DNA of 64,000 bases from an uncultured bacterium (GCA_963801165.1 CAWDDT010000004.1:800001-864000); one strand, 5' to 3'. Shown: positions 1-64,000, counted from the stretch's first letter. Translations and numbers: made by a program. Notes: a model not told the origin generated them from the sequence alone.

Positions 1-1021
1 CGTCCTCGACGTCGAGCATCTCGAGATCGCCGATGGAGAGTTGCTCGTTCTCCTCGGCCCTTCCGGGGCGGGCAAATCGACACTGCTGCGAGCGATAGCG
101 GGCTTGGAGCCGTTGAGCGGCGGGACGATCCGATTCGACGGCGTCGACATGGCCCGCGTCGACACGGCAGAGCGTGGCGTGGCCATGGTGTTTCAAAACG
201 ATGCGCTGTACCCATTCCTCGACGTACGAGGCAATGTCGGTTTTCCCCTCAATGTGCGGCGCGTGTCCAGAAACGAGGTGACAGCGCGCGTCGAGGCCGA
301 GGCGCGCGTGCTCGAGATCGAGCATCTGCTGGCGAAAAAGCCCGGCGAGCTCAGCGCCGGGCACCAACAGCTCGTGCAGGCAGCGCGGGCGCTGGTGCGG
401 GTGCCGAAGGTGTTCCTGATGGACGAGCCGCTGGCCCGGCTCGACGCACACATGCGGGTCCAGATGCGTCAGGAGCTTCGTCTGTTGCAGCGGGGGTACG
501 GTGTGACAACGGTGTTTGTCACCAACAGCAACGACGAGGCGATGGTTCTGGCAGATCAGCTTGCGGTGATCGATCGAGGGACGATACGGCAGATCGGGGC
601 GCCGCTCGAGCTGTACAGGGATCCGCACAGCCGCTTCGTCGGCGGATTTGTCGGCACGATGGGCTTCGTCCCGGCGAAAGTGGTCCGCGACGGCCGGGGG
701 TTCTGGATTCGGTTTGGGGGCTTCGGGTTGCGCGCATGGGCGCCTGCGCTGGCTTCGGCGGTGACAGTTGACGTTGGGGTCCGGCCTGAGGATGTGATCC
801 CGGACGCTGGTGGCGTATCGGTGAATGTTGGCCACGGCTGGTTCACGGGCGCAAATGGAGCGGCCCGTGTCGAGCTGGCGCCAGGGGAGTGGGTGGAGAT
901 GCGGACAGAAAATCCGCCCCCGGTCGCAGGATCGCGCATCGGTGTGCGGCTACGCCGTCTTCACTTGTTCGACCCGGCAACCGGGGGGTCGGTCGGTCGA
1001 ATCGAAGACGGCGCAGCCTAG
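1..1021 (+). CDS. MalK/UgpC-like sugar ABC transporter ATP-binding protein (5' truncated by window edge)
   Basis: Walker A GPSGAGKS, Q-loop VFQ, Walker B FLMDEP, TOBE-like C-terminus (GVRPED); frame open from base 2. Confidence 0.9.
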   Translation, partial: VLDVEHLEIADGELLVLLGPSGAGKSTLLRAIAGLEPLSGGTIRFDGVDMARVDTAERGVAMVFQNDALYPFLDVRGNVGFPLNVRRVSRNEVTARVEAEARVLEIEHLLAKKPGELSAGHQQLVQAARALVRVPKVFLMDEPLARLDAHMRVQMRQELRLLQRGYGVTTVFVTNSNDEAMVLADQLAVIDRGTIRQIGAPLELYRDPHSRFVGGFVGTMGFVPAKVVRDGRGFWIRFGGFGLRAWAPALASAVTVDVGVRPEDVIPDAGGVSVNVGHGWFTGANGAARVELAPGEWVEMRTENPPPVAGSRIGVRLRRLHLFDPATGGSVGRIEDGAA

Positions 1022-1065
1022 GAGCATGGTGCAGCCTCGAAGAACTAGCCTCGAAGAACTGTGGG

Positions 1066-1350
1066 CTACTTGTTGTGCTTCGGCTTGTCCCGCTTGATGA
1101 TCCGCTCGGCCGACTTGCGCGCCTCGGTAACCGTGTCCTTCTGGGTCAGCTGGAAGCTCTTGGCCCCCGGGACTGCCTCTTCGCCACCCTTCATGTGCGC
1201 GGTGAGTTGCAGACGCACCTTGCCTTTGGCGGCGGCACCGGTGAACACGTTGTCGCCTTTGGTGTTCTTGATCTTGTAAACCGCCGCTTTGTCGTTGGCC
1301 GCCTCGGCTACGGTTGTCGCATTGAGGTTGCCTGCCATCTTGCCTGCCAT
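1066..1350 (-). CDS. small basic protein, degenerate GIY-YIG-like fold
   Basis: ATG at 1350 with AAGGAG RBS; AVYKI...FTG...IIKRDKPKHN resembles the GIY-YIG pattern. Confidence 0.6.
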   Translation of the reverse strand: MAGKMAGNLNATTVAEAANDKAAVYKIKNTKGDNVFTGAAAKGKVRLQLTAHMKGGEEAVPGAKSFQLTQKDTVTEARKSAERIIKRDKPKHNK

Positions 1351-1528
1351 GTCTGGCTCCTTGGGGATAGGGACCGCACCGCGCACTCGCGCTCCCCGCC
1401 AACCTAGACCCAACATCCCCAATACCCGCGGAAATCGGGTGCCCCCAACAGTTTTGTGCGTATCTCAGTCGTGCGTATCTCAGTACGCAGTTACGTACCC
1501 GTAAACGGCCGAGCAGGGAGGTACGGGC

Positions 1529-2398
1529 TCAACCGCCGAGGGCCCGATGCAGGAAGGCGGCCATCTGGCCGCGGGTCACCGCACTGTTCGGGCAGTACTT
1601 GTCGTTGGCGGGTGGGTTACAGCCCTTGGTCACGCCAGCGGTCGCCAGTTTCACGATGTTCGTCTCGAACACGTTGCCGCCGATGTCGGTGAAGTTGACG
1701 CCACCATCGACAGCCGTATAGCTGAAGGCACGCACCAGGAATGCTGCCATCTGGCCGCGGGTCACCGGATCGTTGGGGCAGTACTTGTCGTTGGCGGGTG
1801 GGTTGCAGCCCTTGGTGACCCCGGCAGTCGCCAACTTGTTGATGTCCGTCTCGAAAGTGCTCCCGGCGGTGTCGGTGAACCCGGCATCGGGTGCTGCCGT
1901 GTAGCCGAGCGCCCGGGATAGGAAAGCCGCCATCTGACCTCTCGTCACCACCTGGTTCGGGCAAAACAACGTGTTGTAGGGCGGGTTGCATCCTTTGGTG
2001 ATCCCCTCACCGGCCAGCCACTCGATGTCATTGAGGAACACGCTGCCGTCGTCATCCGCAAACGTTCCGTCGAACGGCAGGATCTCGATCAGGGTAATCG
2101 CCGGCCCGTCCGCCGTGTTGGCGGTGATCCCGAAAGTACCTGGCTCGTTGTAGACATGCGTGGCCTGGTGTGCACCGGCGGACAGGAACAGCGTGTCCTG
2201 GGCAGATCCGTCGCCCCAGTCGACACTCACTATCGCGATGATCGGGACGTCGGTGAGCGTTATCGTCGCGCCGACGGTCTGGCCGACATCCGCGGTGGCC
2301 GGTGCGGTGATGGTCGCAGTCACAGCCGCAGCAGGTCCGGCGACCAGGGTGACGCTTGCTGCAATCAGCCCTATCGCGAGCGCAAGCCGAGTTCTCAT
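1529..2398 (-). CDS. secreted PKD-like + S-layer homology (SLH) domain protein
   Basis: signal peptide; VDWGDG...HVY PKD motif; three GITKGCNPP..CP..VTRGQMAAF repeats. Confidence 0.85.
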   Translation of the reverse strand: MRTRLALAIGLIAASVTLVAGPAAAVTATITAPATADVGQTVGATITLTDVPIIAIVSVDWGDGSAQDTLFLSAGAHQATHVYNEPGTFGITANTADGPAITLIEILPFDGTFADDDGSVFLNDIEWLAGEGITKGCNPPYNTLFCPNQVVTRGQMAAFLSRALGYTAAPDAGFTDTAGSTFETDINKLATAGVTKGCNPPANDKYCPNDPVTRGQMAAFLVRAFSYTAVDGGVNFTDIGGNVFETNIVKLATAGVTKGCNPPANDKYCPNSAVTRGQMAAFLHRALGG

Positions 2399-2603
2399 GA
2401 GGCCCCCTTCGATTCCTTGCTACGCCTCCGTCTACCGCTGATTATCCCACTCGATTGGTTTAGGCGCTTCCCTGCCCCCGCTTGTCGAAATCGAGGACCA
2501 CCATCGGGCTGTTGGCAACGTGTGTTGCCGTGGCGGGGATGTCGTGGCCGTCAGGCAGATGAACGGTGAGTGCGAAGCAGCTGCAGGGTCGTGGGGTCGA
2601 GCG

Positions 2604-3233
2604 TTACACGGTCGCGCTCTCGCCCCAATCGAGCGTGAGCACCTCGATGCCCGATTCGGCCAGAACGTTCTTGGCCATCGTGTAGATCCACTGCTTGCCC
2701 TGGTCCGAGAGGTAGAAGTCGTGGACGGGTACGACCTGTCGTGGACGCAAATCGCGGGCAAACTGCATGCTTCTGGTGGTCGAGCCCCACGGTGTGAGCA
2801 TGCCGAGAGCCAGCACGGGTGCGCTCCGGGTTGGGGCGTAGCTGTCGCCGGGGTGCGTGATGGTCCCGGCGATCGTCCATGCCCGGTTCGGCGGGGCACC
2901 ACCGGACGGGGTGGTCTCGTGGCGGACGTCCTCAACGGATGTCCCTTCGGGGACACCCGTGTCGACGGTTATCCCGGACTTCTCTAGCAGGGCGGCAACC
3001 GCCTCGTTGCCGTAGACGGCTACGTCCGTTCCACGGTCCAGCAGCCACTTCACGAAATCGGGGTTGACATGATCTCCGTGCTCGTGTGTCACCAGGATTC
3101 TCTGGACGTCCCCGATGGTGTCCAGATCGATCACGCTGTTGCGGAACGTATGGAAGCCGGGGTCGAATAGCGTCGTCCCGTCGTTGGTGGTGACGAGAAG
3201 ACACGAATCGGTGAGACGTCTGATGGTGCTCAT
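2604..3233 (-). CDS. MBL-fold metallo-hydrolase
   Basis: THEHGDH motif, HPGDS, PVHD; leaderless -10 TAGGGT. Confidence 0.85.
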   Translation of the reverse strand: MSTIRRLTDSCLLVTTNDGTTLFDPGFHTFRNSVIDLDTIGDVQRILVTHEHGDHVNPDFVKWLLDRGTDVAVYGNEAVAALLEKSGITVDTGVPEGTSVEDVRHETTPSGGAPPNRAWTIAGTITHPGDSYAPTRSAPVLALGMLTPWGSTTRSMQFARDLRPRQVVPVHDFYLSDQGKQWIYTMAKNVLAESGIEVLTLDWGESATV

Positions 3234-3272
3234 GAAGTCGACCCTAGTGCAACACCGGAGGAGACGAGCCGG

Positions 3273-3617
3273 TCACTTGTCCGGGACGAAGGTGGTGAGC
3301 ACTGCGCTCACGATCGAGATGACGATCGCCCCGAGCAGCGCCGACCAGAAGTCCTTGATCGACAGTGCCTCGGTGAGCCCCGCAGTGAGCCCCAGCATCG
3401 CCGCGTTGATGACCAGCGTGAACAAGCCCAGGCTGAGGATGATCACCGGGAACGACAGCACCTTCAGGATCGGTTTGATGAACGTGTTGACCAGCCCGAA
3501 GATCAGGGCGACGATCAGAATGGTGAGGAACGCGCCGTCGAGCGTGATACCGCTGATCAGCTTGCTCGCAGCCCAGAGTGCGGCGGCGTTGATGAGTAGC
3601 TTGAGGATGAGTCGCAT
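3273..3617 (-). CDS. phage-holin-family (YvlD/DUF360-like) 4TM membrane protein
   Basis: GLVNTFIKPILKVLSFP...LGLFTLVINA motif; hydrophobic. Confidence 0.85.
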   Translation of the reverse strand: MRLILKLLINAAALWAASKLISGITLDGAFLTILIVALIFGLVNTFIKPILKVLSFPVIILSLGLFTLVINAAMLGLTAGLTEALSIKDFWSALLGAIVISIVSAVLTTFVPDK

Positions 3618-3829
3618 GGCATCAGCCTAGGAGGGTGGCGATCATTTTGCCGTGAAGGGTCGCTTTTTTCGATATCTCCTAGGTTGTCGGGTCAGGTATA
3701 GAGCTTGAACTGGAATTCTTCGGCGCCCGTCCAAGAAGATCCTCGAACTCGATGAGGGGGTGTCGGCTCCGTGTCTTGATAAGCTCAATCGTCCGGCTCT
3801 CGGACAGCACGCAGCGCAGGACATGGCAT

Positions 3830-5200
3830 ATGGAGATTCCTCCGGTCAGATACCCCGACGACTTCCTGTGGGGTGTGGCGACGTCTGCCTACCAGATCGA
3901 AGGCGCGGTGGCAGAAGGGGGGCGGGCGCCGAGCATCTGGGACACGTTCAGCCATGCCCCGGGGCGGACCCACAACGGCGAGACGGGAGACATTGCCGTC
4001 GATCACTATCACCGGGTTGCCGGTGACGTGGCCCTGATGGAGGAGATCGGGGTGAACGCCTACCGGTTCTCGATCTCGTGGCCGCGTTTGGTGCCGAACC
4101 TCGACGGCCCGGTCAACGCCGCCGCGGTGAGGTTCTACCGCGATCTTCTCGAGAAGCTGCACGGCGCGGGGATCACACCGGTGGCGACGCTGTACCACTG
4201 GGACCTTCCGCAGAGTCTGCAGGATCGGGGAGGATGGCTCAATCCCAAATCATCAGATTGGTTTGCCGGATACGCCGCCGCGGCCGTGGAGAATCTCGGT
4301 GATCTGGTTCCCCTGTGGCTGACCCTCAACGAGCCGTGGTGTGCGGCCTTCATGGGATACGGCTCCGGGGTACACGCGCCCGGCATCACCGACCCGGGCT
4401 CCAGCTATGTCGCAGCACACAACATGATGCTCGCCCATCACAAGGCGATCGGAGCCATGAGGGCGGCGTCACCCGGTCGCCGGATCAATGTCGGGATAGC
4501 GCTCAACCTCATTCCGACGTGGCCGGCCAGCGACGCCTCGGCCGACCGGGAAGTGGCCGATGCGGTGAACATGGTGCACAACTGGCAGTTCACCGATGCA
4601 GTGTTTCACGGCACCTACCCGGAGCTGATTCTCGAATATCACCGCAGGTTCGGCGTCGCCGATCGAATAGATGCGACCCCGATGGCGGATGTCCGGCAGG
4701 ATATCGACTACCTGGGGATCAACTACTACAACGTGAACCGGTTCCGTTACGAAGCCGGGGCGCAGCCACCTGGCGAGTATCCGGGCGCCGATGGGGCCGT
4801 TCCGGTGATGCCCCCGGGGCATCTCACCGACATGGGCTGGGGTGTTGAGCCCACCGGGCTGCGATGGATGCTCGACCAGGTTGTCGCCAACTACCCGCAT
4901 GTGCCGCTCTATATCTCCGAGAACGGCGCCGCCTATCCCGACGAAGTCACCGGCGACGGAGCGATCCAAGACCAATTGCGGATCGACTATCTCCAGAAGC
5001 ATACGGCAGTCGTTGCCGGGGCAGTTGCGGCCGGGATCGACCTGCGGGGCTACTTTGTCTGGTCGCTGCTCGACAACTACGAGTGGGCTGAGGGATACCG
5101 AATGCGCTTCGGTTTGGTACGCGTTGATCGGGGCACTCAGGAACGGACCATCCGCTCCAGCGGCCACTGGTACCGCGATTTCATCAGCAAGGCCCGGTGA
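3830..5200 (+). CDS. GH1 beta-glucosidase
   Basis: FLWGVATSAYQIEG, TLYHWDLP, TLNEP, ISENG, DNYEW motifs; start re-assigned to ATG 3830. Confidence 0.95.
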   Translation: MEIPPVRYPDDFLWGVATSAYQIEGAVAEGGRAPSIWDTFSHAPGRTHNGETGDIAVDHYHRVAGDVALMEEIGVNAYRFSISWPRLVPNLDGPVNAAAVRFYRDLLEKLHGAGITPVATLYHWDLPQSLQDRGGWLNPKSSDWFAGYAAAAVENLGDLVPLWLTLNEPWCAAFMGYGSGVHAPGITDPGSSYVAAHNMMLAHHKAIGAMRAASPGRRINVGIALNLIPTWPASDASADREVADAVNMVHNWQFTDAVFHGTYPELILEYHRRFGVADRIDATPMADVRQDIDYLGINYYNVNRFRYEAGAQPPGEYPGADGAVPVMPPGHLTDMGWGVEPTGLRWMLDQVVANYPHVPLYISENGAAYPDEVTGDGAIQDQLRIDYLQKHTAVVAGAVAAGIDLRGYFVWSLLDNYEWAEGYRMRFGLVRVDRGTQERTIRSSGHWYRDFISKAR

Positions 5201-5235
5201 GCTTGCCACCCGATTGGGTGGCGTAGTCTGTCGTG

Positions 5236-6141
5236 ATGTCGACACGTATTTGGGGCGCGCTGCTCCTCGCGTCTTTCGCCTGGGGTACCAACGGGGTCGC
5301 GACACGGGCGACTCTGAACACAGGTGTGCCGCCCGTGACGATCGTTGCCATCAGAGCGGTCCTCGCCTCGGCGGTGCTCTATGCCTTGTTGCGGATGCGG
5401 GGGAAGGGCTTTCCGAGACGTTGGGAGACGTGGTCGGGCGCCCTCGTGCAGGGCCTATTCCAGTTGTCGGCTCCCTTCATCCTGTTCAACTTCGCATACG
5501 ACCACGCCTCGGCCGGGTTTGTCGGGCTTTTCGCCGCCTTGATCCCTCTTGGTACCGCGATTGTGGCGCACTTCATGCTGCAGGATGAGCCGATGCATGT
5601 GGGCAAGCTCGCCGGGCTGTCTCTCGCTTTTCTGGGGGTTGGGTTGCTGTTGCTCAGTGGCGACAGTGGTCTCGCCGACGGGGGTAACCCGCTGTTGGCG
5701 GCGGGGTTGTCGATTGGCGCGGTGACGGCCATCTCCTATGCCGGTGTGTACGCCAAACTCCATTCCCACGATTACGACCCGTTGGATATCACGTTCATGC
5801 AATTCTTCATCGGCATGTTCGTCGTCGGTGCCGCCATGCTGCTACTGGAAGGCCTTCCGGGTGCCATCTCGACGTGGGCGTGGCTGCTCATCATCTACAT
5901 GACCGTCGTCGGCAGCGTCCTCCCGTTCCTCATTTTCTTCTGGCTGCTGCGTCGTGTCTCCGCGACGAAGGCTTCGCTCGTGGGATACATCATCCCAGTT
6001 GTGGCCCTGGTGGCGGGCATCGTCCTGCTCGACGAGAAGCTGCAGGTGGGGATCGGCGTGGGTGGCGTGTTGATCCTCGCCGGGGTCGTGCTCACCGACC
6101 GTGCCGAGCGGCGCAAGTTCCCGGCAGCTCCCGTTCCCTAG
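5236..6141 (+). CDS. DMT/EamA family transporter
   Basis: about 10 TM helices in two EamA repeats; -10 TAGTCT 6 nt before ATG. Confidence 0.9.
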   Translation: MSTRIWGALLLASFAWGTNGVATRATLNTGVPPVTIVAIRAVLASAVLYALLRMRGKGFPRRWETWSGALVQGLFQLSAPFILFNFAYDHASAGFVGLFAALIPLGTAIVAHFMLQDEPMHVGKLAGLSLAFLGVGLLLLSGDSGLADGGNPLLAAGLSIGAVTAISYAGVYAKLHSHDYDPLDITFMQFFIGMFVVGAAMLLLEGLPGAISTWAWLLIIYMTVVGSVLPFLIFFWLLRRVSATKASLVGYIIPVVALVAGIVLLDEKLQVGIGVGGVLILAGVVLTDRAERRKFPAAPVP

Positions 6142-6621
6142 TCAGCTGTTCGTCCCGGCCGCATGCCGGGCCACCACTACGTCGAGCAGAGGCTCGACCC
6201 TGACGTTGTGGCGGGTGAGCGTCTCGCCGCAGGCCGCACAAGCGGGCACCATGTGGGTGACCTCGCCACACCCTTTGTGGATCGCCACGCGCTCTATGTC
6301 GGAGTGTTCCCACCGGTCGCCGAAACGCCAGATCGCCATCAGCACGTCGAAAAGATCGCGGCCCTTGTCGGTCAGCCTGTACTCGTGGCGTGGTGGATGA
6401 TCTTGATAGGGGACGGTCGTGAGAACGTCGTGCCGGATCAGTTCGTTCAGCCGGTCTGTGAGCACGTTGCGAGATATCTGGAGATCAACCTGAAAGTCGT
6501 CGAAGCGGCGTACGCCAAAGAAGGCGTCACGCAATATGAGGAGAGTCCATCGGTCCCCGATGACATCGATCGTCTCGGCGACAACACAATCGAGATGGTC
6601 GAGCGATTTCCTTGCCGGCAT
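6142..6621 (-). CDS. HxlR-family winged-helix transcriptional regulator
   Basis: C....IGDRWTLLILRDAF...RRFDDF...EYRLTDKGRDL. Confidence 0.9.
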   Translation of the reverse strand: MPARKSLDHLDCVVAETIDVIGDRWTLLILRDAFFGVRRFDDFQVDLQISRNVLTDRLNELIRHDVLTTVPYQDHPPRHEYRLTDKGRDLFDVLMAIWRFGDRWEHSDIERVAIHKGCGEVTHMVPACAACGETLTRHNVRVEPLLDVVVARHAAGTNS

Positions 6622-6642
6622 GGTCTGAGCCTATCCGCATCG

Positions 6643-6693
6643 GTTGCGTAATACAACTCACTTCGAGTAGCGTTAGTTGCGTTACGCAACTAA
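6643..6693. promoter_or_regulatory. two related palindromic operator sites between divergent HxlR regulator and hydrolase
   Basis: perfect inverted repeat TTAGTTGCGT-T-ACGCAACTAA (6673-6693) and related GTTGCGTAATACAAC (6643-6657). Confidence 0.7.
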
Positions 6694-6704
6694 TTGGGGA
6701 AGCA

Positions 6705-7511
6705 ATGGCAGAGAGGTTCATCCCACGCATCGCGTCGATTGTCAGCCGGGTGTTTCCCGCACTCGGTGCGCGCATCGCCTGGTATCTGTGGTTCCGCCCA
6801 CGTGGCCGGGAGAGCAGACGCTACCCGGACGGTGCGGAGAAGTTCACGTTCGAGTTGTTTGGTCGCGTTGTGAACGGGTTTGCAGTTGGTTCCGGCGACC
6901 CGGTGATTCTGCTGCACGGCTGGGGCGGGGCGTCAACGGACATGGCCCCACTCGCCGTCGCGCTCGCCGGGGCGGGCTATCGGGCGGTGGCACCCGATCT
7001 CCCGGGGCATGGCGCCGACCGCAGGTCAGACACCGATGTGTTCCGAATGGCGGCGGCGGTGGATGCCGTCGTCGGAATGTTCGGCCCGCCTCGCGCCGTC
7101 GTTGCCCACTCCTTTGGGTCTCTCGTCACGTTCGTCGCGTTCCAGCACGGTGGCGCCGGGCGGGTGGTGCTGGTCGCACCGGCCCTGAAGGGGGAGTGGT
7201 TTGTCGATGTGTTCCGTGCCCGGCTCGGTCTCGGTGACAAGGCGTACCAGCGGTTCCGCAGGCGGTTTGTCGCCTTCGCCGGTCCACAGGTTATGGGTGC
7301 GATGCGCGGCAAGAGCGATGTGCGCGACGCTGAGATGCTGGTTCTTCACGATCCGGCCGACGGTCGCACCCCGTTCGGAGACGCAGCCGAGTTCGCCTCT
7401 GCGAGGCCGGGGACCAAACTGATCGAAGTCCCGGCGACCGGGCACGCGGGCATCCTGCGTAGCGAGGTCACCCACGAGGAGACCATCGCCTTTATCGCCT
7501 CAGGTCAGTGA
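6705..7511 (+). CDS. alpha/beta-fold hydrolase
   Basis: LLHGWGG, DLPGHG, AHSFG nucleophile elbow, terminal GH. Confidence 0.9.
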   Translation: MAERFIPRIASIVSRVFPALGARIAWYLWFRPRGRESRRYPDGAEKFTFELFGRVVNGFAVGSGDPVILLHGWGGASTDMAPLAVALAGAGYRAVAPDLPGHGADRRSDTDVFRMAAAVDAVVGMFGPPRAVVAHSFGSLVTFVAFQHGGAGRVVLVAPALKGEWFVDVFRARLGLGDKAYQRFRRRFVAFAGPQVMGAMRGKSDVRDAEMLVLHDPADGRTPFGDAAEFASARPGTKLIEVPATGHAGILRSEVTHEETIAFIASGQ

Positions 7512-8053
7512 CCGAGACCAGCGATCCATTCCTGCTGCGTGCGAGGGGACGTGATCCTGACCCAGGTGAGATGACGATGCAGCGGGTCGTCGCGGGCCTC
7601 TTGGTATAGGTGCCGGTACCTGGCGTGCTGGGTCCACGACCAGAGGATGATGTTCTCTTCCGGGTCGGTTTTGATGAGGTTGCGCAATCGCTCCCGATTG
7701 CCGTTCCATAGCTCCCGGCGCAGCACCATCCGGCCCAGGGTGCGTCTGACCACCCGGGACATCACCACTCTGCGAGGCAGGTCGAGCCACACAACGGTGT
7801 CGGCGGCGGCGAACACGAGATCCTGGACGAGGGATCGGTAGTTGCCGTCGACCACCCACGAGTCCGCCTCGATGCGATCGGAGACGATCGCCCGCATGCG
7901 GTTTCGCTCGATCGGCGTCCAATTCTCCTGATGGTGAATGCTGTCGAGCTCGATGTGCTCGCAGCCGATACGTCTGGCGATCTCAGCGGCAAGGGTGGTC
8001 TTGCCCGACCCGCTGTTGCCGACGACTGCGATACGGCGGGGCAGCGGATTCAT
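7505..8053 (-). CDS. adenylate-kinase-like P-loop protein (FlaR/topology-modulation family)
   Basis: GNSGSGKTT, ELDSIHH, WVVDGNY. Confidence 0.85.
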   Translation of the reverse strand: MNPLPRRIAVVGNSGSGKTTLAAEIARRIGCEHIELDSIHHQENWTPIERNRMRAIVSDRIEADSWVVDGNYRSLVQDLVFAAADTVVWLDLPRRVVMSRVVRRTLGRMVLRRELWNGNRERLRNLIKTDPEENIILWSWTQHARYRHLYQEARDDPLHRHLTWVRITSPRTQQEWIAGLGH

Positions 8054-8080
8054 GCGCCCAAGGATGGCACAGGGGTGCGG

Positions 8081-8419
8081 TCAGTAGCGAGACTCGGGCT
8101 CGATCTGCAACGTCTCCTCCCAGAGCTGGAGCAGCGTTTCGAGGTCGCCTGTGACATCTTCGCCCGGGTGCTCCGGCTCGGGAAGGAGGTCGACGATGTC
8201 GAAGTCGAAGGCTGCTTCGCCGTCGTTGTCCCAGTCCGCTTGCAGCCGCTTGCTGGGATGGCTGTCGAGACTCAGCTGGGCGCGAATGCGGTTGAGCATC
8301 GCCGGTGCGTCCCGGCTCGCCCCCAACAGGGTGCGCCCGCTCGGCCTATGAACGACCCGGTACACGCCGGCGGGACGCGGCGTCTCCCTGTAGTGGCGCG
8401 CCAACTCCTTGCGATTCAT
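8081..8419 (-). CDS. GIY-YIG nuclease family protein
   Basis: AGVYRV...LLG...LNR..LQADW...G..AF.F. Confidence 0.75.
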   Translation of the reverse strand: MNRKELARHYRETPRPAGVYRVVHRPSGRTLLGASRDAPAMLNRIRAQLSLDSHPSKRLQADWDNDGEAAFDFDIVDLLPEPEHPGEDVTGDLETLLQLWEETLQIEPESRY

Positions 8420-8532
8420 GTCGGTCCCTTCCGCCTGATCGACTGCCCGGCAAGCCTAGGAATCGCCATGAGCCGGCGGTGACAGGGATACCCTCGCGGC
8501 CCGCAGAAACGACGTCGGTTCACGGTTTGGGG

Positions 8533-9558
8533 TCACCAGCGGGCGTGATGTTCCTCGGCCCACCCCGGAAGTGCGTCGAGAGTATGGGTGTCTCCCGCGT
8601 CGTCGACAACGGTTCCGGAGAAGGCGCCGAACATCTGATGGACCTCGGATCGGATCAGCAGCAGATTGGTTCTCGCCGTTCGTTCCAGAATGGGAGTGAA
8701 GGTGAGATCCACTAGCTCCGATCGTATGGTCCAGGGGCGAATGAAATCCGCATCGTCGTAGGCGAATTCGATGTCGGTGAGCTTGTGAATGCGCCCGTCC
8801 AGGATGAATGTGTTCTCGGTCGCGGCTGAGGTGTCTCCAAATCCGTATCCCATGTTGAGCCCGACCCGACGCCGGTCGCCGAGGAATCCCGATGCGCTCG
8901 CCCACACCCAGAACGAGCGGTACTCCCAGACACCGCGGCCCCAGTCGAGCGTTCCCGAACTCGTCGCGGGGTCGATGGCGACGATCCGGTCACCCACGCT
9001 GATGCTGCCGTGCACCGGCATGCAGTTGATCTTCCGGTTGTAGTAGAAGCGCTGCTCGCCGATCGGGGTGGCGATCACGGTGGACTCGCCCGCGCCATCG
9101 AACTCCAGATCAGCCTGCAGTCGTTTGCCCCCAAAATCCGCCCAGTCAACTGTAACGGCCCTGTGGTCGTCGACGACCTCGAAGGTGAGGGCGGCCCGTT
9201 TTCCCTTCCATGAGGTGGTGCCGGCATCGCTGTTGCGGGGGAGGGTGATGCCGCGGCCGAGAGGGATCGTGATCGTGCCCTCGACGTAGGTCGCCGTGGC
9301 GAAGTCGACCATGTAGGCAAATGCCTGCCCGGCGTACCCGAGGTCGGCGAGGGTGGCCGAGAAGTAGCCGCCGGGGTAGGTGACTCCGTAGTAGTCCCAG
9401 CGCTTGATCCGGTAGCGCTGCCAGGGTCGGGCAAACCGGTAGAAACGGGCTCGCTCCAGGTTGCAGTCGAGCAGCGGCCGGCGTGCCCACCCACGCTGCA
9501 GCAGGGCACCGTCGTGGTCGAGCAGTGAAGATGTCTCGACGATTTCGTGCTCGCTCAT
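8533..9558 (-). CDS. DUF2804 family protein
   Basis: GWARRP, KRWDYY, LDWGRGVW, HQMFG, AEEHHARW; start re-assigned to ATG 9558. Confidence 0.85.
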   Translation of the reverse strand: MSEHEIVETSSLLDHDGALLQRGWARRPLLDCNLERARFYRFARPWQRYRIKRWDYYGVTYPGGYFSATLADLGYAGQAFAYMVDFATATYVEGTITIPLGRGITLPRNSDAGTTSWKGKRAALTFEVVDDHRAVTVDWADFGGKRLQADLEFDGAGESTVIATPIGEQRFYYNRKINCMPVHGSISVGDRIVAIDPATSSGTLDWGRGVWEYRSFWVWASASGFLGDRRRVGLNMGYGFGDTSAATENTFILDGRIHKLTDIEFAYDDADFIRPWTIRSELVDLTFTPILERTARTNLLLIRSEVHQMFGAFSGTVVDDAGDTHTLDALPGWAEEHHARW

Positions 9559-9620
9559 GGGGTCTCCTGATGCTCCCTGTTGGTCCCGATCACGGTAGCG
9601 GGCGGGTGGGCCGTCACATC

Positions 9621-9650
9621 TGGACAGATCGAACATATGTTCGATACAAT
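9621..9650 (+). promoter_or_regulatory. LexA (SOS) box inside a leaderless dinB promoter
   Basis: TCGAAC-ATAT-GTTCGA at 9629-9644, between -35 TGGACA and -10 TACAAT; ATG 7 nt downstream. Confidence 0.9.
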
Positions 9651-9657
9651 GGTCGGC

Positions 9658-10905
9658 ATGGCTGAAGTTGCCGCCATCCTCCACGCCGATCTCGACGCCT
9701 TTTACGCATCGGTGGAGCAGTTGCTCGACCCGTCGCTGCGCGGCAAGCCGATCGCTGTTGGTGGGGGCGTCGTGCTGGCGGCGTCGTACGAGGCGAAGGC
9801 TTTCGGGGTGCGGGGTGGAATGCCGGGGAGGCTGGCGCGCGAGCTATGTCCCCATCTGCGGTTTGTCGGTGGCAACTTCACCCGCTACCAGGATTACGGC
9901 GACCGCGCCATCGACATCGTTCGCGATTTCACACCGCTCATAGAGCGGATCTCGATCGACGAGGCGTTTGCCGACGTGTCGGGCTCGATCCATCTATTCG
10001 GGTCTCCCGCAAAGATCGCTGCAACGATAAGGGCGCGGGTCCGCGATGAGGTCGGGCTGCCGATCTCGGTGGGGGTGGCCCGCACCAAGCATCTCGCCAA
10101 GATCGGATCGCAGGTGGCAAAGCCCGACGGCATGGTCGTCATCGATCCTGCCACTGAGCTGGAGTTCCTCCACGACCTGCCGGTTGAGCTGATGTGGGGT
10201 GTCGGGCCGGTCACGAAGGCACGCCTGGCCGAGGCGGGTGTGCACACAATCGGCGAGCTGGCGGCGACGCCGGGTCGCTCGTTGGAGCGGCTCCTCGGTC
10301 ACACGGTCGGGGGCCGGCTCGGGGCGCTCGCGTGGAACCACGATCCGCGAGACGTCGTCACCAACCACCGGGCCGGGTCGGTGAGCGCTCAGTCCGCGCT
10401 TGGCAAGAAGCCGGCAACCGGGGAAGTGATCGGACCTACCCTGCGCCACCTGGCGGACAGGGTCGCCGGACGGTTGCGCAAGAAGAACCTGGCGGGCCGG
10501 ACGATCACCGCCCGGGTCCGGTTTGCCGATCTCCATGCGGTGACCAGATCGGTCACCTTGCCCTCACCCATCTCTGCGACCGTGATCCTCGCCGAGGTTG
10601 CCGAGGACCTGGTGGCGACCGCGTTGCATGATCACCCGGACGAGGCGACGATCAGCCTGCTGGCCATCGGCGTGTCGCATCTCGCGGATGATGCGGCTCT
10701 CCAGCTCGAGCTTCCTTTCGAGCTCGAGGGGGAAGAGCGCCGGCCGGGTACAGCCAAGGGCGCCGCGCGCTGGGTGCTCGACAGGTCGGTTGATCGGGTG
10801 CGGGAGAAGTACGGTCGAGAGCTGGTCGGGTACGGCTCGGTGGCGCTCGGTCAGCAACGGTCTGTGCCCGATGCCTTTCGCGAGCTTGCGGAGAAGGATC
10901 TCTAA
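9658..10905 (+). CDS. dinB: DNA polymerase IV
   Basis: ILHADLDAFYASVE, AASYEAK, SIDEAF, KPDG, WGVG motifs. Confidence 0.95.
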   Translation: MAEVAAILHADLDAFYASVEQLLDPSLRGKPIAVGGGVVLAASYEAKAFGVRGGMPGRLARELCPHLRFVGGNFTRYQDYGDRAIDIVRDFTPLIERISIDEAFADVSGSIHLFGSPAKIAATIRARVRDEVGLPISVGVARTKHLAKIGSQVAKPDGMVVIDPATELEFLHDLPVELMWGVGPVTKARLAEAGVHTIGELAATPGRSLERLLGHTVGGRLGALAWNHDPRDVVTNHRAGSVSAQSALGKKPATGEVIGPTLRHLADRVAGRLRKKNLAGRTITARVRFADLHAVTRSVTLPSPISATVILAEVAEDLVATALHDHPDEATISLLAIGVSHLADDAALQLELPFELEGEERRPGTAKGAARWVLDRSVDRVREKYGRELVGYGSVALGQQRSVPDAFRELAEKDL

Positions 10906-10987
10906 GCCGTCCCGGGTAACAGCCGATACCTGTTTAACCTCCCAGCAACCGGGGGGACGTTTTTTTGAGTGGTGAAAGGAGGTCCCG

Positions 10988-12631
10988 GTGACGCGTTGGC
11001 AAGCCTTGCGACGCCATTGGCCGGCCACACTGGCGATCTTTCTGGCCGCGGCCCTCGTGGCGAGTGTCGCCCTGCTGGCGCCGGGCGAGCGCGGGGTTGC
11101 CTCCTCGGGCATCATGCTCGGTGCTACTCCCGAAGCGATCGACGGGCTGCGTCAGGACGGTGTGGCCGAGATCGAGAACCAGCTGGGTCGGAAGCTCGAC
11201 CTGGTGCGTGTCTTCGAGAGCTGGGAATCGACATTCCCCAGCGCGTTCCACACCCAGATGGTCGATCAGGGCCGGTTGATGGTCGTATCGGTCAGGCCCA
11301 AGCGCGCAGACGGGTCGAAGATCCAATGGCGGGACATCGCCGATGCCGCTCCCGGCAGCCAGCTGTACAACGAGATGGTGGCGTGGGCGCAGAAGCTGCG
11401 AGACCTCAACGTCCCCGTCTGGTTTGCGTTACACCACGAACCCGAGGCGGCGGGCAGCTCCGGATACGGTGATGCTGCCGATTTCATCGCCGCCTGGCGT
11501 GCGTTTGTCGACATTATCCGGGCGCAGGGTGCCGACAACGTCCGGTTCGCCTGGATCATGACCGCATGGTCATTCGAGACAGCGGAGTCGGATGCCCGGT
11601 ATGCCGGCAAATGGTATCCAGGCGATGCGTATGTGGATCTGATCGGATCGGACGCTTACAACTTCGACAAGTGCCGCAGCAGTTCCACCGACTACTGGCG
11701 CCCGCTCGAGGAGATTGTCGAGCCGCAGCGTGTGTTCGGTCTCGCCCATCCCGGCAAGGACCTGTTCCTCGCCGAGGTGGCGTCGACCGAGGACCCTTCG
11801 GCCTGGGGTGGCGCCAAGGCGGCCTGGGTCACCGCAGCCAGGGCGCTGTTCCAGAAGCCCGGTTGGGAGCAGTTCGTCGCCATCTCCTTCTTTGACGTCT
11901 TGGATCCCGGCTACCCCAATTGTGATTGGCCGATCGATTCCAGCCCGGAGGCTCTGGCCGCTCTCGTCGATCTCGGCGCCGACCCGTTCTACGGCGGAGG
12001 CGGCGGTGGAGGTCCGACGTCGACGACCCTGCCGACGCCGACGACCCAGCCGACCCCGACAACCCAGCCGCCCCCGGGAGGGGAGACTGGGACTTTTGTC
12101 GATGTGCCTTCGACTAATCCGTTCTTCACGCAGATTGAATGGCTGGCCGGCGAGGGGATCACCGCCGGCTGCAACCCGCCTGGCAATGATCGTTTTTGCC
12201 CGGGCGAGGCTGTGACTCGGGGTCAGATGGCGGCGTTTTTGGTGCGGGCGTTGGGGTATTCGGATGATGGTGGTGGTGACTGGTTTGTCGATGATGACGG
12301 GTCGGTGTTCGAGGGGTCGATCGACAGGCTGGCGAGGGCGGGGGTGACCGCCGGCTGTAACCCGCCTGGCAATGATCGTTTTTGTCCGGGCGAGGCTGTG
12401 ACTCGGGGTCAGATGGCGGCGTTTTTGGTGCGGGCGTTGGGGTATTCGGATGATGGTGGTGGTGACTGGTTTGTCGATGATGACGGGTCGGTGTTCGAGG
12501 GGTCGATCGACAGGCTGGCGACCGCGGGGGTGACCGCCGGCTGCAATCCGCCGACGAATGACCGTTTCTGCCCCGATCAAGCTGTGACTCGTGGTCAGAT
12601 GGCCGCCTTCTTATACCGGGCCCTCAGCTGA
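10988..12631 (+). CDS. secreted GH26-like glycoside hydrolase with Pro/Thr linker and SLH repeats
   Basis: HHEPE, WYPGDAYVD..GSDAYN, LAE nucleophile region; three SLH repeats. Confidence 0.8.
   Translation: MTRWQALRRHWPATLAIFLAAALVASVALLAPGERGVASSGIMLGATPEAIDGLRQDGVAEIENQLGRKLDLVRVFESWESTFPSAFHTQMVDQGRLMVVSVRPKRADGSKIQWRDIADAAPGSQLYNEMVAWAQKLRDLNVPVWFALHHEPEAAGSSGYGDAADFIAAWRAFVDIIRAQGADNVRFAWIMTAWSFETAESDARYAGKWYPGDAYVDLIGSDAYNFDKCRSSSTDYWRPLEEIVEPQRVFGLAHPGKDLFLAEVASTEDPSAWGGAKAAWVTAARALFQKPGWEQFVAISFFDVLDPGYPNCDWPIDSSPEALAALVDLGADPFYGGGGGGGPTSTTLPTPTTQPTPTTQPPPGGETGTFVDVPSTNPFFTQIEWLAGEGITAGCNPPGNDRFCPGEAVTRGQMAAFLVRALGYSDDGGGDWFVDDDGSVFEGSIDRLARAGVTAGCNPPGNDRFCPGEAVTRGQMAAFLVRALGYSDDGGGDWFVDDDGSVFEGSIDRLATAGVTAGCNPPTNDRFCPDQAVTRGQMAAFLYRALS
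12161..12545 (+). repeat. near-identical 180-bp tandem duplication of an SLH repeat
   Basis: ACCGCCGGCTG...GATGATGACGGGTCGGTGTTCGAGGGGTCGATCGACAGG recurs at a 180-bp period. Confidence 0.85.
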
Positions 12632-12689
12632 GGCGGAATCATTTGGCGGATCCCCCAGGCCTGCGGCCGGGTTTCGGCGCCGCGGAAAC

Positions 12690-13157
12690 TCAAACCTCGG
12701 CGAGTTGAGGAGGGAAGCCGCCACGGGCAACCGGGCCCCAGTCGTCGATGGTGATCCGTATCAGCGACTTGCCCTGTTTCACCATGGCTTCCCGGTACTC
12801 GTCCCAGTCGGGATGCTCGCCCGCGATGCTCCGGTAGTACTCCACGAGCGGCTCGACGGCCTCGGGCACGTCGAGTACGTCGGCCGTGCCGTAGATCTGT
12901 ACCCACTCGTCGCCGAAGTCGTCCGACAGGACACACACCGAGACTCTTGGGTTGCGCCGGATGTTGCGTACCTTGGCTCGTTGCGGGTAGCTCGAGATGA
13001 CCAGCCGCCCTGCGTCGTCAACGCCCATGGTGTTGGGTGACATCTGGGTGCGACCATCGCGGCGAGACGTCATCAGAATGGCCCGGTGTCGCGGCCGGAC
13101 GAACTCGAGTAGGCCTTTCCGGTCGACTTTCGTGTTGGTAGCGATCTTCCGTGTCAT
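12690..13157 (-). CDS. PPOX-class F420-dependent oxidoreductase
   Basis: T.RRDGR.QMSP, AKVRNIRRNPRVS, EHPDWDEYREAM. Confidence 0.9.
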   Translation of the reverse strand: MTRKIATNTKVDRKGLLEFVRPRHRAILMTSRRDGRTQMSPNTMGVDDAGRLVISSYPQRAKVRNIRRNPRVSVCVLSDDFGDEWVQIYGTADVLDVPEAVEPLVEYYRSIAGEHPDWDEYREAMVKQGKSLIRITIDDWGPVARGGFPPQLAEV

Positions 13158-13173
13158 AGGCGCAGCATATCGA

Positions 13174-14487
13174 CTACCGGGCGGTGGCCCGGCGTGGCAG
13201 TGCCCCGACCAGGGTGGCCCCGAGTGCTGCGGCGGATGGAATGAGCCAACGAACGTGGGCCGTCGTGGTGGCGAGACCCTGGACGGCGACCGCCGCGGTT
13301 GTCCCGACGGTGAGAACCAACCCGAGGATGACGGCGATCGTGGCCGGAGCCGGCCGGGTGTTGATCCGCCACTCGAATCTGGCGAAGAGGGCGATCAGAC
13401 CCAGCGTGACACTCGCCAGGACAGCGAGCCATAGCGGCCGGCTCAGCCACCACACGGCAGTTCCCGGCTCGACCGAGAATGCGGTCCCGCCGAACAACGA
13501 CAGACCGGCGGCCCCTACCAGGGCCATTGCGGTGAGGTGCCACAGGTAGACGGTCATGATGATTCCCGACAGCGACACCACCGCATGCCACCCGCGGAAG
13601 CTGTCCGTGAAACGCCGGACCAGACCCTGGGTTCCCCAGATGACGCCGAGTTGCATGCCGCCGAGCAGAGCGATAGCGAAGGTGGGTGGGGTCACGTTGG
13701 TGAGCGCCGAACCGGGGATCCCGAGCATGGCAACCGGGTAGACGCCGATGGCAGTGAGCAGGATGAGGGTGCCAAGCGAAGCACCGGCGACTATCCATCC
13801 GGTGCGAGCAGCGATGCCTCTCCGGTCGAGGTCCGACCACAGATACCCGACCTGGTGGATGCCCGCCCAGGCAAAGAGGAAGTTGACCCATCCGATCAGG
13901 GGAATCCCGAACCCGAGTCTGAGAATGTCAACGAAGATGGCGGCGCCAAAGAGAGCGACGATGGAGACTGCTCCCCGTTGCTGCCACCAACGGTAGGTGA
14001 ACGGAGCCAGGGCAACGAGCACCAGGTAGACGGCCATGAACCACAACGGCACTGTGGCAGCCATCGCACCCGCCCACACGATGTCGTGAGGGATGAGGCC
14101 CCGGATGGCAACAATCAGCGCCACCCAAACGGCGAGCAGCGGGAGCACCGGGGTGAACAGCCGCCGCATCCTGGCGGCGATCCACTCGTGCCGGGGCTCC
14201 TCGCCCAGGGCCACTCGTCGCAGCGCCCGGGCGTTGGCGTATCCGCCGGCGAGAAAGAACACCGGCATGACCTGCACCAGCCACGTCAGCCAGCCGGCGC
14301 CCGGAACCCATTCGAGTGAGTTCATGAGCTGGACGTCGCCGGAGGGGGTCAGCCAGATCGATGCGGCCAGCCAGTGGCCGAATACGACGACGAGGATGGC
14401 GAGTGCTCGCCAGAAGTCGACGATGCGGTTGCGGTCGGCCGGCGTGGCTGCGGCGATTTTGCTGGTGTAGGTTGTGTACTTCTTCAT
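13174..14487 (-). CDS. acyltransferase-3 family membrane protein
   Basis: RNRIVDFWRA..VVFGHW, QVMPVFF..GGYAN, VYLWH; start re-assigned to ATG 14487. Confidence 0.85.
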   Translation of the reverse strand: MKKYTTYTSKIAAATPADRNRIVDFWRALAILVVVFGHWLAASIWLTPSGDVQLMNSLEWVPGAGWLTWLVQVMPVFFLAGGYANARALRRVALGEEPRHEWIAARMRRLFTPVLPLLAVWVALIVAIRGLIPHDIVWAGAMAATVPLWFMAVYLVLVALAPFTYRWWQQRGAVSIVALFGAAIFVDILRLGFGIPLIGWVNFLFAWAGIHQVGYLWSDLDRRGIAARTGWIVAGASLGTLILLTAIGVYPVAMLGIPGSALTNVTPPTFAIALLGGMQLGVIWGTQGLVRRFTDSFRGWHAVVSLSGIIMTVYLWHLTAMALVGAAGLSLFGGTAFSVEPGTAVWWLSRPLWLAVLASVTLGLIALFARFEWRINTRPAPATIAVILGLVLTVGTTAAVAVQGLATTTAHVRWLIPSAAALGATLVGALPRRATAR

Positions 14488-14559
14488 GAGGGCACCGTAT
14501 TGGTGCCCGGTGTCGCGCACATGGGGGCGATACCCCCAGCGTCTATCTGGGGGTGGGGA

Positions 14560-15540
14560 TTGATAGCCGAGGTTCCGGCAACCATCGACGCAATTGATGC
14601 GCGCTGGGTCTCCCTGGTGGTGGGCAGCGCCGATGTGTCTGAGATCACAACGAATCGGATCGGCGAGGGCTTCGGGCTGGCAGCGGAGACTCATCGGGTC
14701 GATATCGTCGACGCCGACATGCCGCCACTGGCGGTGAAACTGTGTGACGCGGCTACGGCCGATGCAGAGGTGCACGTCTACCGGCACGTATTGAGCCGGA
14801 CCAACATGTCTCGCCCCGTGCTCGTCGAGGCGGCAACTGAGGGGGAGCGCGGCGTTGTTGTGTACGAGTACATCGCCGGGGCAACCCAGGGCGACATCCT
14901 GGCCGGCTGTTCCGACGCAACCCTCGCGCGGATCATCGATGGACTGGCCGAACTCCACGCTGCGTGGTGGTGCCGGGCCGGTGACGCGGGCGTGCCCGCC
15001 GCCGGGGAGCGAATGCGCCGGGAGCTAACCGACGCTCATATAGACGCATGTCTCGAACGTCTCGGCGGCGCACTCGAGCCCGATGCTGTGGCACTGATCC
15101 GATCGATGCCCGGTCGTGTCGACGACGTCATCGATGAGCTCGTGAGCCACCCGCTGACCGTTGTTCACGCCGATGCTCATCTCGACAACGTGCTCATTCG
15201 GGGAGATGGGAGCCCGGTCATCCTCGACTGGTCCACCGCCCGGGTTGCTCCGGCTGCACTCGACCTGGCTCGTATCCAGATCGAATGCATGATGCCGGAG
15301 CAGCGCCGCAGGCTTCGGTCCCGGATGGCTCAGCGCCACCATCGGGCATTGACCGACCGCGGCATCGGCGACTACAGCATCGAGGAGCTCGAACGCGCCG
15401 TCGACCTCGCCCACCTGGCTTTCATCCCGGGTCTCGTCAGGTGGGGAGCCAGGGAGCGGCGGAAGGACCACCCGGCACACGCCGATCTGTTGTTGCGCGC
15501 CGGGCTGATCGCAACCACCGATGCCCTCCTCGGCAGGTAG
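14560..15540 (+). CDS. APH/choline-kinase-like phosphotransferase
   Basis: LAELHA.WW, HADAHLDNVL, LDW; start uncertain. Confidence 0.8.
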   Translation: MIAEVPATIDAIDARWVSLVVGSADVSEITTNRIGEGFGLAAETHRVDIVDADMPPLAVKLCDAATADAEVHVYRHVLSRTNMSRPVLVEAATEGERGVVVYEYIAGATQGDILAGCSDATLARIIDGLAELHAAWWCRAGDAGVPAAGERMRRELTDAHIDACLERLGGALEPDAVALIRSMPGRVDDVIDELVSHPLTVVHADAHLDNVLIRGDGSPVILDWSTARVAPAALDLARIQIECMMPEQRRRLRSRMAQRHHRALTDRGIGDYSIEELERAVDLAHLAFIPGLVRWGARERRKDHPAHADLLLRAGLIATTDALLGR

Positions 15541-15554
15541 GCGAGGTACAGCTG

Positions 15555-16352
15555 CTACTGGGGCTTCGTGTACCGGTGCACGGCCAGGGGAGCGAACACG
15601 GCGATGATCACAAGGATCCAGATGATCGTGTACACCACCGGGTTTTGCAGAGGCCACGCGGTTGGCGTAGGCGTCCCGGCCGGGATGTTGCCAAATAGCT
15701 CACGGGCGGCCTGGGTGACGGCAGACACCGGGTTCCACTCGGCGAAGTGTCGCAGCGCACCGGGCAGGGTCTCCGATGGCACGAAGGTGTTGGCAATGAA
15801 CGTCAGCGGGAAGATCACCATGAACGAGGCGTTGTTGACGACCTCGACGCTCGGGACGATCAGGCCCACGAAGGCCATGATCCACGAGAACGCATAGGCG
15901 AAAGCCAGCAACAGGAGGAACCCGAGGGCGGCTTTGAACAAGCCGTTGTGCAGCCGCCACCCGACGAGAAGACCTGTGAGGGCCATGATCAGCAGCGAGA
16001 GCACGTTGTAGATGACATCGCTCGCCGTCCGGCCCAGCAGCACCGCGGATCGGGACATCGGCAGAGAACGGAATCGGTTGATGATGCCCTTCTGCATGTC
16101 GTCGGCGAGCCCTGCGCCGGTGAATGTGGCCCCGAACACAACGGTCTGAGCGAAGATCCCGCCGATGAGGAACTCCCGATAGGCGCCGCCCTGGATCTGG
16201 ACGGCGTTGCCGAAGACGTAGGCAAACAAGAGCACGAACATGATCGGGGACAACAGAACGAAGACGAGCACCTCAGGGACCCGCTTGATCTTGATCACGT
16301 TGCGCTTGGCGACGGTGTGTGCGTCGAGGAAGGCGTTTACCAGGCTCGTCAT
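15555..16352 (-). CDS. ABC-2 permease (DrrB-like)
   Basis: RFRSLPMSRSAVLLGR, EWNPVS; overlaps the ATPase stop codon. Confidence 0.9.
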   Translation of the reverse strand: MTSLVNAFLDAHTVAKRNVIKIKRVPEVLVFVLLSPIMFVLLFAYVFGNAVQIQGGAYREFLIGGIFAQTVVFGATFTGAGLADDMQKGIINRFRSLPMSRSAVLLGRTASDVIYNVLSLLIMALTGLLVGWRLHNGLFKAALGFLLLLAFAYAFSWIMAFVGLIVPSVEVVNNASFMVIFPLTFIANTFVPSETLPGALRHFAEWNPVSAVTQAARELFGNIPAGTPTPTAWPLQNPVVYTIIWILVIIAVFAPLAVHRYTKPQ

Positions 16353-17320
16353 GCTTTGACCTCCTCAGCGTTGGTTTCCGGTGCGGCAACGTGCCCGGTG
16401 AGCGTCAGGAACACGTCGTCGAGGGTGGGCCGCCGCAGCCCGACATCGCTGACATCGATACCGGCGTCGTCGATCTTGCCCACGGCCTTGGTGAACTCGG
16501 ATGCTCCCCCGGAGATCGGTGCCACGATCGTCCTGGTCCGCTCGTTGACCTGGACGTCGCTGATGGCGAAGCTGCCCAGGAGGTCGGCCGTCCGGGTCAG
16601 ATCGACCTGGTGGGTGACCGTCACCTCGATCCGCTCCCCACCGACCTGGTCCTTGAGCTGGTCCGAGGTTCCGTGTGCGATCGCCCGCCCATGGTCGATG
16701 ACCAGGATGTCGTCGGCGAGTCGATCGGCTTCCTCGAGGTACTGGGTGGTCAGCAGCAGCGTGGTCCCCTTGCCGACGAGATCTTCGATGACGTTCCACA
16801 TCTCGGTCCGGCCGTTGGGGTCGAGACCTGTGGTGGGCTCGTCGAGGAACAGCACCATCGGCTCGGCGACGATGGCGCCGGCGAGGTCCAGCCTGCGTCG
16901 CATTCCACCGGAATACGTCTTGACCGGGCGATCGGCGGCATCGGTGAGGTCGAATCGGTCTAGTAGTTCCCTGGCGCGTTTGCGCGAAGGGTCACGACCG
17001 AGGTGATACAGCCGACCAATCATGTCCAGGTTCTCGAATCCCGTGAGGTTCTCGTCGACGGCGGCGTATTGGCCGGAGAGCCCGATCACTTTGCGTACTT
17101 CATCGGCATGTGCGACCACGTCCTTGCCGGCAACGGTCGCCCGTCCGGCATCGGGATGGATCAACGTGGCCAAAATAGAGACCGCGGTGGTCTTCCCCGC
17201 GCCGTTGGGACCGAGCAGCCCGAGAATGGTGCCCTCGGGGACACTGAGATCCAGCCCGTCGAGGGCCTTCACTTCCTTGTAGTACTTCGCCAGTCCGGCT
17301 GCCTCGATGATGCCGTCCAT
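16349..17320 (-). CDS. ABC transporter ATP-binding protein (DrrA-like)
   Basis: GPNGAGKT, YSGGMRRRLDLA, LDEPTTGLDP, PTLDDVFL. Confidence 0.92.
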   Translation of the reverse strand: MDGIIEAAGLAKYYKEVKALDGLDLSVPEGTILGLLGPNGAGKTTAVSILATLIHPDAGRATVAGKDVVAHADEVRKVIGLSGQYAAVDENLTGFENLDMIGRLYHLGRDPSRKRARELLDRFDLTDAADRPVKTYSGGMRRRLDLAGAIVAEPMVLFLDEPTTGLDPNGRTEMWNVIEDLVGKGTTLLLTTQYLEEADRLADDILVIDHGRAIAHGTSDQLKDQVGGERIEVTVTHQVDLTRTADLLGSFAISDVQVNERTRTIVAPISGGASEFTKAVGKIDDAGIDVSDVGLRRPTLDDVFLTLTGHVAAPETNAEEVKA

Positions 17321-17384
17321 GGTGTCCTCCCTCTTTCAGGAGCCGCAACACTACCGATGGGGTGTGACACGTTTTGACGGGCGG

Positions 17385-18229
17385 TTACCGGGCAAGTACT
17401 TCGTTCACACCCGGGAGCGGCGTGTGCAACAACTCCCGCGCCCGGGAGATGTCGAGCGAGCAGTCGCGGGGCGCGGGCGGTCGGTCGGCACGGGCATTGC
17501 AAAAACCGGTCCGCGGTCGACTCCATGGAAACGAAGGAGCGCTACCCCGAACTGATACCGGGACATCTTCTCGGCACCTGCCACGTGGAGCATCCCTGTG
17601 TAGTCGCTGCTAGCCAGCTCGACCAGGGCATTGGCGAGGCTCTCCACCCAGATCGGGCAGCGCATCTCGTCGGACCACAGCCTCACGATCTCTCGCCGGT
17701 CGAGGGCGTCGATCATCCACTGGGCCGCCCGGGCGACGGTGGGACGCCACCCGTAGATGAGCGAGGTCCGCACTATGACGGCATGCGCTCCCGAATCCAC
17801 TACGGCTTGTTCGGCGGCGGCCTTGCTCCGCCCGTATTCATTGAGCGGGCGGATCGGATCTTCCTCCCGGTAGTTGCCGCGCCGTCCGTCGAACACGACG
17901 TCGGTAGAGATGTGGACCAGACGGGCTCCGACCCCGGCTGCGGCTTTCGCCACGTTGGCGGTCCCGGCGACGTTGACTCCCTCGAAGTCCGTGCCAAGCC
18001 CCGGGTTGACCGCGGCGGTGTGGACGATGACGGCGGGTTGGTCCGCGGTGACGAGGGCGGTGACGGCGTCGGCGTCGCGTACGTCCAGCTGCCGCCAGGC
18101 GACGCCGTCGAGGTCACCCGGTTTGTGCCCGTAGCTGGCGGTCACGTCCCAGTCTTTGCGCGCCAGTTCGGCCACCCAGCGTCCGAGATACCCACTCCCC
18201 CCGGTGATCAACATCCGCATTCCAGCCAT
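17385..18229 (-). CDS. RmlD-like SDR oxidoreductase (dTDP-4-dehydrorhamnose reductase family); 1-nt frameshift near 17470
   Basis: ITGGSGYLG, STDVVFDG, YGRSK; adding one C to a C-run restores RPRDCSLDISRARELL and a stop at 17385; leaderless -10 TAGCAT. Confidence 0.85.
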
Positions 18230-18280
18230 GGCCGGGATGCTAGAGGCTCTGCGCCTCAGCTCCGCTGAGGTTGAACCAAG

Positions 18281-18895
18281 AGTGATCCCCCCATTTCGGG
18301 GGGATCGGGCGGCCTCCCGGGCCGTGCGAGGGGGGAAGGACGGGCGGCGCTCGCTGTTGGTTGTGTCCCCGTCCTGGTCCAGTCCCTCCCTGTGGTCGGG
18401 TCTGGCCCCGCCCTCCCGCAAGGGGAGGGCTGCTACTGGCGTGACCGCCGATCGGGTGTACCAGCGGCGATTGCGGAGACCAGTAGTGATCCCCCCATTT
18501 CGGGGGGATCGGACGGCCTCCCGGGCCGTCCGAGGGGGGAAGGACGGGCGGCGCTCGCTGTTGGTTGTGTCCCCGTCCCGGACCAGTTCCTCCCTGTGGT
18601 CGGGTCTGGCCCCGCCCTCCCGCAAGGGGAGGGCTGCTACTGGCGTGACCGCCGATCGGGTGTACCAGCGGCGATTGGGGGAGACCAAGCAGTGATCCCC
18701 CCATTTCGGGGGGATCGGGCGGCCTTTTGGGCCGTCCGAGGGGGGAAGGACGAGCGGCGCTCGCCGTTGGTTGTGTCCCCTCCCTCGGTCAGCTACTCGC
18801 CTGCGGCGGCGCTGCCCTCGACCCTCCCGCAAGGGGAGGGTCACTACCGCGCCACCGCTCGGAAACAACAGCGATCCCCCATTTTGGGGGGATCG
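18281..18895. repeat. intergenic REP/BIME-like palindrome array (204-206 bp units)
   Basis: GATCCCCCCATTTCGGGGGGATC or variant x4 (about 18284, 18488, 18694, 18873) alternating with CCCTCCCGCAAGGGGAGGG x3. Confidence 0.9.
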
Positions 18896-18994
18896 GATAG
18901 CCCTCTGGTCTTAGCTTGATCCACGGATTGGGGAGCAGGAATCGCTCGATTCGGCAATAAGGCTCGGAGCCTCGCGCTACGGGCTGGCTCCGAC

Positions 18995-19255
18995 CTAGCT
19001 CCCGAAGAGGTTGGCCTTGATCTCTTTGCAGGTGGGGCAAACCGGGTAGCGGTCCGGGTCGCGATTGGGGATCCACACCTTTCCGCACAGCGCCATGACG
19101 GGGACACCCTCGACGTTTGCCCGGACGATGTCGGCTTTGCGAACGTAATGAGCGAACCGGTCGTGGTCGCCGTCGTCGGTATCGATGATGATCTCTTCCT
19201 CGGTGATCACCGCCGGTTTGAGCTCGACCTGGCTGTTGGCATGAGGGCTGCGCAT
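18995..19255 (-). CDS. DUF3039 family protein
   Basis: GDHDRFAHYVRK...ALCGKVWIP.RDP.RYPVCPTCKEI. Confidence 0.9.
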   Translation of the reverse strand: MRSPHANSQVELKPAVITEEEIIIDTDDGDHDRFAHYVRKADIVRANVEGVPVMALCGKVWIPNRDPDRYPVCPTCKEIKANLFGS

Positions 19256-19342
19256 AGGCCCAGTATCGCGGAAGCGGGGGCGAAGCGGATCTCCCCCCCA
19301 CTTCTGGCCCCTTCGTTGCTACGGCGTCGGGGTCGACGGCTA

Positions 19343-20991
19343 CTAGAAGGAACGATCGCTCGTGTGATACGCCGGGTCGCCTACCTGTGGGGTAGCCACA
19401 TCGTCCCGAAGCACGTTGTAGTCGATGGGAACCCGGATCGAGAAGCATGCACCGCCGAGCCGTTCGGAGCGGCGATAGTACGTCTCGCCCCCATGCGAGC
19501 GCGCCACACCTCGCGCCACGGCGAGCCCAATACCGGAGCCGGGGATCGGGCCCTGCCGCTGCGCGGCCCGCTCGAACCGCTCCCAGATGACGAGTTGATA
19601 GACCTCGGGTACGCCGGAGCCGTTGTCGTGTACCTCGATCACCGTGGCGTCGGCGTCGTTGTAGGCGACGAGCTCGACGTGCCCGGACCCGTAGTGGGCT
19701 GCGTTGGCGAGGAAGTTGCCGATCACCTGCACGATCCTGGCAGGATCGGCCGTGAGCGTAACGCCGTCGGCGATGTCGACCTCGATGTGTTGCGTGTCTG
19801 CTTCCGGGACGAGGGCGATTGCGGTGGCGACGATCTCGTGCGTCGATAGGTTCTCTCTGGTGACATCGACCCGGTCCATCTGGCGGCGGGCGACGGCGAC
19901 GAGATCGCCGACGACTCTGGCCAGCACATGAGATTGTGCCCGCATCAGGTCGATCATCTCGAGCTTCTCGTCCTCCGTGAAGGCCTCCCAGTCCCGAGTA
20001 GATCGAGAAAGCCGACGATGGAGGTGAGCGGGGTGCGCAGCTCGTGGCTGACGGTGGCGATGACACCTTGCTGTTCGTTCATCACCCGGCGGCGCTGCTG
20101 GGCGACGATGGCGAGTTGGCGGAGCAGCACCACGATCATCGCAGCTAGAGCCCCCAATCCGATGGCCACACTCATCGGGTCGGTGTCCCATCGACTGACG
20201 ACGTGGGCCACGATCGCCGCGGCGAGAAGCGCGACGACCGTGTAGGGAACGAGCGCCCGCTGCCAGCGTCCGGGCTCCAGGGCGACCCGCGGTGCATCCT
20301 GCACCGGGGGCATGACCAGAGGGGCGAGAGCAAACGCCGCCATACCGGCGAAAAATAAGAAGTCCGCAGGATGGCCGACTGTGTAGGGCGTGTCGCTGAC
20401 GGCCATGGTGAGGTTGCCGCCCAATGTGGCCGCGACCCCGAGCACCAGCCAAACGATCTGCCAGTCGATGCCTTGCTGGCTGCGGCGAACCGCGACATAG
20501 CCTGCCATGGCCATCACCGCGGCATCGCCGATGGCGTGATACAGCTCCCCGCTGGTCGCAACCCCGGTGCCGGAGAGGAGCCAGAACGTCCCGGTGGCGA
20601 CGACAATGCCGAGGCCAAGCGCATCCAGCAGCGCAATTGTTCTGTCATAGGGCCCGGATCGGGGGTGTGGGATCCAGAGGATGGCGAGGGCTCCGAACCC
20701 GTACGTCAGCGCAACGAAAACTGCCTCGAGGGTATCCGCACCGAGATAGTCGAGCACATAGATCGGCACCATCTGGGCCAGCGCGACGCCGACCAGTTTC
20801 CACGCCAGACCTTCCCGTCCCTCGCGCACGAGGCCCAACCGGTAGGCGGCCAGGGCACCAAGGGCGGGTAGGACAGAAGCGCAACAGAGCACAACGACGA
20901 TGGGCCAGCCCGTCTGGCCTGGGAAGCCGACGCCCCCCGCGCCGAGTGCCGCAACGAGCAGCACCGCGGCCATCCGCGGATTCACCTTCAT
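19343..20991 (-). CDS. multi-TM sensor histidine kinase; frameshift near 19990
   Basis: VSHELRTPLTSI in one frame; N-box and DNGSG/GSGIGL HATPase motifs in the adjacent frame. Confidence 0.8.
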
Positions 20992-21106
20992 TATGAAGCA
21001 ACATTGTACAGGTTTCCGTCGGGGTGTCGACATGTGTTTTGTCGGCTCACAACCGGCTTAGGCTGGCTTGGATGCGGTTTGTGCGGCGATACAGGGCGTG
21101 TGGGCG

Positions 21107-22360
21107 ATGAGTCGGACCCGGACCAGCCTGGAGACGACCTTTGCCGCTCTCGGGGTGCGCAACTTCCGGCTCTACTTCACCGGACAGATCGTTTCGGTGT
21201 CGGGGGCGTGGATGCAGCGGGTTGCCCAGGCGTGGCTGGTGCTCGATCTCACTGGAAGCGGCACCGCAGTGGGCGGGCTGACGGCGCTGCAGTTTCTCCC
21301 GCTGCTGCTGGCAGCACCGTTTGGCGGCGTGGTTGCCGATCGGGTGGACAAGCGACGTCTGTTGTTCCTCACCCAGTCGTTGGCGGGACTGACCGCCGCG
21401 ACGCTCGGGTTCCTGGTGTTCACCGACCGTGTCGAGCTATGGATGGTGTACGTCCTCGCGTTCATCCTCGGAATCGTCGGCGCCTTTGACAATCCGGCGC
21501 GGCAGTCGTTCGTGATGGAGATGGTGGGCCGGGAACGGCTCGTCAACGCGGTGTCGCTCAACTCGGTGATGATCAACGCCGCTCGAGTCATCGGTCCGGC
21601 AATTGGCGGCGTGCTGATCGTGACGGTCGGCATCGCCATGTGTTTCTTCTTCAACTCAATCTCCTACCTGGCTCTGTTGATCGCGCTGGCGTTGATGCGC
21701 CCCCAGGAGTTGGAGCGGTCGACGCCGTTGCAGCGGCGGCGCGGCCAGCTGTCGGATGGTCTTCACTACGCCGCCGCCGAGCCGTTGCTACGGACGCTTC
21801 TGGTGGTTACGGCGATCATGGGGATCTTCGCCTACGAGTTCGAGGTCTCGCTGCCGCTTCTGGCGAGGTTCACCTTCAACGGTGACGCGGATACCTTTGG
21901 CTTGATGTTCACCGCCATGGGGATCGGGGCCGTGGTCGGTGGGCTCCATACCGCGTCCAGGCAGGATCTGCGCCCGGTGTCGGCGGCCAGGATCGCACTG
22001 GTATTCGGACTTGCGATCGGGGCTACCTCGGTTGCCCCCAACCTCGTTGTTTCGATGCTGACGCTGACCGTGGTCGGTGGCGCCGGCACCAGCTTCCTGG
22101 CAGTCAGTAACTCGATGCTCCAGGTTCACGCCCGGCCCGAAATGCGTGGTCGGATCATGGCGCTGCGGGCGGTGGCGTTTCTGGGGGCCCGGCCCATCGG
22201 GGCCCCGCTGATCGGATGGATCGGCGAGCACGTTGGCCCCCGATACGGCATCGCGACGGGTGCGGTGGCTCTTCTGCTCGTGGCCGCCTGGGGCTACCCG
22301 AGGCTGCTGCGGCTGGCCGGGAACGAGAGAGCAGCGGCCGGGGGGCTTGGGGAGTCGTAG
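21107..22360 (+). CDS. MFS transporter (MFS_3/H+ antiporter-like)
   Basis: RNFRLYF.GQ.VS..G.WMQ, GGVVADRVDKRR, 12 TM. Confidence 0.9.
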   Translation: MSRTRTSLETTFAALGVRNFRLYFTGQIVSVSGAWMQRVAQAWLVLDLTGSGTAVGGLTALQFLPLLLAAPFGGVVADRVDKRRLLFLTQSLAGLTAATLGFLVFTDRVELWMVYVLAFILGIVGAFDNPARQSFVMEMVGRERLVNAVSLNSVMINAARVIGPAIGGVLIVTVGIAMCFFFNSISYLALLIALALMRPQELERSTPLQRRRGQLSDGLHYAAAEPLLRTLLVVTAIMGIFAYEFEVSLPLLARFTFNGDADTFGLMFTAMGIGAVVGGLHTASRQDLRPVSAARIALVFGLAIGATSVAPNLVVSMLTLTVVGGAGTSFLAVSNSMLQVHARPEMRGRIMALRAVAFLGARPIGAPLIGWIGEHVGPRYGIATGAVALLLVAAWGYPRLLRLAGNERAAAGGLGES

Positions 22361-22387
22361 CCACCCCGGCCGTGCAGTTGCTCAGAC

Positions 22388-22729
22388 CTATGTGGGTGCA
22401 TCTCCGCTGAGACGGTTCTTTATCGCATCGAACTCCTCGGTGCTGATCTCACCGTGGGCGAGGCGGAGAGCCGCCTCCTCCAGGGGCGTCCTGGCAACCG
22501 TGGCCGTGCTCAAGTCCCGCTGGATGCGTTCGAACTCGACGCGTTCGATGTCGCCCGATGCGTAGCGGGCGGCTGCCCGGCGTAGCGGGTCGGCGTCGGC
22601 GCCACCCATGCGGGGTCGGCGAAACGACAAGAACAGCGCCACCAGCAGGCCGGCGAGGAGCGCCAGCATCAGCATGGGGAACAGCCAGTCGAGAAGGTCC
22701 CGCTCGTGTCCGTATGGGAACTGGTGCAT
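22388..22729 (-). CDS. membrane protein with two SHOCT domains
   Basis: TM helix followed by RYASGDIERVEF and RLAHGEISTEEF. Confidence 0.8.
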   Translation of the reverse strand: MHQFPYGHERDLLDWLFPMLMLALLAGLLVALFLSFRRPRMGGADADPLRRAAARYASGDIERVEFERIQRDLSTATVARTPLEEAALRLAHGEISTEEFDAIKNRLSGDAPT

Positions 22730-22844
22730 GTCTTCCTTTCGGTCTCATGGCTATCAAACCACCGCCGTATGAAAGACAGGTGAAACCGTTCTTGGAGTCT
22801 GCTGGGTGTCGGGTATCGTCATGCCGGTGAGGGAGAGCGAGCAC

Positions 22845-24305
22845 ATGAACAGCGAGGAGACCGAGCGCTGGTCGCCGGGGCGGGGCGTGTGGTTGACGGC
22901 CGGGGCAATCGTGGCGATCGAGCTGTTGCTGTCCGCTCGCTACGGGTTCCACCGTGATGAGCTGTATTTCATCATGGCGGGACGCAGGCTCGACTGGGGA
23001 TTCGTCGATCAGCCTCCCTTGACGCCGCTGCTCGCCCGGCTGGCGGACACCGTCGGCGGCGTTTCGCCCGTGGCGCTTCGTGTGTTGCCGGCATTGGCGA
23101 TTGGGGCAGTAGTGGTGTTTGCCGCGCTGACGGCGCGGCGATTCGGCGCCGGTTCCCGGGGTCAGCTGTTCGCCGGCATGAGCGCCGGTGGGGCGGGCTA
23201 CGCCCTGGCGGTGGGTCATCTCCTGAGCACGGCAACGTTCGACTATCTGTTGTCGGCGGTGGCGCTGTGGCTGCTGGTGGGTCTGCTCGACGGCGACGAT
23301 CCGAGGCGGTGGGTATTGCTCGGGGCCGTGGTCGGGATCGGCCTGGAGAACAAGAACCTGATCGGCGTGCTTGCGGCAGTGGTCCTGCTGGCGCTGCTGG
23401 CCACCCCGCAGCGTCGGGTCCTCGTCTCCGTTTGGCCGTGGGTGGGTGCGGGCGTGGCGTTTCTCATCGCACTGCCGACCCTGTTGTGGCAGACCGCTCA
23501 CGACTTTCCGCAACTCGAGATGGCCCGGGCGTTGTCAGACCGGAGTGACGGTCCGGTGGCGTTTGTGCTCGAGCAGATCGGGCTGCTCTCGATCGTGCTG
23601 GTCGTGCCCGTGGTCTTCGGGTGGTGGCGTCTCCTGCGTTCGCCGGACATGAGGCAATGGCGGGCGATCGCGATCGCGTTTGGGCTCATCTTCGTGTTCT
23701 ACCTGATCACCGGTGGCAAGTCGTACTACGTGGCCGGGATGTACCCGGTGCTGCTCGCTGCCGGGGGAAGGTGGTTCGACGATCTGCGCGACGGTCGCAG
23801 GGAGCAAATGTTCAGCTCTGCCCGGATCGCCATCGTGGTTGGTGCGTTCATCGCCTTGCCGCTCGTCCCGGCGTCATGGGTGTCCCACGTCGACCTGACG
23901 GGAGAGCTGGGCGAGACGGTTGGCTGGCCGCAACTGATCGATCAGGTATCGGCGGTATACCAGTCGATCCCCGAAAACCAGCGTTCGGCCACCGCAATCT
24001 TCACGGGCTCGTACGGTGAGGCCGGCGCAGTCGACGTGCTCGGTGCCGATGCGGGGCTGCCGTCGGCGAGCAGCGGCCACAACAGCTACTGGCTGTGGGG
24101 ACCGCCGGAGACGCATGGCCCAATCATCGGTGTCGGTTATGTCGAGACGACGTTACGCAGCATCTGTCCAGACCTGCAGCGGGTCGGAACCATCACCAAT
24201 CCGTACGGTGTCGAGAACGAAGAGGCCGGTCTGCCGCTGCTTCTCTGTCTCGATCCCGATCGGCAGCTCGCCGACATCTGGCCCGACGTCCGGCACTACA
24301 ACTAG
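22845..24305 (+). CDS. GT39/ArnT-like membrane glycosyltransferase
   Basis: YGFHRDELYF...WGFVDQPPL, GKSYY, YGEAGA, SGHNSYWLWG. Confidence 0.88.
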   Translation: MNSEETERWSPGRGVWLTAGAIVAIELLLSARYGFHRDELYFIMAGRRLDWGFVDQPPLTPLLARLADTVGGVSPVALRVLPALAIGAVVVFAALTARRFGAGSRGQLFAGMSAGGAGYALAVGHLLSTATFDYLLSAVALWLLVGLLDGDDPRRWVLLGAVVGIGLENKNLIGVLAAVVLLALLATPQRRVLVSVWPWVGAGVAFLIALPTLLWQTAHDFPQLEMARALSDRSDGPVAFVLEQIGLLSIVLVVPVVFGWWRLLRSPDMRQWRAIAIAFGLIFVFYLITGGKSYYVAGMYPVLLAAGGRWFDDLRDGRREQMFSSARIAIVVGAFIALPLVPASWVSHVDLTGELGETVGWPQLIDQVSAVYQSIPENQRSATAIFTGSYGEAGAVDVLGADAGLPSASSGHNSYWLWGPPETHGPIIGVGYVETTLRSICPDLQRVGTITNPYGVENEEAGLPLLLCLDPDRQLADIWPDVRHYN

Positions 24306-24359
24306 GACGGCGTTGACCAGGACGGCGTTGACTAGGACGGCGTTGTGCCAGGAGCGGAG

Positions 24360-25290
24360 CTACTCCGCTTGCTTTTCGTCGGCGTGTTCCGGGTGATCCG
24401 GCGGTCTGAGGGGCAGCGTGATCGTGAAGGTGGTTCCGGCCCCGACGGTCGAGTCGACAGTGATCCCCCCGCCGTGGGCGGCGACCGCGTCGTAGCAGAT
24501 GGCCAGACCCTGACCCGAGCCACGGCCCACGGGCTTGGTGGTGAAGAATCGCTCGAACATGCGCTCCTGGACCTCCGGGGTCATGCCGGTGCCGGTGTCG
24601 GAGATCTGGATCACGACCTCGACTTCTCCGGACCATGTCCGGATACCGATGACCCCTTTGTCGTCGCCGGCGTCGGCGATGGCGTCGGCGGCGTTGATGA
24701 TCATGTTGATCAGAACCTGTTTGATCTGCCCTTCATCGCAATGTGGCTCCGGCAGAACTTCGGCCAGTTCGAGCTCGATGGAAGCGTGGTACTTCCACTC
24801 GTTGCGGCTGATGTCGACGGTGGTGGCGATCAGCTTGTTGATGTCGGTAGGACCGATGTCGCCGGGATGGGCGAAGGCCTTCATCGCCCTGACGATGTGG
24901 GCGATCTGATCGGGGCCCTCGCGGGATTGGCGTACCGCGTCGGGGATGTCCTCGAGCAGGAAGTCGAGGTCGGCCTCCTTCCTGATGAGGGCGACGGCTT
25001 CCGGGTCGTGGACTTCCGCCAGCTCGCTGAGGGCGCGCACCGCGCCGAGGAGGTTGCCGAACGAGTGGTCCAGAAACGCGGTGTAGTCAGTGACGTACTG
25101 AACCGGGGTGTTTATCTCGTGGGCGACCCCAGCCGATAGCTGACCGATTGTCTCGAGCCTTCGAGCCGACGCCAGTGACCGCTCCAGCTCGACAACGTCG
25201 TTGATGTCCCGGGTGGTAGAGAGAACTCCGACGACCTCATCACCGTGGCGGAGCGGGATGACGGTTCGAAGCACCTCCGTGGGTCTGCGG
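24360..25290 (-). pseudogene. NtrB-type histidine kinase C-terminal portion (PAC-HisKA-HATPase) lacking a clear start or sensor domain
   Basis: GQLSAGVAHEINTP, FFTTKPVGRGSGQGL; upstream frame runs into the next gene with no convincing start. Confidence 0.6.
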
Positions 25291-25392
25291 TCGAGCTCGG
25301 GGCGTTGGTGTGCTCTGGCCAGTCGGCGGAACTGATGGGGCCTTAAGCGTGAGCTCAGGGGTTGGGCTCGGGATGCTCCGGAGCTCGTGTGC

Positions 25393-25995
25393 TCAGCGAC
25401 ACTCTCCAACCCAGTAGACCTCGCCGTCCTGGATGACCCATGCGGCCTTGCTGTCGAAGGATTGGCCTTGGAAGGTGAAGGAGACGGGCGCCTCGTAATA
25501 CTGGTCGACCGCAAAGGTGGAGTCGCCTGCGGTGAGCGATCGTGACGACGGCCCTGTGATGTTCCCGGTCAGTTTGTAGTCGCTGATGGCGAGGATCTCG
25601 CTGTTTACCCAGCTGCGGCACAGATCGGCGCCAAGGGTGTCCCGGATCTCGGGGAGGAGCCGGTCGAACAGGAAACCGCCGTCACCCGACTCGGTGGCGG
25701 CGACGTAGTCGGTGACGAACTGCTCGATCGACGGCGGAGGCTCGGTGGTTGTGGTCGTGGTTGTCGTTGTGGTTGCGGTGCTTGACGTGGTGTTGGTTGT
25801 CGTTGGCGCGTTCGTGGTGGTTGTTGTACTCGTCGCTGTCGTGGGTGTGGTCGTCGTGGGTGCGGCGGTCGTGGATGTCGTCGTCGCCCCGGCTTCCGGC
25901 TCGGGTGTCGACGATCCGCCCCTGGACAGGAAACCGACGATCATCAGGAGCAGCCCGACACCGGCCATGGCAAAGCCGATGGTGCGCCGGCTCAT
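25393..25995 (-). CDS. membrane-anchored Thr-rich hypothetical protein
   Basis: N-terminal TM, poly-Thr linker, small C-terminal domain with two Cys; ATGA overlap with upstream gene. Confidence 0.75.
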   Translation of the reverse strand: MSRRTIGFAMAGVGLLLMIVGFLSRGGSSTPEPEAGATTTSTTAAPTTTTPTTATSTTTTTNAPTTTNTTSSTATTTTTTTTTTEPPPSIEQFVTDYVAATESGDGGFLFDRLLPEIRDTLGADLCRSWVNSEILAISDYKLTGNITGPSSRSLTAGDSTFAVDQYYEAPVSFTFQGQSFDSKAAWVIQDGEVYWVGECR

Positions 25996-27912
25996 TGGCA
26001 GGGCCCCGGTTGATGCTTGGCGTCGAACTCGGCCCGATCCCGCAGTGACGTGGTGATGGCGGATTGGGCCATACGACCGAGCCGGTTTACCTCATTCTGC
26101 ATCCGGTGCCGGTTGAGATCCGAGTCGAGGATGAACGACCTGTCGCGCGGCTTTCCCTTCCTGCGCAGCTTGCCGACTGTGTACTGCCAGATCTTCTCGC
26201 ACTGCCATTCGCCGTTGACGCAGCGGTAGTTGAGGTACGGCGTAGCCGTGATGGTCTGCTCGAACAGGGTGAGGTGCACGTCGTAGATCTGATTTGCCTC
26301 CAGCCACTTCCCGACCGTCTCGGCCACGAACTTGCCGAGCTTGGCGGCTTCCTTGACCACGGCAACGATGGCATCGGGCGCCGAGGTGGGAATCGAGATA
26401 TCGGTTAGGCCCGAGGCCATGGCACCCTCGGCGGTGCCCTGGACGAGACCGGCCGTTCCCATAACGTAATTACCGGCGCTGAGGCCACCAAGTGCGGTCG
26501 TGACCGAGCCGGCGGCTGATGTGGCGCCGAGCGCCTTGCCGAGTATGTCGAGGGCGGTGACCGCTTCCCCGAGGCCGACCGTCATTGCCCGGGCCTCGCC
26601 GACCTTGCGCTCGGAGCCGGCATGGACGGTGACGATGACGCTGAAGTCGACGATGGGCGTGATCTTCTCTGGCTTACCGACCTGGGAGTATGTGGTGCCT
26701 TCCTTGCACCCCGTCTTGATCGGCTGCTGCGGCGGTGGAGGTGCGGAGACCCCTGGCCCGGGTGGTCCGCTCGGACCTGACGTGCCCGGCTGTCCGGGTT
26801 GGGCCGGTGGGATGGGAGCCGCTCCCTCGCCGAGACATCTGGCCAGCGCCTCCTCGGCTTTGCGGACCTCCTCCTCGGCTTCCTGGAACCGCTCATGCCA
26901 CTCCTTGACCCGGGCCTCGTCCTCGCTGAGCGCTTGCTTGGCGATGGCGATTCTCTCTTCGAGGTAATGAGTCTCGGCGTTCATCTCGGCTTCGGAGATG
27001 CGCTTGCCCTCGTGGGCGTAGTAGGTCGTCTTGCCCTCGGTTGTCGATCCCCGTTGCTTCGACTTGCGATAGGACTCGAGATCGGCCTCGAGTTCCTTGA
27101 TCTCGGCCTCGTCGGCTTCCATGTCGTCGAGCGCGTGTTGCAGTGTCTCGTTGATCTCACCGAGCCGGTGCTGGGCGTTGGCGAGCTCTTCTCGCTCCCG
27201 GTCGCAGTTGTGCTCCTTGCCGCCGAGGGCAATCACGAGACCGCCGATGAGGATGAGGGCTCCGCCGCCGATGAGGATGCCAGGCCAGGGGAACCCGCCA
27301 CCAGTGTCGGTTGCCGGAGCGGTGGTCGTGGTGGTTGGAGCTGCGGTCGTTTCCTGCGGAGCCTCAGTAGTGGTGGTGGTAGTTGTCGTGGTAGTGGTGG
27401 TGGTGTTGTTGTTGTGGTTGTTGTTGTGGTGGTCGTCGCCGCGACGGGCGTGAGCACGGTGGAGTCGCACACGGGTTGGTTCTGGTCGACGACATAGGTC
27501 CCGTTGTCGCCGATGCCGGTGACGTCGATGGGGGTGATCGCGGCGTTGCTGACGGTGGCGCCGTTGATCTGATGGGGTCCGTATGAGAAGAGTGGTGCCT
27601 CGGCGAATGCCAGACCGTCTGGTCCAACCACTCCCATCCCCACCTGCTCCCCGGATGCGCCGGTGAGATCGAATGCGAAATCGTCTCCGGCATACTCGGG
27701 GGGAAGGACGACCCCCACGATCATCTTCGACGGGGCGTCACCGATGGGATCGTCGGGGAAGTGGATGATGCCGATGCAGGAGTCGTCGGGGACGAGGTCG
27801 GGGACGCGAATGTCCTGTGCGGCCGCTCGATCGATTCCCGATGTGGTTGTCAGGACGGCGACAAGCACGAGCGCAAACGCGGTGATTCTCCTGCAAACCC
27901 CTCTCACAATGG
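25992..27912 (-). CDS. multidomain membrane protein (signal, ectodomain, Thr linker, TM, coiled coil, Pro linker, C-terminal domain); frameshift in Thr tract near 27400
   Basis: ORFs 27233-27994 and 25992-27470 join through the poly-Thr tract; start uncertain. Confidence 0.65.
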
Positions 27913-28064
27913 TCAGAACCCTATCGAAAGGTCCTCGATCGCGGGGTGGAGCCGTGGTTGCTGGCCCAAAGCCGGTCAGCGGTTGTTCCACCACGCTGAC
28001 GACTTTTTTCGCGTATTTGGCGAATTCGGCGCGTATCTTCTAGTGAAGAGGGAAGGAGATACTT

Positions 28065-30251
28065 CTGCGACAAAGGGAGTACGTCGACTTCGACCTGGAG
28101 ATCGAGGATCTCGGGGACGAGCATTTCCGTGCCCGGGTCCTCGACTCGCCGACCGGGCAGGCGAGCATCGAGTTCGAGCTGCCCTTCTCTCCGCTCGAGC
28201 TGGAGAATTTCTTGCTCAAGATCGGCCGGCCTCGCACCGGGGTGCGTCGCATCGAATCGCCTGAGAATGCGGCGGCCCGGGAGTTCGGCACCCGTCTTTA
28301 CGACGCGGTATTCGCCGGCGATGTCGGGACCCAGTGGATGCGGAGCATCGATGCCACCGAGCGCGAGCAATGTGGTCTGCGGTTGCGATTGCGCCTATCC
28401 GAGGCGCCTCAGCTCGCTGATCTTCCGTGGGAGTATCTGTACTCGCCGGCGACTGACGATTTCGTGGTGCTGTCGTCGTGGACGCCGGTGGTGCGGTACA
28501 TATCTCTCGAAAGAGGCGCCTCGCCGCTCACGGTCACCCCGCCGCTGAAGATGTTGGCGATGGTGTCGAGTCCTTCGGACTACCCGCCGCTCGATGTCGA
28601 GGCCGAATGGGCTCGGCTCGACGAAGGGCTCGAGGACCTGGTCGGGCGGGGCGTGGTGCAGATCGAGCGGATGGAGCGGGCCACGTTGCGGGAGCTGCAG
28701 CGGGCACTCGTTCGCGACGACTTCCATCTGTTCCACTTCATTGGTCACGGCGGCTTCGATGACTCGGCCAACGACGGGGTCTTGCTGCTCGAGACCGATG
28801 AGGGTCGGGGTCGGGAGGTTTCCGGTCATCAGCTCGGCACGATCCTCGACGACGCCAGGACCATCAGGGTCGCGGTGCTCAACGCCTGTGAGGGGGCGCG
28901 CACGTCTGAGACCGATCCGTTTGCCGGGGTGGCGCAGAGTCTGGTGGCTCGGGGCATCCCCGCGGTGGTTGCCATGCAGTTCGAGATCACCGATCGGGCG
29001 GCGATCGTCTTCGCCCACGAGTTCTACACCGCTATCGCCGGCGGGCTTCCGGTGGAAGGCGCGGTCGGGGAGGCACGCCGGGCGATCTTTGGATCGAAGA
29101 ACGACGTCGAGTGGGGCACCGCCGTGCTGTACATGAGGGCCGAGGACGGGCGTCTCTTCGATCTCCGCCAACTATCCGAATCGACCCTCGAGATGGAGCG
29201 GGACACCGTCTTGATGGAGCAAACGGCGCCCGGAGAGCCTGTCGATGAAACGGTGGAGAGCTCTGGAGAGGCCCCGGGCACGGAAAAGGAGACCGCCACA
29301 TCGGCACCTGAGCCGGAGACGTCTCGGGAAACAGCCACCGTGGACGAGAACGCTGTTGCACCTACGCCGAAGGTGGCGGCGTCTGATGAAGCCGTGACCG
29401 CGGAGACCGGGGTCATCGCTTCTGAACCGGTGCCCGAACCCGGGCCGGAGCCGGGTTTCTTCGAGCGCTACTCCCGTGCGCTTGGTGCGGGTGTGGTCGC
29501 GATCTTCGTTATCGCCATGGTCGTAGTGCTGTTGCACAATGGCGATGGTGAGGGCACGACAACGACTGCGGGGGACGAATTCCAGATCGTCGACAGCTCT
29601 GAGGTGACAATGGTGCCAACACCCGGTGTGACCGTTGATGGCTTCCTCGGGGATTGGGAGTCGTTGACCGTCGGGTATCGGCTCAGCCACCCGGTACGCG
29701 ACAATCTCACCGAGGACCGCCTTGGTTCCGACTCGGTGGGCACCCTGGTGGTTGCCTACGACGATGCGGCCATGTATGTGGCAGTGGACGTCGAAGACGA
29801 CATCTATGCCCAGGCGAACACCGGCAACCAGATATGGCGGGGCGACGCCCTCGACATAAACCTATATGTCGGGCCGGGCCCGGCGCCCGGGCACCCCGAT
29901 GCGGATACCTTCCAGCTCACCATGACCCCGCTTGCCGGGTCGACGGGGCAGCCGGCTGCTGTGCTCTTCGTCGGTGATGGCAAGCAGTTCGCCGACAACG
30001 ACACTGACATTCCGGTCGACGTGCGGGGAGCCGTCGACACCGACGGTAACTGGCGTCTGGAAGCGCGCATTCCCTGGAGCCTGTTCGGCCTCAACGACAA
30101 GCCGGACGAGCTCGATGCCGCCCTGTTCGCCCTGTTTGACAACGACGGTGAATCCGCGGCCGGCAAACCTCTCCAGGCCGGGATCCTCGCCAACCTCGAT
30201 GGAGTCTTCTTCCAGCAACCGACAACCTGGGGCGTACTGACCTGGGAGTAA
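28065..30251 (+). CDS. CHAT (caspase-like) domain protein with TM helix and C-terminal CBM9/DOMON-like domain
   Basis: LPWEYL, HFIGHG, VLNACEG, AVVAMQF; TM; VDGFLGDW...YDD.AMYVAVDVEDD...EARIPW; frame open to a CTG at 28065 after AAGGAG. Confidence 0.85.
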   Translation: MRQREYVDFDLEIEDLGDEHFRARVLDSPTGQASIEFELPFSPLELENFLLKIGRPRTGVRRIESPENAAAREFGTRLYDAVFAGDVGTQWMRSIDATEREQCGLRLRLRLSEAPQLADLPWEYLYSPATDDFVVLSSWTPVVRYISLERGASPLTVTPPLKMLAMVSSPSDYPPLDVEAEWARLDEGLEDLVGRGVVQIERMERATLRELQRALVRDDFHLFHFIGHGGFDDSANDGVLLLETDEGRGREVSGHQLGTILDDARTIRVAVLNACEGARTSETDPFAGVAQSLVARGIPAVVAMQFEITDRAAIVFAHEFYTAIAGGLPVEGAVGEARRAIFGSKNDVEWGTAVLYMRAEDGRLFDLRQLSESTLEMERDTVLMEQTAPGEPVDETVESSGEAPGTEKETATSAPEPETSRETATVDENAVAPTPKVAASDEAVTAETGVIASEPVPEPGPEPGFFERYSRALGAGVVAIFVIAMVVVLLHNGDGEGTTTTAGDEFQIVDSSEVTMVPTPGVTVDGFLGDWESLTVGYRLSHPVRDNLTEDRLGSDSVGTLVVAYDDAAMYVAVDVEDDIYAQANTGNQIWRGDALDINLYVGPGPAPGHPDADTFQLTMTPLAGSTGQPAAVLFVGDGKQFADNDTDIPVDVRGAVDTDGNWRLEARIPWSLFGLNDKPDELDAALFALFDNDGESAAGKPLQAGILANLDGVFFQQPTTWGVLTWE

Positions 30252-30290
30252 CTGAGCTCACGGACGCGTTTGGCCGGGGCAGCACAACAC

Positions 30291-30322
30291 AACAGGCCCC
30301 CAGGGGGGACGAGGGGCCTGTT
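30291..30322. terminator. stem-loop, probable terminator of the CHAT gene
   Basis: AACAGGCCCC...GGGGCCTGTT inverted repeat 40 nt after the stop. Confidence 0.55.
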
Positions 30323-30507
30323 GCGAAAACGGGTGACGTGGTGTTGAACTTCACCCGCAAGCACGAATTCTAGACCTGGAAGCGGTGTTGCCGTCGTGCA
30401 GGTCCCGGGCTCGTGATGTTGCGCGGATTCCATTGCCATCGCCGGTTCAAGCCCTCGTCGGGCGCTGCCGATACCTGATAGCGCCCGGGCCGAGCTAGAA
30501 GGGGCAG

Positions 30508-33354
30508 ATGGTGCTGCGATCGAGAAGACTGCTGGCGGCCGTGGTGGCCGCCACTGCGATGGTCGCCGTCGCCCCTGCCGCCTCCGGCGCCAGCACTCCT
30601 CAGCCCGTGCTACAAGGCGACGACTGGTCCGCCCCGGTCAGCAACGTCTCCCAAGGCTTCAGCACGATTCAGGGTCTCTTCGACGACGACCCGACCGGGC
30701 TCATCCCCAAAACGCCGTTCGTGCAGCGCTACTCGCTCGACCAGGATCACTGGGAGGTGTGGCTGTGCGGCAGCGTCTCGTCCACCCTGCCGCAGGCAAT
30801 CGCGGCGCTCGAAGCCGCCACCGTCGACTACTACGACTCGCTCTCGGGTGGGGTATACGAGCCGGTGTTCACTGCAGGTGGCACGATCCCGACCGACTCG
30901 AGCTGTATCAACGGGTTCTTGAACGGCACCTATACGCCTGTTGGAAGTCCGGAGGGTCTGTTCGTCATCGACTCGGTTACAGGCGGTGGGTTCGCATCGC
31001 CGGGCATCATCTGTATCTCGAGCGACCCCGACTGTTCTTGGATCGGCTCCACCTTCCCGGACAACCAGCGCTATGCAGTGGTGGGAGAGAGCTCGCTGCT
31101 CAACTACCCGTCGGTGACTGCCCACGAGCTGGGCCACACGCTGCAATGGCCACATTCGAACTCGGGGACCGGCGACGAGTACGACAACCCGCTCGACCTG
31201 ATGAGCGGCAACAGCACCACCGGTGGCTGGACGGAGCCTGATCCGTACGCAACGTTGTCGTACAACCGGTTCCAGTCGGGGTGGGTGGCGACCGACGATG
31301 TCGTGATCGCCGACGGCAGCTACCAGGCGGCGACGCTCCAGCCGCACAACGTCGCCGGGACGCAGTTGTTTGCGATCAAGACCGCCCAACCGGGCCGCTT
31401 CTATGTCCTCGGGGCGCGCACCACCTCGACCTACGACCCGATCCCGTCGGCGTGGCAAGGGGTCGAGGTGTACGAGGTGGACTACTACTGCGACGACGGC
31501 GCCTTCGGAGGCGGGATCTGCCCGGGTATCTACCGGGACCAGACCCAGCAGCCGCCCAGTCCCAATGGGGTCGGCCACGTGCTCCAGGCAGGGGAAAGCA
31601 TCGAGATCGAGGGTGTCACCGTCACCGTCACCGGGGCGACTCCTACCGGATACACCATCACCGCCGACCCCGACCCCGATACCGACACTGCCCCGTCCGC
31701 ACCCGGGATTCCCAGCGTCGCCGTGGGCGACGAGCAGGCGACGCTCAGCTGGACCGCGGCCGGCGACGGCGGCTCCCCGATCCTCAACTACGACGTCGAG
31801 GTGGAGAACCGCGACGTCGGCGGCAGCACCGTCACCGATGTCGGGGTGACGTTGTCGAAGACGATGACCGGGCTCGACAACGGCATTACCTATCGGGCGC
31901 GAGTGCGGGCGACCAACGCCATCGGGGACGGGCCCTGGTCGGCATGGTCACAGGACTTCACGGTTGGCACCGTACCGACCGCACCCGGCATCCCGACGGC
32001 GACAGCAGGTCCCGCCTCGATCAGCGCCGTCTGGACGGCACCCGGGGATAACGGGGGAGCGGCGATCAGCAACTACCGGCTCGAGGTCAACGACATGGTT
32101 GCCTCCACCAACAGCTACCTCGACGTCGGCACCACGTTGTCGAAGAACATCACGGGGTTGGTCAACGGAGACACCTATCGCATCCGGGTGCGTGCCGAGA
32201 ACAGCTTCGGGCCCGGCGTGTGGTCGGGCTGGTCTTCCAACGTCACCCCGATCTCGACCCCGAGCGCTCCGCTCAACCCGGCGATCACCGTCACCGCTGT
32301 TGGGGAGGCGACCGCGGTTTGGTCACCACCGGCCGACGATGGTGGGCGGCCGCTCACCGGCTACCAGGTGAGTCTGGAGAACGCCACCGGCGGCGGCGCC
32401 GTCACCTACGACCCGGGCACAGCCACGAGCTACGGGCTCGTCGGGCTCAACTCGACCGATACGTACCGCTATCGGGTGCGCGCCGGAAACAGCGAGGGTT
32501 GGGGCGCCTGGTCGGCGTGGTCGCCGGACTTCATTCCCGGTACCGTCCCGTCCGCCCCTGGAGTGCCTGCGGTCACCGCCGGGGATGGACAGCTCACTGC
32601 CGCTTGGACGGCCGCGACCGGTATCGGCGCCGCGGTCGACAACTACGCATTGGAGCTCGACGGCGGGTCGGCCACGGTGACCGTCGGCACCGTTCTGAGC
32701 CACACCTTTACCGCGCTCAGCAACGGCGATGATTACCGGGTGCGGGTGCGGGCCCACAACGACTCGGGTTGGGGCCCGTGGTCGGCCTGGTCGGCGACGG
32801 TGACGCCGCACGTCCTGAACCCGTTTGTGGACGATGACGGCTCGATCTTCGAACCGGAGATCGAATGGCTGGCGGAGGAAGGGATCACCAAAGGCTGCAA
32901 CCCACCGGTCAACAACATGTTCTGTCCCGATGATTCGGTGACCCGGGGCCAGATGGCGGCGTTCCTCGTGAGGGCACTTGGACTCACCGTTCAGCTCGAC
33001 GACCCGTTCACCGACGACGACGGCTCGATCTTCGAGGCGGACATCGAGAGGCTGGCCGCAGCCGGTATTACCAGGGGCTGCAACCCGCCACTCAACAACC
33101 ACTTCTGTCCTGACGATTCGGTGACCCGGGGTCAGATGGCGGCGTTCCTGGTTCGCGCCCTCGGCTACACCGACGCCGGTCTCGGTGACCTGTTCATCGA
33201 CGATGACGGCTCGATCTTCGAGACCGACATTGATCGTCTCGCCACGGCCGGTGTCACCAAAGGCTGCAACCCACCGGCGAACGACATGTTCTGTCCCAGC
33301 GATGTGGTGACCCGGGGCCAGATGGCTGCCTTCCTGCACCGGGCTCTGGGGTAG
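30508..33354 (+). CDS. secreted zinc metalloprotease (M6/M11-like) with four FN3 domains and SLH repeats
   Basis: HELGHTLQWPHS, YDNPLDLMSG; FN3 motifs Y..RVRA.N..G.G.WS; three SLH repeats. Confidence 0.88.
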   Translation: MVLRSRRLLAAVVAATAMVAVAPAASGASTPQPVLQGDDWSAPVSNVSQGFSTIQGLFDDDPTGLIPKTPFVQRYSLDQDHWEVWLCGSVSSTLPQAIAALEAATVDYYDSLSGGVYEPVFTAGGTIPTDSSCINGFLNGTYTPVGSPEGLFVIDSVTGGGFASPGIICISSDPDCSWIGSTFPDNQRYAVVGESSLLNYPSVTAHELGHTLQWPHSNSGTGDEYDNPLDLMSGNSTTGGWTEPDPYATLSYNRFQSGWVATDDVVIADGSYQAATLQPHNVAGTQLFAIKTAQPGRFYVLGARTTSTYDPIPSAWQGVEVYEVDYYCDDGAFGGGICPGIYRDQTQQPPSPNGVGHVLQAGESIEIEGVTVTVTGATPTGYTITADPDPDTDTAPSAPGIPSVAVGDEQATLSWTAAGDGGSPILNYDVEVENRDVGGSTVTDVGVTLSKTMTGLDNGITYRARVRATNAIGDGPWSAWSQDFTVGTVPTAPGIPTATAGPASISAVWTAPGDNGGAAISNYRLEVNDMVASTNSYLDVGTTLSKNITGLVNGDTYRIRVRAENSFGPGVWSGWSSNVTPISTPSAPLNPAITVTAVGEATAVWSPPADDGGRPLTGYQVSLENATGGGAVTYDPGTATSYGLVGLNSTDTYRYRVRAGNSEGWGAWSAWSPDFIPGTVPSAPGVPAVTAGDGQLTAAWTAATGIGAAVDNYALELDGGSATVTVGTVLSHTFTALSNGDDYRVRVRAHNDSGWGPWSAWSATVTPHVLNPFVDDDGSIFEPEIEWLAEEGITKGCNPPVNNMFCPDDSVTRGQMAAFLVRALGLTVQLDDPFTDDDGSIFEADIERLAAAGITRGCNPPLNNHFCPDDSVTRGQMAAFLVRALGYTDAGLGDLFIDDDGSIFETDIDRLATAGVTKGCNPPANDMFCPSDVVTRGQMAAFLHRALG

Positions 33355-33683
33355 TGGCGCCAACGCGCACCATCTCCGTCGCGACGCCCGCACGGGTCGT
33401 TGACCGCGCCGTGAAGCCAGGGGAGGGGGCGGAAGAGACGTCACAATGGGTTTCGTCGACGGATCGTGCACTGCGCTGTGCGGGCATTCCGGTCCGCGGC
33501 GCCCGGTGAGGACGCTCGACCATACGATCACGGTGCTCGAGGCGGGGTGAGGACCGCCAGGCACAATGGGGTCGCGGTGTGGACCTCGACCATGCGATCA
33601 CGGTGCTCGAGCAGTGTGGGTACGATCGTATGCAAGAGGAGCGATCTATCGGGTCGATCATCTGAGGTCGATCTACCGGTTGG

Positions 33684-35979
33684 CTATGGCAGTTCGGATG
33701 CCCGGTGGAGCAATGGCGGCCATCTCGGCCGGGTGATCGGTTGATCGGGGCAGTACTGGTCGTTGGCGGGTGGGTTGCAGCCCACCGAAACCCCGAGCGC
33801 CGCCAAGCATCCCGATCTCGTTCTCGAACAGGTGCCCGACGGCATCGGTGAACGGCTTCGGGCTGGCCGAATCGAGTCCGAGAGCACGAACCAGCGCCGC
33901 CGCAACCTCGCCCCGCGTGATTACGGCATCGGGGCACACGAGGTTGTTGAGAGGCGGATTGCAGCCGCGGAAGACGTCGGCCGCCTTCGCCCGATTCAGC
34001 GCCGCCTCGTGCACAATCCCGTCATCGTCGCTGAAGAAGTCCTCAGTCGTCGGGGCGAAATCGAGCCACCGGTCCAGGAACGTTGCCGTCTCGGCCCGTG
34101 TCAAAGGGACGTTGGGGCAGAACTGCGTATTGAGTGGCGGGTTGCACCCGACGGTTATGCCCTGGTTGTGCAGCCACTGGATGTCGTCGAGGAAGATGCT
34201 GGTCACCGTATCTTCGAACGGCGGCAGATCCTGCGGGGTGACCGCGGCCGACGTGGCTGCCGGCCCGGTTCCTATGGCGTTTACGGCGCTCACCCGGAAC
34301 AGGTAGTCCGTCCCGTTGCTGAGCCCGGTAGCGGTCACCGAGGTCTCGGTCGACACACCGTCATCGAAGGTATGCCACGTCGCCCCGCCGTCGGAGGAGT
34401 ACTCGACCAGGTAGTCGGTGATCGGCGATCCGCCGGAGTCGGGGGCATCCCACGTCACGACAGCCAGTCCATTGCCACCTGTGCCGGCGACGTTCGAGGG
34501 CGCCTCGGGCGCTGTCGCCATCGGCGTCAGCGGGTCGGACTGTGCCGAGTACGGCCCGGCCCCAACCGAGTTCACCGCCGCTACCTGGAACACGTAGGCG
34601 ACGCCGTTGGTGAGACCGGTGACGGTCGCCGACGTGTCGGCTCGATACCCCGTCATCGAATGTATGCCACGTTGCTCCGCTGTCGTCGGAGTATTGGATG
34701 ACGTAGTCGGTGATGGGGAACGAGCCGGCGTCGGGTGCGACCCAGCTGATGTCGACCTTCATGTTGCCTGCGGTGCCGGTCACCCCGGTGGTGATGGCCG
34801 GATCGGTCTGCACATTGATCGTCAGCGGAGCGCTGGAAGAACCGCCGGTGCTCTGGGCGGTCACGTTGAGGGTCCGGCTGGACGGTGATTCCGCGTCCGT
34901 GTTCATGTAGGTGATCTTGCGGGCAACTGCCTGAGCCACCGCATCGTTCGCCTTGTTGCCAAACACCTGGACGTTGTCGATGTAGAGCGAGGCGCCTGCG
35001 GCCTGGCCGCCTGACGCATCGAATGTGCCGGACACGAACACGAATCGGTAGGTGCCGGAAGCCGGGATCACGGTCGGGTTGGTGGCCCACTGCAGTGTTC
35101 CCGCCGCCGGTGGCATCGAGCAGCTCGGTCTGGTTGCACGATTCGTCGATGATGTAGCCGAAGACGTGATAGTCGTCCTCACCGGCGTAAGCTCGCCAGT
35201 CGAAGTAGATGGTGTCGCCACTGGCTGCTTCGAACGGGCCGGAGTAGACCGCGGGGCCATGCACAACGTCATAGCCTTGCAGTGTAATACATGTCGTCGG
35301 AGACGAGTTGGAGGGCGTAGGTTCCTTCGGAGACCACATCCGTGACAACAGGGGTGGTGAGAGAACCCAGGATGATCGGGACGTTGTTGTCCTCGTTGGG
35401 CACCGGACCCGGGTAGGTGCTGGTGTCGACGGTTGAGGCAGGCGGCGATCGTCGTCGATCCCAGGTCGATCTGATCGGTCGATAGCGGTCCATCCGGTGA
35501 GGTCACCAGTCTCGAAACCGGCGTTCTGGAAGTCGCTGGTGAAGTTGACCCGTAGCGTCGTGCCGTCGGCGCCGTTGAGAATGCCGTCGATCGAGCCGAC
35601 GATGTCTGCCGTCGCGCCGTTGCCGAGGTAGACCGAGCTCGCCGACGACCGAGACGACGCCGTCAGCGGTGTCGGCAACTCCGTCCTCCTGGAGACCCAA
35701 CGTCTCGCCGGACGTTGCTCCATCGATCGAGAACTCCAGGTACTGGCCGCCATACGACACCCCGTCGGCGATCGTCAGCGAGGACCCGACGAGCGTTGCA
35801 GCCGTCACCTTCGACATATGTGGCATCGACCGTTCCGCCGATGGTCGGCGTGCCCGAGCGGTGATGGCGCCGGCTGGTGCGACACCCACTATTGCCGTGA
35901 GCAATGCCGCAGCGAGTGCGACGGCTGCGAGCCGATGAGTTCGTGTGTGGACGTGATCGACAGATCGCTCGTCCGACAA
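33684..35979 (-). CDS. large secreted FN3 + SLH surface protein, multiply frameshifted
   Basis: signal peptide, FN3 segments (YLFRVSAVNAIGTG) and SLH segments spread over at least five ORFs. Confidence 0.65.
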
Positions 35980-36191
35980 TGTGATTGGTCACAAGTACAC
36001 CACCTTCTAGAGCGGATGCCCTGTTTCCTCAGAGACGGAAGCTCTTCAGGGCATTTCCATGGTAATCTCGACCAGATCGACCCCCGGCTTGAGGCTTCCG
36101 CGGCGGGTCGTCCCGGACGAAACCGCTCGATCTCCATGCGTTTCTGACGGTGGCTCGGCCTCTTCTCTCGCATCCGGAACCCCGCCCCGCG

Positions 36192-36209
36192 TGATATCAT
36201 CTTGATATA
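36192..36209. promoter_or_regulatory. TGATAT repeat, candidate operator for the downstream RHH protein
   Basis: TGATATCA-TCT-TGATATA just upstream of the GGAGG RBS of the SPFH gene. Confidence 0.45.
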
Positions 36210-36228
36210 GGTTTATGGAGGTGTATTC

Positions 36229-37113
36229 ATGCTTTCCGAGTCCACAGGACGTTCTGGTGCCGGCATTCCCTGGCTGATCGCGGACGTCGTCCTCTTCCTG
36301 GTGGATGTCGCCTTGTATGTCTTTGGCGGGATCTGGGGCAATTTGCTAATGATCATCCTGGCGGTGGTGCTATCGCTGCTTGTGGTCATCCTCTCCGTCA
36401 GTTTCTTCGTGGTGCAACCCAATCAGTCGGCGGTCTTGACGTTGTTTGGTGACTACAAGGGGAGCGACCGGATCCCGGGCCTCCGTATCGCCAATCCGTT
36501 GTACTTGAAGAAGAAGGTCTCGCTGCGGGTGCGCAATTTCACCACGCAGACTTCGAAGGTCAACGATGCGAACGGCAACCCGATCGAGATTGCGGCTGTG
36601 GTGGTGTGGCGGGTCACCGACACCGCTCGGGCGACGTTCGGCGTTGACGACTTCATCAGCTACGTCCATACGCAGTCGGAGTCGGCGGTGCGGCAGCTGG
36701 CCCGTTCCTACCCGTACGACAACTTTGACGATACGGATGTGACCACGCTCATTCACAACACGAGTGAGGTGAATGACAACCTGATGGTCGAGCTGCAAGA
36801 ACGCGCAGATGCGGCCGGCGTTGAGGTGCTCGAGACCCGCCTCACCGACCTGGCCTATGCCCCCGAGATCGCCGAGGCGATGCTGCGCAGACAGCAAGCG
36901 TCGGCCATCGTGGCGGCCCGAGCAAAGATCGTCGAAGGCGCGGTGTTGATGGTGCGCGAGGCGATCGCGGCACTCGAGGAGGGCACCGACGAGCACGATC
37001 GGATCCCGCTTGACAACGAGCGCAAAGCTACCTTCGCTTCCAATCTGATGACTGTCATAGCCAGCGACCAGCCGACGAGCCCGGTGGTCAACGTCGGCAC
37101 CTTGAGCAGATAG
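36229..37113 (+). CDS. SPFH/Band 7 domain protein
   Basis: KVND..GNPIEIAAVVVWRV, LAYAPEIA.AMLRRQQA. Confidence 0.92.
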   Translation: MLSESTGRSGAGIPWLIADVVLFLVDVALYVFGGIWGNLLMIILAVVLSLLVVILSVSFFVVQPNQSAVLTLFGDYKGSDRIPGLRIANPLYLKKKVSLRVRNFTTQTSKVNDANGNPIEIAAVVVWRVTDTARATFGVDDFISYVHTQSESAVRQLARSYPYDNFDDTDVTTLIHNTSEVNDNLMVELQERADAAGVEVLETRLTDLAYAPEIAEAMLRRQQASAIVAARAKIVEGAVLMVREAIAALEEGTDEHDRIPLDNERKATFASNLMTVIASDQPTSPVVNVGTLSR

Positions 37114-37136
37114 CGGTCGGGCGGGGTAGGGAGACG

Positions 37137-37343
37137 ATGGCACGGCAGCGCAAGCAGTACCTGCTGCGGATCCCGCAGGAGCTATACGACATCTACGAGG
37201 CGTGGGCCGCCGACGAGTTCCGCTCGGTCAATGCCCAGTTCGAAGCGGTCCTCAGGGACGGCGCCCGCCGGGCCGGGCGTCTCCGGCGCAGACCAGGTCC
37301 TGACAGTACGCCGGAACGCGGCGATACCGGCGATGTGGGCTGA
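37137..37343 (+). CDS. Arc/ribbon-helix-helix DNA-binding protein
   Basis: RKQYLLRI...WAADEFRSVNAQ.E. Confidence 0.85.
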   Translation: MARQRKQYLLRIPQELYDIYEAWAADEFRSVNAQFEAVLRDGARRAGRLRRRPGPDSTPERGDTGDVG

Positions 37344-37389
37344 GCCCGGGTCGCGGCTCAGCGAGCGGGGTGGTGGTCGGTAGTTGGTG

Positions 37390-38384
37390 CTAGCCGTCGA
37401 GCGAGGAGCGGACTTCTACCGTTTCCCAGTCGAAGGTGTGCTCGTTCCACATCATGCCCGGCTCGACGTTGAGGACGTTGCCTGCCCGATCCGTGGCGAC
37501 GCCGGCCCATAGGGTGCGGATGGTGAAGAGGTGCAGGGCGCGGGTTTCGTACGCGAACGTGTACACGGGGTTCTCGAGAGACCCGGGGCAGGCGGCGGTG
37601 TCGGCGCAGCTGCTCGTGTAGTCCCATTCCCCGTCGCCGTCGATGTCGATCTGGATGCCGCTGAGCCAGATCTGGACGTTGAGCAGGTAGTCGGCGCCGG
37701 CGGTGTCGATGGTCAGTGCGAATCCGCCGTCGGTGGGGTCGCTGCCGTCGGCGACGTCGTACCAGACGCTGTTCTCGAGCCCGACCAGAGTGCGGGACTG
37801 GGGGAAGGTGGCCCGGACCGGTTCGGGCACGTATTCGTCACCGTGGAGGTGGTCCCGCACGTCGTTCTGGTTGACCACGACCAGGCAGTAGTGACCCAGC
37901 CGGTAACTCACGTCGTAGTCGCTGCGTCACTGCGGTGACGTGGCGAAATACGTCCTGCGACGCATACTGGGCGAAGATGGCGAGCTGGTCGCCGTCCGAG
38001 CAATCACCAACCGCCACGAGCGCACCCTGGTAGCAGGACCTTGTTGTAAACAGGTCAACATCGCCAAACGTGGAGGCGTCGCCGCCGTGGGCTACGACGT
38101 CTTTGACCAGGGGTGTCCGGTAGTAGTCCTCGTTGTATGCGACGATCGTCCCGGTGTCGTCGGCGATGACTGCCTCATCCCACCATTCATGTGGGTACTG
38201 GCAGTTGATAACGCCGGTCTCCCGCAGGTAGGCGTTGTGGTCCTCGAGCCACAGATCGCCGGACACAAAGGCATGCTCGACCGTGACGTTGTGGTCGATG
38301 TCCGTCGCCGTCGCCTCTGGCGACGGCAGGGCTCGGCAGCGAAGCAACGAGCAGGATCGCAACGAACACTCCGATTCGTTTCAT
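37390..38384 (-). CDS. secreted hypothetical protein, frameshifted
   Basis: signal peptide MKRIGVFVAILLVAS; ORFs 37838-38362 and 37390-37911 are contiguous; ATGA overlap with upstream gene. Confidence 0.6.
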
Positions 38385-39122
38385 AGCTGCCGTCCCGTCC
38401 AATCGACAGGCACCATCGAGGCAATGTCCTCGTCAGTGGCCGGTCGAGTCGGCACCAGATCGGCGATCCGCCATCGTCCGTCGTCGTCTCGGTGGTAGGT
38501 GAACGTAGTCAGCTCGGGGTCCCACCCCAGGTATTCGCGAACGACCACGTCGTCGGCATCTCTGATCAGCTGGATGTCGCGATCTTCGACGTACACGACT
38601 GTTGCGGTGTCGCCCGAGACGCTCGAGCACTTCGATGCCGAGGGTGCGGATGCCGGCGTCGGCGTAATGCCAGCCGGGGTTGGCGGCGAGCTCCTCGAAG
38701 CCGGCGACGATGGCTGTCCCAGTAGGGGTAGTCGGGCTCATACATCAGGCCGGCCATCTCTTCGGCGGTGCCGGTGGGGTGACCCTCGAGATAGTTGAAC
38801 AGGTCGAACAGTTCGATGGCGACGTGGTAGAGGTCGTCGCCCGTCGGGTCGAAGTCGTCGACCGAATCCCGGTTCATGTTCGACACCACTACCTCGGGGC
38901 GAGCGAGGGGGTCGGCGGTTTTGTGGTTGTGGTTGTGGTCGCCGGGGGCTGGGTCGTACTCGTCGTGGTGGTAGTGGTGGTTGTGGTGGTCGTCGACGTG
39001 GCGGTGGTCGTGGTGGACGACGGTGCGGTAGTTGTGGTCGTCGTCTCTGAGCCGGTGCCCGAGCACGAAACCAGGATGACCCCCGCCACCGCGAGGGCCC
39101 CGAGCCGGCGGATCTCCCCCAT
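38381..39122 (-). CDS. Thr-rich lipoprotein, frameshifted
   Basis: lipobox LVSC, poly-Thr linker; continues through several frames to a stop at 38381. Confidence 0.6.
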
Positions 39123-39444
39123 GTGCTTTCCCACCATGTGCCGCATTATGCCAGCATCTCGATTATTTCCCCAAAACAACGCTGTTTAACATATAGCAAA
39201 GGTCGTGTGCAGCGTCTAGAGCAAGTTTGCACGATCGATGCCGGTCGAGGGGATCGCCTCCTTCTTCCCACCATGTGCCCGCATCATGGCAGCGTCCCCG
39301 GTCGCCCCAGGAATCTCGCGCCTCGTTCCTAGCCCGTCTTGTGTCGGAACGCCCAGCCCCTAGCCAGGCCGGGCCGCCTTCGTCACAGGGTCGCCACTGG
39401 CGCCCCGTGTGGCCATCATCGCGGCGGGTGCGACGGCTACCTGC

Positions 39445-40170
39445 TCAGGGCGACGGAACCTCCCCCAGCGGTGAGAACAGTGCGGTGATGCTGGGGCCGT
39501 CTGCGACGGTTCCGTATGCGGTGGTAGCACCGCCGCACAGGGTGAGCGTGTGGCTTCCCGCGGTCACGGCGGCTGCACCGGTCAGCGAAGCCGACTGGCG
39601 GAGCCCGTTGATGTTGGCGGTTGCGTAGGCGTAGGCGACCGAGGCGGTATTGGCGGGGATCGCATTGCATGTGGTGTTGTCGAGTTGGATCCACCACAGG
39701 GTCTGGCTGTCGTCGTCGTTGTCGCGTACCGATGCGGATGCATTGATGAGTAGGTAGCCGTCCCAGGGGGTGGTGATGGTCAGCTCGGCCGTGGCAGTGC
39801 CCGTGTCGATGAGAGTGTGGGCGACGTCGTCGACTCCGGTTGCCCAGATCATGTTCTCGTAGTAGCCGGGGCCCTTCCCGTTCAGCCGCAGCGAATCGCC
39901 GGCGTTGACGGCACCGCTGTCGGCGAGGCGGTGCATGAACGCCGCCATCTGTTCCCGGGTGACGTTGTCGGTGGGGCAGTAGCGGTCGTTGGCGGGCGGG
40001 TTGCAGCCGAGTGTGATCTCGTTGCTGGCCATCCATTCGATGTCGTCCTCGAAGATCGAGGTGTCGTCATCGACAAAGGTGCCGGCGGCGTAGACGGCGA
40101 TCGGCGCCATGACGACGAGGACGAGTGTGCTCGCTACGAGCAGGCGCAGGTATCGGTGGCGATTGGACAC
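39445..40170 (-). CDS. secreted protein with N-terminal SLH domain
   Basis: GTG start with AGGGAG RBS, signal peptide, GCNPPANDRYCP..VTREQMAAF. Confidence 0.8.
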   Translation of the reverse strand: MSNRHRYLRLLVASTLVLVVMAPIAVYAAGTFVDDDTSIFEDDIEWMASNEITLGCNPPANDRYCPTDNVTREQMAAFMHRLADSGAVNAGDSLRLNGKGPGYYENMIWATGVDDVAHTLIDTGTATAELTITTPWDGYLLINASASVRDNDDDSQTLWWIQLDNTTCNAIPANTASVAYAYATANINGLRQSASLTGAAAVTAGSHTLTLCGGATTAYGTVADGPSITALFSPLGEVPSP

Positions 40171-40364
40171 GGGGTCTCCCTCCCTAGCGGTGTGTTTACC
40201 AAACCTACCGACGCATCGTGCGGCACGGGTTTCCCCACATCGCAGTTGTTCCCACCGCGGGGAATGACGCGTCCGCCGGATTTGGAGTCGGGACCGTGCA
40301 ACCCCGGACCCAGACGTCCGAGCCGTGGAGTACGGTTGGGGCCAAGGTGCCAAGGAGGGATGTC

Positions 40365-40646
40365 ATGCCGTTGTTCATGATCGAGCGCGAGTACGCGGAG
40401 CAGCTGAATCCAACACCGGAGATCGCGCGTTTCCTGGAGGAAGTCAACGTCGACGCAGGGGTCCGGTGGTTGTACTCGTTCCTGTCCTCCGATCGGCGTA
40501 AGACCTACTGCGTTTACGAGGCACCCAACCCCGAGGCGTTGCGGGAGGCGGCCCGGCAGGCTGGCATCCCGGCCGACGCCATTGTCGAGCTGACCGGAAA
40601 GGTCATGCCGAGCGGTGTGGTCGCCGCCATTGAGTCAGGTGGGTAG
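40365..40646 (+). CDS. DUF4242 / SCO4226-like protein
   Basis: MPLFMIER...VRWLYS...KTYCVYEAP.PEA.R.AA...GIPAD.I; AGGAGG RBS. Confidence 0.85.
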   Translation: MPLFMIEREYAEQLNPTPEIARFLEEVNVDAGVRWLYSFLSSDRRKTYCVYEAPNPEALREAARQAGIPADAIVELTGKVMPSGVVAAIESGG

Positions 40647-43481
40647 CAGACCGCGTTGGGCACCCAGACGGGCTGCCTCGGTGCGGTTCTTGGCTCCCGT
40701 CTTGATGAGGATGTTGCGCACGTGGTTGGCGGCGGTGTTGACGCTGATGAACAACCGCTCGCTGATGTCGCGGTTGGAGCACCCGGCGGCGATCAGTTCG
40801 AGGACCTCCAACTCGCGAGCGGTCAACACCGAGTCGGATGGCCGCTTGGTCGGGCGGGCCAGACGTTGGATTCGCCGGCTTCCCATCAGCCGGGCCAGGT
40901 CGTACGCTTCCTGGGCCATCGCCTCGGCTCGGTCCGGGTCCCGGTTTCGCAGATACCGGGCGTAGCGGGCAAGAGATTCTGTTCGGTGGTGAGTGGCGCC
41001 TGTGCTTGCATCCATCTCCAATGCCGTCTCGAAGTGATCGGCCGCGTCCCGGCCTGCGACCTCGGCGAGCATGCCCAGATAGCGGTCGGCGCTGCCGAAC
41101 ACGTTCACGAAGAAGCCCGAGATCAAGTTGGTCCCGCTCCGCGGGGAGAGGACCTTGTAGAGGCGCTCGGCGTGAGTGCGGTGTTTGAGCAGGCAGACGG
41201 CCTCGGTGAGATACACGGCCTGGGCCCCCTCGTACTTGTCGGCGATCTCGTCAACGTTGGGTGTGCTCATGATCTCGTCGAGCAGCGTCGCGGTCGAGCG
41301 GCGCATGTCGAGCTCGGTGTAGAGCGCCAGCAGACCGGGTTTCCACCGACCCACCTCCGTGTCGAGGTCACCGGTCACGAGCGGGCGGATATCTTCCAGC
41401 CCCGTCTCGCGTTTGATGTGGAACGACGCCGACCCGTGCAGCCCGTCGATCCGGTCGGGGCCGGTGAAGGCGTCCTTGTACTGGAGGACCCTGTCGACGA
41501 TCCCTAGCGCCTCGTCGTACTGGCCGCGTTGGAGCGATAGCGAGGACATGGCGAAGGCAAGCCCGGTGTGGTGGAACGGCTGGCCGGTTCGTTCTGCGAT
41601 CGTCTCGAGGTCGGTAAGAGCCTCCTGCCAGATGCGACGCTCGCCGAGCGCATAGCCGGTTGATGCCCGCACGAAGGTCGCCTGGGCAAAGAGGTCTAGA
41701 TCGTCGACCTGCCGCGCGAGCGACGAGGCTTCGACGAAACTGTCGAGATCGGTCTTCAGCACCTGCGGCGACGCATATCCGGGTGAGATGAGTGCAACCG
41801 CCAGCAGCGCGGGATCGCCGATTTCCCGGGCCGAAACCACGGCGGCGTCACCGACCTGCCGGGCCACCTCCGGCAAACCGGCGTAACCGTAGGCACGGGC
41901 AAGCTGGGCCGACAGCTCCGTTCGCAGCGGAGCGGTCAGCTCCCCGCTCTTGAGCGCCCCCTTCAGCCGGGCGATCGCCTCATGGCCGAGACGCCCGGGA
42001 CGCCAGGTCGCCTCGGCCAGCCCGATGGCGGCCCTGGCTCGACGTTCCGGGTCCTTGGAACCGCACGCCACGCGATAGATTTCGAGCGCTTGTTCGAAAC
42101 GGCTCGCCAGCAACAGGTTGTGTCCGGCGCGTAGCAGGAGTATCTCGCGGGTCGCGGTGTCTTCGGCTAAGGCGGCGGCGTTCTCGAACTGATCGGCCGC
42201 GTCCTCGAATGCAAACGTCCGCTCGCTGAAGTCACCCGCCCGTGATCCGAACTCCACGGCGTCGTCGCGGCGCGACCCTGCCCGGGCGAGGTGCTGGCTG
42301 ATCCGTGCGGCACAGGCAGGGTCGTCACCCCGCTCAGCGATGAGCAGGTCGGCGATACGTCCGTGGAGTGCGGTGACGTCCGAGGGTGCCATGTCCTCCT
42401 GGAGGGTGTGGCGGGTGAGATCGTGAACGAAGTCATACATGCCGGATTGGTGAACCATCAGACCGTGCGCCACCGCCTCGTCCAGACCGTGGTGGATGCG
42501 ATCGATGTCGACACTGAGGATGGCCGCCAACGCACCGGGATCGATCTCGGGGGCGGAAACCGCGGCGGCACGGACCACGGAGCGTGAGTCAGGCGAGAGG
42601 GTCAGCACGCGTGCCCGCACGGCATCGCTGAGCGACGGTGGCGTCCGCGGTGCCGACGCCTTTGAGCCGTCTCCGCCCACAGTGGCCCAGACCTCGGACA
42701 CGTAGTAGGGGTTGCCAGCGGTCCAATGGCGCAGCAGCCGGGCGGTGCGCGCTGATGCTTCGCCCGGTGCGGCCCGGGTAGCCAGGAACTGCTCGATCTC
42801 GGTTTCGTCGAGCCCGCTGAGATCGAGCCGGGTGACGGAGGGTAGCCGGTGGGCGGTCGCCAGCACACGGGCGAGGAGAGGGGTCCTTTCGGGGAGCGTG
42901 GTCCGGAAGGTCATCAACAGGAGCAGCCGGGCCTGGTCGATCGAGCGCATGATGTGCGAGGCCAGGTTGCAGGTGGGCTCGGTGGCATTGTGAACGTCGT
43001 CGAGGACCAGAACCGTGGGCTGGTCGGCAGCGAGAGCACGCAGGGCCGTCACGACGGCGGCGAACAGCTCGTGGCGTTTGGCGGCTTCGGTCCCCGGCAG
43101 CACCGGGTCCCCCGCCGGGGAGAGGGCGGCAGTGATCGAGGTCAGGGCTTCAGCGAGGCCGGGGACGGTCCGGGTGTCGGCGATGGTGGCGATCTGATCG
43201 AAGATCTGGACGAACGGCTCGAAGGGACGTGCCTGGCCGGTGTGGCGGACTCCGTGGGCGACCACCGCTCCGTTGCCGTGGGCGGCCGACGCTACCTCGG
43301 CCGCCAGCCGACTCTTGCCGATACCGGGCGGTCCGCCGATCAGCACGACCTGGCGACGACCGGCCACGGCCCGGTCCCAGGCCTCGTCCAGCACTTTCTT
43401 CTCGGCATGACGACCCGCAAACCCCCCGAGATGGGAGGTGTCGAGCCACACCGGGAGCGGTGTGTCGGGTGCTCTCCCCAT
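40635..43481 (-). CDS. STAND/AAA-ATPase LuxR-family transcriptional regulator
   Basis: GPPGIGKS, VLDDVH, GNPYY, C-terminal LTARELEVL...HVRNIL.K HTH. Confidence 0.9.
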   Translation of the reverse strand: MGRAPDTPLPVWLDTSHLGGFAGRHAEKKVLDEAWDRAVAGRRQVVLIGGPPGIGKSRLAAEVASAAHGNGAVVAHGVRHTGQARPFEPFVQIFDQIATIADTRTVPGLAEALTSITAALSPAGDPVLPGTEAAKRHELFAAVVTALRALAADQPTVLVLDDVHNATEPTCNLASHIMRSIDQARLLLLMTFRTTLPERTPLLARVLATAHRLPSVTRLDLSGLDETEIEQFLATRAAPGEASARTARLLRHWTAGNPYYVSEVWATVGGDGSKASAPRTPPSLSDAVRARVLTLSPDSRSVVRAAAVSAPEIDPGALAAILSVDIDRIHHGLDEAVAHGLMVHQSGMYDFVHDLTRHTLQEDMAPSDVTALHGRIADLLIAERGDDPACAARISQHLARAGSRRDDAVEFGSRAGDFSERTFAFEDAADQFENAAALAEDTATREILLLRAGHNLLLASRFEQALEIYRVACGSKDPERRARAAIGLAEATWRPGRLGHEAIARLKGALKSGELTAPLRTELSAQLARAYGYAGLPEVARQVGDAAVVSAREIGDPALLAVALISPGYASPQVLKTDLDSFVEASSLARQVDDLDLFAQATFVRASTGYALGERRIWQEALTDLETIAERTGQPFHHTGLAFAMSSLSLQRGQYDEALGIVDRVLQYKDAFTGPDRIDGLHGSASFHIKRETGLEDIRPLVTGDLDTEVGRWKPGLLALYTELDMRRSTATLLDEIMSTPNVDEIADKYEGAQAVYLTEAVCLLKHRTHAERLYKVLSPRSGTNLISGFFVNVFGSADRYLGMLAEVAGRDAADHFETALEMDASTGATHHRTESLARYARYLRNRDPDRAEAMAQEAYDLARLMGSRRIQRLARPTKRPSDSVLTARELEVLELIAAGCSNRDISERLFISVNTAANHVRNILIKTGAKNRTEAARLGAQRGLLPT

Positions 43482-43693
43482 AGCTGGAACATACACCGCA
43501 CTGCCGTTCCAGCCATGACCACTAATGACTATTCGGGGCCTAATGGTCAATTCAGGTCATGACGCCGCGGGGTGGTCTCGATACGTTGCCTGGGCCGGGA
43601 ACGGCCCGGCACAGCAAAGGGGGGAGCGACACCCGGCAACGCTCCGGTGATCGTATCCCGCCGTTCCCACAACGTGGGAGAAAGGAAGGCACG

Positions 43694-44686
43694 ATGAGAA
43701 ATCCAATTCGCAGACGGGGACGTCTGCTCGTGTTGGCCGTCGCCCTGCTGATGTTGGTGCCGGCGGCTGCGTCGGCGACGCAGCCGTGCGGAGACCCCAC
43801 GGCAACGCTGCTGGCCTCGGGGCTCGCCGGCTCGACCGGATCGGGAAGCACGATCGGCCCCGACGGGGCGCTGTACGTGACCGAGGGCGCCGCCGGGAGG
43901 ATCTCCAGGATCGATCGGGAGACGGGGCAGGTGACCACCTTTGCCGATGGTCTGCCGGCCGCGATACCCGCTGTGGGGCTCGGAGGGCCAATGGACGTGG
44001 CCTTCATCGGCGATACGGCGTATGCCCTTGTGACGCTGGTCGGGCCCGACGTGGGCGGATCCGACGTGTCCGGCATCTACCGGATCGACGGGCGTAGCAG
44101 CTTCACCGTGATCGCCGACATCGGATCGTGGTCGATAGCCAATCCACCGGAGACCGAGTTCTTCGTCCCGTCGGGTCTCCAGTATGCGTTCGAGCCGTAC
44201 CAAGGCGATTTCCTGGTGACCGACGGTCACCACAACCGGGTGCTGCGGGTAGCGCTCAACGGGGACGTCAGTGAGGTCGTGGCACTCGACGACGTGGTGC
44301 CCACCGGTCTCGACATCAGGGGTAGCCAGGTGTATCTGGCACTTGCCGGTCCCAACCCGCACCTGCCCGAGGATGGTCGGGTTGTACGGTTCAACGTACA
44401 CAACCCCAAGGTCAAGCCGGTGGCCTCGGGAGCGAGGCTCCTGGTAGATGTGGAGTTCGGACAGGGCAACAGCATGTACGGTCTCTCGCAGGGCCACTTC
44501 ACCCCGGGCAACCCGGACGGGTCGCCCGCCGACCCGGATAGCGGTGCGTTGATGCGGGCCGATCATCACGGCCAGTTCGTTCCCGTCTTCGAGGGGCTCG
44601 ATCGCCCCACGTCGGTCGAGATCGTGGGCCATACCGCCTACGTGACGACGCTGGGGGGCGAGGTCTGGGAGATCGACAACATCTAG
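43694..44686 (+). CDS. ScyD/ScyE-like secreted beta-propeller protein
   Basis: signal peptide; GPDGALYVTE, VTDGHHNRVLRV, VPTGL repeats. Confidence 0.7.
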   Translation: MRNPIRRRGRLLVLAVALLMLVPAAASATQPCGDPTATLLASGLAGSTGSGSTIGPDGALYVTEGAAGRISRIDRETGQVTTFADGLPAAIPAVGLGGPMDVAFIGDTAYALVTLVGPDVGGSDVSGIYRIDGRSSFTVIADIGSWSIANPPETEFFVPSGLQYAFEPYQGDFLVTDGHHNRVLRVALNGDVSEVVALDDVVPTGLDIRGSQVYLALAGPNPHLPEDGRVVRFNVHNPKVKPVASGARLLVDVEFGQGNSMYGLSQGHFTPGNPDGSPADPDSGALMRADHHGQFVPVFEGLDRPTSVEIVGHTAYVTTLGGEVWEIDNI

Positions 44687-44963
44687 CTCCGTTGGGGAAG
44701 GGTACGGGCAACGGGTGTCCCGCCGTAGTGATGGGCGGGGCACCCGTCGCTGTGTACCTGGTCCCGGCAGGCACGTCGACCTCTCCGGGGACGGGTAGGA
44801 AAACGTTTTTCAGTTGTCGAGCTTCCTATACACCGGTCTCGTGGGTGACCGCCGGCCGGGCGGTGACGCCCCGGGGACTCGAATGCCCTCGCCGCGGCCG
44901 AGGCTATGACCGGCGGATCAGCCCGGGGAGACGAAGCTCCCGTCCTCAGCTGCATCCGTGCTG

Positions 44964-45419
44964 TCACGGAACTGGCGTGCCCTCGCTGACCGGTTCGAGC
45001 ACGAAGACCGGAATCTGGCGGTCGGTTTTGCGCTGGTAGTCGGCGTAGTCGGGGTAGGCATCAACGGCCCGGGTCCACCAGACGGCTTTCTCGTCTCCGA
45101 ACACCTCACGAGCCCGGTACTGACCGGTCGCCGTGCCATCTTGCAGCTCGATCAGCGGTTCGGCGACCAGGCAGGCGTACCACTGCGGGTTGGTCGGTGC
45201 GCCACCTTTGGAGGCGACAGCGGCGTACCGCCCCTCGTGTTCGACCCGCATTACCGGCGTCTTGCGCACCTTCCCGGTTTTGACGCCCCGATAGGTCATC
45301 AGCACGGTGGGCATGCCCCTGATCGTGACGCCGTCGGTGGTGCCGGTACCCACGATCTGCTCGACGTGGTCCCGTACCCATCCCGACGGGCTCGGTTCGT
45401 AATCGATAGTGTCGCTCAT
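44964..45419 (-). CDS. deazaflavin (F420)-dependent nitroreductase family protein
   Basis: [44 protein letters not shown]. Confidence 0.92.
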
Positions 45420-45490
45420 CTCCCGATCAACGGCTCCGGATGCGTGGAAATTCCGCGCTCGCCGGTGGCGTCGGGGGAGCGACCGTTCCC

Positions 45491-46615
45491 CTACAGCGTC
45501 GCTGCATAGGCGGCTTCTACCGCAAATGCCTCGGCCTCGATGGGGTTGGTGGCGTAGTCGAAGCCGGATTGGACGAAGCCCATGCCGTAGGCGCACGCAA
45601 AGGCATCCTCGAACCGGAAGCGCCGGTACTGGTCGACGTGGGTGGTCTCGTGCACCATCAGTGCCTTGTCGTCGTCGACGGTGGGGTCCCATGCGTCGCG
45701 CACGTAGATGTCGTAGCTGAGGGTGTAGCCGGCGAACTCAGGCCCCATGAAGGTCATCGCCAGGGTGCCGTCGCTGAAGTGGTTGCCGGACAGGGCGGCG
45801 TTCTCCATGAACCCGACCTTGGTGAGGTCGACGTTGGGGAAGATCGGCTGGATCTCCGTCTGGAAATCGGGAGGCAGCGACTGGAACGGCTTGCCCAGAT
45901 TGAACAGGATGTTGTCGGCTTCGGCCAGGTTGTGGATGAGGATCCCACCGAGGCAGCCGCCCAACATGGCGAGCGCTTCGAGCAGTCCCATGGCGAGGTC
46001 GCCGAGCCAATCGAGAGCCCGGTCGATGGCTTCCAGCGCCCATTCGTATGCTGCTGCCGCCCTCTCCTCGACCCATTCGACCACGTCGGCGGCCGCTTCC
46101 ATAGCCCAGTCGGCGGCGGCGGTGAGGTCTTCCCAGACAGCCTCGGCGGTGTCTTCGAGCCATTCCCATGCCGCTTCGGCACCATCTTCGATGGCTTCCC
46201 AGGCGTCTTCGGCTGCGGCGGAGATCGCCTCCCAGGCTTCTTCAGCGGCATCGGCAATGGCGTTGACGGCTGCATCGACCAGGTCGGTGGCGCCGTCCCA
46301 GGCTTCCTCGGCGAGTTCGGCAAACGCATCGAAGACGTCACCGGCGGCGTCGACGGCGTCTTCGGCAAGGTCACCGAGCGCGTCGACGGCGTCCTGTGCG
46401 AAATCGGCGACCGCTTCGACCACATCTTCGACGGTGTCGATAACCGCGTCGACGACATCGCCGACCGCATCGATGACGTCTTCTGCCACGTCGCCTATTG
46501 CATCGACAACGTCTTCGATGACGTCACCGGCCGCGTCGACCACGTCCTCGACTACGTCGCCTACGGCGTCGGCCGCGTCACCGACGGCGTCGACTATGTC
46601 CCCAAGAAGGCCCAT
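45491..46615 (-). CDS. acidic 11-mer amphipathic-repeat protein with C-terminal DUF4157-like HExxH domain
   Basis: [11 protein letters not shown]-type repeats; AMTF...IY...[12 protein letters not shown]...Y..NPIE.EA. Confidence 0.75.
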
Positions 46616-46627
46616 GATGAGTACCGG

Positions 46628-47080
46628 CTAGCCGCGGGCGGCGATGTCGGCGAGCAGGATCTCCATCGCCTCTTCGGTGGTGAATCCGGCCGTCTCCAGG
46701 GTCTGCTTCTTGAGGGCGAGCATCTCGGCACGGCGAGCCAGGATCACCTTGACGTCGTTGGAACCGGCGATGTGGTCGAGGCCGGCCCGGGCCACGTCGA
46801 CCTTGAGGTCGAAGCGGTCGAGCACCGAGCCCCGGGCAGCTCCCGTTGCGATCTCGGATGCTTCCCGCACGATGGCGTTCTCGAGGGACGCCTGGCTGGC
46901 GGACGCGGCGGCGGCCTTGATGGTTGCCTGCACGTCGTCGGGCAGCTTCTGGTTGGCCTTGAGACCCAACCGGTCCTTCATCACTTTGGTGACGGACTTG
47001 TCGATGTCCGTCTCGAGCTTCTCCACCCGCAACGTCGGTGCGGTGACGGTTCGCGTCGGCAAAGTGGTTCTCGCTGGCAT
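46628..47080 (-). CDS. hypothetical helical protein
   Basis: ATG with AGGAGG RBS; 12 nt from the downstream gene. Confidence 0.7.
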   Translation of the reverse strand: MPARTTLPTRTVTAPTLRVEKLETDIDKSVTKVMKDRLGLKANQKLPDDVQATIKAAAASASQASLENAIVREASEIATGAARGSVLDRFDLKVDVARAGLDHIAGSNDVKVILARRAEMLALKKQTLETAGFTTEEAMEILLADIAARG

Positions 47081-47198
47081 GTGCCCTCCTCTGGGTCTGG
47101 TCTGTCGGGTACTAGAGGCGGGAGAGGAGGGTTTGATACGTCGCGAGGTCGAGTGCTTGCCGCAGGAGGGAGGCGGCGTCGCGGGACGTCTGGCCCTG

Positions 47199-47738
47199 TC
47201 AGTCCACCAGATCGGCTGGATCGAAGCTGACCTCGGCCGGTCCGATGTCGAGGGTGACGGTGGTGCCCGGCCCGTGCCGGCCCTGTTCGACCAGGATTCC
47301 GTCGACCAGCTTGTAGACGATGACCTCCGGTCCGTCGGGGTCGATGATCCAGTAGCGCTCGAGCCCGGCCGCGGCGTATTTGGCGGCCTTGCGGATGATG
47401 TCCCGGGCAGGGTCCGAGGAGAGCACCTCGACGGCCAGATACGGTGTTGCGGTGTAGCGCACATCCTCGCCGCGGTCATCGAAGACCATCACATCCGGCC
47501 CAAACTCGTCCGGGCCGGGCTTCCAACCCCAGCCCTCCCGTACACGGGTTGGCATCGATACGGCGCTCTTGAGGATGACCGCAAGGTTGAACGAGACATC
47601 CTGATGACGACCACCGGGGAACGGACTCATAACGAGCTCTCCGTCGATGTACTCGCCTCGGACGTCGGGTCCGAGTGCTTCGTATTCGTTCCAGGACATG
47701 GGGATGCGGTCCCCGGGTTGCATGGTCTTGGTAGCCAT
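47199..47738 (-). CDS. Uma2 (DUF820) family PD-(D/E)XK endonuclease, copy 1
   Basis: [11 protein letters not shown]...HQ...PDV...VEVLS...K..KYA..G...YWIIDP; 540 bp. Confidence 0.92.
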   Translation of the reverse strand: MATKTMQPGDRIPMSWNEYEALGPDVRGEYIDGELVMSPFPGGRHQDVSFNLAVILKSAVSMPTRVREGWGWKPGPDEFGPDVMVFDDRGEDVRYTATPYLAVEVLSSDPARDIIRKAAKYAAAGLERYWIIDPDGPEVIVYKLVDGILVEQGRHGPGTTVTLDIGPAEVSFDPADLVD

Positions 47739-47885
47739 GTCATACACAGTAACCCTCCTTCGCCCTCCGCGGTGGTGCGCCTTCAGCACCATCTCATGCG
47801 GGTGTGACACGATCCGGCCGGTGCTTGGCTGCGTGGTCGAGACTCGCGGCTGTCGCGGGTGAATCGCGCCGGGGGACGCGTATGG

Positions 47886-48425
47886 CTATGCCACGAGCTC
47901 TACCGGATCGAAGCTGACCTCCGTTGGTCCGATGTCGAGGGTGACGGTGGTGCCCGGGCCGTGGCGGCCTTGTTCGACGAGGACGCCGTCAGTGAGCCGG
48001 TACACGATGACCTCGGGTCCGTCGGGGTCGATGATCCAGTAGCGCTCGAGACCTGCGGCGGCGTATTTGGCGGCTTTGCGGATGATGTCCCGGGCAGGGT
48101 CTGAGGAGAGCACCTCGATGGCCAGATAGGGAAGCGCGGTGAGGCGCTTTCGCTCGTCGGACACGCCGAATACCGTTACGTCCGGGATGAATTCGTCGTT
48201 GTCCGGCTTCCAAGCCCAATTCTCCACTACCTCGGCGTGCTCCGGCAATGCGACTTCGATGAGTTTGTGGATGCGATAGGCGATCCGTTGGTGGTCTAGC
48301 GTCGGCGACGGGCTCATAACGAGTGCGCCGTCGATGTACTCGCCGCGGACGTCGGGCCCGAGTGCTTCGTATTCGTCCCAGGACATGGGGATGCGGTCCC
48401 CGGGTTGCATGGTCTTGGTAGCCAT
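47886..48425 (-). CDS. Uma2 family endonuclease, copy 2
   Basis: same motifs; 540 bp; 687-bp period from copy 1. Confidence 0.92.
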
Positions 48426-48579
48426 GTCATACACAGTAACCCTCCTTCGCCCTCCGTGGTGGTGCGCCTTCAGCACCATCTCATGCGGGTGTGACACGAT
48501 CCGGCCGGTGCTTGTCTGCTGCTCGAGACTCGCGGCTGTCGCGGGTCAGAACTCGCCGCCGGGGTGACCGCTGTATCGG

Positions 48580-49118
48580 CTATGCCACGAGCTCTGCTGG
48601 ATCGAAGCTGACCTCTGCCGGTCCGATGTCGAGGGTGACGGTGGTCCCCGGGCCGTGCCGGCCTTGCTCGACGAGGACGCCGTCATGAGCCGGTACACGA
48701 TGACCTCCGGTCCGTCGGGGTCGATGATCCAGTAGCGCTCGAGACCGGCCGCGGCATACTTCGCAGCCTTGCGGATGATGTCCCGGGCAGGATCCGAGGA
48801 CAGGACTTCGACGACCAGGCACGGTGTTCCGGTGTAGCGCGTCTCCTCGGGAGTTATGTCGTGAACCACCACGTCGGGGACGAACTCGTCCTTCCCTGGC
48901 TTCCACGCCCAATTCTCCACAACAACAATCTCTCTAGGGAGGTTCGCTTCGATGAGATTGGCAAGTCGACGCGCCAGCTGTTGGTGGCGGTGCGTCGGCG
49001 ACGGGCTCATAACGAGTTCCCCGTCGATGTACTCGCCGCGCACGTCGGGCCCGAGTGCCTCGTATTCGTCCCAGGACATGGGGATGCGGTCCCCGGGTTG
49101 CATGGTCTTAGTAGCCAT
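48580..49118 (-). CDS. Uma2 family endonuclease, copy 3 (1-nt deletion near 48686)
   Basis: 539 bp; CCGTCA-TGAGCC versus CCGTCAGTGAGCC in copy 2. Confidence 0.85.
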
Positions 49119-49265
49119 GTCATACACGATATACCTCCCTCGCCCTCCACGGTGGTACGCCTTCTGTATCGTCTCAAGCGGGTGTGACAATTTCGGGCGT
49201 ACCCCTCGCAGTGTGACGGTTGGTGCCACAATGTGCGTCGGTGGTGCCGTCGATACGGGGGACCG

Positions 49266-52200
49266 ATGCCGATACAGCTTCATGTAGCTCCGCATCCAGA
49301 CGCGCTCGTCGATTTGCTCATCGACCGGCTTGCCGTCCCTCCCGAGGATCCGTTTGCGCCGGAGCTGATTGCGGTTCCGACCCGGGGTATCGAGCGGTGG
49401 CTGACGCAGCGGATCGCGCTCGGGTTCGCTGAGCGCGGGATTGGTGACGGGGTGGTCGCCAATGTCGAGTTTCCGTCGCCACGCCATCTGGTGCAACAGG
49501 TGCTTGCTGTTGTTCCCGACCTCGCCGCCTCTGCCGATGCCTGGCAGACGGCCAACCTCACCTCTCACGTGCTCACCGCCATCGACCGGCATGTCGACGA
49601 GGCGTGGCTGCGGCTCATCCAGCGATACATCGACGGCCCCACCGGGCCCAACCGGCTCGGCGCCGCTACCAAGATCGCCCGGCTGTTCTCGACATACGCC
49701 AGGCGCCGTCCCGAGATGATCCGCTCCTGGGCAGATGGCCAAGACGTCGGGCCTGCCGGTGAGCCGATCGACGCCGGGTACGCATGGCAGCCGACCCTGT
49801 GGCGGGCGGTGCGAGACGAGATCGGCATTCCGCCGCTCGCCAGTTTGCTGCCGGAAGGGCTCGACCCCATCCGCGACGGATCGATCGACCTCGACCTGCC
49901 CGACCGGCTCGCCGTGTACGGGCTCACCGCCACCGATCCGCTCGACCTCCAGGTGCTCCGGGCACTCGGCGAGCAGCGGGATGTGGCCCTGTATGCGCTG
50001 CACCCCTCGCCGGGGCTGTGGCAGACGCTCGCGGCGGGCGGGCTGACGGTCATTTCCCGCGACGACGACCCCACCGCAGCCGCCCCGGTGCATCCGCTGC
50101 TCGGCTCATGGGGCAGAGACAGCCGTGAGCTACAGACGGTGCTGAGCGATGCCGGGCTCGCATCCTCCCTGTCTAGCTCTGGGGATGAACAGCCGTTTGA
50201 TGCCCTCCCCGGCGAGCCCCTTCGGGGCCGCCGACCCTCCCAAAGGGAGGGTGAATCTCCCTCTCCCTCTGGGAGAGGTCCCGAGCGAAGCGAAGGGGGT
50301 GAGGGCCTTGTGGTGCCGTCCGATATTCCCTCTCCCTCTGGGAGAGGTCCCGAGCGAAGCGATGCCGGTGAGGGCGTTGTACTGCCGGCCGGTCCGGGGA
50401 TTCCCTCTCCCTTTGGGAGAGGTCCCGAGCGAAGCGAAGGGGGTGAGGGCCTTGTGGTGCCGTCCGATATTCCCTCTCCCTCTGGGAGAGGTGGCGAGCG
50501 AAGCGATGCCGGTGAGGGCCTTCGACTGCTCGCCCGGATCCAGGCCGACATCGAGAACAACCGCCCGGCAGAGCCCCAACCCGACCTGGCCGAAGCCGTC
50601 ACCGCCGGCTCGGATCGCAGCGTGCAGATCCACGTCACCTACGGGCCGCGTCGTCAGGTGGAGGTCACCCGCGACGTCATCCTGCACCTTCTCGCCGACG
50701 ATCCGACCCTCGAGCCGCGTGACATCGTCGTCATGACCCCCGACCTCGGCACCTTCGCCCCGTTGCTCGAAGCGGCCTTCCCCACAGGCGACCGCGACGA
50801 CACCGATGGCATGCCCGACCTGCGGCTCCGCATCGCCGACCGTTCCCCGGCGGCGGTCAACCCGCTGGTGCGGTTCGCTGCCAGCGTGCTCGAGCTCGCC
50901 GACTCCCGCATGGAGGCCAACACCATCCGGCAACTGGTCACCCGCCCGGTGGTGCAGCAACGCTTCGGGTTCGACGTCGACACGGCGGCGGCCATCACCG
51001 GCATCATCAACGACAGCAACATCAGCTGGGGCCTCGACTCCGACCACCGGGAGCAATGGGGCGCCGGGCACTTGCCCGACCGCACCTGGAGCCGCGGCCT
51101 CGACCGGGCGTTGACCGGCGTCTTTTACAGCGACGACCCGGTGCGGGTGATCGACCGCACCGTGCCCCTCGACGGCGTCGAGGGGCAGGACGCCACTCCG
51201 GTGGGGCTGCTGGCCGCCCTCATCGACCGCATCGGTGCCATCCGGGACCTGCTCGCCAACGCGATGCCGATGTCGCAATGGGCGCAGGCGATCGCCGACA
51301 GCGTCCGGCTGCTGGCCAAACCCGGCTGGGACGACGAATGGCAGATTGGCCAGCTGGAGCGGCTGCTCGGCGAGACCTTCCCCGAGACCACACGGGACCC
51401 AACGCTCACCCTCGCCGAAGCCCGCCGGGCGATCGCCGGTTGGACCGAGACCCGGCCCAGCCCGCTGCACTTCCGCACCGGCGACGTCACCGTGTGCACG
51501 CTGGTGCCGATGCGCTCGGTGCCGTACCGGGTGGTGTGCCTGCTCGGCATGGACGACGAGCGCTTCCCCCGCTCCAGCCGCACCGACGGCGACGACCTGC
51601 TGGTGGGCGACGAGCGGGTTGGCGATTTCGACCGCAGCTCGGAGGATCGCCAGCTGCTGCTCGATGCGTTGATGGCGGCAAGCGACCACCTCGTCGTCAC
51701 CTACTCGGGAAGGGACGAGCTCACCAACAGCGAGCTGCCCCCTGCGGTGCCCATCGCCGAGCTACGCGACACCCTCGACGACATGGTCGGACCCGACGGG
51801 CTCGCCGCCATCGTCACCCAACATCCGCTCCAGTCTTTCAGCACCGCCAACTTCACCCCCGGCGCCCTCGGTGTGCCAGGGCCGTTTGGTTTCGACGCCG
51901 CCGCCTTCGCCGGAGCCGGGGCGATCGCCACCGGCTCGACGACACCGCTTGTCGAGGCGGGCTGGCCCGACCCCGAGCCGATCGAGACTCTCGACCTCGG
52001 CGACCTGATCAAGTTTCTGCAACACCCGGCGCAACGTTTCCTGCAAACCCGGGTGGGCTATGTGGTGCCAAGGGCAGGTGAGGAGCCCGACGACACGCTG
52101 CCCGCCGACCTCGACGCACTCAGCAAGTGGAAGGTGAAAGAGCAGGTGCTGGACGGCCTGGTCGACGGGTACGCGCTCGATGCCCTTCAGCTGCGGCAAC

Positions 52201-52892
52201 GGGTCGGCGACACGCTGCCGCCGGGGGCGCTCGGCGACGATGATCTTGCCGATGCCGTCGCCGCAGCGAGCGCACTGTGGGAAGGAGCTCAGGAACGTTC
52301 CTACCACCGGCAACAGATGCGCACATACCTGGGGAGTCTCCCGATCGGCGGGGTGACGGTGGCGGGCAGCGTCCTGGGCGATCCGGGCGAGGCACACCTG
52401 GCCCGGGTTACGGCATCCACCATCAAGGGCAAGCACCGGCTGCAGGCTTTCGTCGAGCTCGTGTTCCTGAGCGCGCTGGAGCCCGAGGTTGCGTGGGAGT
52501 CGTTCCTGCTGGGGAGACGGGGCTCGGGGCACCTCGCGGTGACGATCGGCCCGGTGGGCGGCGATCCCGACCAGCGCCGGCGGCGGTCTCTTGAGTTGCT
52601 GGCTGAGCTGGTTGCGCTGCATGCCGAAGGTATGCGGGAGCCGCTGCCGCTCCCGTGTCAGACCGCCTATGCCTGGCAGCGCAACGTCGGCTCCGATCGG
52701 GGCAAGGCTTTTGGTGAGGCGATGAAGGTCTGGGAGTCCGACCGATACGACCCGGAGGCGCAGGACCCGGCCTACCAGACGTTATTCGGGGGTGTTCTGT
52801 CGTTACGGGATTTGCTCGCCACCGACTTCGAGGACTACTGCGCCAGGCTCTGGGGCCCGATCTTTCCTTTGATGCGGGAGCAGAGCATATGA
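49266..52892 (+). CDS. recC: exodeoxyribonuclease V gamma subunit with in-frame palindrome insert
   Basis: [64 protein letters not shown]. Confidence 0.95.
50201..50520 (+). repeat. REP-like palindrome array inside recC
   Basis: CCCTCTCCCTYTGGGAGAGGT..CGAGCGAAGCGA...GGTGAGGG at 50259, 50328, 50403, 50472, preceded by an inverted related element. Confidence 0.92.
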
Positions 52893-55800
52893 CCGCCTTC
52901 TCCGAATTCGACCCCCGTGAGCCACTAAGCGAAGGCCGCACCGTCATCGAAGCCAGCGCCGGCACCGGCAAGACCTTCGCCATCTCCGCCCTGGTAACCC
53001 GCCTCATCGCAGAGGAAGGCCTCCCCCTAGAAGAGATCCTGGTAGTCACCTTCACCAGAGCCGCCACCGCCGAACTACGAGCAAGGGTCCGCGACCGAAT
53101 CCTGCTGACGCTCCGTGCGCTAGAAGCGGCGGGCGCCGCTCGCTTCCTCGCCCTCGACCGGGCTGAGCCCGGTCGATCCCCCCGAAATGGGGGGATTACT
53201 GCTGGTTCCGAAGCCGGTGGCCCCGCTATTTCCTCTCCCTTTGGGAGAGGTGGCGAGCGAAGCGGAGCTGGTGTGCCCGGTTCTTTCCCTCTACCTGGGT
53301 GAGGCTGGGACTGGTGGGACGCTGACCGGGCTGTGCCCGGTTCTTTTCCTCTCCCTTTGGGGAGGTGCCTGCGTGGGAGCTGAAGGGTGTGCCCGGTTCT
53401 TTCCCTCTCCCTTCGGGTGAGGTGCCTGAGGGGAGTGAGCTGGTGTGCCGGTTCTTTCCCTCTCCCTTTGGGTGGGGCTGCGCTGGCCGGGAGCTGAGGG
53501 TGAGCCCGGTTCTTTCCCCTCGCCTTCGGGTGAGGTGACCTGGTGGGTAGTCCGAAGCCGGTGGCTCAGCAGTAACCCTCCCCTTGCGGGAGGGTCGAGG
53601 GAACGCCAGCGACCGAGGGGAGGGGAGGGCGAACCACGCTGGAACGTCGTCCGAGACCCAAACTCCGAACCAGTCAGACGAACATGTCGCAGTCCTCCTC
53701 CAGGCCGACCCGGCCACCCGCGACCTGTACGCCACCCGCCTCCGCCAGGCGCTGACGCATTTCGACCGTGCCCAGATCTTCACCATCCACGGGTTCGCCC
53801 AGCGGCTGCTCGGCCAGCTCGGGTTGCGGGCCCGCCTCTCACCCGACCTGGAGCCGGGGGAGCCCGACGAGTTGCTGTTGACCCAGACCGCAAGCGACCT
53901 GATCGTCGGCCGCTACGCAGACAACGCCGCCGAGCAGCCCCCCAAGTTCAGCGACGTGGTTGGTGTTGCCCGTGCCGTCATCGGCACGCCGGACGCCCGC
54001 ATCGTCCCCGACCCGGACGACGTCGACGGTGCGGCGAGGGCCCGGGTGGAGCTGGCACACGCCATGCGCACCGAGGTGCACCGCCGGATGCAGGCGCAGG
54101 GCCAGGTGACCTACGACGATGGGCTGCTCGAGGTACGGGACACCCTCGGTGACCCGGAGGTGGGTGCCGCCGCCCGTGAGGTGTTGATGCGCCGCTATGC
54201 GGTGGCGCTTGTGGACGAGTCGCAGGACACCGACCCCATCCAGTGGCAGGTGATCCGGGCGATCTTCGACGAGTCCCGGCTGGTGGTGATCGGCGACCCG
54301 AAGCAGTCGATATACAGCTTCCGTGGCGCCGACATCGAGTCATACCTGGCCGCCCTCGACGGCGCCGACTCGCTGCGGACGTTGCGGACCAACTGGCGCA
54401 GCGACGGCGGGCTGCTGGTCGGCCTCGATGCGTTGTTCGATGAGGCCAGCTTCGGCGACGACCGGATTCGCTATCTCCCGGTGCAGCCGGCCCCGGGCCA
54501 CGAGCACGCCCGCATCACCGGCATCGCGGCACCGCTGTCGATCCGTCGCTTCGGCACCGGCATCCCCATCAACAAAGCGAGGAAGGGCGTCTTCTACATC
54601 AACGACGCCCGCCAGATGGTGGCCGCCGATGTCGCCGCCGAAATCGTCCGTCTGCTCACCTCGGGAGTGACCATCACCGGCCCCGACGGGCCGCGGCCGC
54701 TGCGTCCCGACGACATTGCGGTGCTGTGCCGCACCCGTCGCCAGGTGGACATGGTGCGTGGCGAGCTGACCCGTCGTGCGGTGCCGTCGGTGGCGGCCCG
54801 CACCGGGGGAGTGCTCGCCTCGGCCGCCGCCGAGGAGTGGCGGCGATTCCTGCACGGCGTCGAAGCCGCCGAGCGGATGGACCGGGTCAAGCTGGCGGCC
54901 AGCTCGCTGCTCGTCGGGTACACGCCGCAGCAGATCGCCGCCCTCAGCGACGAGGAGGCGCTGGAGCTGCAACGCCGGATGCAGCAGTGGCGGGAGCTTC
55001 TATACAACGACGGGATCCCGGCGCTGGTGGCAGCCGTCGACCGGTTCTGCGGGCTGTCGGCACGGGTGCTGACGGTGCCGGACGGGGAGCGGATCATGAC
55101 CGACCTCACCCACATTGCCGAGGAGTTGCATGCGGTGTGGCGGCGGCGCCGGATCGGCTCGCTGGTGGGGTGGCTGGAGACGGCGATGGCCGAGGCGGCC
55201 CAGCGGGAGCTGACCGGCGCCGAGGAGGCCGAGTCCCGGCAGCGTCGTCTCGAGACCGACGCCGATGCGGTGCAGGTGCAGACCGTCCACGCCGCCAAGG
55301 GTTTGCAGTGGCCGGTGGTGATGGTGCCGTACGGGTGGGATGCCCCGGCCCGGCGTTATCCCATCCCGGTGTTCCACTCCGACGAGCCGACCGCCGTGGG
55401 TGACGCCAGGGAGCGACTCATCGACGTCGGAGGCAATGGCGCCCCCGGCTTCGCCGACCATGTGCACCGGGCATCGGCCGAGGATGCCGGTGAGGAGGCC
55501 AGGCTGTTGTATGTGGCGTTGACCAGGGCCGAGCATCACCTGGTGGCGTGGTGGGTGGAGAACACCGACAACACGCCGAACTCGAAGCTGGACGAGCTGC
55601 TCACCGGCGACGACCGCACCCTCGACGGACTGGTCGAGATCGCAGGCGGCAACATCGGGGTGGTGATGGTGAACGATCGCCCATCCACTACCCGGTACCG
55701 CCCGGCGGCGCCACAGCCGCAGCGTCTGGAGCGGGCCCGGCTCGATCGCCGCCTCGACTACGACTGGCGGCGGGCCTCGTTCTCATCGTTGTCGCCGGAG

Positions 55801-56701
55801 CACCCCATCGGGGCCGCCACCGACACCGCCGAGCCCACCAAGGCGGACGAGTCCGACTTCGCCGTCGAACCGGAGGAGGAGCCCGTCGCCGGGGAGTCGT
55901 CGTTGCCGATGGCGGAGCTGCCCCGCGGCGCCCGCTTCGGCACGCTGGTGCACCACATCTTCGAGCAGGTGCCGTTCGACGCCCCGGACCTGGAAGCGGC
56001 GATCCGGGAAACGGCGGAGGAGGCGTTGCGGCTGGCCGCCTGGGACATCGACCTCGACACGCTCACCGCGGCGGTGCTGGCGGCGATGGAGACCCCGCTC
56101 GGCCCCGATCCGGCGTCACCCCGGTTGCGGGACCTCGATGCCGCACCGGGTATTCGACGAGCTGACCTTCGAGCTGCCGGTCCGCACCGACCGGGGCACG
56201 GTGTCGCTGCGGGACATCGGCGATGTGATGCTCGAGCACCTCGACCCCGCCGACCCGTTCCGCCGCTACGCCGAGACCCTGCACACCATGCCGCAGACCC
56301 GGTTCCGCGGGTTCCTCACCGGCGCCATCGACCTGACCGCAGTGATGCCCGGCGAGCGCTACGTGGTGATGGACTACAAGACCAACGCCCTCCCGACGCG
56401 AAGCGACGCCCCGGCCGCACCCGACTACGGCCCGCACCAGCTGACCACAGCGATGATCGACGGCAACTACGTGCTCCAGGCCACCCTCTATCAGGTGGCC
56501 CTGCACCGCTACCTCCAGTGGCGTCTCGCCGGCTACGACCCGGCCCGCCACCTGGGAGGCGCCATGTATCTGTTCGTCCGCGGCATGGCCGGCCGGGATG
56601 CCCCGGTGGTTGACGGCGAACGCTGCGGCGTAGCCCGCTGGACCCCACCCCCGGAGATGATTGTTGCCCTCAGCCGCCTGTTCGCAGGAGACGCCCAATG
56701 A
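52889..56701 (+). CDS. recB: exodeoxyribonuclease V beta subunit, interrupted by a palindrome array (about 53135-53670) and a frameshift near 56145
   Basis: EASAGTGKT, VTFTRAATAELR, FTIHGF, VDESQDTD, GDPKQSIYSFRGAD, TVHAAKGL, LYVALTRA, GAIDL..DYKTN nuclease domain. Confidence 0.92.
53150..53632 (+). repeat. REP-like palindrome array inside recB (partly degenerate)
   Basis: GATCCCCCCGAAATGGGGGGAT, TTTCCTCTCCCTTTGGGAGAGG, about five garbled CCGGTTCTTTCCCTCTCCCTT units, CCCTCCCCTTGCGGGAGGG. Confidence 0.85.
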
Positions 56702-59097
56702 CGCCCCGCATCGCCCTGGCAACAGAACGCCCCTGGCTGGTGGTAGCGGCAGACGGCCTGCTGGCGACGTTCAACGACGCCGGTGTCCTCAACCCGCTGG
56801 ACGTCAAGGCCGCCCAAACCATCGCCCGCCTCCTCGGCGAAACCGACGACCGCGTGCTCCTGGCCGCAGCGCTGGCCGTCCGCGGCACCAGATACGGCCA
56901 CGTATGCATCCGCCTCGACACAGTCAGAGACGCGGTAGCAGTAGACGGCCAGGACCCCGAAGAAATCGAGCACCTGCCCTGGCCCGAAACAGAGCCCTGG
57001 GCGGAGGCAGTACAAGCAAGCCCCCTGGTAACCAACACCGACCCCCCACTGGTCTACGAGCAAGGCCGCCTATACCTAGCCCGCTACCACCACTACGAAC
57101 AACAGGTAGCCAACCTCCTCCTATCCCGCCTTTCGCCGGTTCTTCCCTCTCCCTTTGGGAGAGGTGCCGAGCGAAGCGAAGGCGGTGAGGGCCTTAGTGA
57201 GCAGAAGCCGGGATTGGTGATGCGGCACAGAGGGATGCCCGCCCAGCAACCCTCCCCTTGCGGGAGGGTCGAGGGAGCGTCAGCGAGCGAGGGGAGGGGA
57301 GGCCGGACGGCGGTGGGGTGGTTGGTACCGGTGATGGCGGAGCAGCAACCATCCCCTTGCGGGAGGGTCGAGGGACCGTCAGCGAGCGAGGGGAGGGGAG
57401 GCCGGACGGCGGTGAAGTGGTTGGTACGGGTGACGGCGGAGCAGTAACCCTCCCCTTGCGGGAGGGTCGAGGGAGCGTCAGCGAGCGAGGGGAGGGGAGG
57501 CCGGACGGCGGTGATGGCCCTTCCCCCCTCGACCGGGCTGCGCCCGGCCCCGGTTCCGGAGCGGAGGGGGAAACAGCTGGTGGCCCCACTATTTCCTCTC
57601 CCTTTGGGAGAGGTGGCGAGCGCAGCGAAGCCGGTGAGGGCATCCCGTCTGAAGCGAGCGGCGCTCAACCAGACGAAGCCGGTGGCCCCGCTATTTCCTC
57701 TCCCTCTGGGAGAGGTGGCGAGCGAAGCGAAGGCGGTGAGGGCCTTGTGCAAGCAATCCCCCCGAGTTCCCACTCCGTTCTCGCCCGTCTCCTCGGCGCA
57801 GACACCCGCCAACACCAGGCCGCAATGTTGGCGCTCACCAGCCGTGTGACGGTAATCGCCGGAGGCCCCGGCACCGGCAAGACCCACACCATCGCCGCGC
57901 TCCTCGCCGCGTTGGCGGCGGGCGACGAGTTCCCCACAGTCGCGGTAGCCGCCCCCACCGGCAAAGCCGCAGCCCGCCTCGGCGAAGCGCTGGACGCAAT
58001 GGCTCACGAAGTAGCCGACGACCGCATCGCAACCCGCCTGGCAACCGTCGTGCCGAGCACCATCCACCGCCTCCTCGGCTGGACCTGGGACCGGGCCCGT
58101 TTCGCCCACAATGAGCGAAATCGTCTCCCTCACGACCTGGTGATAGTCGATGAGATGTCGATGGTCTCGCTCCCGATGGCCGCCAAGCTCCTGGCGGCGG
58201 TGCGTGACGATGCGACGGTGGTGCTGTTAGGCGACCCCGACCAGCTGGAGTCGATCGAGGCCGGCACCGTACTGGCTGACATAGTCAGCGCCGGCCAGCG
58301 AGCAAGGAATACCCATCGCCAACCACGTGGTGGTGCTCGACCGAGTCCACCGTTTCGAGGAAGACAGCGCCATAGCCGACTTCGCCGCAGCGGTCCGCGA
58401 TGGCAACGCCGATGAAGCGATCGAGCTGTTGCGGGCCGGCAGCGATCATGTCACCTGGGCCGGGGATCGCCAGTCCAGAGTCTTCGACGAGATCTGGTCC
58501 CGCCTCATAGACCAACGCATCCGCCTGGTAGAGCTGGCCGGCGACGGCGACGGCCCTGGAGCCCTGGCAGCGCTGAACGAGCTTGCCGTGTTGTGTGCCC
58601 GCCGCAATGGCCCGCAAGGCGTGTCGGGTTGGGGCCGCGAGATCGAACGTGCCCTGGATGAGCGATTCACCGGTTTGCGCTGGGGGAGCGACTGGTACCC
58701 GGGCCGCCCGGTGATGATCACCAAGAACGATTACAGCCAGGACCTGTGGAACGGCGACATCGGCGTGTGCGTGGAGACGCCGGACGGCATGCGGGTGCTG
58801 TTCGACCGCGCCGGCGGCCGGGAGCTACTACCCAGCCACCTGGGCGAGCACACCACGGTGCACGCCATGACGATCCACAAGAGCCAGGGCTCCCAATTCG
58901 ACGAGGTAGCGGTGGTCCTCCCCAGCGAGTCGTCCCGCCTGCTGACCCGGGAGCTGCTGTACACAGCGGTGACCAGGGCGAGAACCCGGGTCAACATCAT
59001 CGGCAGCGAAGACGTGGTCCGGGCGGCTGTGGAGCGCTCGGTGCAACGGGCATCAGGACTCGGTGCGCGGCTAGCCAAAGTCGCCACGGAACGCTGA
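56698..59097 (+). CDS. recD: exodeoxyribonuclease V alpha subunit, interrupted by a palindrome array (about 57135-57745) and a frameshift near 58300
   Basis: GHVCI, LYLARY, GGPGTGKT, APTGKAAARL, VDEMSMV, GDPDQLESIEAG, MTIHKSQGSQF, LLYTAVTRAR. Confidence 0.92.
57135..57745 (+). repeat. REP-like palindrome array inside recD
   Basis: three CCTCTCCCTYTGGGAGAGG units plus three TCCCCTTGCGGGAGGGTCGAGGG units at a 99-bp period. Confidence 0.92.
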
Positions 59098-59161
59098 TAG
59101 CTCGCGAACCGCGGCTCGCTCGACGAATGACGGGAGCACCGGCGTTTGATCCGTGGCCCGC

Positions 59162-59336
59162 TCAGGTGAGGAGCTGTGCCGGGTCGAGGGTGACTTCGGC
59201 CGGGCCTGCGTCGAGTGTGACCTCGGACCCCGGGCGGTGGATTGCCTGCTCGACAAACATTGAGTCGGCCAGGCCGTACACGGTGATCTCGGGTCCTCGA
59301 GGGTCGATGATCCAGTAGCGCTCGAGGCCGGCGGCT
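59162..59336 (-). pseudogene. Uma2 copy 4, 3' fragment only
   Basis: [20 protein letters not shown]...TLDAGPAEVTLDPAQLLT*; similarity ends about 20 bp from the REP dyad. Confidence 0.85.
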
Positions 59337-59356
59337 GACCCTGGGTGTTCTGGACA

Positions 59357-59487
59357 TGCCCTCCCCGGCCAGCCCTGCGGGCGGCCGACCCTCCCAAAGG
59401 GAGGGTGAACCATTGAGAGAAGCGGATGCGCCGGAGGTTCCTCTCCCTTGGGAGAGGTCCCGAGCGAAGCGAAGGGGGTGAGGGCCT
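59357..59487. repeat. intergenic REP-like dyad
   Basis: both palindromic arms closely match 50201-50307 in recC, with a different spacer. Confidence 0.9.
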
Positions 59488-59522
59488 CAGTAGACGATCC
59501 CGATGAGCCGGCCTTGCATCCC

Positions 59523-59575
59523 GCACTTATCACTATGAAACATACCAACAAGGTATGTTCTGTTATAGTAAGTGC
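59523..59575 (+). promoter_or_regulatory. long inverted-repeat operator over the leaderless abiE promoter
   Basis: AACATACC-AACAA-GGTATGTT core, outer GCACTTA/TAAGTGC; -10 TATAGT 6 nt before ATG 59576. Confidence 0.75.
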
Positions 59576-60292
59576 ATGATCTTGAGTTTGCTGGCGCACG
59601 GGAACCGGGTGTTGCGGCCCCAGGATGCCGCCGGGCTGTACGCCGAGCCCAGCAAGGAGTTTGCCCGGCTGGCCGATGCGGGCGTGCTGCTGCGGCTCTC
59701 TCATGGCTATTACGCGGTAGTGCCGGAGGAGCGGCGATCGGCGGCCTGGCGTCCCACGGTCGAAGGCGTTGCTCTCGGCGTGGCAATTGCCGACTACTCG
59801 ACAGACGCGGTGGCGTTGATGGGCGTGTCGGCCGCTCGAGTCCTGGGATGGGTGCCCCGCGCCATGGCTGGTGCCGTGGTGGGCGTGCCCAAACAGCGTC
59901 CGGCTCGACAAACCCCGGTTGGCCCGATCACCTTTGTGATGCGCGATGTGGGGAGGCTCGAGGTCCAGGTCGTAGAAACAGATCTGGTCCGGGGGTTCGC
60001 CACGACTGCCGAGCAGACCGCACTGGATATCGCCCACCGGCCGGGTCGCGGCGGGGTTGGTCCGGCAATGGCGGTTGAGACTCTGACCGTCCTCGCCGAG
60101 CACCTCGACTGGGATGTAGTTGCCGACCTCACCACACGCCAGCGGAAGCACTCGGCAGCAGCCCGGCTGGCATGGATCGCATCGGCGGTCGTCGATCCGC
60201 CTTCTTTGCCGCGGCCCCGCAAGCCCGTTTCGTCGCTCGGGTTGCGTCCGAGGGGCACCAGGCCGGCCGCTGATTTCGGGGTCGTCGAATGA
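59576..60292 (+). CDS. type IV TA antitoxin, AbiEi family
   Basis: wHTH (LLRLSHGYY), ALMGVSAA..LG, TTAEQTALD; ATGA-coupled to the toxin. Confidence 0.85.
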   Translation: MILSLLAHGNRVLRPQDAAGLYAEPSKEFARLADAGVLLRLSHGYYAVVPEERRSAAWRPTVEGVALGVAIADYSTDAVALMGVSAARVLGWVPRAMAGAVVGVPKQRPARQTPVGPITFVMRDVGRLEVQVVETDLVRGFATTAEQTALDIAHRPGRGGVGPAMAVETLTVLAEHLDWDVVADLTTRQRKHSAAARLAWIASAVVDPPSLPRPRKPVSSLGLRPRGTRPAADFGVVE

Positions 60293-61032
60293 TCACCCCG
60301 GACGAGGTGGCCGGCCAAGCCGGACGATGGGGTGTGGCGCCGAGCCAGATCGAGAAAGATCACATGATCTCGCATCTGCTCGCCGCCATTGCAGAGACGG
60401 GCTTCCCTTGCCGGTTCTACGGCGGGACGGCGCTGAATCGGAGCCACGTCGCCGGCGGCCGTCTCTCTGAGGACATCGACCTGATGGTGGATGACATCTC
60501 TGTCGATGTTGGTGCGGTGCTCCGTCGTCCGCTGCTTCGCCATGTGGGCGACACGACCTGGGAGCTGAGGTCTCGTCGCACCTGGATGCGGACATACGAC
60601 GTGACGGCGCTGGGCACCTCGGTCCAGCTGCAACTGGTGCGGTTCGATCGGGACGATCGGCGTTGGGGCTGGGAACAGCGGCCCGTCGAACTCCGCTACT
60701 CGTGTCTTCCGGATCATGTTGTCATGAATCTGCCGGTACGCGACGGATTCGTCGCGATGAAGTTGAACGCCTACACGGAAAGGTGGGCGCCACGCGATCT
60801 GATGGACCTTGCCAATCTGGCCGGTCGGGGTGCGATCACCGCCCGGGCGGTGGCGCGCTATCGCCACGCCACCGGAAGAGGTGTGTCGCTGGATGACTTC
60901 GCTTCCGTCCGCAGGCCGACACGTGCCGAGTGGAACACGGAGCTGGGACATCAGATGGCCGAACCGGGGGAACCGGAGGAAGCGGTGCAGATCGTCCACG
61001 ACGCGTTGGCGTCGGCAGCTCGATCTGCGTGA
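60289..61032 (+). CDS. type IV TA toxin, AbiEii/AbiGii nucleotidyltransferase
   Basis: QIEKDH, FYGGTAL, RLSEDIDL, MKL.A..ER..PRDL.DL. Confidence 0.9.
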   Translation: MITPDEVAGQAGRWGVAPSQIEKDHMISHLLAAIAETGFPCRFYGGTALNRSHVAGGRLSEDIDLMVDDISVDVGAVLRRPLLRHVGDTTWELRSRRTWMRTYDVTALGTSVQLQLVRFDRDDRRWGWEQRPVELRYSCLPDHVVMNLPVRDGFVAMKLNAYTERWAPRDLMDLANLAGRGAITARAVARYRHATGRGVSLDDFASVRRPTRAEWNTELGHQMAEPGEPEEAVQIVHDALASAARSA

Positions 61033-61073
61033 CAATCCGGTCGCAACAGACCGCATCGTTGGCGAACGGGCTC

Positions 61074-61415
61074 CTACAGCTCCAGTACCAGCCGTAGCCC
61101 GGCAGCGACCTCGGACATGGTCTCGGCGCCAAGGACAGAGACCTTCTGTGCGAGGGTGCGTCTGTCGAGGGTGATGATCTGCGACACGTTGACGACTGAG
61201 TCTTTCGGGAGCCGGGACGCTCGCTTGGAGAGCGCTACGTTGCCCGGTGCCGCGGCCAGACGTTGGTTCGACGTGATCACGGCGGCAACGATCGTGTTGA
61301 TGCGGCTGGCGTTGAACGAGTCGGCTTGTACCACGAGGACCGGTCGGCGTTTTGCCGGGGTCGAGCCGGTGGGATCTCCGAGATCTGCCCAGTAGATCTC
61401 TCCGCGCCTGATCAC
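61074..61415 (-). CDS. mazF: PemK/MazF family endoribonuclease toxin
   Basis: RGEIYWADL...KRRPVLVVQ...ITSN...DSVVNVSQI.TLD. Confidence 0.92.
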   Translation of the reverse strand: MIRRGEIYWADLGDPTGSTPAKRRPVLVVQADSFNASRINTIVAAVITSNQRLAAAPGNVALSKRASRLPKDSVVNVSQIITLDRRTLAQKVSVLGAETMSEVAAGLRLVLEL

Positions 61416-61648
61416 CAGTCGTCCCCGGCAACGGCGAGTCTCTGCGCTGCGGCCAGGTCCCGGTCGAGGGAGGAATCCGTTGCTTCGTATACCTCATCGA
61501 GGGCTGCGGTGACGTGAGACGGGGCGTGATCCTCGACGTATTTTGAGAGGGCGCGGGCGTACAGCTGGCTTCGGGGAATCCCGAGCCGCTGCGCCAGGTC
61601 GTCGGCACGCCGGAACAGATCATCGGGCAGCGAGATGGCGGTCTTCAC
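61412..61648 (-). CDS. ribbon-helix-helix antitoxin
   Basis: KTAISLPDDLF..AD.LA..LG..RSQLY; GTG start 7 nt after -10 TATACT; GTATGAC-N4-GTTATAC operator-like inverted repeat. Confidence 0.85.
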   Translation of the reverse strand: MKTAISLPDDLFRRADDLAQRLGIPRSQLYARALSKYVEDHAPSHVTAALDEVYEATDSSLDRDLAAAQRLAVAGDDW

Positions 61649-61716
61649 GGAATCAAGTATAACTCTGGTCATACCAGCCAAGGTAACCGATGCGAGTGAC
61701 ACAATCCGGGCGGCAG

Positions 61717-62008
61717 CTAACAGAGCAGTTCGGCGGGTCGACAGGTCACCTCAGCCGGCCCGACGTCGAGGGTCGCCGATGCACCCGGCCGGTGCCGGTA
61801 CCGTTCTACTAGGACGCCGTCGACCAGCCTGTAGATGATGATCGCGGGTCCGTCGGGGTCGATGATCCAGTAGCGCTCGAGCCCGGCGGCTGCGTACCTG
61901 GCGGCCTTGCGGATGATGTCCCGAGCAGGATCCGACGACAGGATCTCGACGACCAGGTGAGGTACGGCGGTGTAGCGGATCTCATGTCCGTTGTCGTCGA
62001 AGACAATG
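61717..62008 (-). pseudogene. Uma2 copy 5, 3' half only
   Basis: hand translation: [53 protein letters not shown]...AELLC*; N-terminal half absent. Confidence 0.85.
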
Positions 62009-62148
62009 GGATGGGCCCAAGAGCCGTCGAGGCCGCTTGCAGCCGTCAGGCCGTCGATCTGCGCTACGGTCAGCGCCCATGTTGTCGGAGACTCGTCTCC
62101 CGTGAGATCGCCACGGCCCCGGATCCGCGTACCAGTCCGCTCGAGTCC

Positions 62149-62772
62149 TTACTCGGGTCGGAGTTGCCACGGCTCGTGCTCGTGTGTAAGCCAGACCCGG
62201 ACGGGATCGAGGGCGCGCACCAGCCGTTGGCCGTCGGTGCTCGGCTCGTCGAGCTCCCCGAACCACACTGCGACATCACCACCGACGACGACCGGGCGCC
62301 CACCAGTGTCGACGACGACGATCTGCGTGCCGCGTGTGTGGCCCGGTGCTGGGACGAGGCGGACCCCGGGGAGCAGCTCGAGTTCGCCGTCGACCGGGAT
62401 GTACTGCACGCCGCGCGCATCGACCCATTCACGGATGGTGTACCCCTCCTCGCTGTGCGCGTCGTCGAGCTCCCTACGCTGGACGTAGATCGGCTTGCCG
62501 GTGAAGAGGTGGTTGCCGCCGCAATGGTCGAAGTGAAGGTGCGTGTTGACAACGAGGTCGACGCTGCCGAGATCGAAGTCCTGCTGGCTCAGCGGACGGA
62601 TACGGGGATCAAGGTCGGCCACAGCCGGGTGCAGTTCCGTGAGGCCGGTGTCGACGAGCACGCGAGCGTCGGGATGATCGATGATGTGCACGTAGATGGG
62701 TAGCCGCTCGCTCTCTGCCAGCAGGTCGCCGACGAAGATCGGTGTGACGGTGATCGAGGCGGGAGCGTTCAT
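62149..62772 (-). CDS. N-acyl-homoserine-lactonase-like MBL hydrolase
   Basis: LVDTG, THLHFDHCGGN, PGHT.G, GGD. Confidence 0.85.
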   Translation of the reverse strand: MNAPASITVTPIFVGDLLAESERLPIYVHIIDHPDARVLVDTGLTELHPAVADLDPRIRPLSQQDFDLGSVDLVVNTHLHFDHCGGNHLFTGKPIYVQRRELDDAHSEEGYTIREWVDARGVQYIPVDGELELLPGVRLVPAPGHTRGTQIVVVDTGGRPVVVGGDVAVWFGELDEPSTDGQRLVRALDPVRVWLTHEHEPWQLRPE

Positions 62773-62883
62773 GGTGTCTCGGCCACCGCATTCGCAACGT
62801 GACGCACGATGGCCTCGTTTGCGTGTTCGTGGCTGGAGTGTGGGTTAGTGGTCATCGGAGGATGGGAGCCTCTGCGTTTCGGG

Positions 62884-63422
62884 TCAGTTGAGTAGCTCTG
62901 CGGGGTGGAAGCTGACCTGTGTCGGTCCGACGTCGAGTGTCACTGACGTGCCCGGGCCGTGACGCCCCTTCTCGACGAGGACGCCGTTGGTGAGCTGGTA
63001 TACGATGACCTCGGGTCCGTCGGGGTCGATGATCCAGTAGCGCTGGAGCCCGGCGGCTGCGTATTTGGCGGCTTGCGGATGATGTCCCGCGCCGGGTCAG
63101 ATGACAGGATCTCGACCACGAGGTGTGGTGTCCCCGAATGGCGGGTCTGCTCGGGGGAGTCGTCGTGGACCGTCACATCGGGTACGAACTCGTCGTTGCC
63201 GGGTTTCCATCCCCAGCCCTCGACGACACGTGCCGGAGCGGTTAATGCCGTCTTCAGAATGATGGCGAGATTGAGCGATATGTCCTGGTGTCGATGGGTA
63301 GGTGACGGGCTCATGACGAGACTCCCGTCGATGTATTCGCCACGCACATTGGGGCTGAGTGCTGCGTATTCGTCCCAGGACATGGGGATACGGTCGCCGG
63401 GCTGCATGGTCTCGGTAGCCAT
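62884..63422 (-). CDS. Uma2 family endonuclease, copy 6 (1-nt deletion near 63073)
   Basis: 539 bp; restoring one base gives [17 protein letters not shown]...HPAELLN*. Confidence 0.85.
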
Positions 63423-63584
63423 GTCATACACAATAGACCTCCCTCGTCCCCCGCGGCGGGGCCTCTCGAGCATCATCCCTGCCAAGGGAAACTGCGCTCG
63501 GTGGCCCCTCCACGGCGGAGCCTCGCGATGATGATGACGCAGGGCTGTGATACGCCGCGTGGCCTATAGACCGGGGGTCGTCTT

Positions 63585-63632
63585 TCCTCTCCCTTTGGGA
63601 GAGGACGCGAGCGAAGCGAAGCAGGTGAGGGC
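63585..63632. repeat. single REP-like element upstream of Uma2 copy 6
   Basis: TCCTCTCCCTTTGGGAGAGGACGCGAGCGAAGCGAAGCAGGTGAGGGC. Confidence 0.85.
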
Positions 63633-63876
63633 ATCAGCACTGGCCACCAGGAGGAGAATGACCCGGACAAAAGAGGCCGACAACCCGGCAGGGAGGAGCC
63701 GGCCATCGCCCCGGCGAGTCTCCCCGGCGTAGGGGCCCGGACCGGAAATGGCTGCCAGGCCCTCTTGCGTCGGCCATGATGCCGGCAACTTCGGGGATGG
63801 AGAGGGAGAGATGGGCCAGCAAGCAGGCACGATCGTTTGGCGACGCCGCGACGACGATGCGACGCACCAACAGAGG

Positions 63877-64000
63877 ATGCAGCGCTTCTGGATGTTCTAT
63901 GCGGCGCCGGTGGCGCTGCTCATCGTAATTGTGGCCGTCCTGGCCGACGTTGGCGTCGCCGCCGGATTGCTGATTCTGCTCGGCGCGATCGGGGCGCTGC
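63877..64000 (+). CDS. possible membrane protein, 3' truncated by window edge
   Basis: ATG then an open hydrophobic frame MQRFWMFYAAPVALLIVIVAVL. Confidence 0.4.
   Translation, partial: MQRFWMFYAAPVALLIVIVAVLADVGVAAGLLILLGAIGAL

Follow-up and report, generated by a model that had tools for sequence, protein, structure and literature searches.

The window analysed, a 64,000-nt stretch of DNA from an uncultured bacterium, belongs to a 4.55 Mb metagenome bin (G000; 13 contigs, 98.19% complete) and contains a recC-recB-recD operon in which the recB and recD starts are coupled to the preceding stops (ATGA at 52889-52892 and at 56698-56701, the recB TGA stop at 56699-56701 overlapping the recD ATG at 56698). 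Both overlaps are retained in the homology-defined frames. Each of the three genes carries an array of hairpin repeats within its coding sequence, as proposed by a first-pass annotation of the same DNA and confirmed here by repeat families and gene-model matches. The features of the locus are the following, with positions counted from the first nucleotide of the window.

49233-52892, plus strand: recC, frame 3, an unbroken ORF of 1219 aa whose stop overlaps the recB ATG (ATGA)
50202-50522, plus strand: recC insert, ~103 aa, in frame; a composite hairpin (gccctccccggc...ccctcccaaagggaggg) followed by four A modules
52889-53122, plus strand: recB N-terminal 78 codons (Walker A, motif Ia), frame 2
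53123-53676, plus strand: recB insert; module C hairpins (~53150-53200), a nested block, module B (53570-53633)
53222-53565, plus strand: nested recB block, 344 nt; one A module, five degenerate D units and one TCCGAAGCCGGTGGC copy
53677-56140, plus strand: recB helicase body, frame 1
56141-56701, plus strand: recB nuclease domain (PF12705), frame 2, reached only across an extra C at 56141/56142
56698-57138, plus strand: recD N-terminal domain (RecD_N), frame 1
57127-57755, plus strand: recD insert; A (57142-57192), three B (57244-57505, period 99), partial C (~57520-57560), then two A modules (57590-57641 and 57692-57743)
57756-58304, plus strand: recD helicase domain with Walker A, frame 3
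58290-58315, plus strand: second recD frame break, in a variable loop; one extra base relative to the related genomes G003, G005 and G014
58315-59097, plus strand: recD C-terminal domains, frame 1
59357-59485, plus strand: intergenic composite (hairpin and A module), the closest relative of the recC insert start
63566-63632, plus strand: intergenic A module
18275-18886, minus strand: array of composite C+B units with periods of 204 and 206, in the 5' leader of an RmlD-like gene

RecC was identified by its equivalog model (TIGR01450, 679.9 bits against a cut-off of 582.9). The other two subunits are recognised in pieces: two pieces of recB match TIGR00609 with 93.1 and 376 bits, each below the cut-off of 696, and three pieces of recD match TIGR01447 with 63, 183 and 236.5 bits, each below the cut-off of 310. 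All parts of RecB are present (SF1 helicase, PD-(D/E)XK nuclease), and RecD has its N-terminal domain and an SF1B helicase, but as assembled the frame of each gene is broken twice. Judging from the names given to the closest RecB and RecD proteins, the host lineage is probably Acidimicrobiia.

The three inserts are mosaic arrays of 0.32-0.63 kb, built from a GC-rich hairpin repeat family that consists of at least four modules (A, B, C and D). Repeat analysis identified a 67-nt family of 10 copies (at 50240, 50309, 50384, 50453, 53212, 57126, 57575, 57677, 59419 and 63566), with spacings of 69/75/69 within recC and 102 within recD; a 99-nt family (at 53560, 57234, 57333 and 57432) spaced 99/99; and a 41-nt family within recB spaced 56/60/56/55/58. 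The unit periods noted at first sight were thus reproduced, as were those of 204 and 206 in the array near 18281, although that array, originally described as intergenic, is now placed in the leader of the minus-strand RmlD-like gene. Hairpin potential relative to shuffled sequences is significant for module B (z -3.1) and module C (z -3.8), and is not significant for module D (z -1.5) or module A (z -0.4 and -0.9), despite the perfect 8-bp stem of the latter. The ends of modules A and B are complementary. No target-site duplications were seen at the outer insert junctions, flanking direct repeats being present only at the nested 344-nt block. The recC insert opens with the composite of 59357-59485, including an identical TCCC/GGGGG variant, and the A copies of recB and recD are mutually nearest relatives. 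Together, these kinships suggest local copying.

The recC insert is wholly in frame, as initially claimed, and 82% of its translation consists of G, S, P, E, R and D. The peptides LPLREGRG and EAGGPAISSPxGRGGERS, said to be common to recB and recD, were found in the translations of both. Spacing between like units is a multiple of three in 3/3 cases in recC and 3/3 in recD, compared with 9/30 between genes. A single shift out of frame 1 into frame 3, at a point within 57199-57445, suffices to make the recD insert continuous. Reading through the recB array requires at least four frame switches; its 344-nt block has stops in all frames and non-triplet D-unit spacings (56/60/56/55/58). The 15-nt direct repeat TCCGAAGCCGGTGGC, with copies at 53207 and 53551, occurs just twice in the genome, and excision of the 344-nt block joins recB frame 2 to frame 1 exactly.

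All three inserts are located in variable linkers between conserved blocks, as alignments and models show and as the motif positions had indicated. In E. coli numbering the sites correspond to RecC ~331-345, RecB ~90-97 and RecD ~125-135, the last between domains 1 and 2. The AF2 model of RecC (pLDDT 87.3, pTM 0.84) matches E. coli RecC chain 8b1t_C (E 1.6e-50, TM 0.73/0.80), and residues 314-426 are its sole internal segment with pLDDT below 50, modelled with no secondary structure. In the model of RecB from G003 (pLDDT 85.1), residues 82-168 fall below 50 and are near-devoid of secondary structure, with a short helix at 89-95. For these two proteins, the models show the inserts as the main segments predicted to be unstructured in otherwise confident folds.

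The distribution of the elements was determined across the G000 genome. A total of 82 A matches and 11 B matches were obtained with nhmmer, forming 46 clusters, with 12 of the 93 matches within recC, recB or recD and 81 outside. A blastn search with the three inserts gave 67 loci, 64 of them outside the three genes; 11 of the 67 overlap predicted ORFs by more than 30 nt, the gene calls behind this count having been made with a simple in-house codon-usage caller. Three of these 11 are recC, recB and recD themselves, five are false 5' extensions according to Pfam and translation, and the remaining three are short or low-scoring ORFs, or the first codons of a gene. As far as tested, only recC, recB and recD hold modules internally in G000. 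Hence the statement that no other gene has them, made for the window, extends genome-wide within the reach of nhmmer, blastn and Pfam, and the distribution supports the proposal that an otherwise intergenic palindrome family has colonised the RecBCD genes only. The enterobacterial REP/BIME and REPIN/RAYT elements are GC-rich hairpins that form mosaic arrays between genes, with a species-specific consensus at conserved loci. The hairpins studied here share these traits, but they number ~90 A+B copies rather than hundreds, their modules are longer, and no RAYT was found (0 matches to the Y1/RAYT transposase model PF01797 in the 98.19% complete genome, the control search being positive in 6/14 known genomes).

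Inserts are present at the same recB and recD sites in three sister species (G003, G005 and G014), and in recC also in G003. No recC insert was found in G005 or G014, and no recBCD insert in G007, G016, G023 or G033. The G005 element has 23 matches in G005, 28 in G014 and 7 in G003, with none in G007 or G033. Among 25 element blocks outside recBCD in G003, G005 and G014, none has one protein on both sides; 14 are flanked by two different proteins, and 11 have a one-sided match or none. The recB gene of G003, like recC of G000, is open through its insert. Furthermore, in-frame inserts occupy the same sites in full-length RecB and RecD ORFs publicly available for relatives: the linker measures 82-154 aa in 7/105 intact RecD ORFs that have both anchors and 57-64 aa in the other 98, and it measures 83-104 aa in 4/79 intact RecB ORFs and 58-59 aa in 63. 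No in-frame RecC insert was found among the public sequences reached by the search, all distant representatives, of which 27/150 have both anchors. The suggestion that the frame is kept under selection is supported by the triplet spacings (6/6) and by these in-frame public ORFs, but in G000 itself only the recC array is in frame.

The codons flanking the inserts are under purifying selection, with omega values of 0.13-0.19 for G000 against G005, G014 or G003. The relaxed selection that would have spoken for gene decay was not seen. Changes specific to G000 comprise 41 synonymous and 11 non-synonymous in recB (pN/pS 0.095), 30 and 11 in recD (pN/pS 0.129), and 73 and 56 in recC (pN/pS 0.27).

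Intragenic palindromes in recBCD cannot be claimed as novel, having been described in 2013: the text of Di Nocera, De Gregorio and Rocco (BMC Genomics 14:522; PMC3733652) reports mostly extragenic REPs inside repair genes, the tagged genes encoding 'recBCD proteins', UvrABCD, Pol I and DnaE2 and often being the only tagged genes of a species. As presented there, the REPs of X. campestris recB and X. oryzae recB occupy nearly the same position, the intragenic copies are singles or dimers encoding 20-30 aa, the inserts are thought to sit in linkers or loops, and a mutator idea is proposed (PMC3733652). The family studied here resembles these REPs, as they appear in that text, in being mainly extragenic with in-frame copies (recC, G003 recB, public RecB and RecD). 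It differs in affecting all three subunits at once, in forming arrays of 4-8 modules (0.32-0.63 kb), and in its Acidimicrobiia-like lineage, Actinobacteria being absent from the main text of the paper; moreover, inspection by eye found no GTAG/CGTC tetranucleotide end tag, as given for those REPs, beside the stems of modules A-D. The present case is thus a new and unusually heavy example of intragenic REPs in repair genes. RPEs, in the accounts drawn on here, are single units of ~100-150 bp in dozens of unrelated genes, with 44 insertions in R. conorii (PMC3184786, PMC10969869). They are likewise in-frame palindromes, read as extra peptide that the fold is believed to accommodate, a likeness in behaviour only, whereas the modules here are 50-65 nt, arrayed and confined to one enzyme. 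BRE, BOX and ERIC are intergenic repeats also fused inside coding sequences (BRE in ~9 genes), but they concern different taxa and element types, and a concentration on one enzyme complex is not reported in the relevant part of that account (PMC3184786).

We propose, with a probability of roughly 0.6, that the inserts result from an old entry into three linkers and are now tolerated as translated loops, the breaks in this assembly being consensus errors or very recent lesions. Repeat copies would have entered permissive linkers of RecC, RecB and RecD long ago, presumably by insertion, and would persist as loops that are translated, probably disordered and rich in Gly, Ser, Pro, Glu and Arg, and that the enzyme appears to tolerate. 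Local movement or conversion of copies may take place within the operon, the copies remaining similar to intergenic ones, while survival would be restricted to frame-keeping insertions as the genes remain under purifying selection. In G000, translation passes through the A family in sense frame 1; P0122 uses a different sense frame, and P0125, G003, G005 and G014 read the family antisense. This variation of the peptide by frame and orientation argues against a selected peptide and makes tolerated passenger loops the likeliest reading of the inserts. Neutral tolerance leaves the restriction of the elements to RecBCD unexplained.

The frame breaks of recB and recD (the 344-nt block and three point breaks) are one or the other of two things, consensus errors or very recent lesions. 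The net frameshift reported across each array stands, but further breaks had been missed, in recB at ~56141, where the wrong frame stays open up to 56613 and so concealed the break, and in recD at ~58299-58304. The point breaks look like consensus errors, since they read as single extra bases, the apparently essential gatA (GatA gene) shows a comparable extra base, and contigs of three runs (X1, X2 and X4) lack the extra C at 56141. Error alone is nevertheless a poor explanation, given an excess of breaks outside the arrays: two in ~8.5 kb, compared with 4 in the 158 other genes that serve as background (65,432 aligned aa, ~196 kb). Public contigs leave 58271-58316 uncovered and barely cover 53244-53580. 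Little weight can be placed on the reading frames of G014 and G003, as these assemblies are error-prone (0.30 and 0.25 frame changes per kb, respectively).

This excess also fits an alternative that we consider unlikely, though it deserves attention, in which recB and recD are truly inactivated in this strain, operon decay having just begun, with the arrays tolerated as the enzyme is unneeded. It would account for the need of at least four frame switches, or removal of the 344-nt block, in recB, and for the ~58299 break, which lies among several substitutions and is not clearly homopolymeric. The enzyme also seems dispensable in this group, as recC was found in only 10/41 related genomes, many of them incomplete. 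However, the low G000-specific pN/pS of recB and recD leaves scant neutral time, neither the ATGA overlaps nor the nuclease frame is disrupted, contigs of three runs lack the extra C at 56141, and the gatA case shows an extra base of the same kind in an apparently essential gene. Decay would furthermore leave unexplained why four species share the inserts and why public ORFs carry them in frame.

It is more doubtful that the inserts are selected for function, through altered RecBCD activity as in the mutator idea of 2013, through mRNA or DNA hairpins setting recBCD expression, or through a recB switch by block excision. RecBCD is the sole enzyme with elements in G000 and, within the reach of the tests, in three relatives, and the 2013 paper, in its text, reports a bias toward repair genes across phyla (PMC3733652). 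Removal of the block between its repeats restores the recB frame exactly, and run X2 contigs join 53193/53200 to 53559/53567. These joints rest on only 20-27 nt of repeated sequence and may stem from other loci, while the peptides vary in frame and orientation among relatives, and insert length (20 to 200 aa) and make-up vary freely. A broader version, which we hold to be slightly less probable still, is that RecBCD is a selected landing place, hairpin repeats being coupled to the double-strand-break enzyme across phyla. Repeats could then tune or switch an enzyme that would otherwise attack repeat-made DNA structures or intermediates, a possible switch being the recB block between 15-nt direct repeats, whose loss would restore recB exactly.

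Removal or bypass of the inserts before the protein stage by splicing, translational hopping or an intein, akin to the skipping raised at first, is highly improbable: the sole point in its favour is the net frame shift that this assembly shows across each of the recB and recD arrays, and nothing indicates skipping or splicing, with no Rfam match anywhere in the window, with recC, G003 recB and 11 public ORFs reading straight through in frame, and with triplet spacings that would be needless if inserts were removed. It is equally hard to credit that the arrays are assembly artefacts, as had also been considered, for although repeats are hard to assemble and this genome was binned from a metagenome as 13 contigs, the same sites are filled in four separate bins and in public gene calls, and public contigs enter both the recC insert (an X2 contig spanning 49200-50231 with 0 differences, and a second at 50500-51163) and the recD insert (an X3 contig at 56812-57172 and an X2 contig at 57720-58270) from both sides.

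Since at least 2013 it has been asked why palindromic repeats, where they enter genes, so often enter those for DNA repair. The operon described here offers a natural experiment, with three array-bearing subunits, close relatives with or without inserts, and one element read in several frames. If the loops are neutral, they give a measure of the unstructured sequence that a large helicase-nuclease can bear at three defined linkers; otherwise, repeat biology is tied to the control of recombination. Should RecBCD be a selected landing place, the 2013 REP question would find its best test bed in this lineage. On a practical level, arrays combined with long-read consensus errors make repair genes appear broken in metagenome bins.

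The recC-recB-recD operon lies on the plus strand of the window, which spans 800001-864000 of contig C4 in the 13-contig, 4.55 Mb bin of the source genome (G000). recC scores 679.9 bits against the RecC equivalog model TIGR01450 (cut-off 582.9), and recB and recD were detected as pieces by profile search. Reading frames in all three genes were assigned using the intact, uninserted proteins of a relative, G033, as a ruler.

Features of the window considered here, with frames of recB and recD by the G033 ruler.
18275-18886: repeat array with spacings of 204/206
49233-52892, plus strand: recC, a single ORF of 1219 aa, frame 3 throughout
52889-53122 (frame 2), 53677-56169 (frame 1) and 56141-56689 (frame 2), plus strand: recB
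up to ~57138 (frame 1), 57756-58304 (frame 3) and 58315-59073 (frame 1), plus strand: recD

The first-pass annotation had described arrays of REP-like palindromes within all three genes. This observation is confirmed and extended here, and the repeat families and spacings it reported in the window were recovered. Of the 10 copies of a 67-nt family, recC holds four (spacings 69/75/69), recB one and recD three, the other two being intergenic (59419 and 63566). A 99-nt family occurs once in recB and three times in recD (spacings 99/99), while a short recB repeat family displays spacings of 56/60/56/55/58. From reading of the sequence, the inserts were divided into modules A, B, C and D. In module A, CCTCTCCC-loop-GGGAGAGG precedes CGAGCGAAGCGAAGG and GGTGAGGGC; module B consists of CCCTCCCC-TTGC-GGGAGGG with a tail ending in GGGGAGGGGAGG; module C of two hairpins with 3' end CCCCCCGAAATGGGGGG; and module D is an A-like degenerate unit of 55-60 nt without the tail of A. 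Compared with shuffled sequence, modules B and C fold far better (z -3.1 and -3.8, respectively) and modules A and D not significantly so (z -0.4 to -1.5). An Rfam scan of the window returned zero matches.

Among 41 related genomes, a good number of which are incomplete, recC was detected in 10. The recBCD genes of G007, G016, G023 and G033 are free of inserts. In the sister species G003, G005 and G014, recB and recD carry inserts where those of G000 do, and the recC insert is common to G000 and G003, first composite element included. It is missing from G005 and from both G014 copies of recC, and is thus polymorphic within the clade. On these comparisons the RecBCD inserts appear to be old and at fixed sites. 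Their make-up varies by species: those of G005, G014 and G003 contain B-like units whose inner hairpin differs, as well as A-like units in reversed orientation. The G005 unit belongs to a dispersed family, with 23 matches in G005, 28 in G014 and 7 in G003; G007 and G033, which are free of inserts, have no match. Outside recBCD, none of 25 element blocks in G003, G005 and G014 is flanked by one and the same protein; two different proteins flank 14 of the blocks, and 11 have a protein match on one side or none. Many of these blocks share intergenic positions with G000 arrays. The arrays thus keep their positions, and their sequence tracks each genome's own family. The G014 bin contains two different recC-recB loci, on contigs C24 and C10 (L015 and L016/L067), one of which has a 3' part with 95-99% protein identity to G000, and is probably a mixture of two strains. 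When genome contigs were scanned with RecC, the single locus returned was the second G014 contig with recC.

Public protein databases were searched with the recD piece and the G003 RecB, measuring the linker between two sequence anchors. Both RecD anchors are present in 105 of the best 120 matches. The linker is 57-64 aa in 98 of these and 82-154 aa in the other seven, which are intact ORFs of 624-693 aa and all among the ten top-scoring matches (P0001-P0005, P0008 and P0010). For RecB, both anchors were found in 79 of 120 matches, with a linker of 58-59 aa in 63 and of 83-104 aa in four (P0122, P0123, P0125 and P0151). Several of the long-linker RecB and RecD proteins are assigned to Acidimicrobiia by their sources. 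P0125 reads the G000 A family antisense, P0122 reads it in a different sense frame, and P0151 has a peptide in common with the G003 recD insert. Single 6-mers shared by element translations and public proteins were dismissed as noise; the only matches accepted were a run of 8 or longer in P0125 and two 6-mers at the P0122 insert site.

Used by itself as a query, the recC insert (residues 318-432) gave no protein match at E <= 0.001. Using G005 RecC against representative proteins, the nearest full-length match was P0241 at 58% identity, a separate partial match of 776 aa reached 71%, and no REP-like RecC insert was seen, both anchors being present in only 27 of 150 matches. These representatives are too distant for this absence to weigh against the reading of the inserts as tolerated passenger loops in RecBCD linkers. 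An insert of low complexity, ~140 aa long, is found in the ADIVG loop of the public RecD P0009 (756 aa); this is the variable loop in which the second G000 recD frame break is located.

Alignment to the E. coli chains places the insert sites at RecC ~331-345, RecB ~90-97 and RecD ~125-135, the last in the stretch that joins RecD_N to the Walker A domain. An AlphaFold model of G000 RecC residues 1-1199, obtained with 101 sequences (mean pLDDT 87.3, pTM 0.84), matches E. coli RecC. Residues 314-426 form the sole internal stretch with pLDDT <50 and are devoid of secondary structure. The G003 RecB model (pLDDT 85.1) is likewise of low confidence at the insert (residues 82-168), where secondary structure is near nil with the exception of one short helix at 89-95; further low-pLDDT segments are located at 854-860 and 882-905. 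In the assembled enzyme, the insert loops would be solvent-exposed.

Profile searches of the G000 genome for the elements found 82 A and 11 B matches in 46 clusters, and blastn with the recC, recB and recD inserts found 67 loci totalling 10,120 nt. Genes were called with a purpose-made simple codon-usage caller, and 11 of the 67 loci overlap a called ORF by >30 nt, three of these being recC, recB and recD. In five others (NuoF, RmlD-like, SLH/metallophosphatase, C_GCAxxG and one ORF without family), Pfam matches and translation led us to reject the repeats as intragenic: all lie in false 5' extensions, upstream of the true start or first domain. The remaining three, judged by the gene caller alone, involve small ORFs of low score or the initial codons of a gene. 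By these gene calls, the repeat elements are intergenic genome-wide, RecBCD excepted. No Y1/RAYT transposase was found in G000. Among repair genes outside recBCD, uvrA was inspected individually; tagged by REPs in other species, it is intact in G000 and lacks an insert.

All three genes remain constrained, with pairwise omega of 0.13-0.19 between G000 and G005, G014 or G003. Changes unique to G000 are mostly synonymous (synonymous/non-synonymous 41/11 in recB, 30/11 in recD and 73/56 in recC). Spacings between like units are multiples of 3 in six of six cases in recC and recD and in 9 of 30 intergenic cases, the units of an array not being independent events. Among 42 A copies genome-wide, the frame used in G000 is open in 40 and antisense frames in at least 41. 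Frame openness is nearly universal among A copies, and thus of little cost in itself. Furthermore, the DNA element recurs while its translation does not, which favours tolerated loops over a selected peptide.

The first-pass interpretation, that a palindrome family colonised this complex with the frame kept, holds largely for the lineage and may not extend to recB and recD of the G000 assembly, where the frames are broken. The recB insert contains a 344-nt block of one A module and five D units with non-triplet spacings and stops in all frames. At its borders is a 15-nt direct repeat with just two copies genome-wide, and omitting the block together with one copy of this repeat gives an open frame between 52889 and 56611. 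The second recB break is one extra C at 56141/56142, absent from G005, G014 and G003 and from short public contigs of sequencing runs X1, X2 and X4. In recD, the first break requires one frame switch somewhere in 57199-57445, and the second is one extra base at ~58299-58304. A nested block was rejected as cause of the recD shift, as frame reading places the GAAGCCGG repeats there in differing codon phases. Coverage by the short public contigs excludes 58271-58316 and barely includes 53244-53580. Joints in X2 contigs that skip ~365 nt in recB were discounted as proof of block loss, since they are anchored by 20-27 nt of repeat.

Real decay of recB and recD in G000 could account for these breaks, and their density is indeed above the G000 background of 4 frame changes in 158 genes (~196 kb). 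Evidence against decay comes from pN/pS, which is low along the G000 branch, from the retained ATGA overlaps and from the contigs at 56141. Of the four background changes, two lie within an IS30 transposase gene and a third is probably no frameshift but a pair of adjacent genes. The fourth, the apparent frame break in gatA (G000:C7:280600-280640), lengthens a run of G by one base and is probably a mark of consensus errors; this background indicates that base-insertion errors do occur in the assembly. Frame changes elsewhere amount to 0.30 per kb in G014, 0.25 in G003 and 0.057 in G005, hence frame changes in G014 and G003 carry little weight. On balance, the point breaks in recB and recD are likelier to be errors than not, and for the 344-nt block the likelier reading is a real insertion, recent or polymorphic.

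In-frame palindromic repeats such as RPEs, BRE, BOX and ERIC are known (PMC3184786, PMC10969869). The nearest precedent comes from Di Nocera et al. 2013 (PMC3733652), who describe intragenic REPs in many replication and repair genes including 'recBCD proteins', some of these ORFs being the only REP-tagged coding sequences of their species. In two Xanthomonas species they report different REPs at roughly the same site in recB; the authors doubt chance and propose a mutator effect. A literature search by gene names returned no other report of REPs in recB, recC or recD among the matches listed. The RecBCD inserts are hence an extreme new case of an already described phenomenon, differing from the REPs in the cited parts of that study in affecting three subunits at once, with arrays of up to ~200 aa, in another phylum and with no RAYT. 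Local copying within the operon may be part of the reason RecBCD is singled out.

The G+C content of recBCD (49500-58000) is 69-71%, compared to 64% genome-wide and 62-66% in the flanks. The E. coli Chi octamer GCTGGTGG, a consensus that may not be that of the host, occurs 9 times in the window versus 3.2 expected, an excess that codon usage may explain. Six of the nine are inside recBCD, all on the coding strand (51599, 54279, 55023, 55161, 56736 and 57576), and one lies within the 5' extension of an A module. In the relative G016, ~1.4 kb separates recB and recD (L018 7538-8978), seemingly an additional gene inside the operon.

Just upstream of recC, three tandem paralogous genes of the putative restriction-endonuclease-like Uma2 family (PF05685) occupy 47199-49187 on the minus strand, with more copies or remnants downstream of recD (59172-59352 and 61722-63502; repeat families D1-D4). 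An AbiEi/AbiEii-like toxin-antitoxin pair (59555-61032, plus strand; AbiEi_4 match 23.2 bits, below the 25-bit cut-off) adjoins the recD 3' end, giving the operon neighbourhood the look of a defence island. A 596-aa ORF at 45440-47230, without Pfam match, contains periodic repeats of 12/21/33 nt (family D5). The GTNGTGGT-type 12-nt periodic repeats (family D7), with runs at 25742-27459 and 38914-39055, are probably low-complexity coding sequence on one strand. Tandem coding repeats of 183-186 nt with the motif VTRGQMAA are located at 1535-2062, 12133-12635 and 32819-33358, and resemble the SLH-type repeats of a contig C11 protein.
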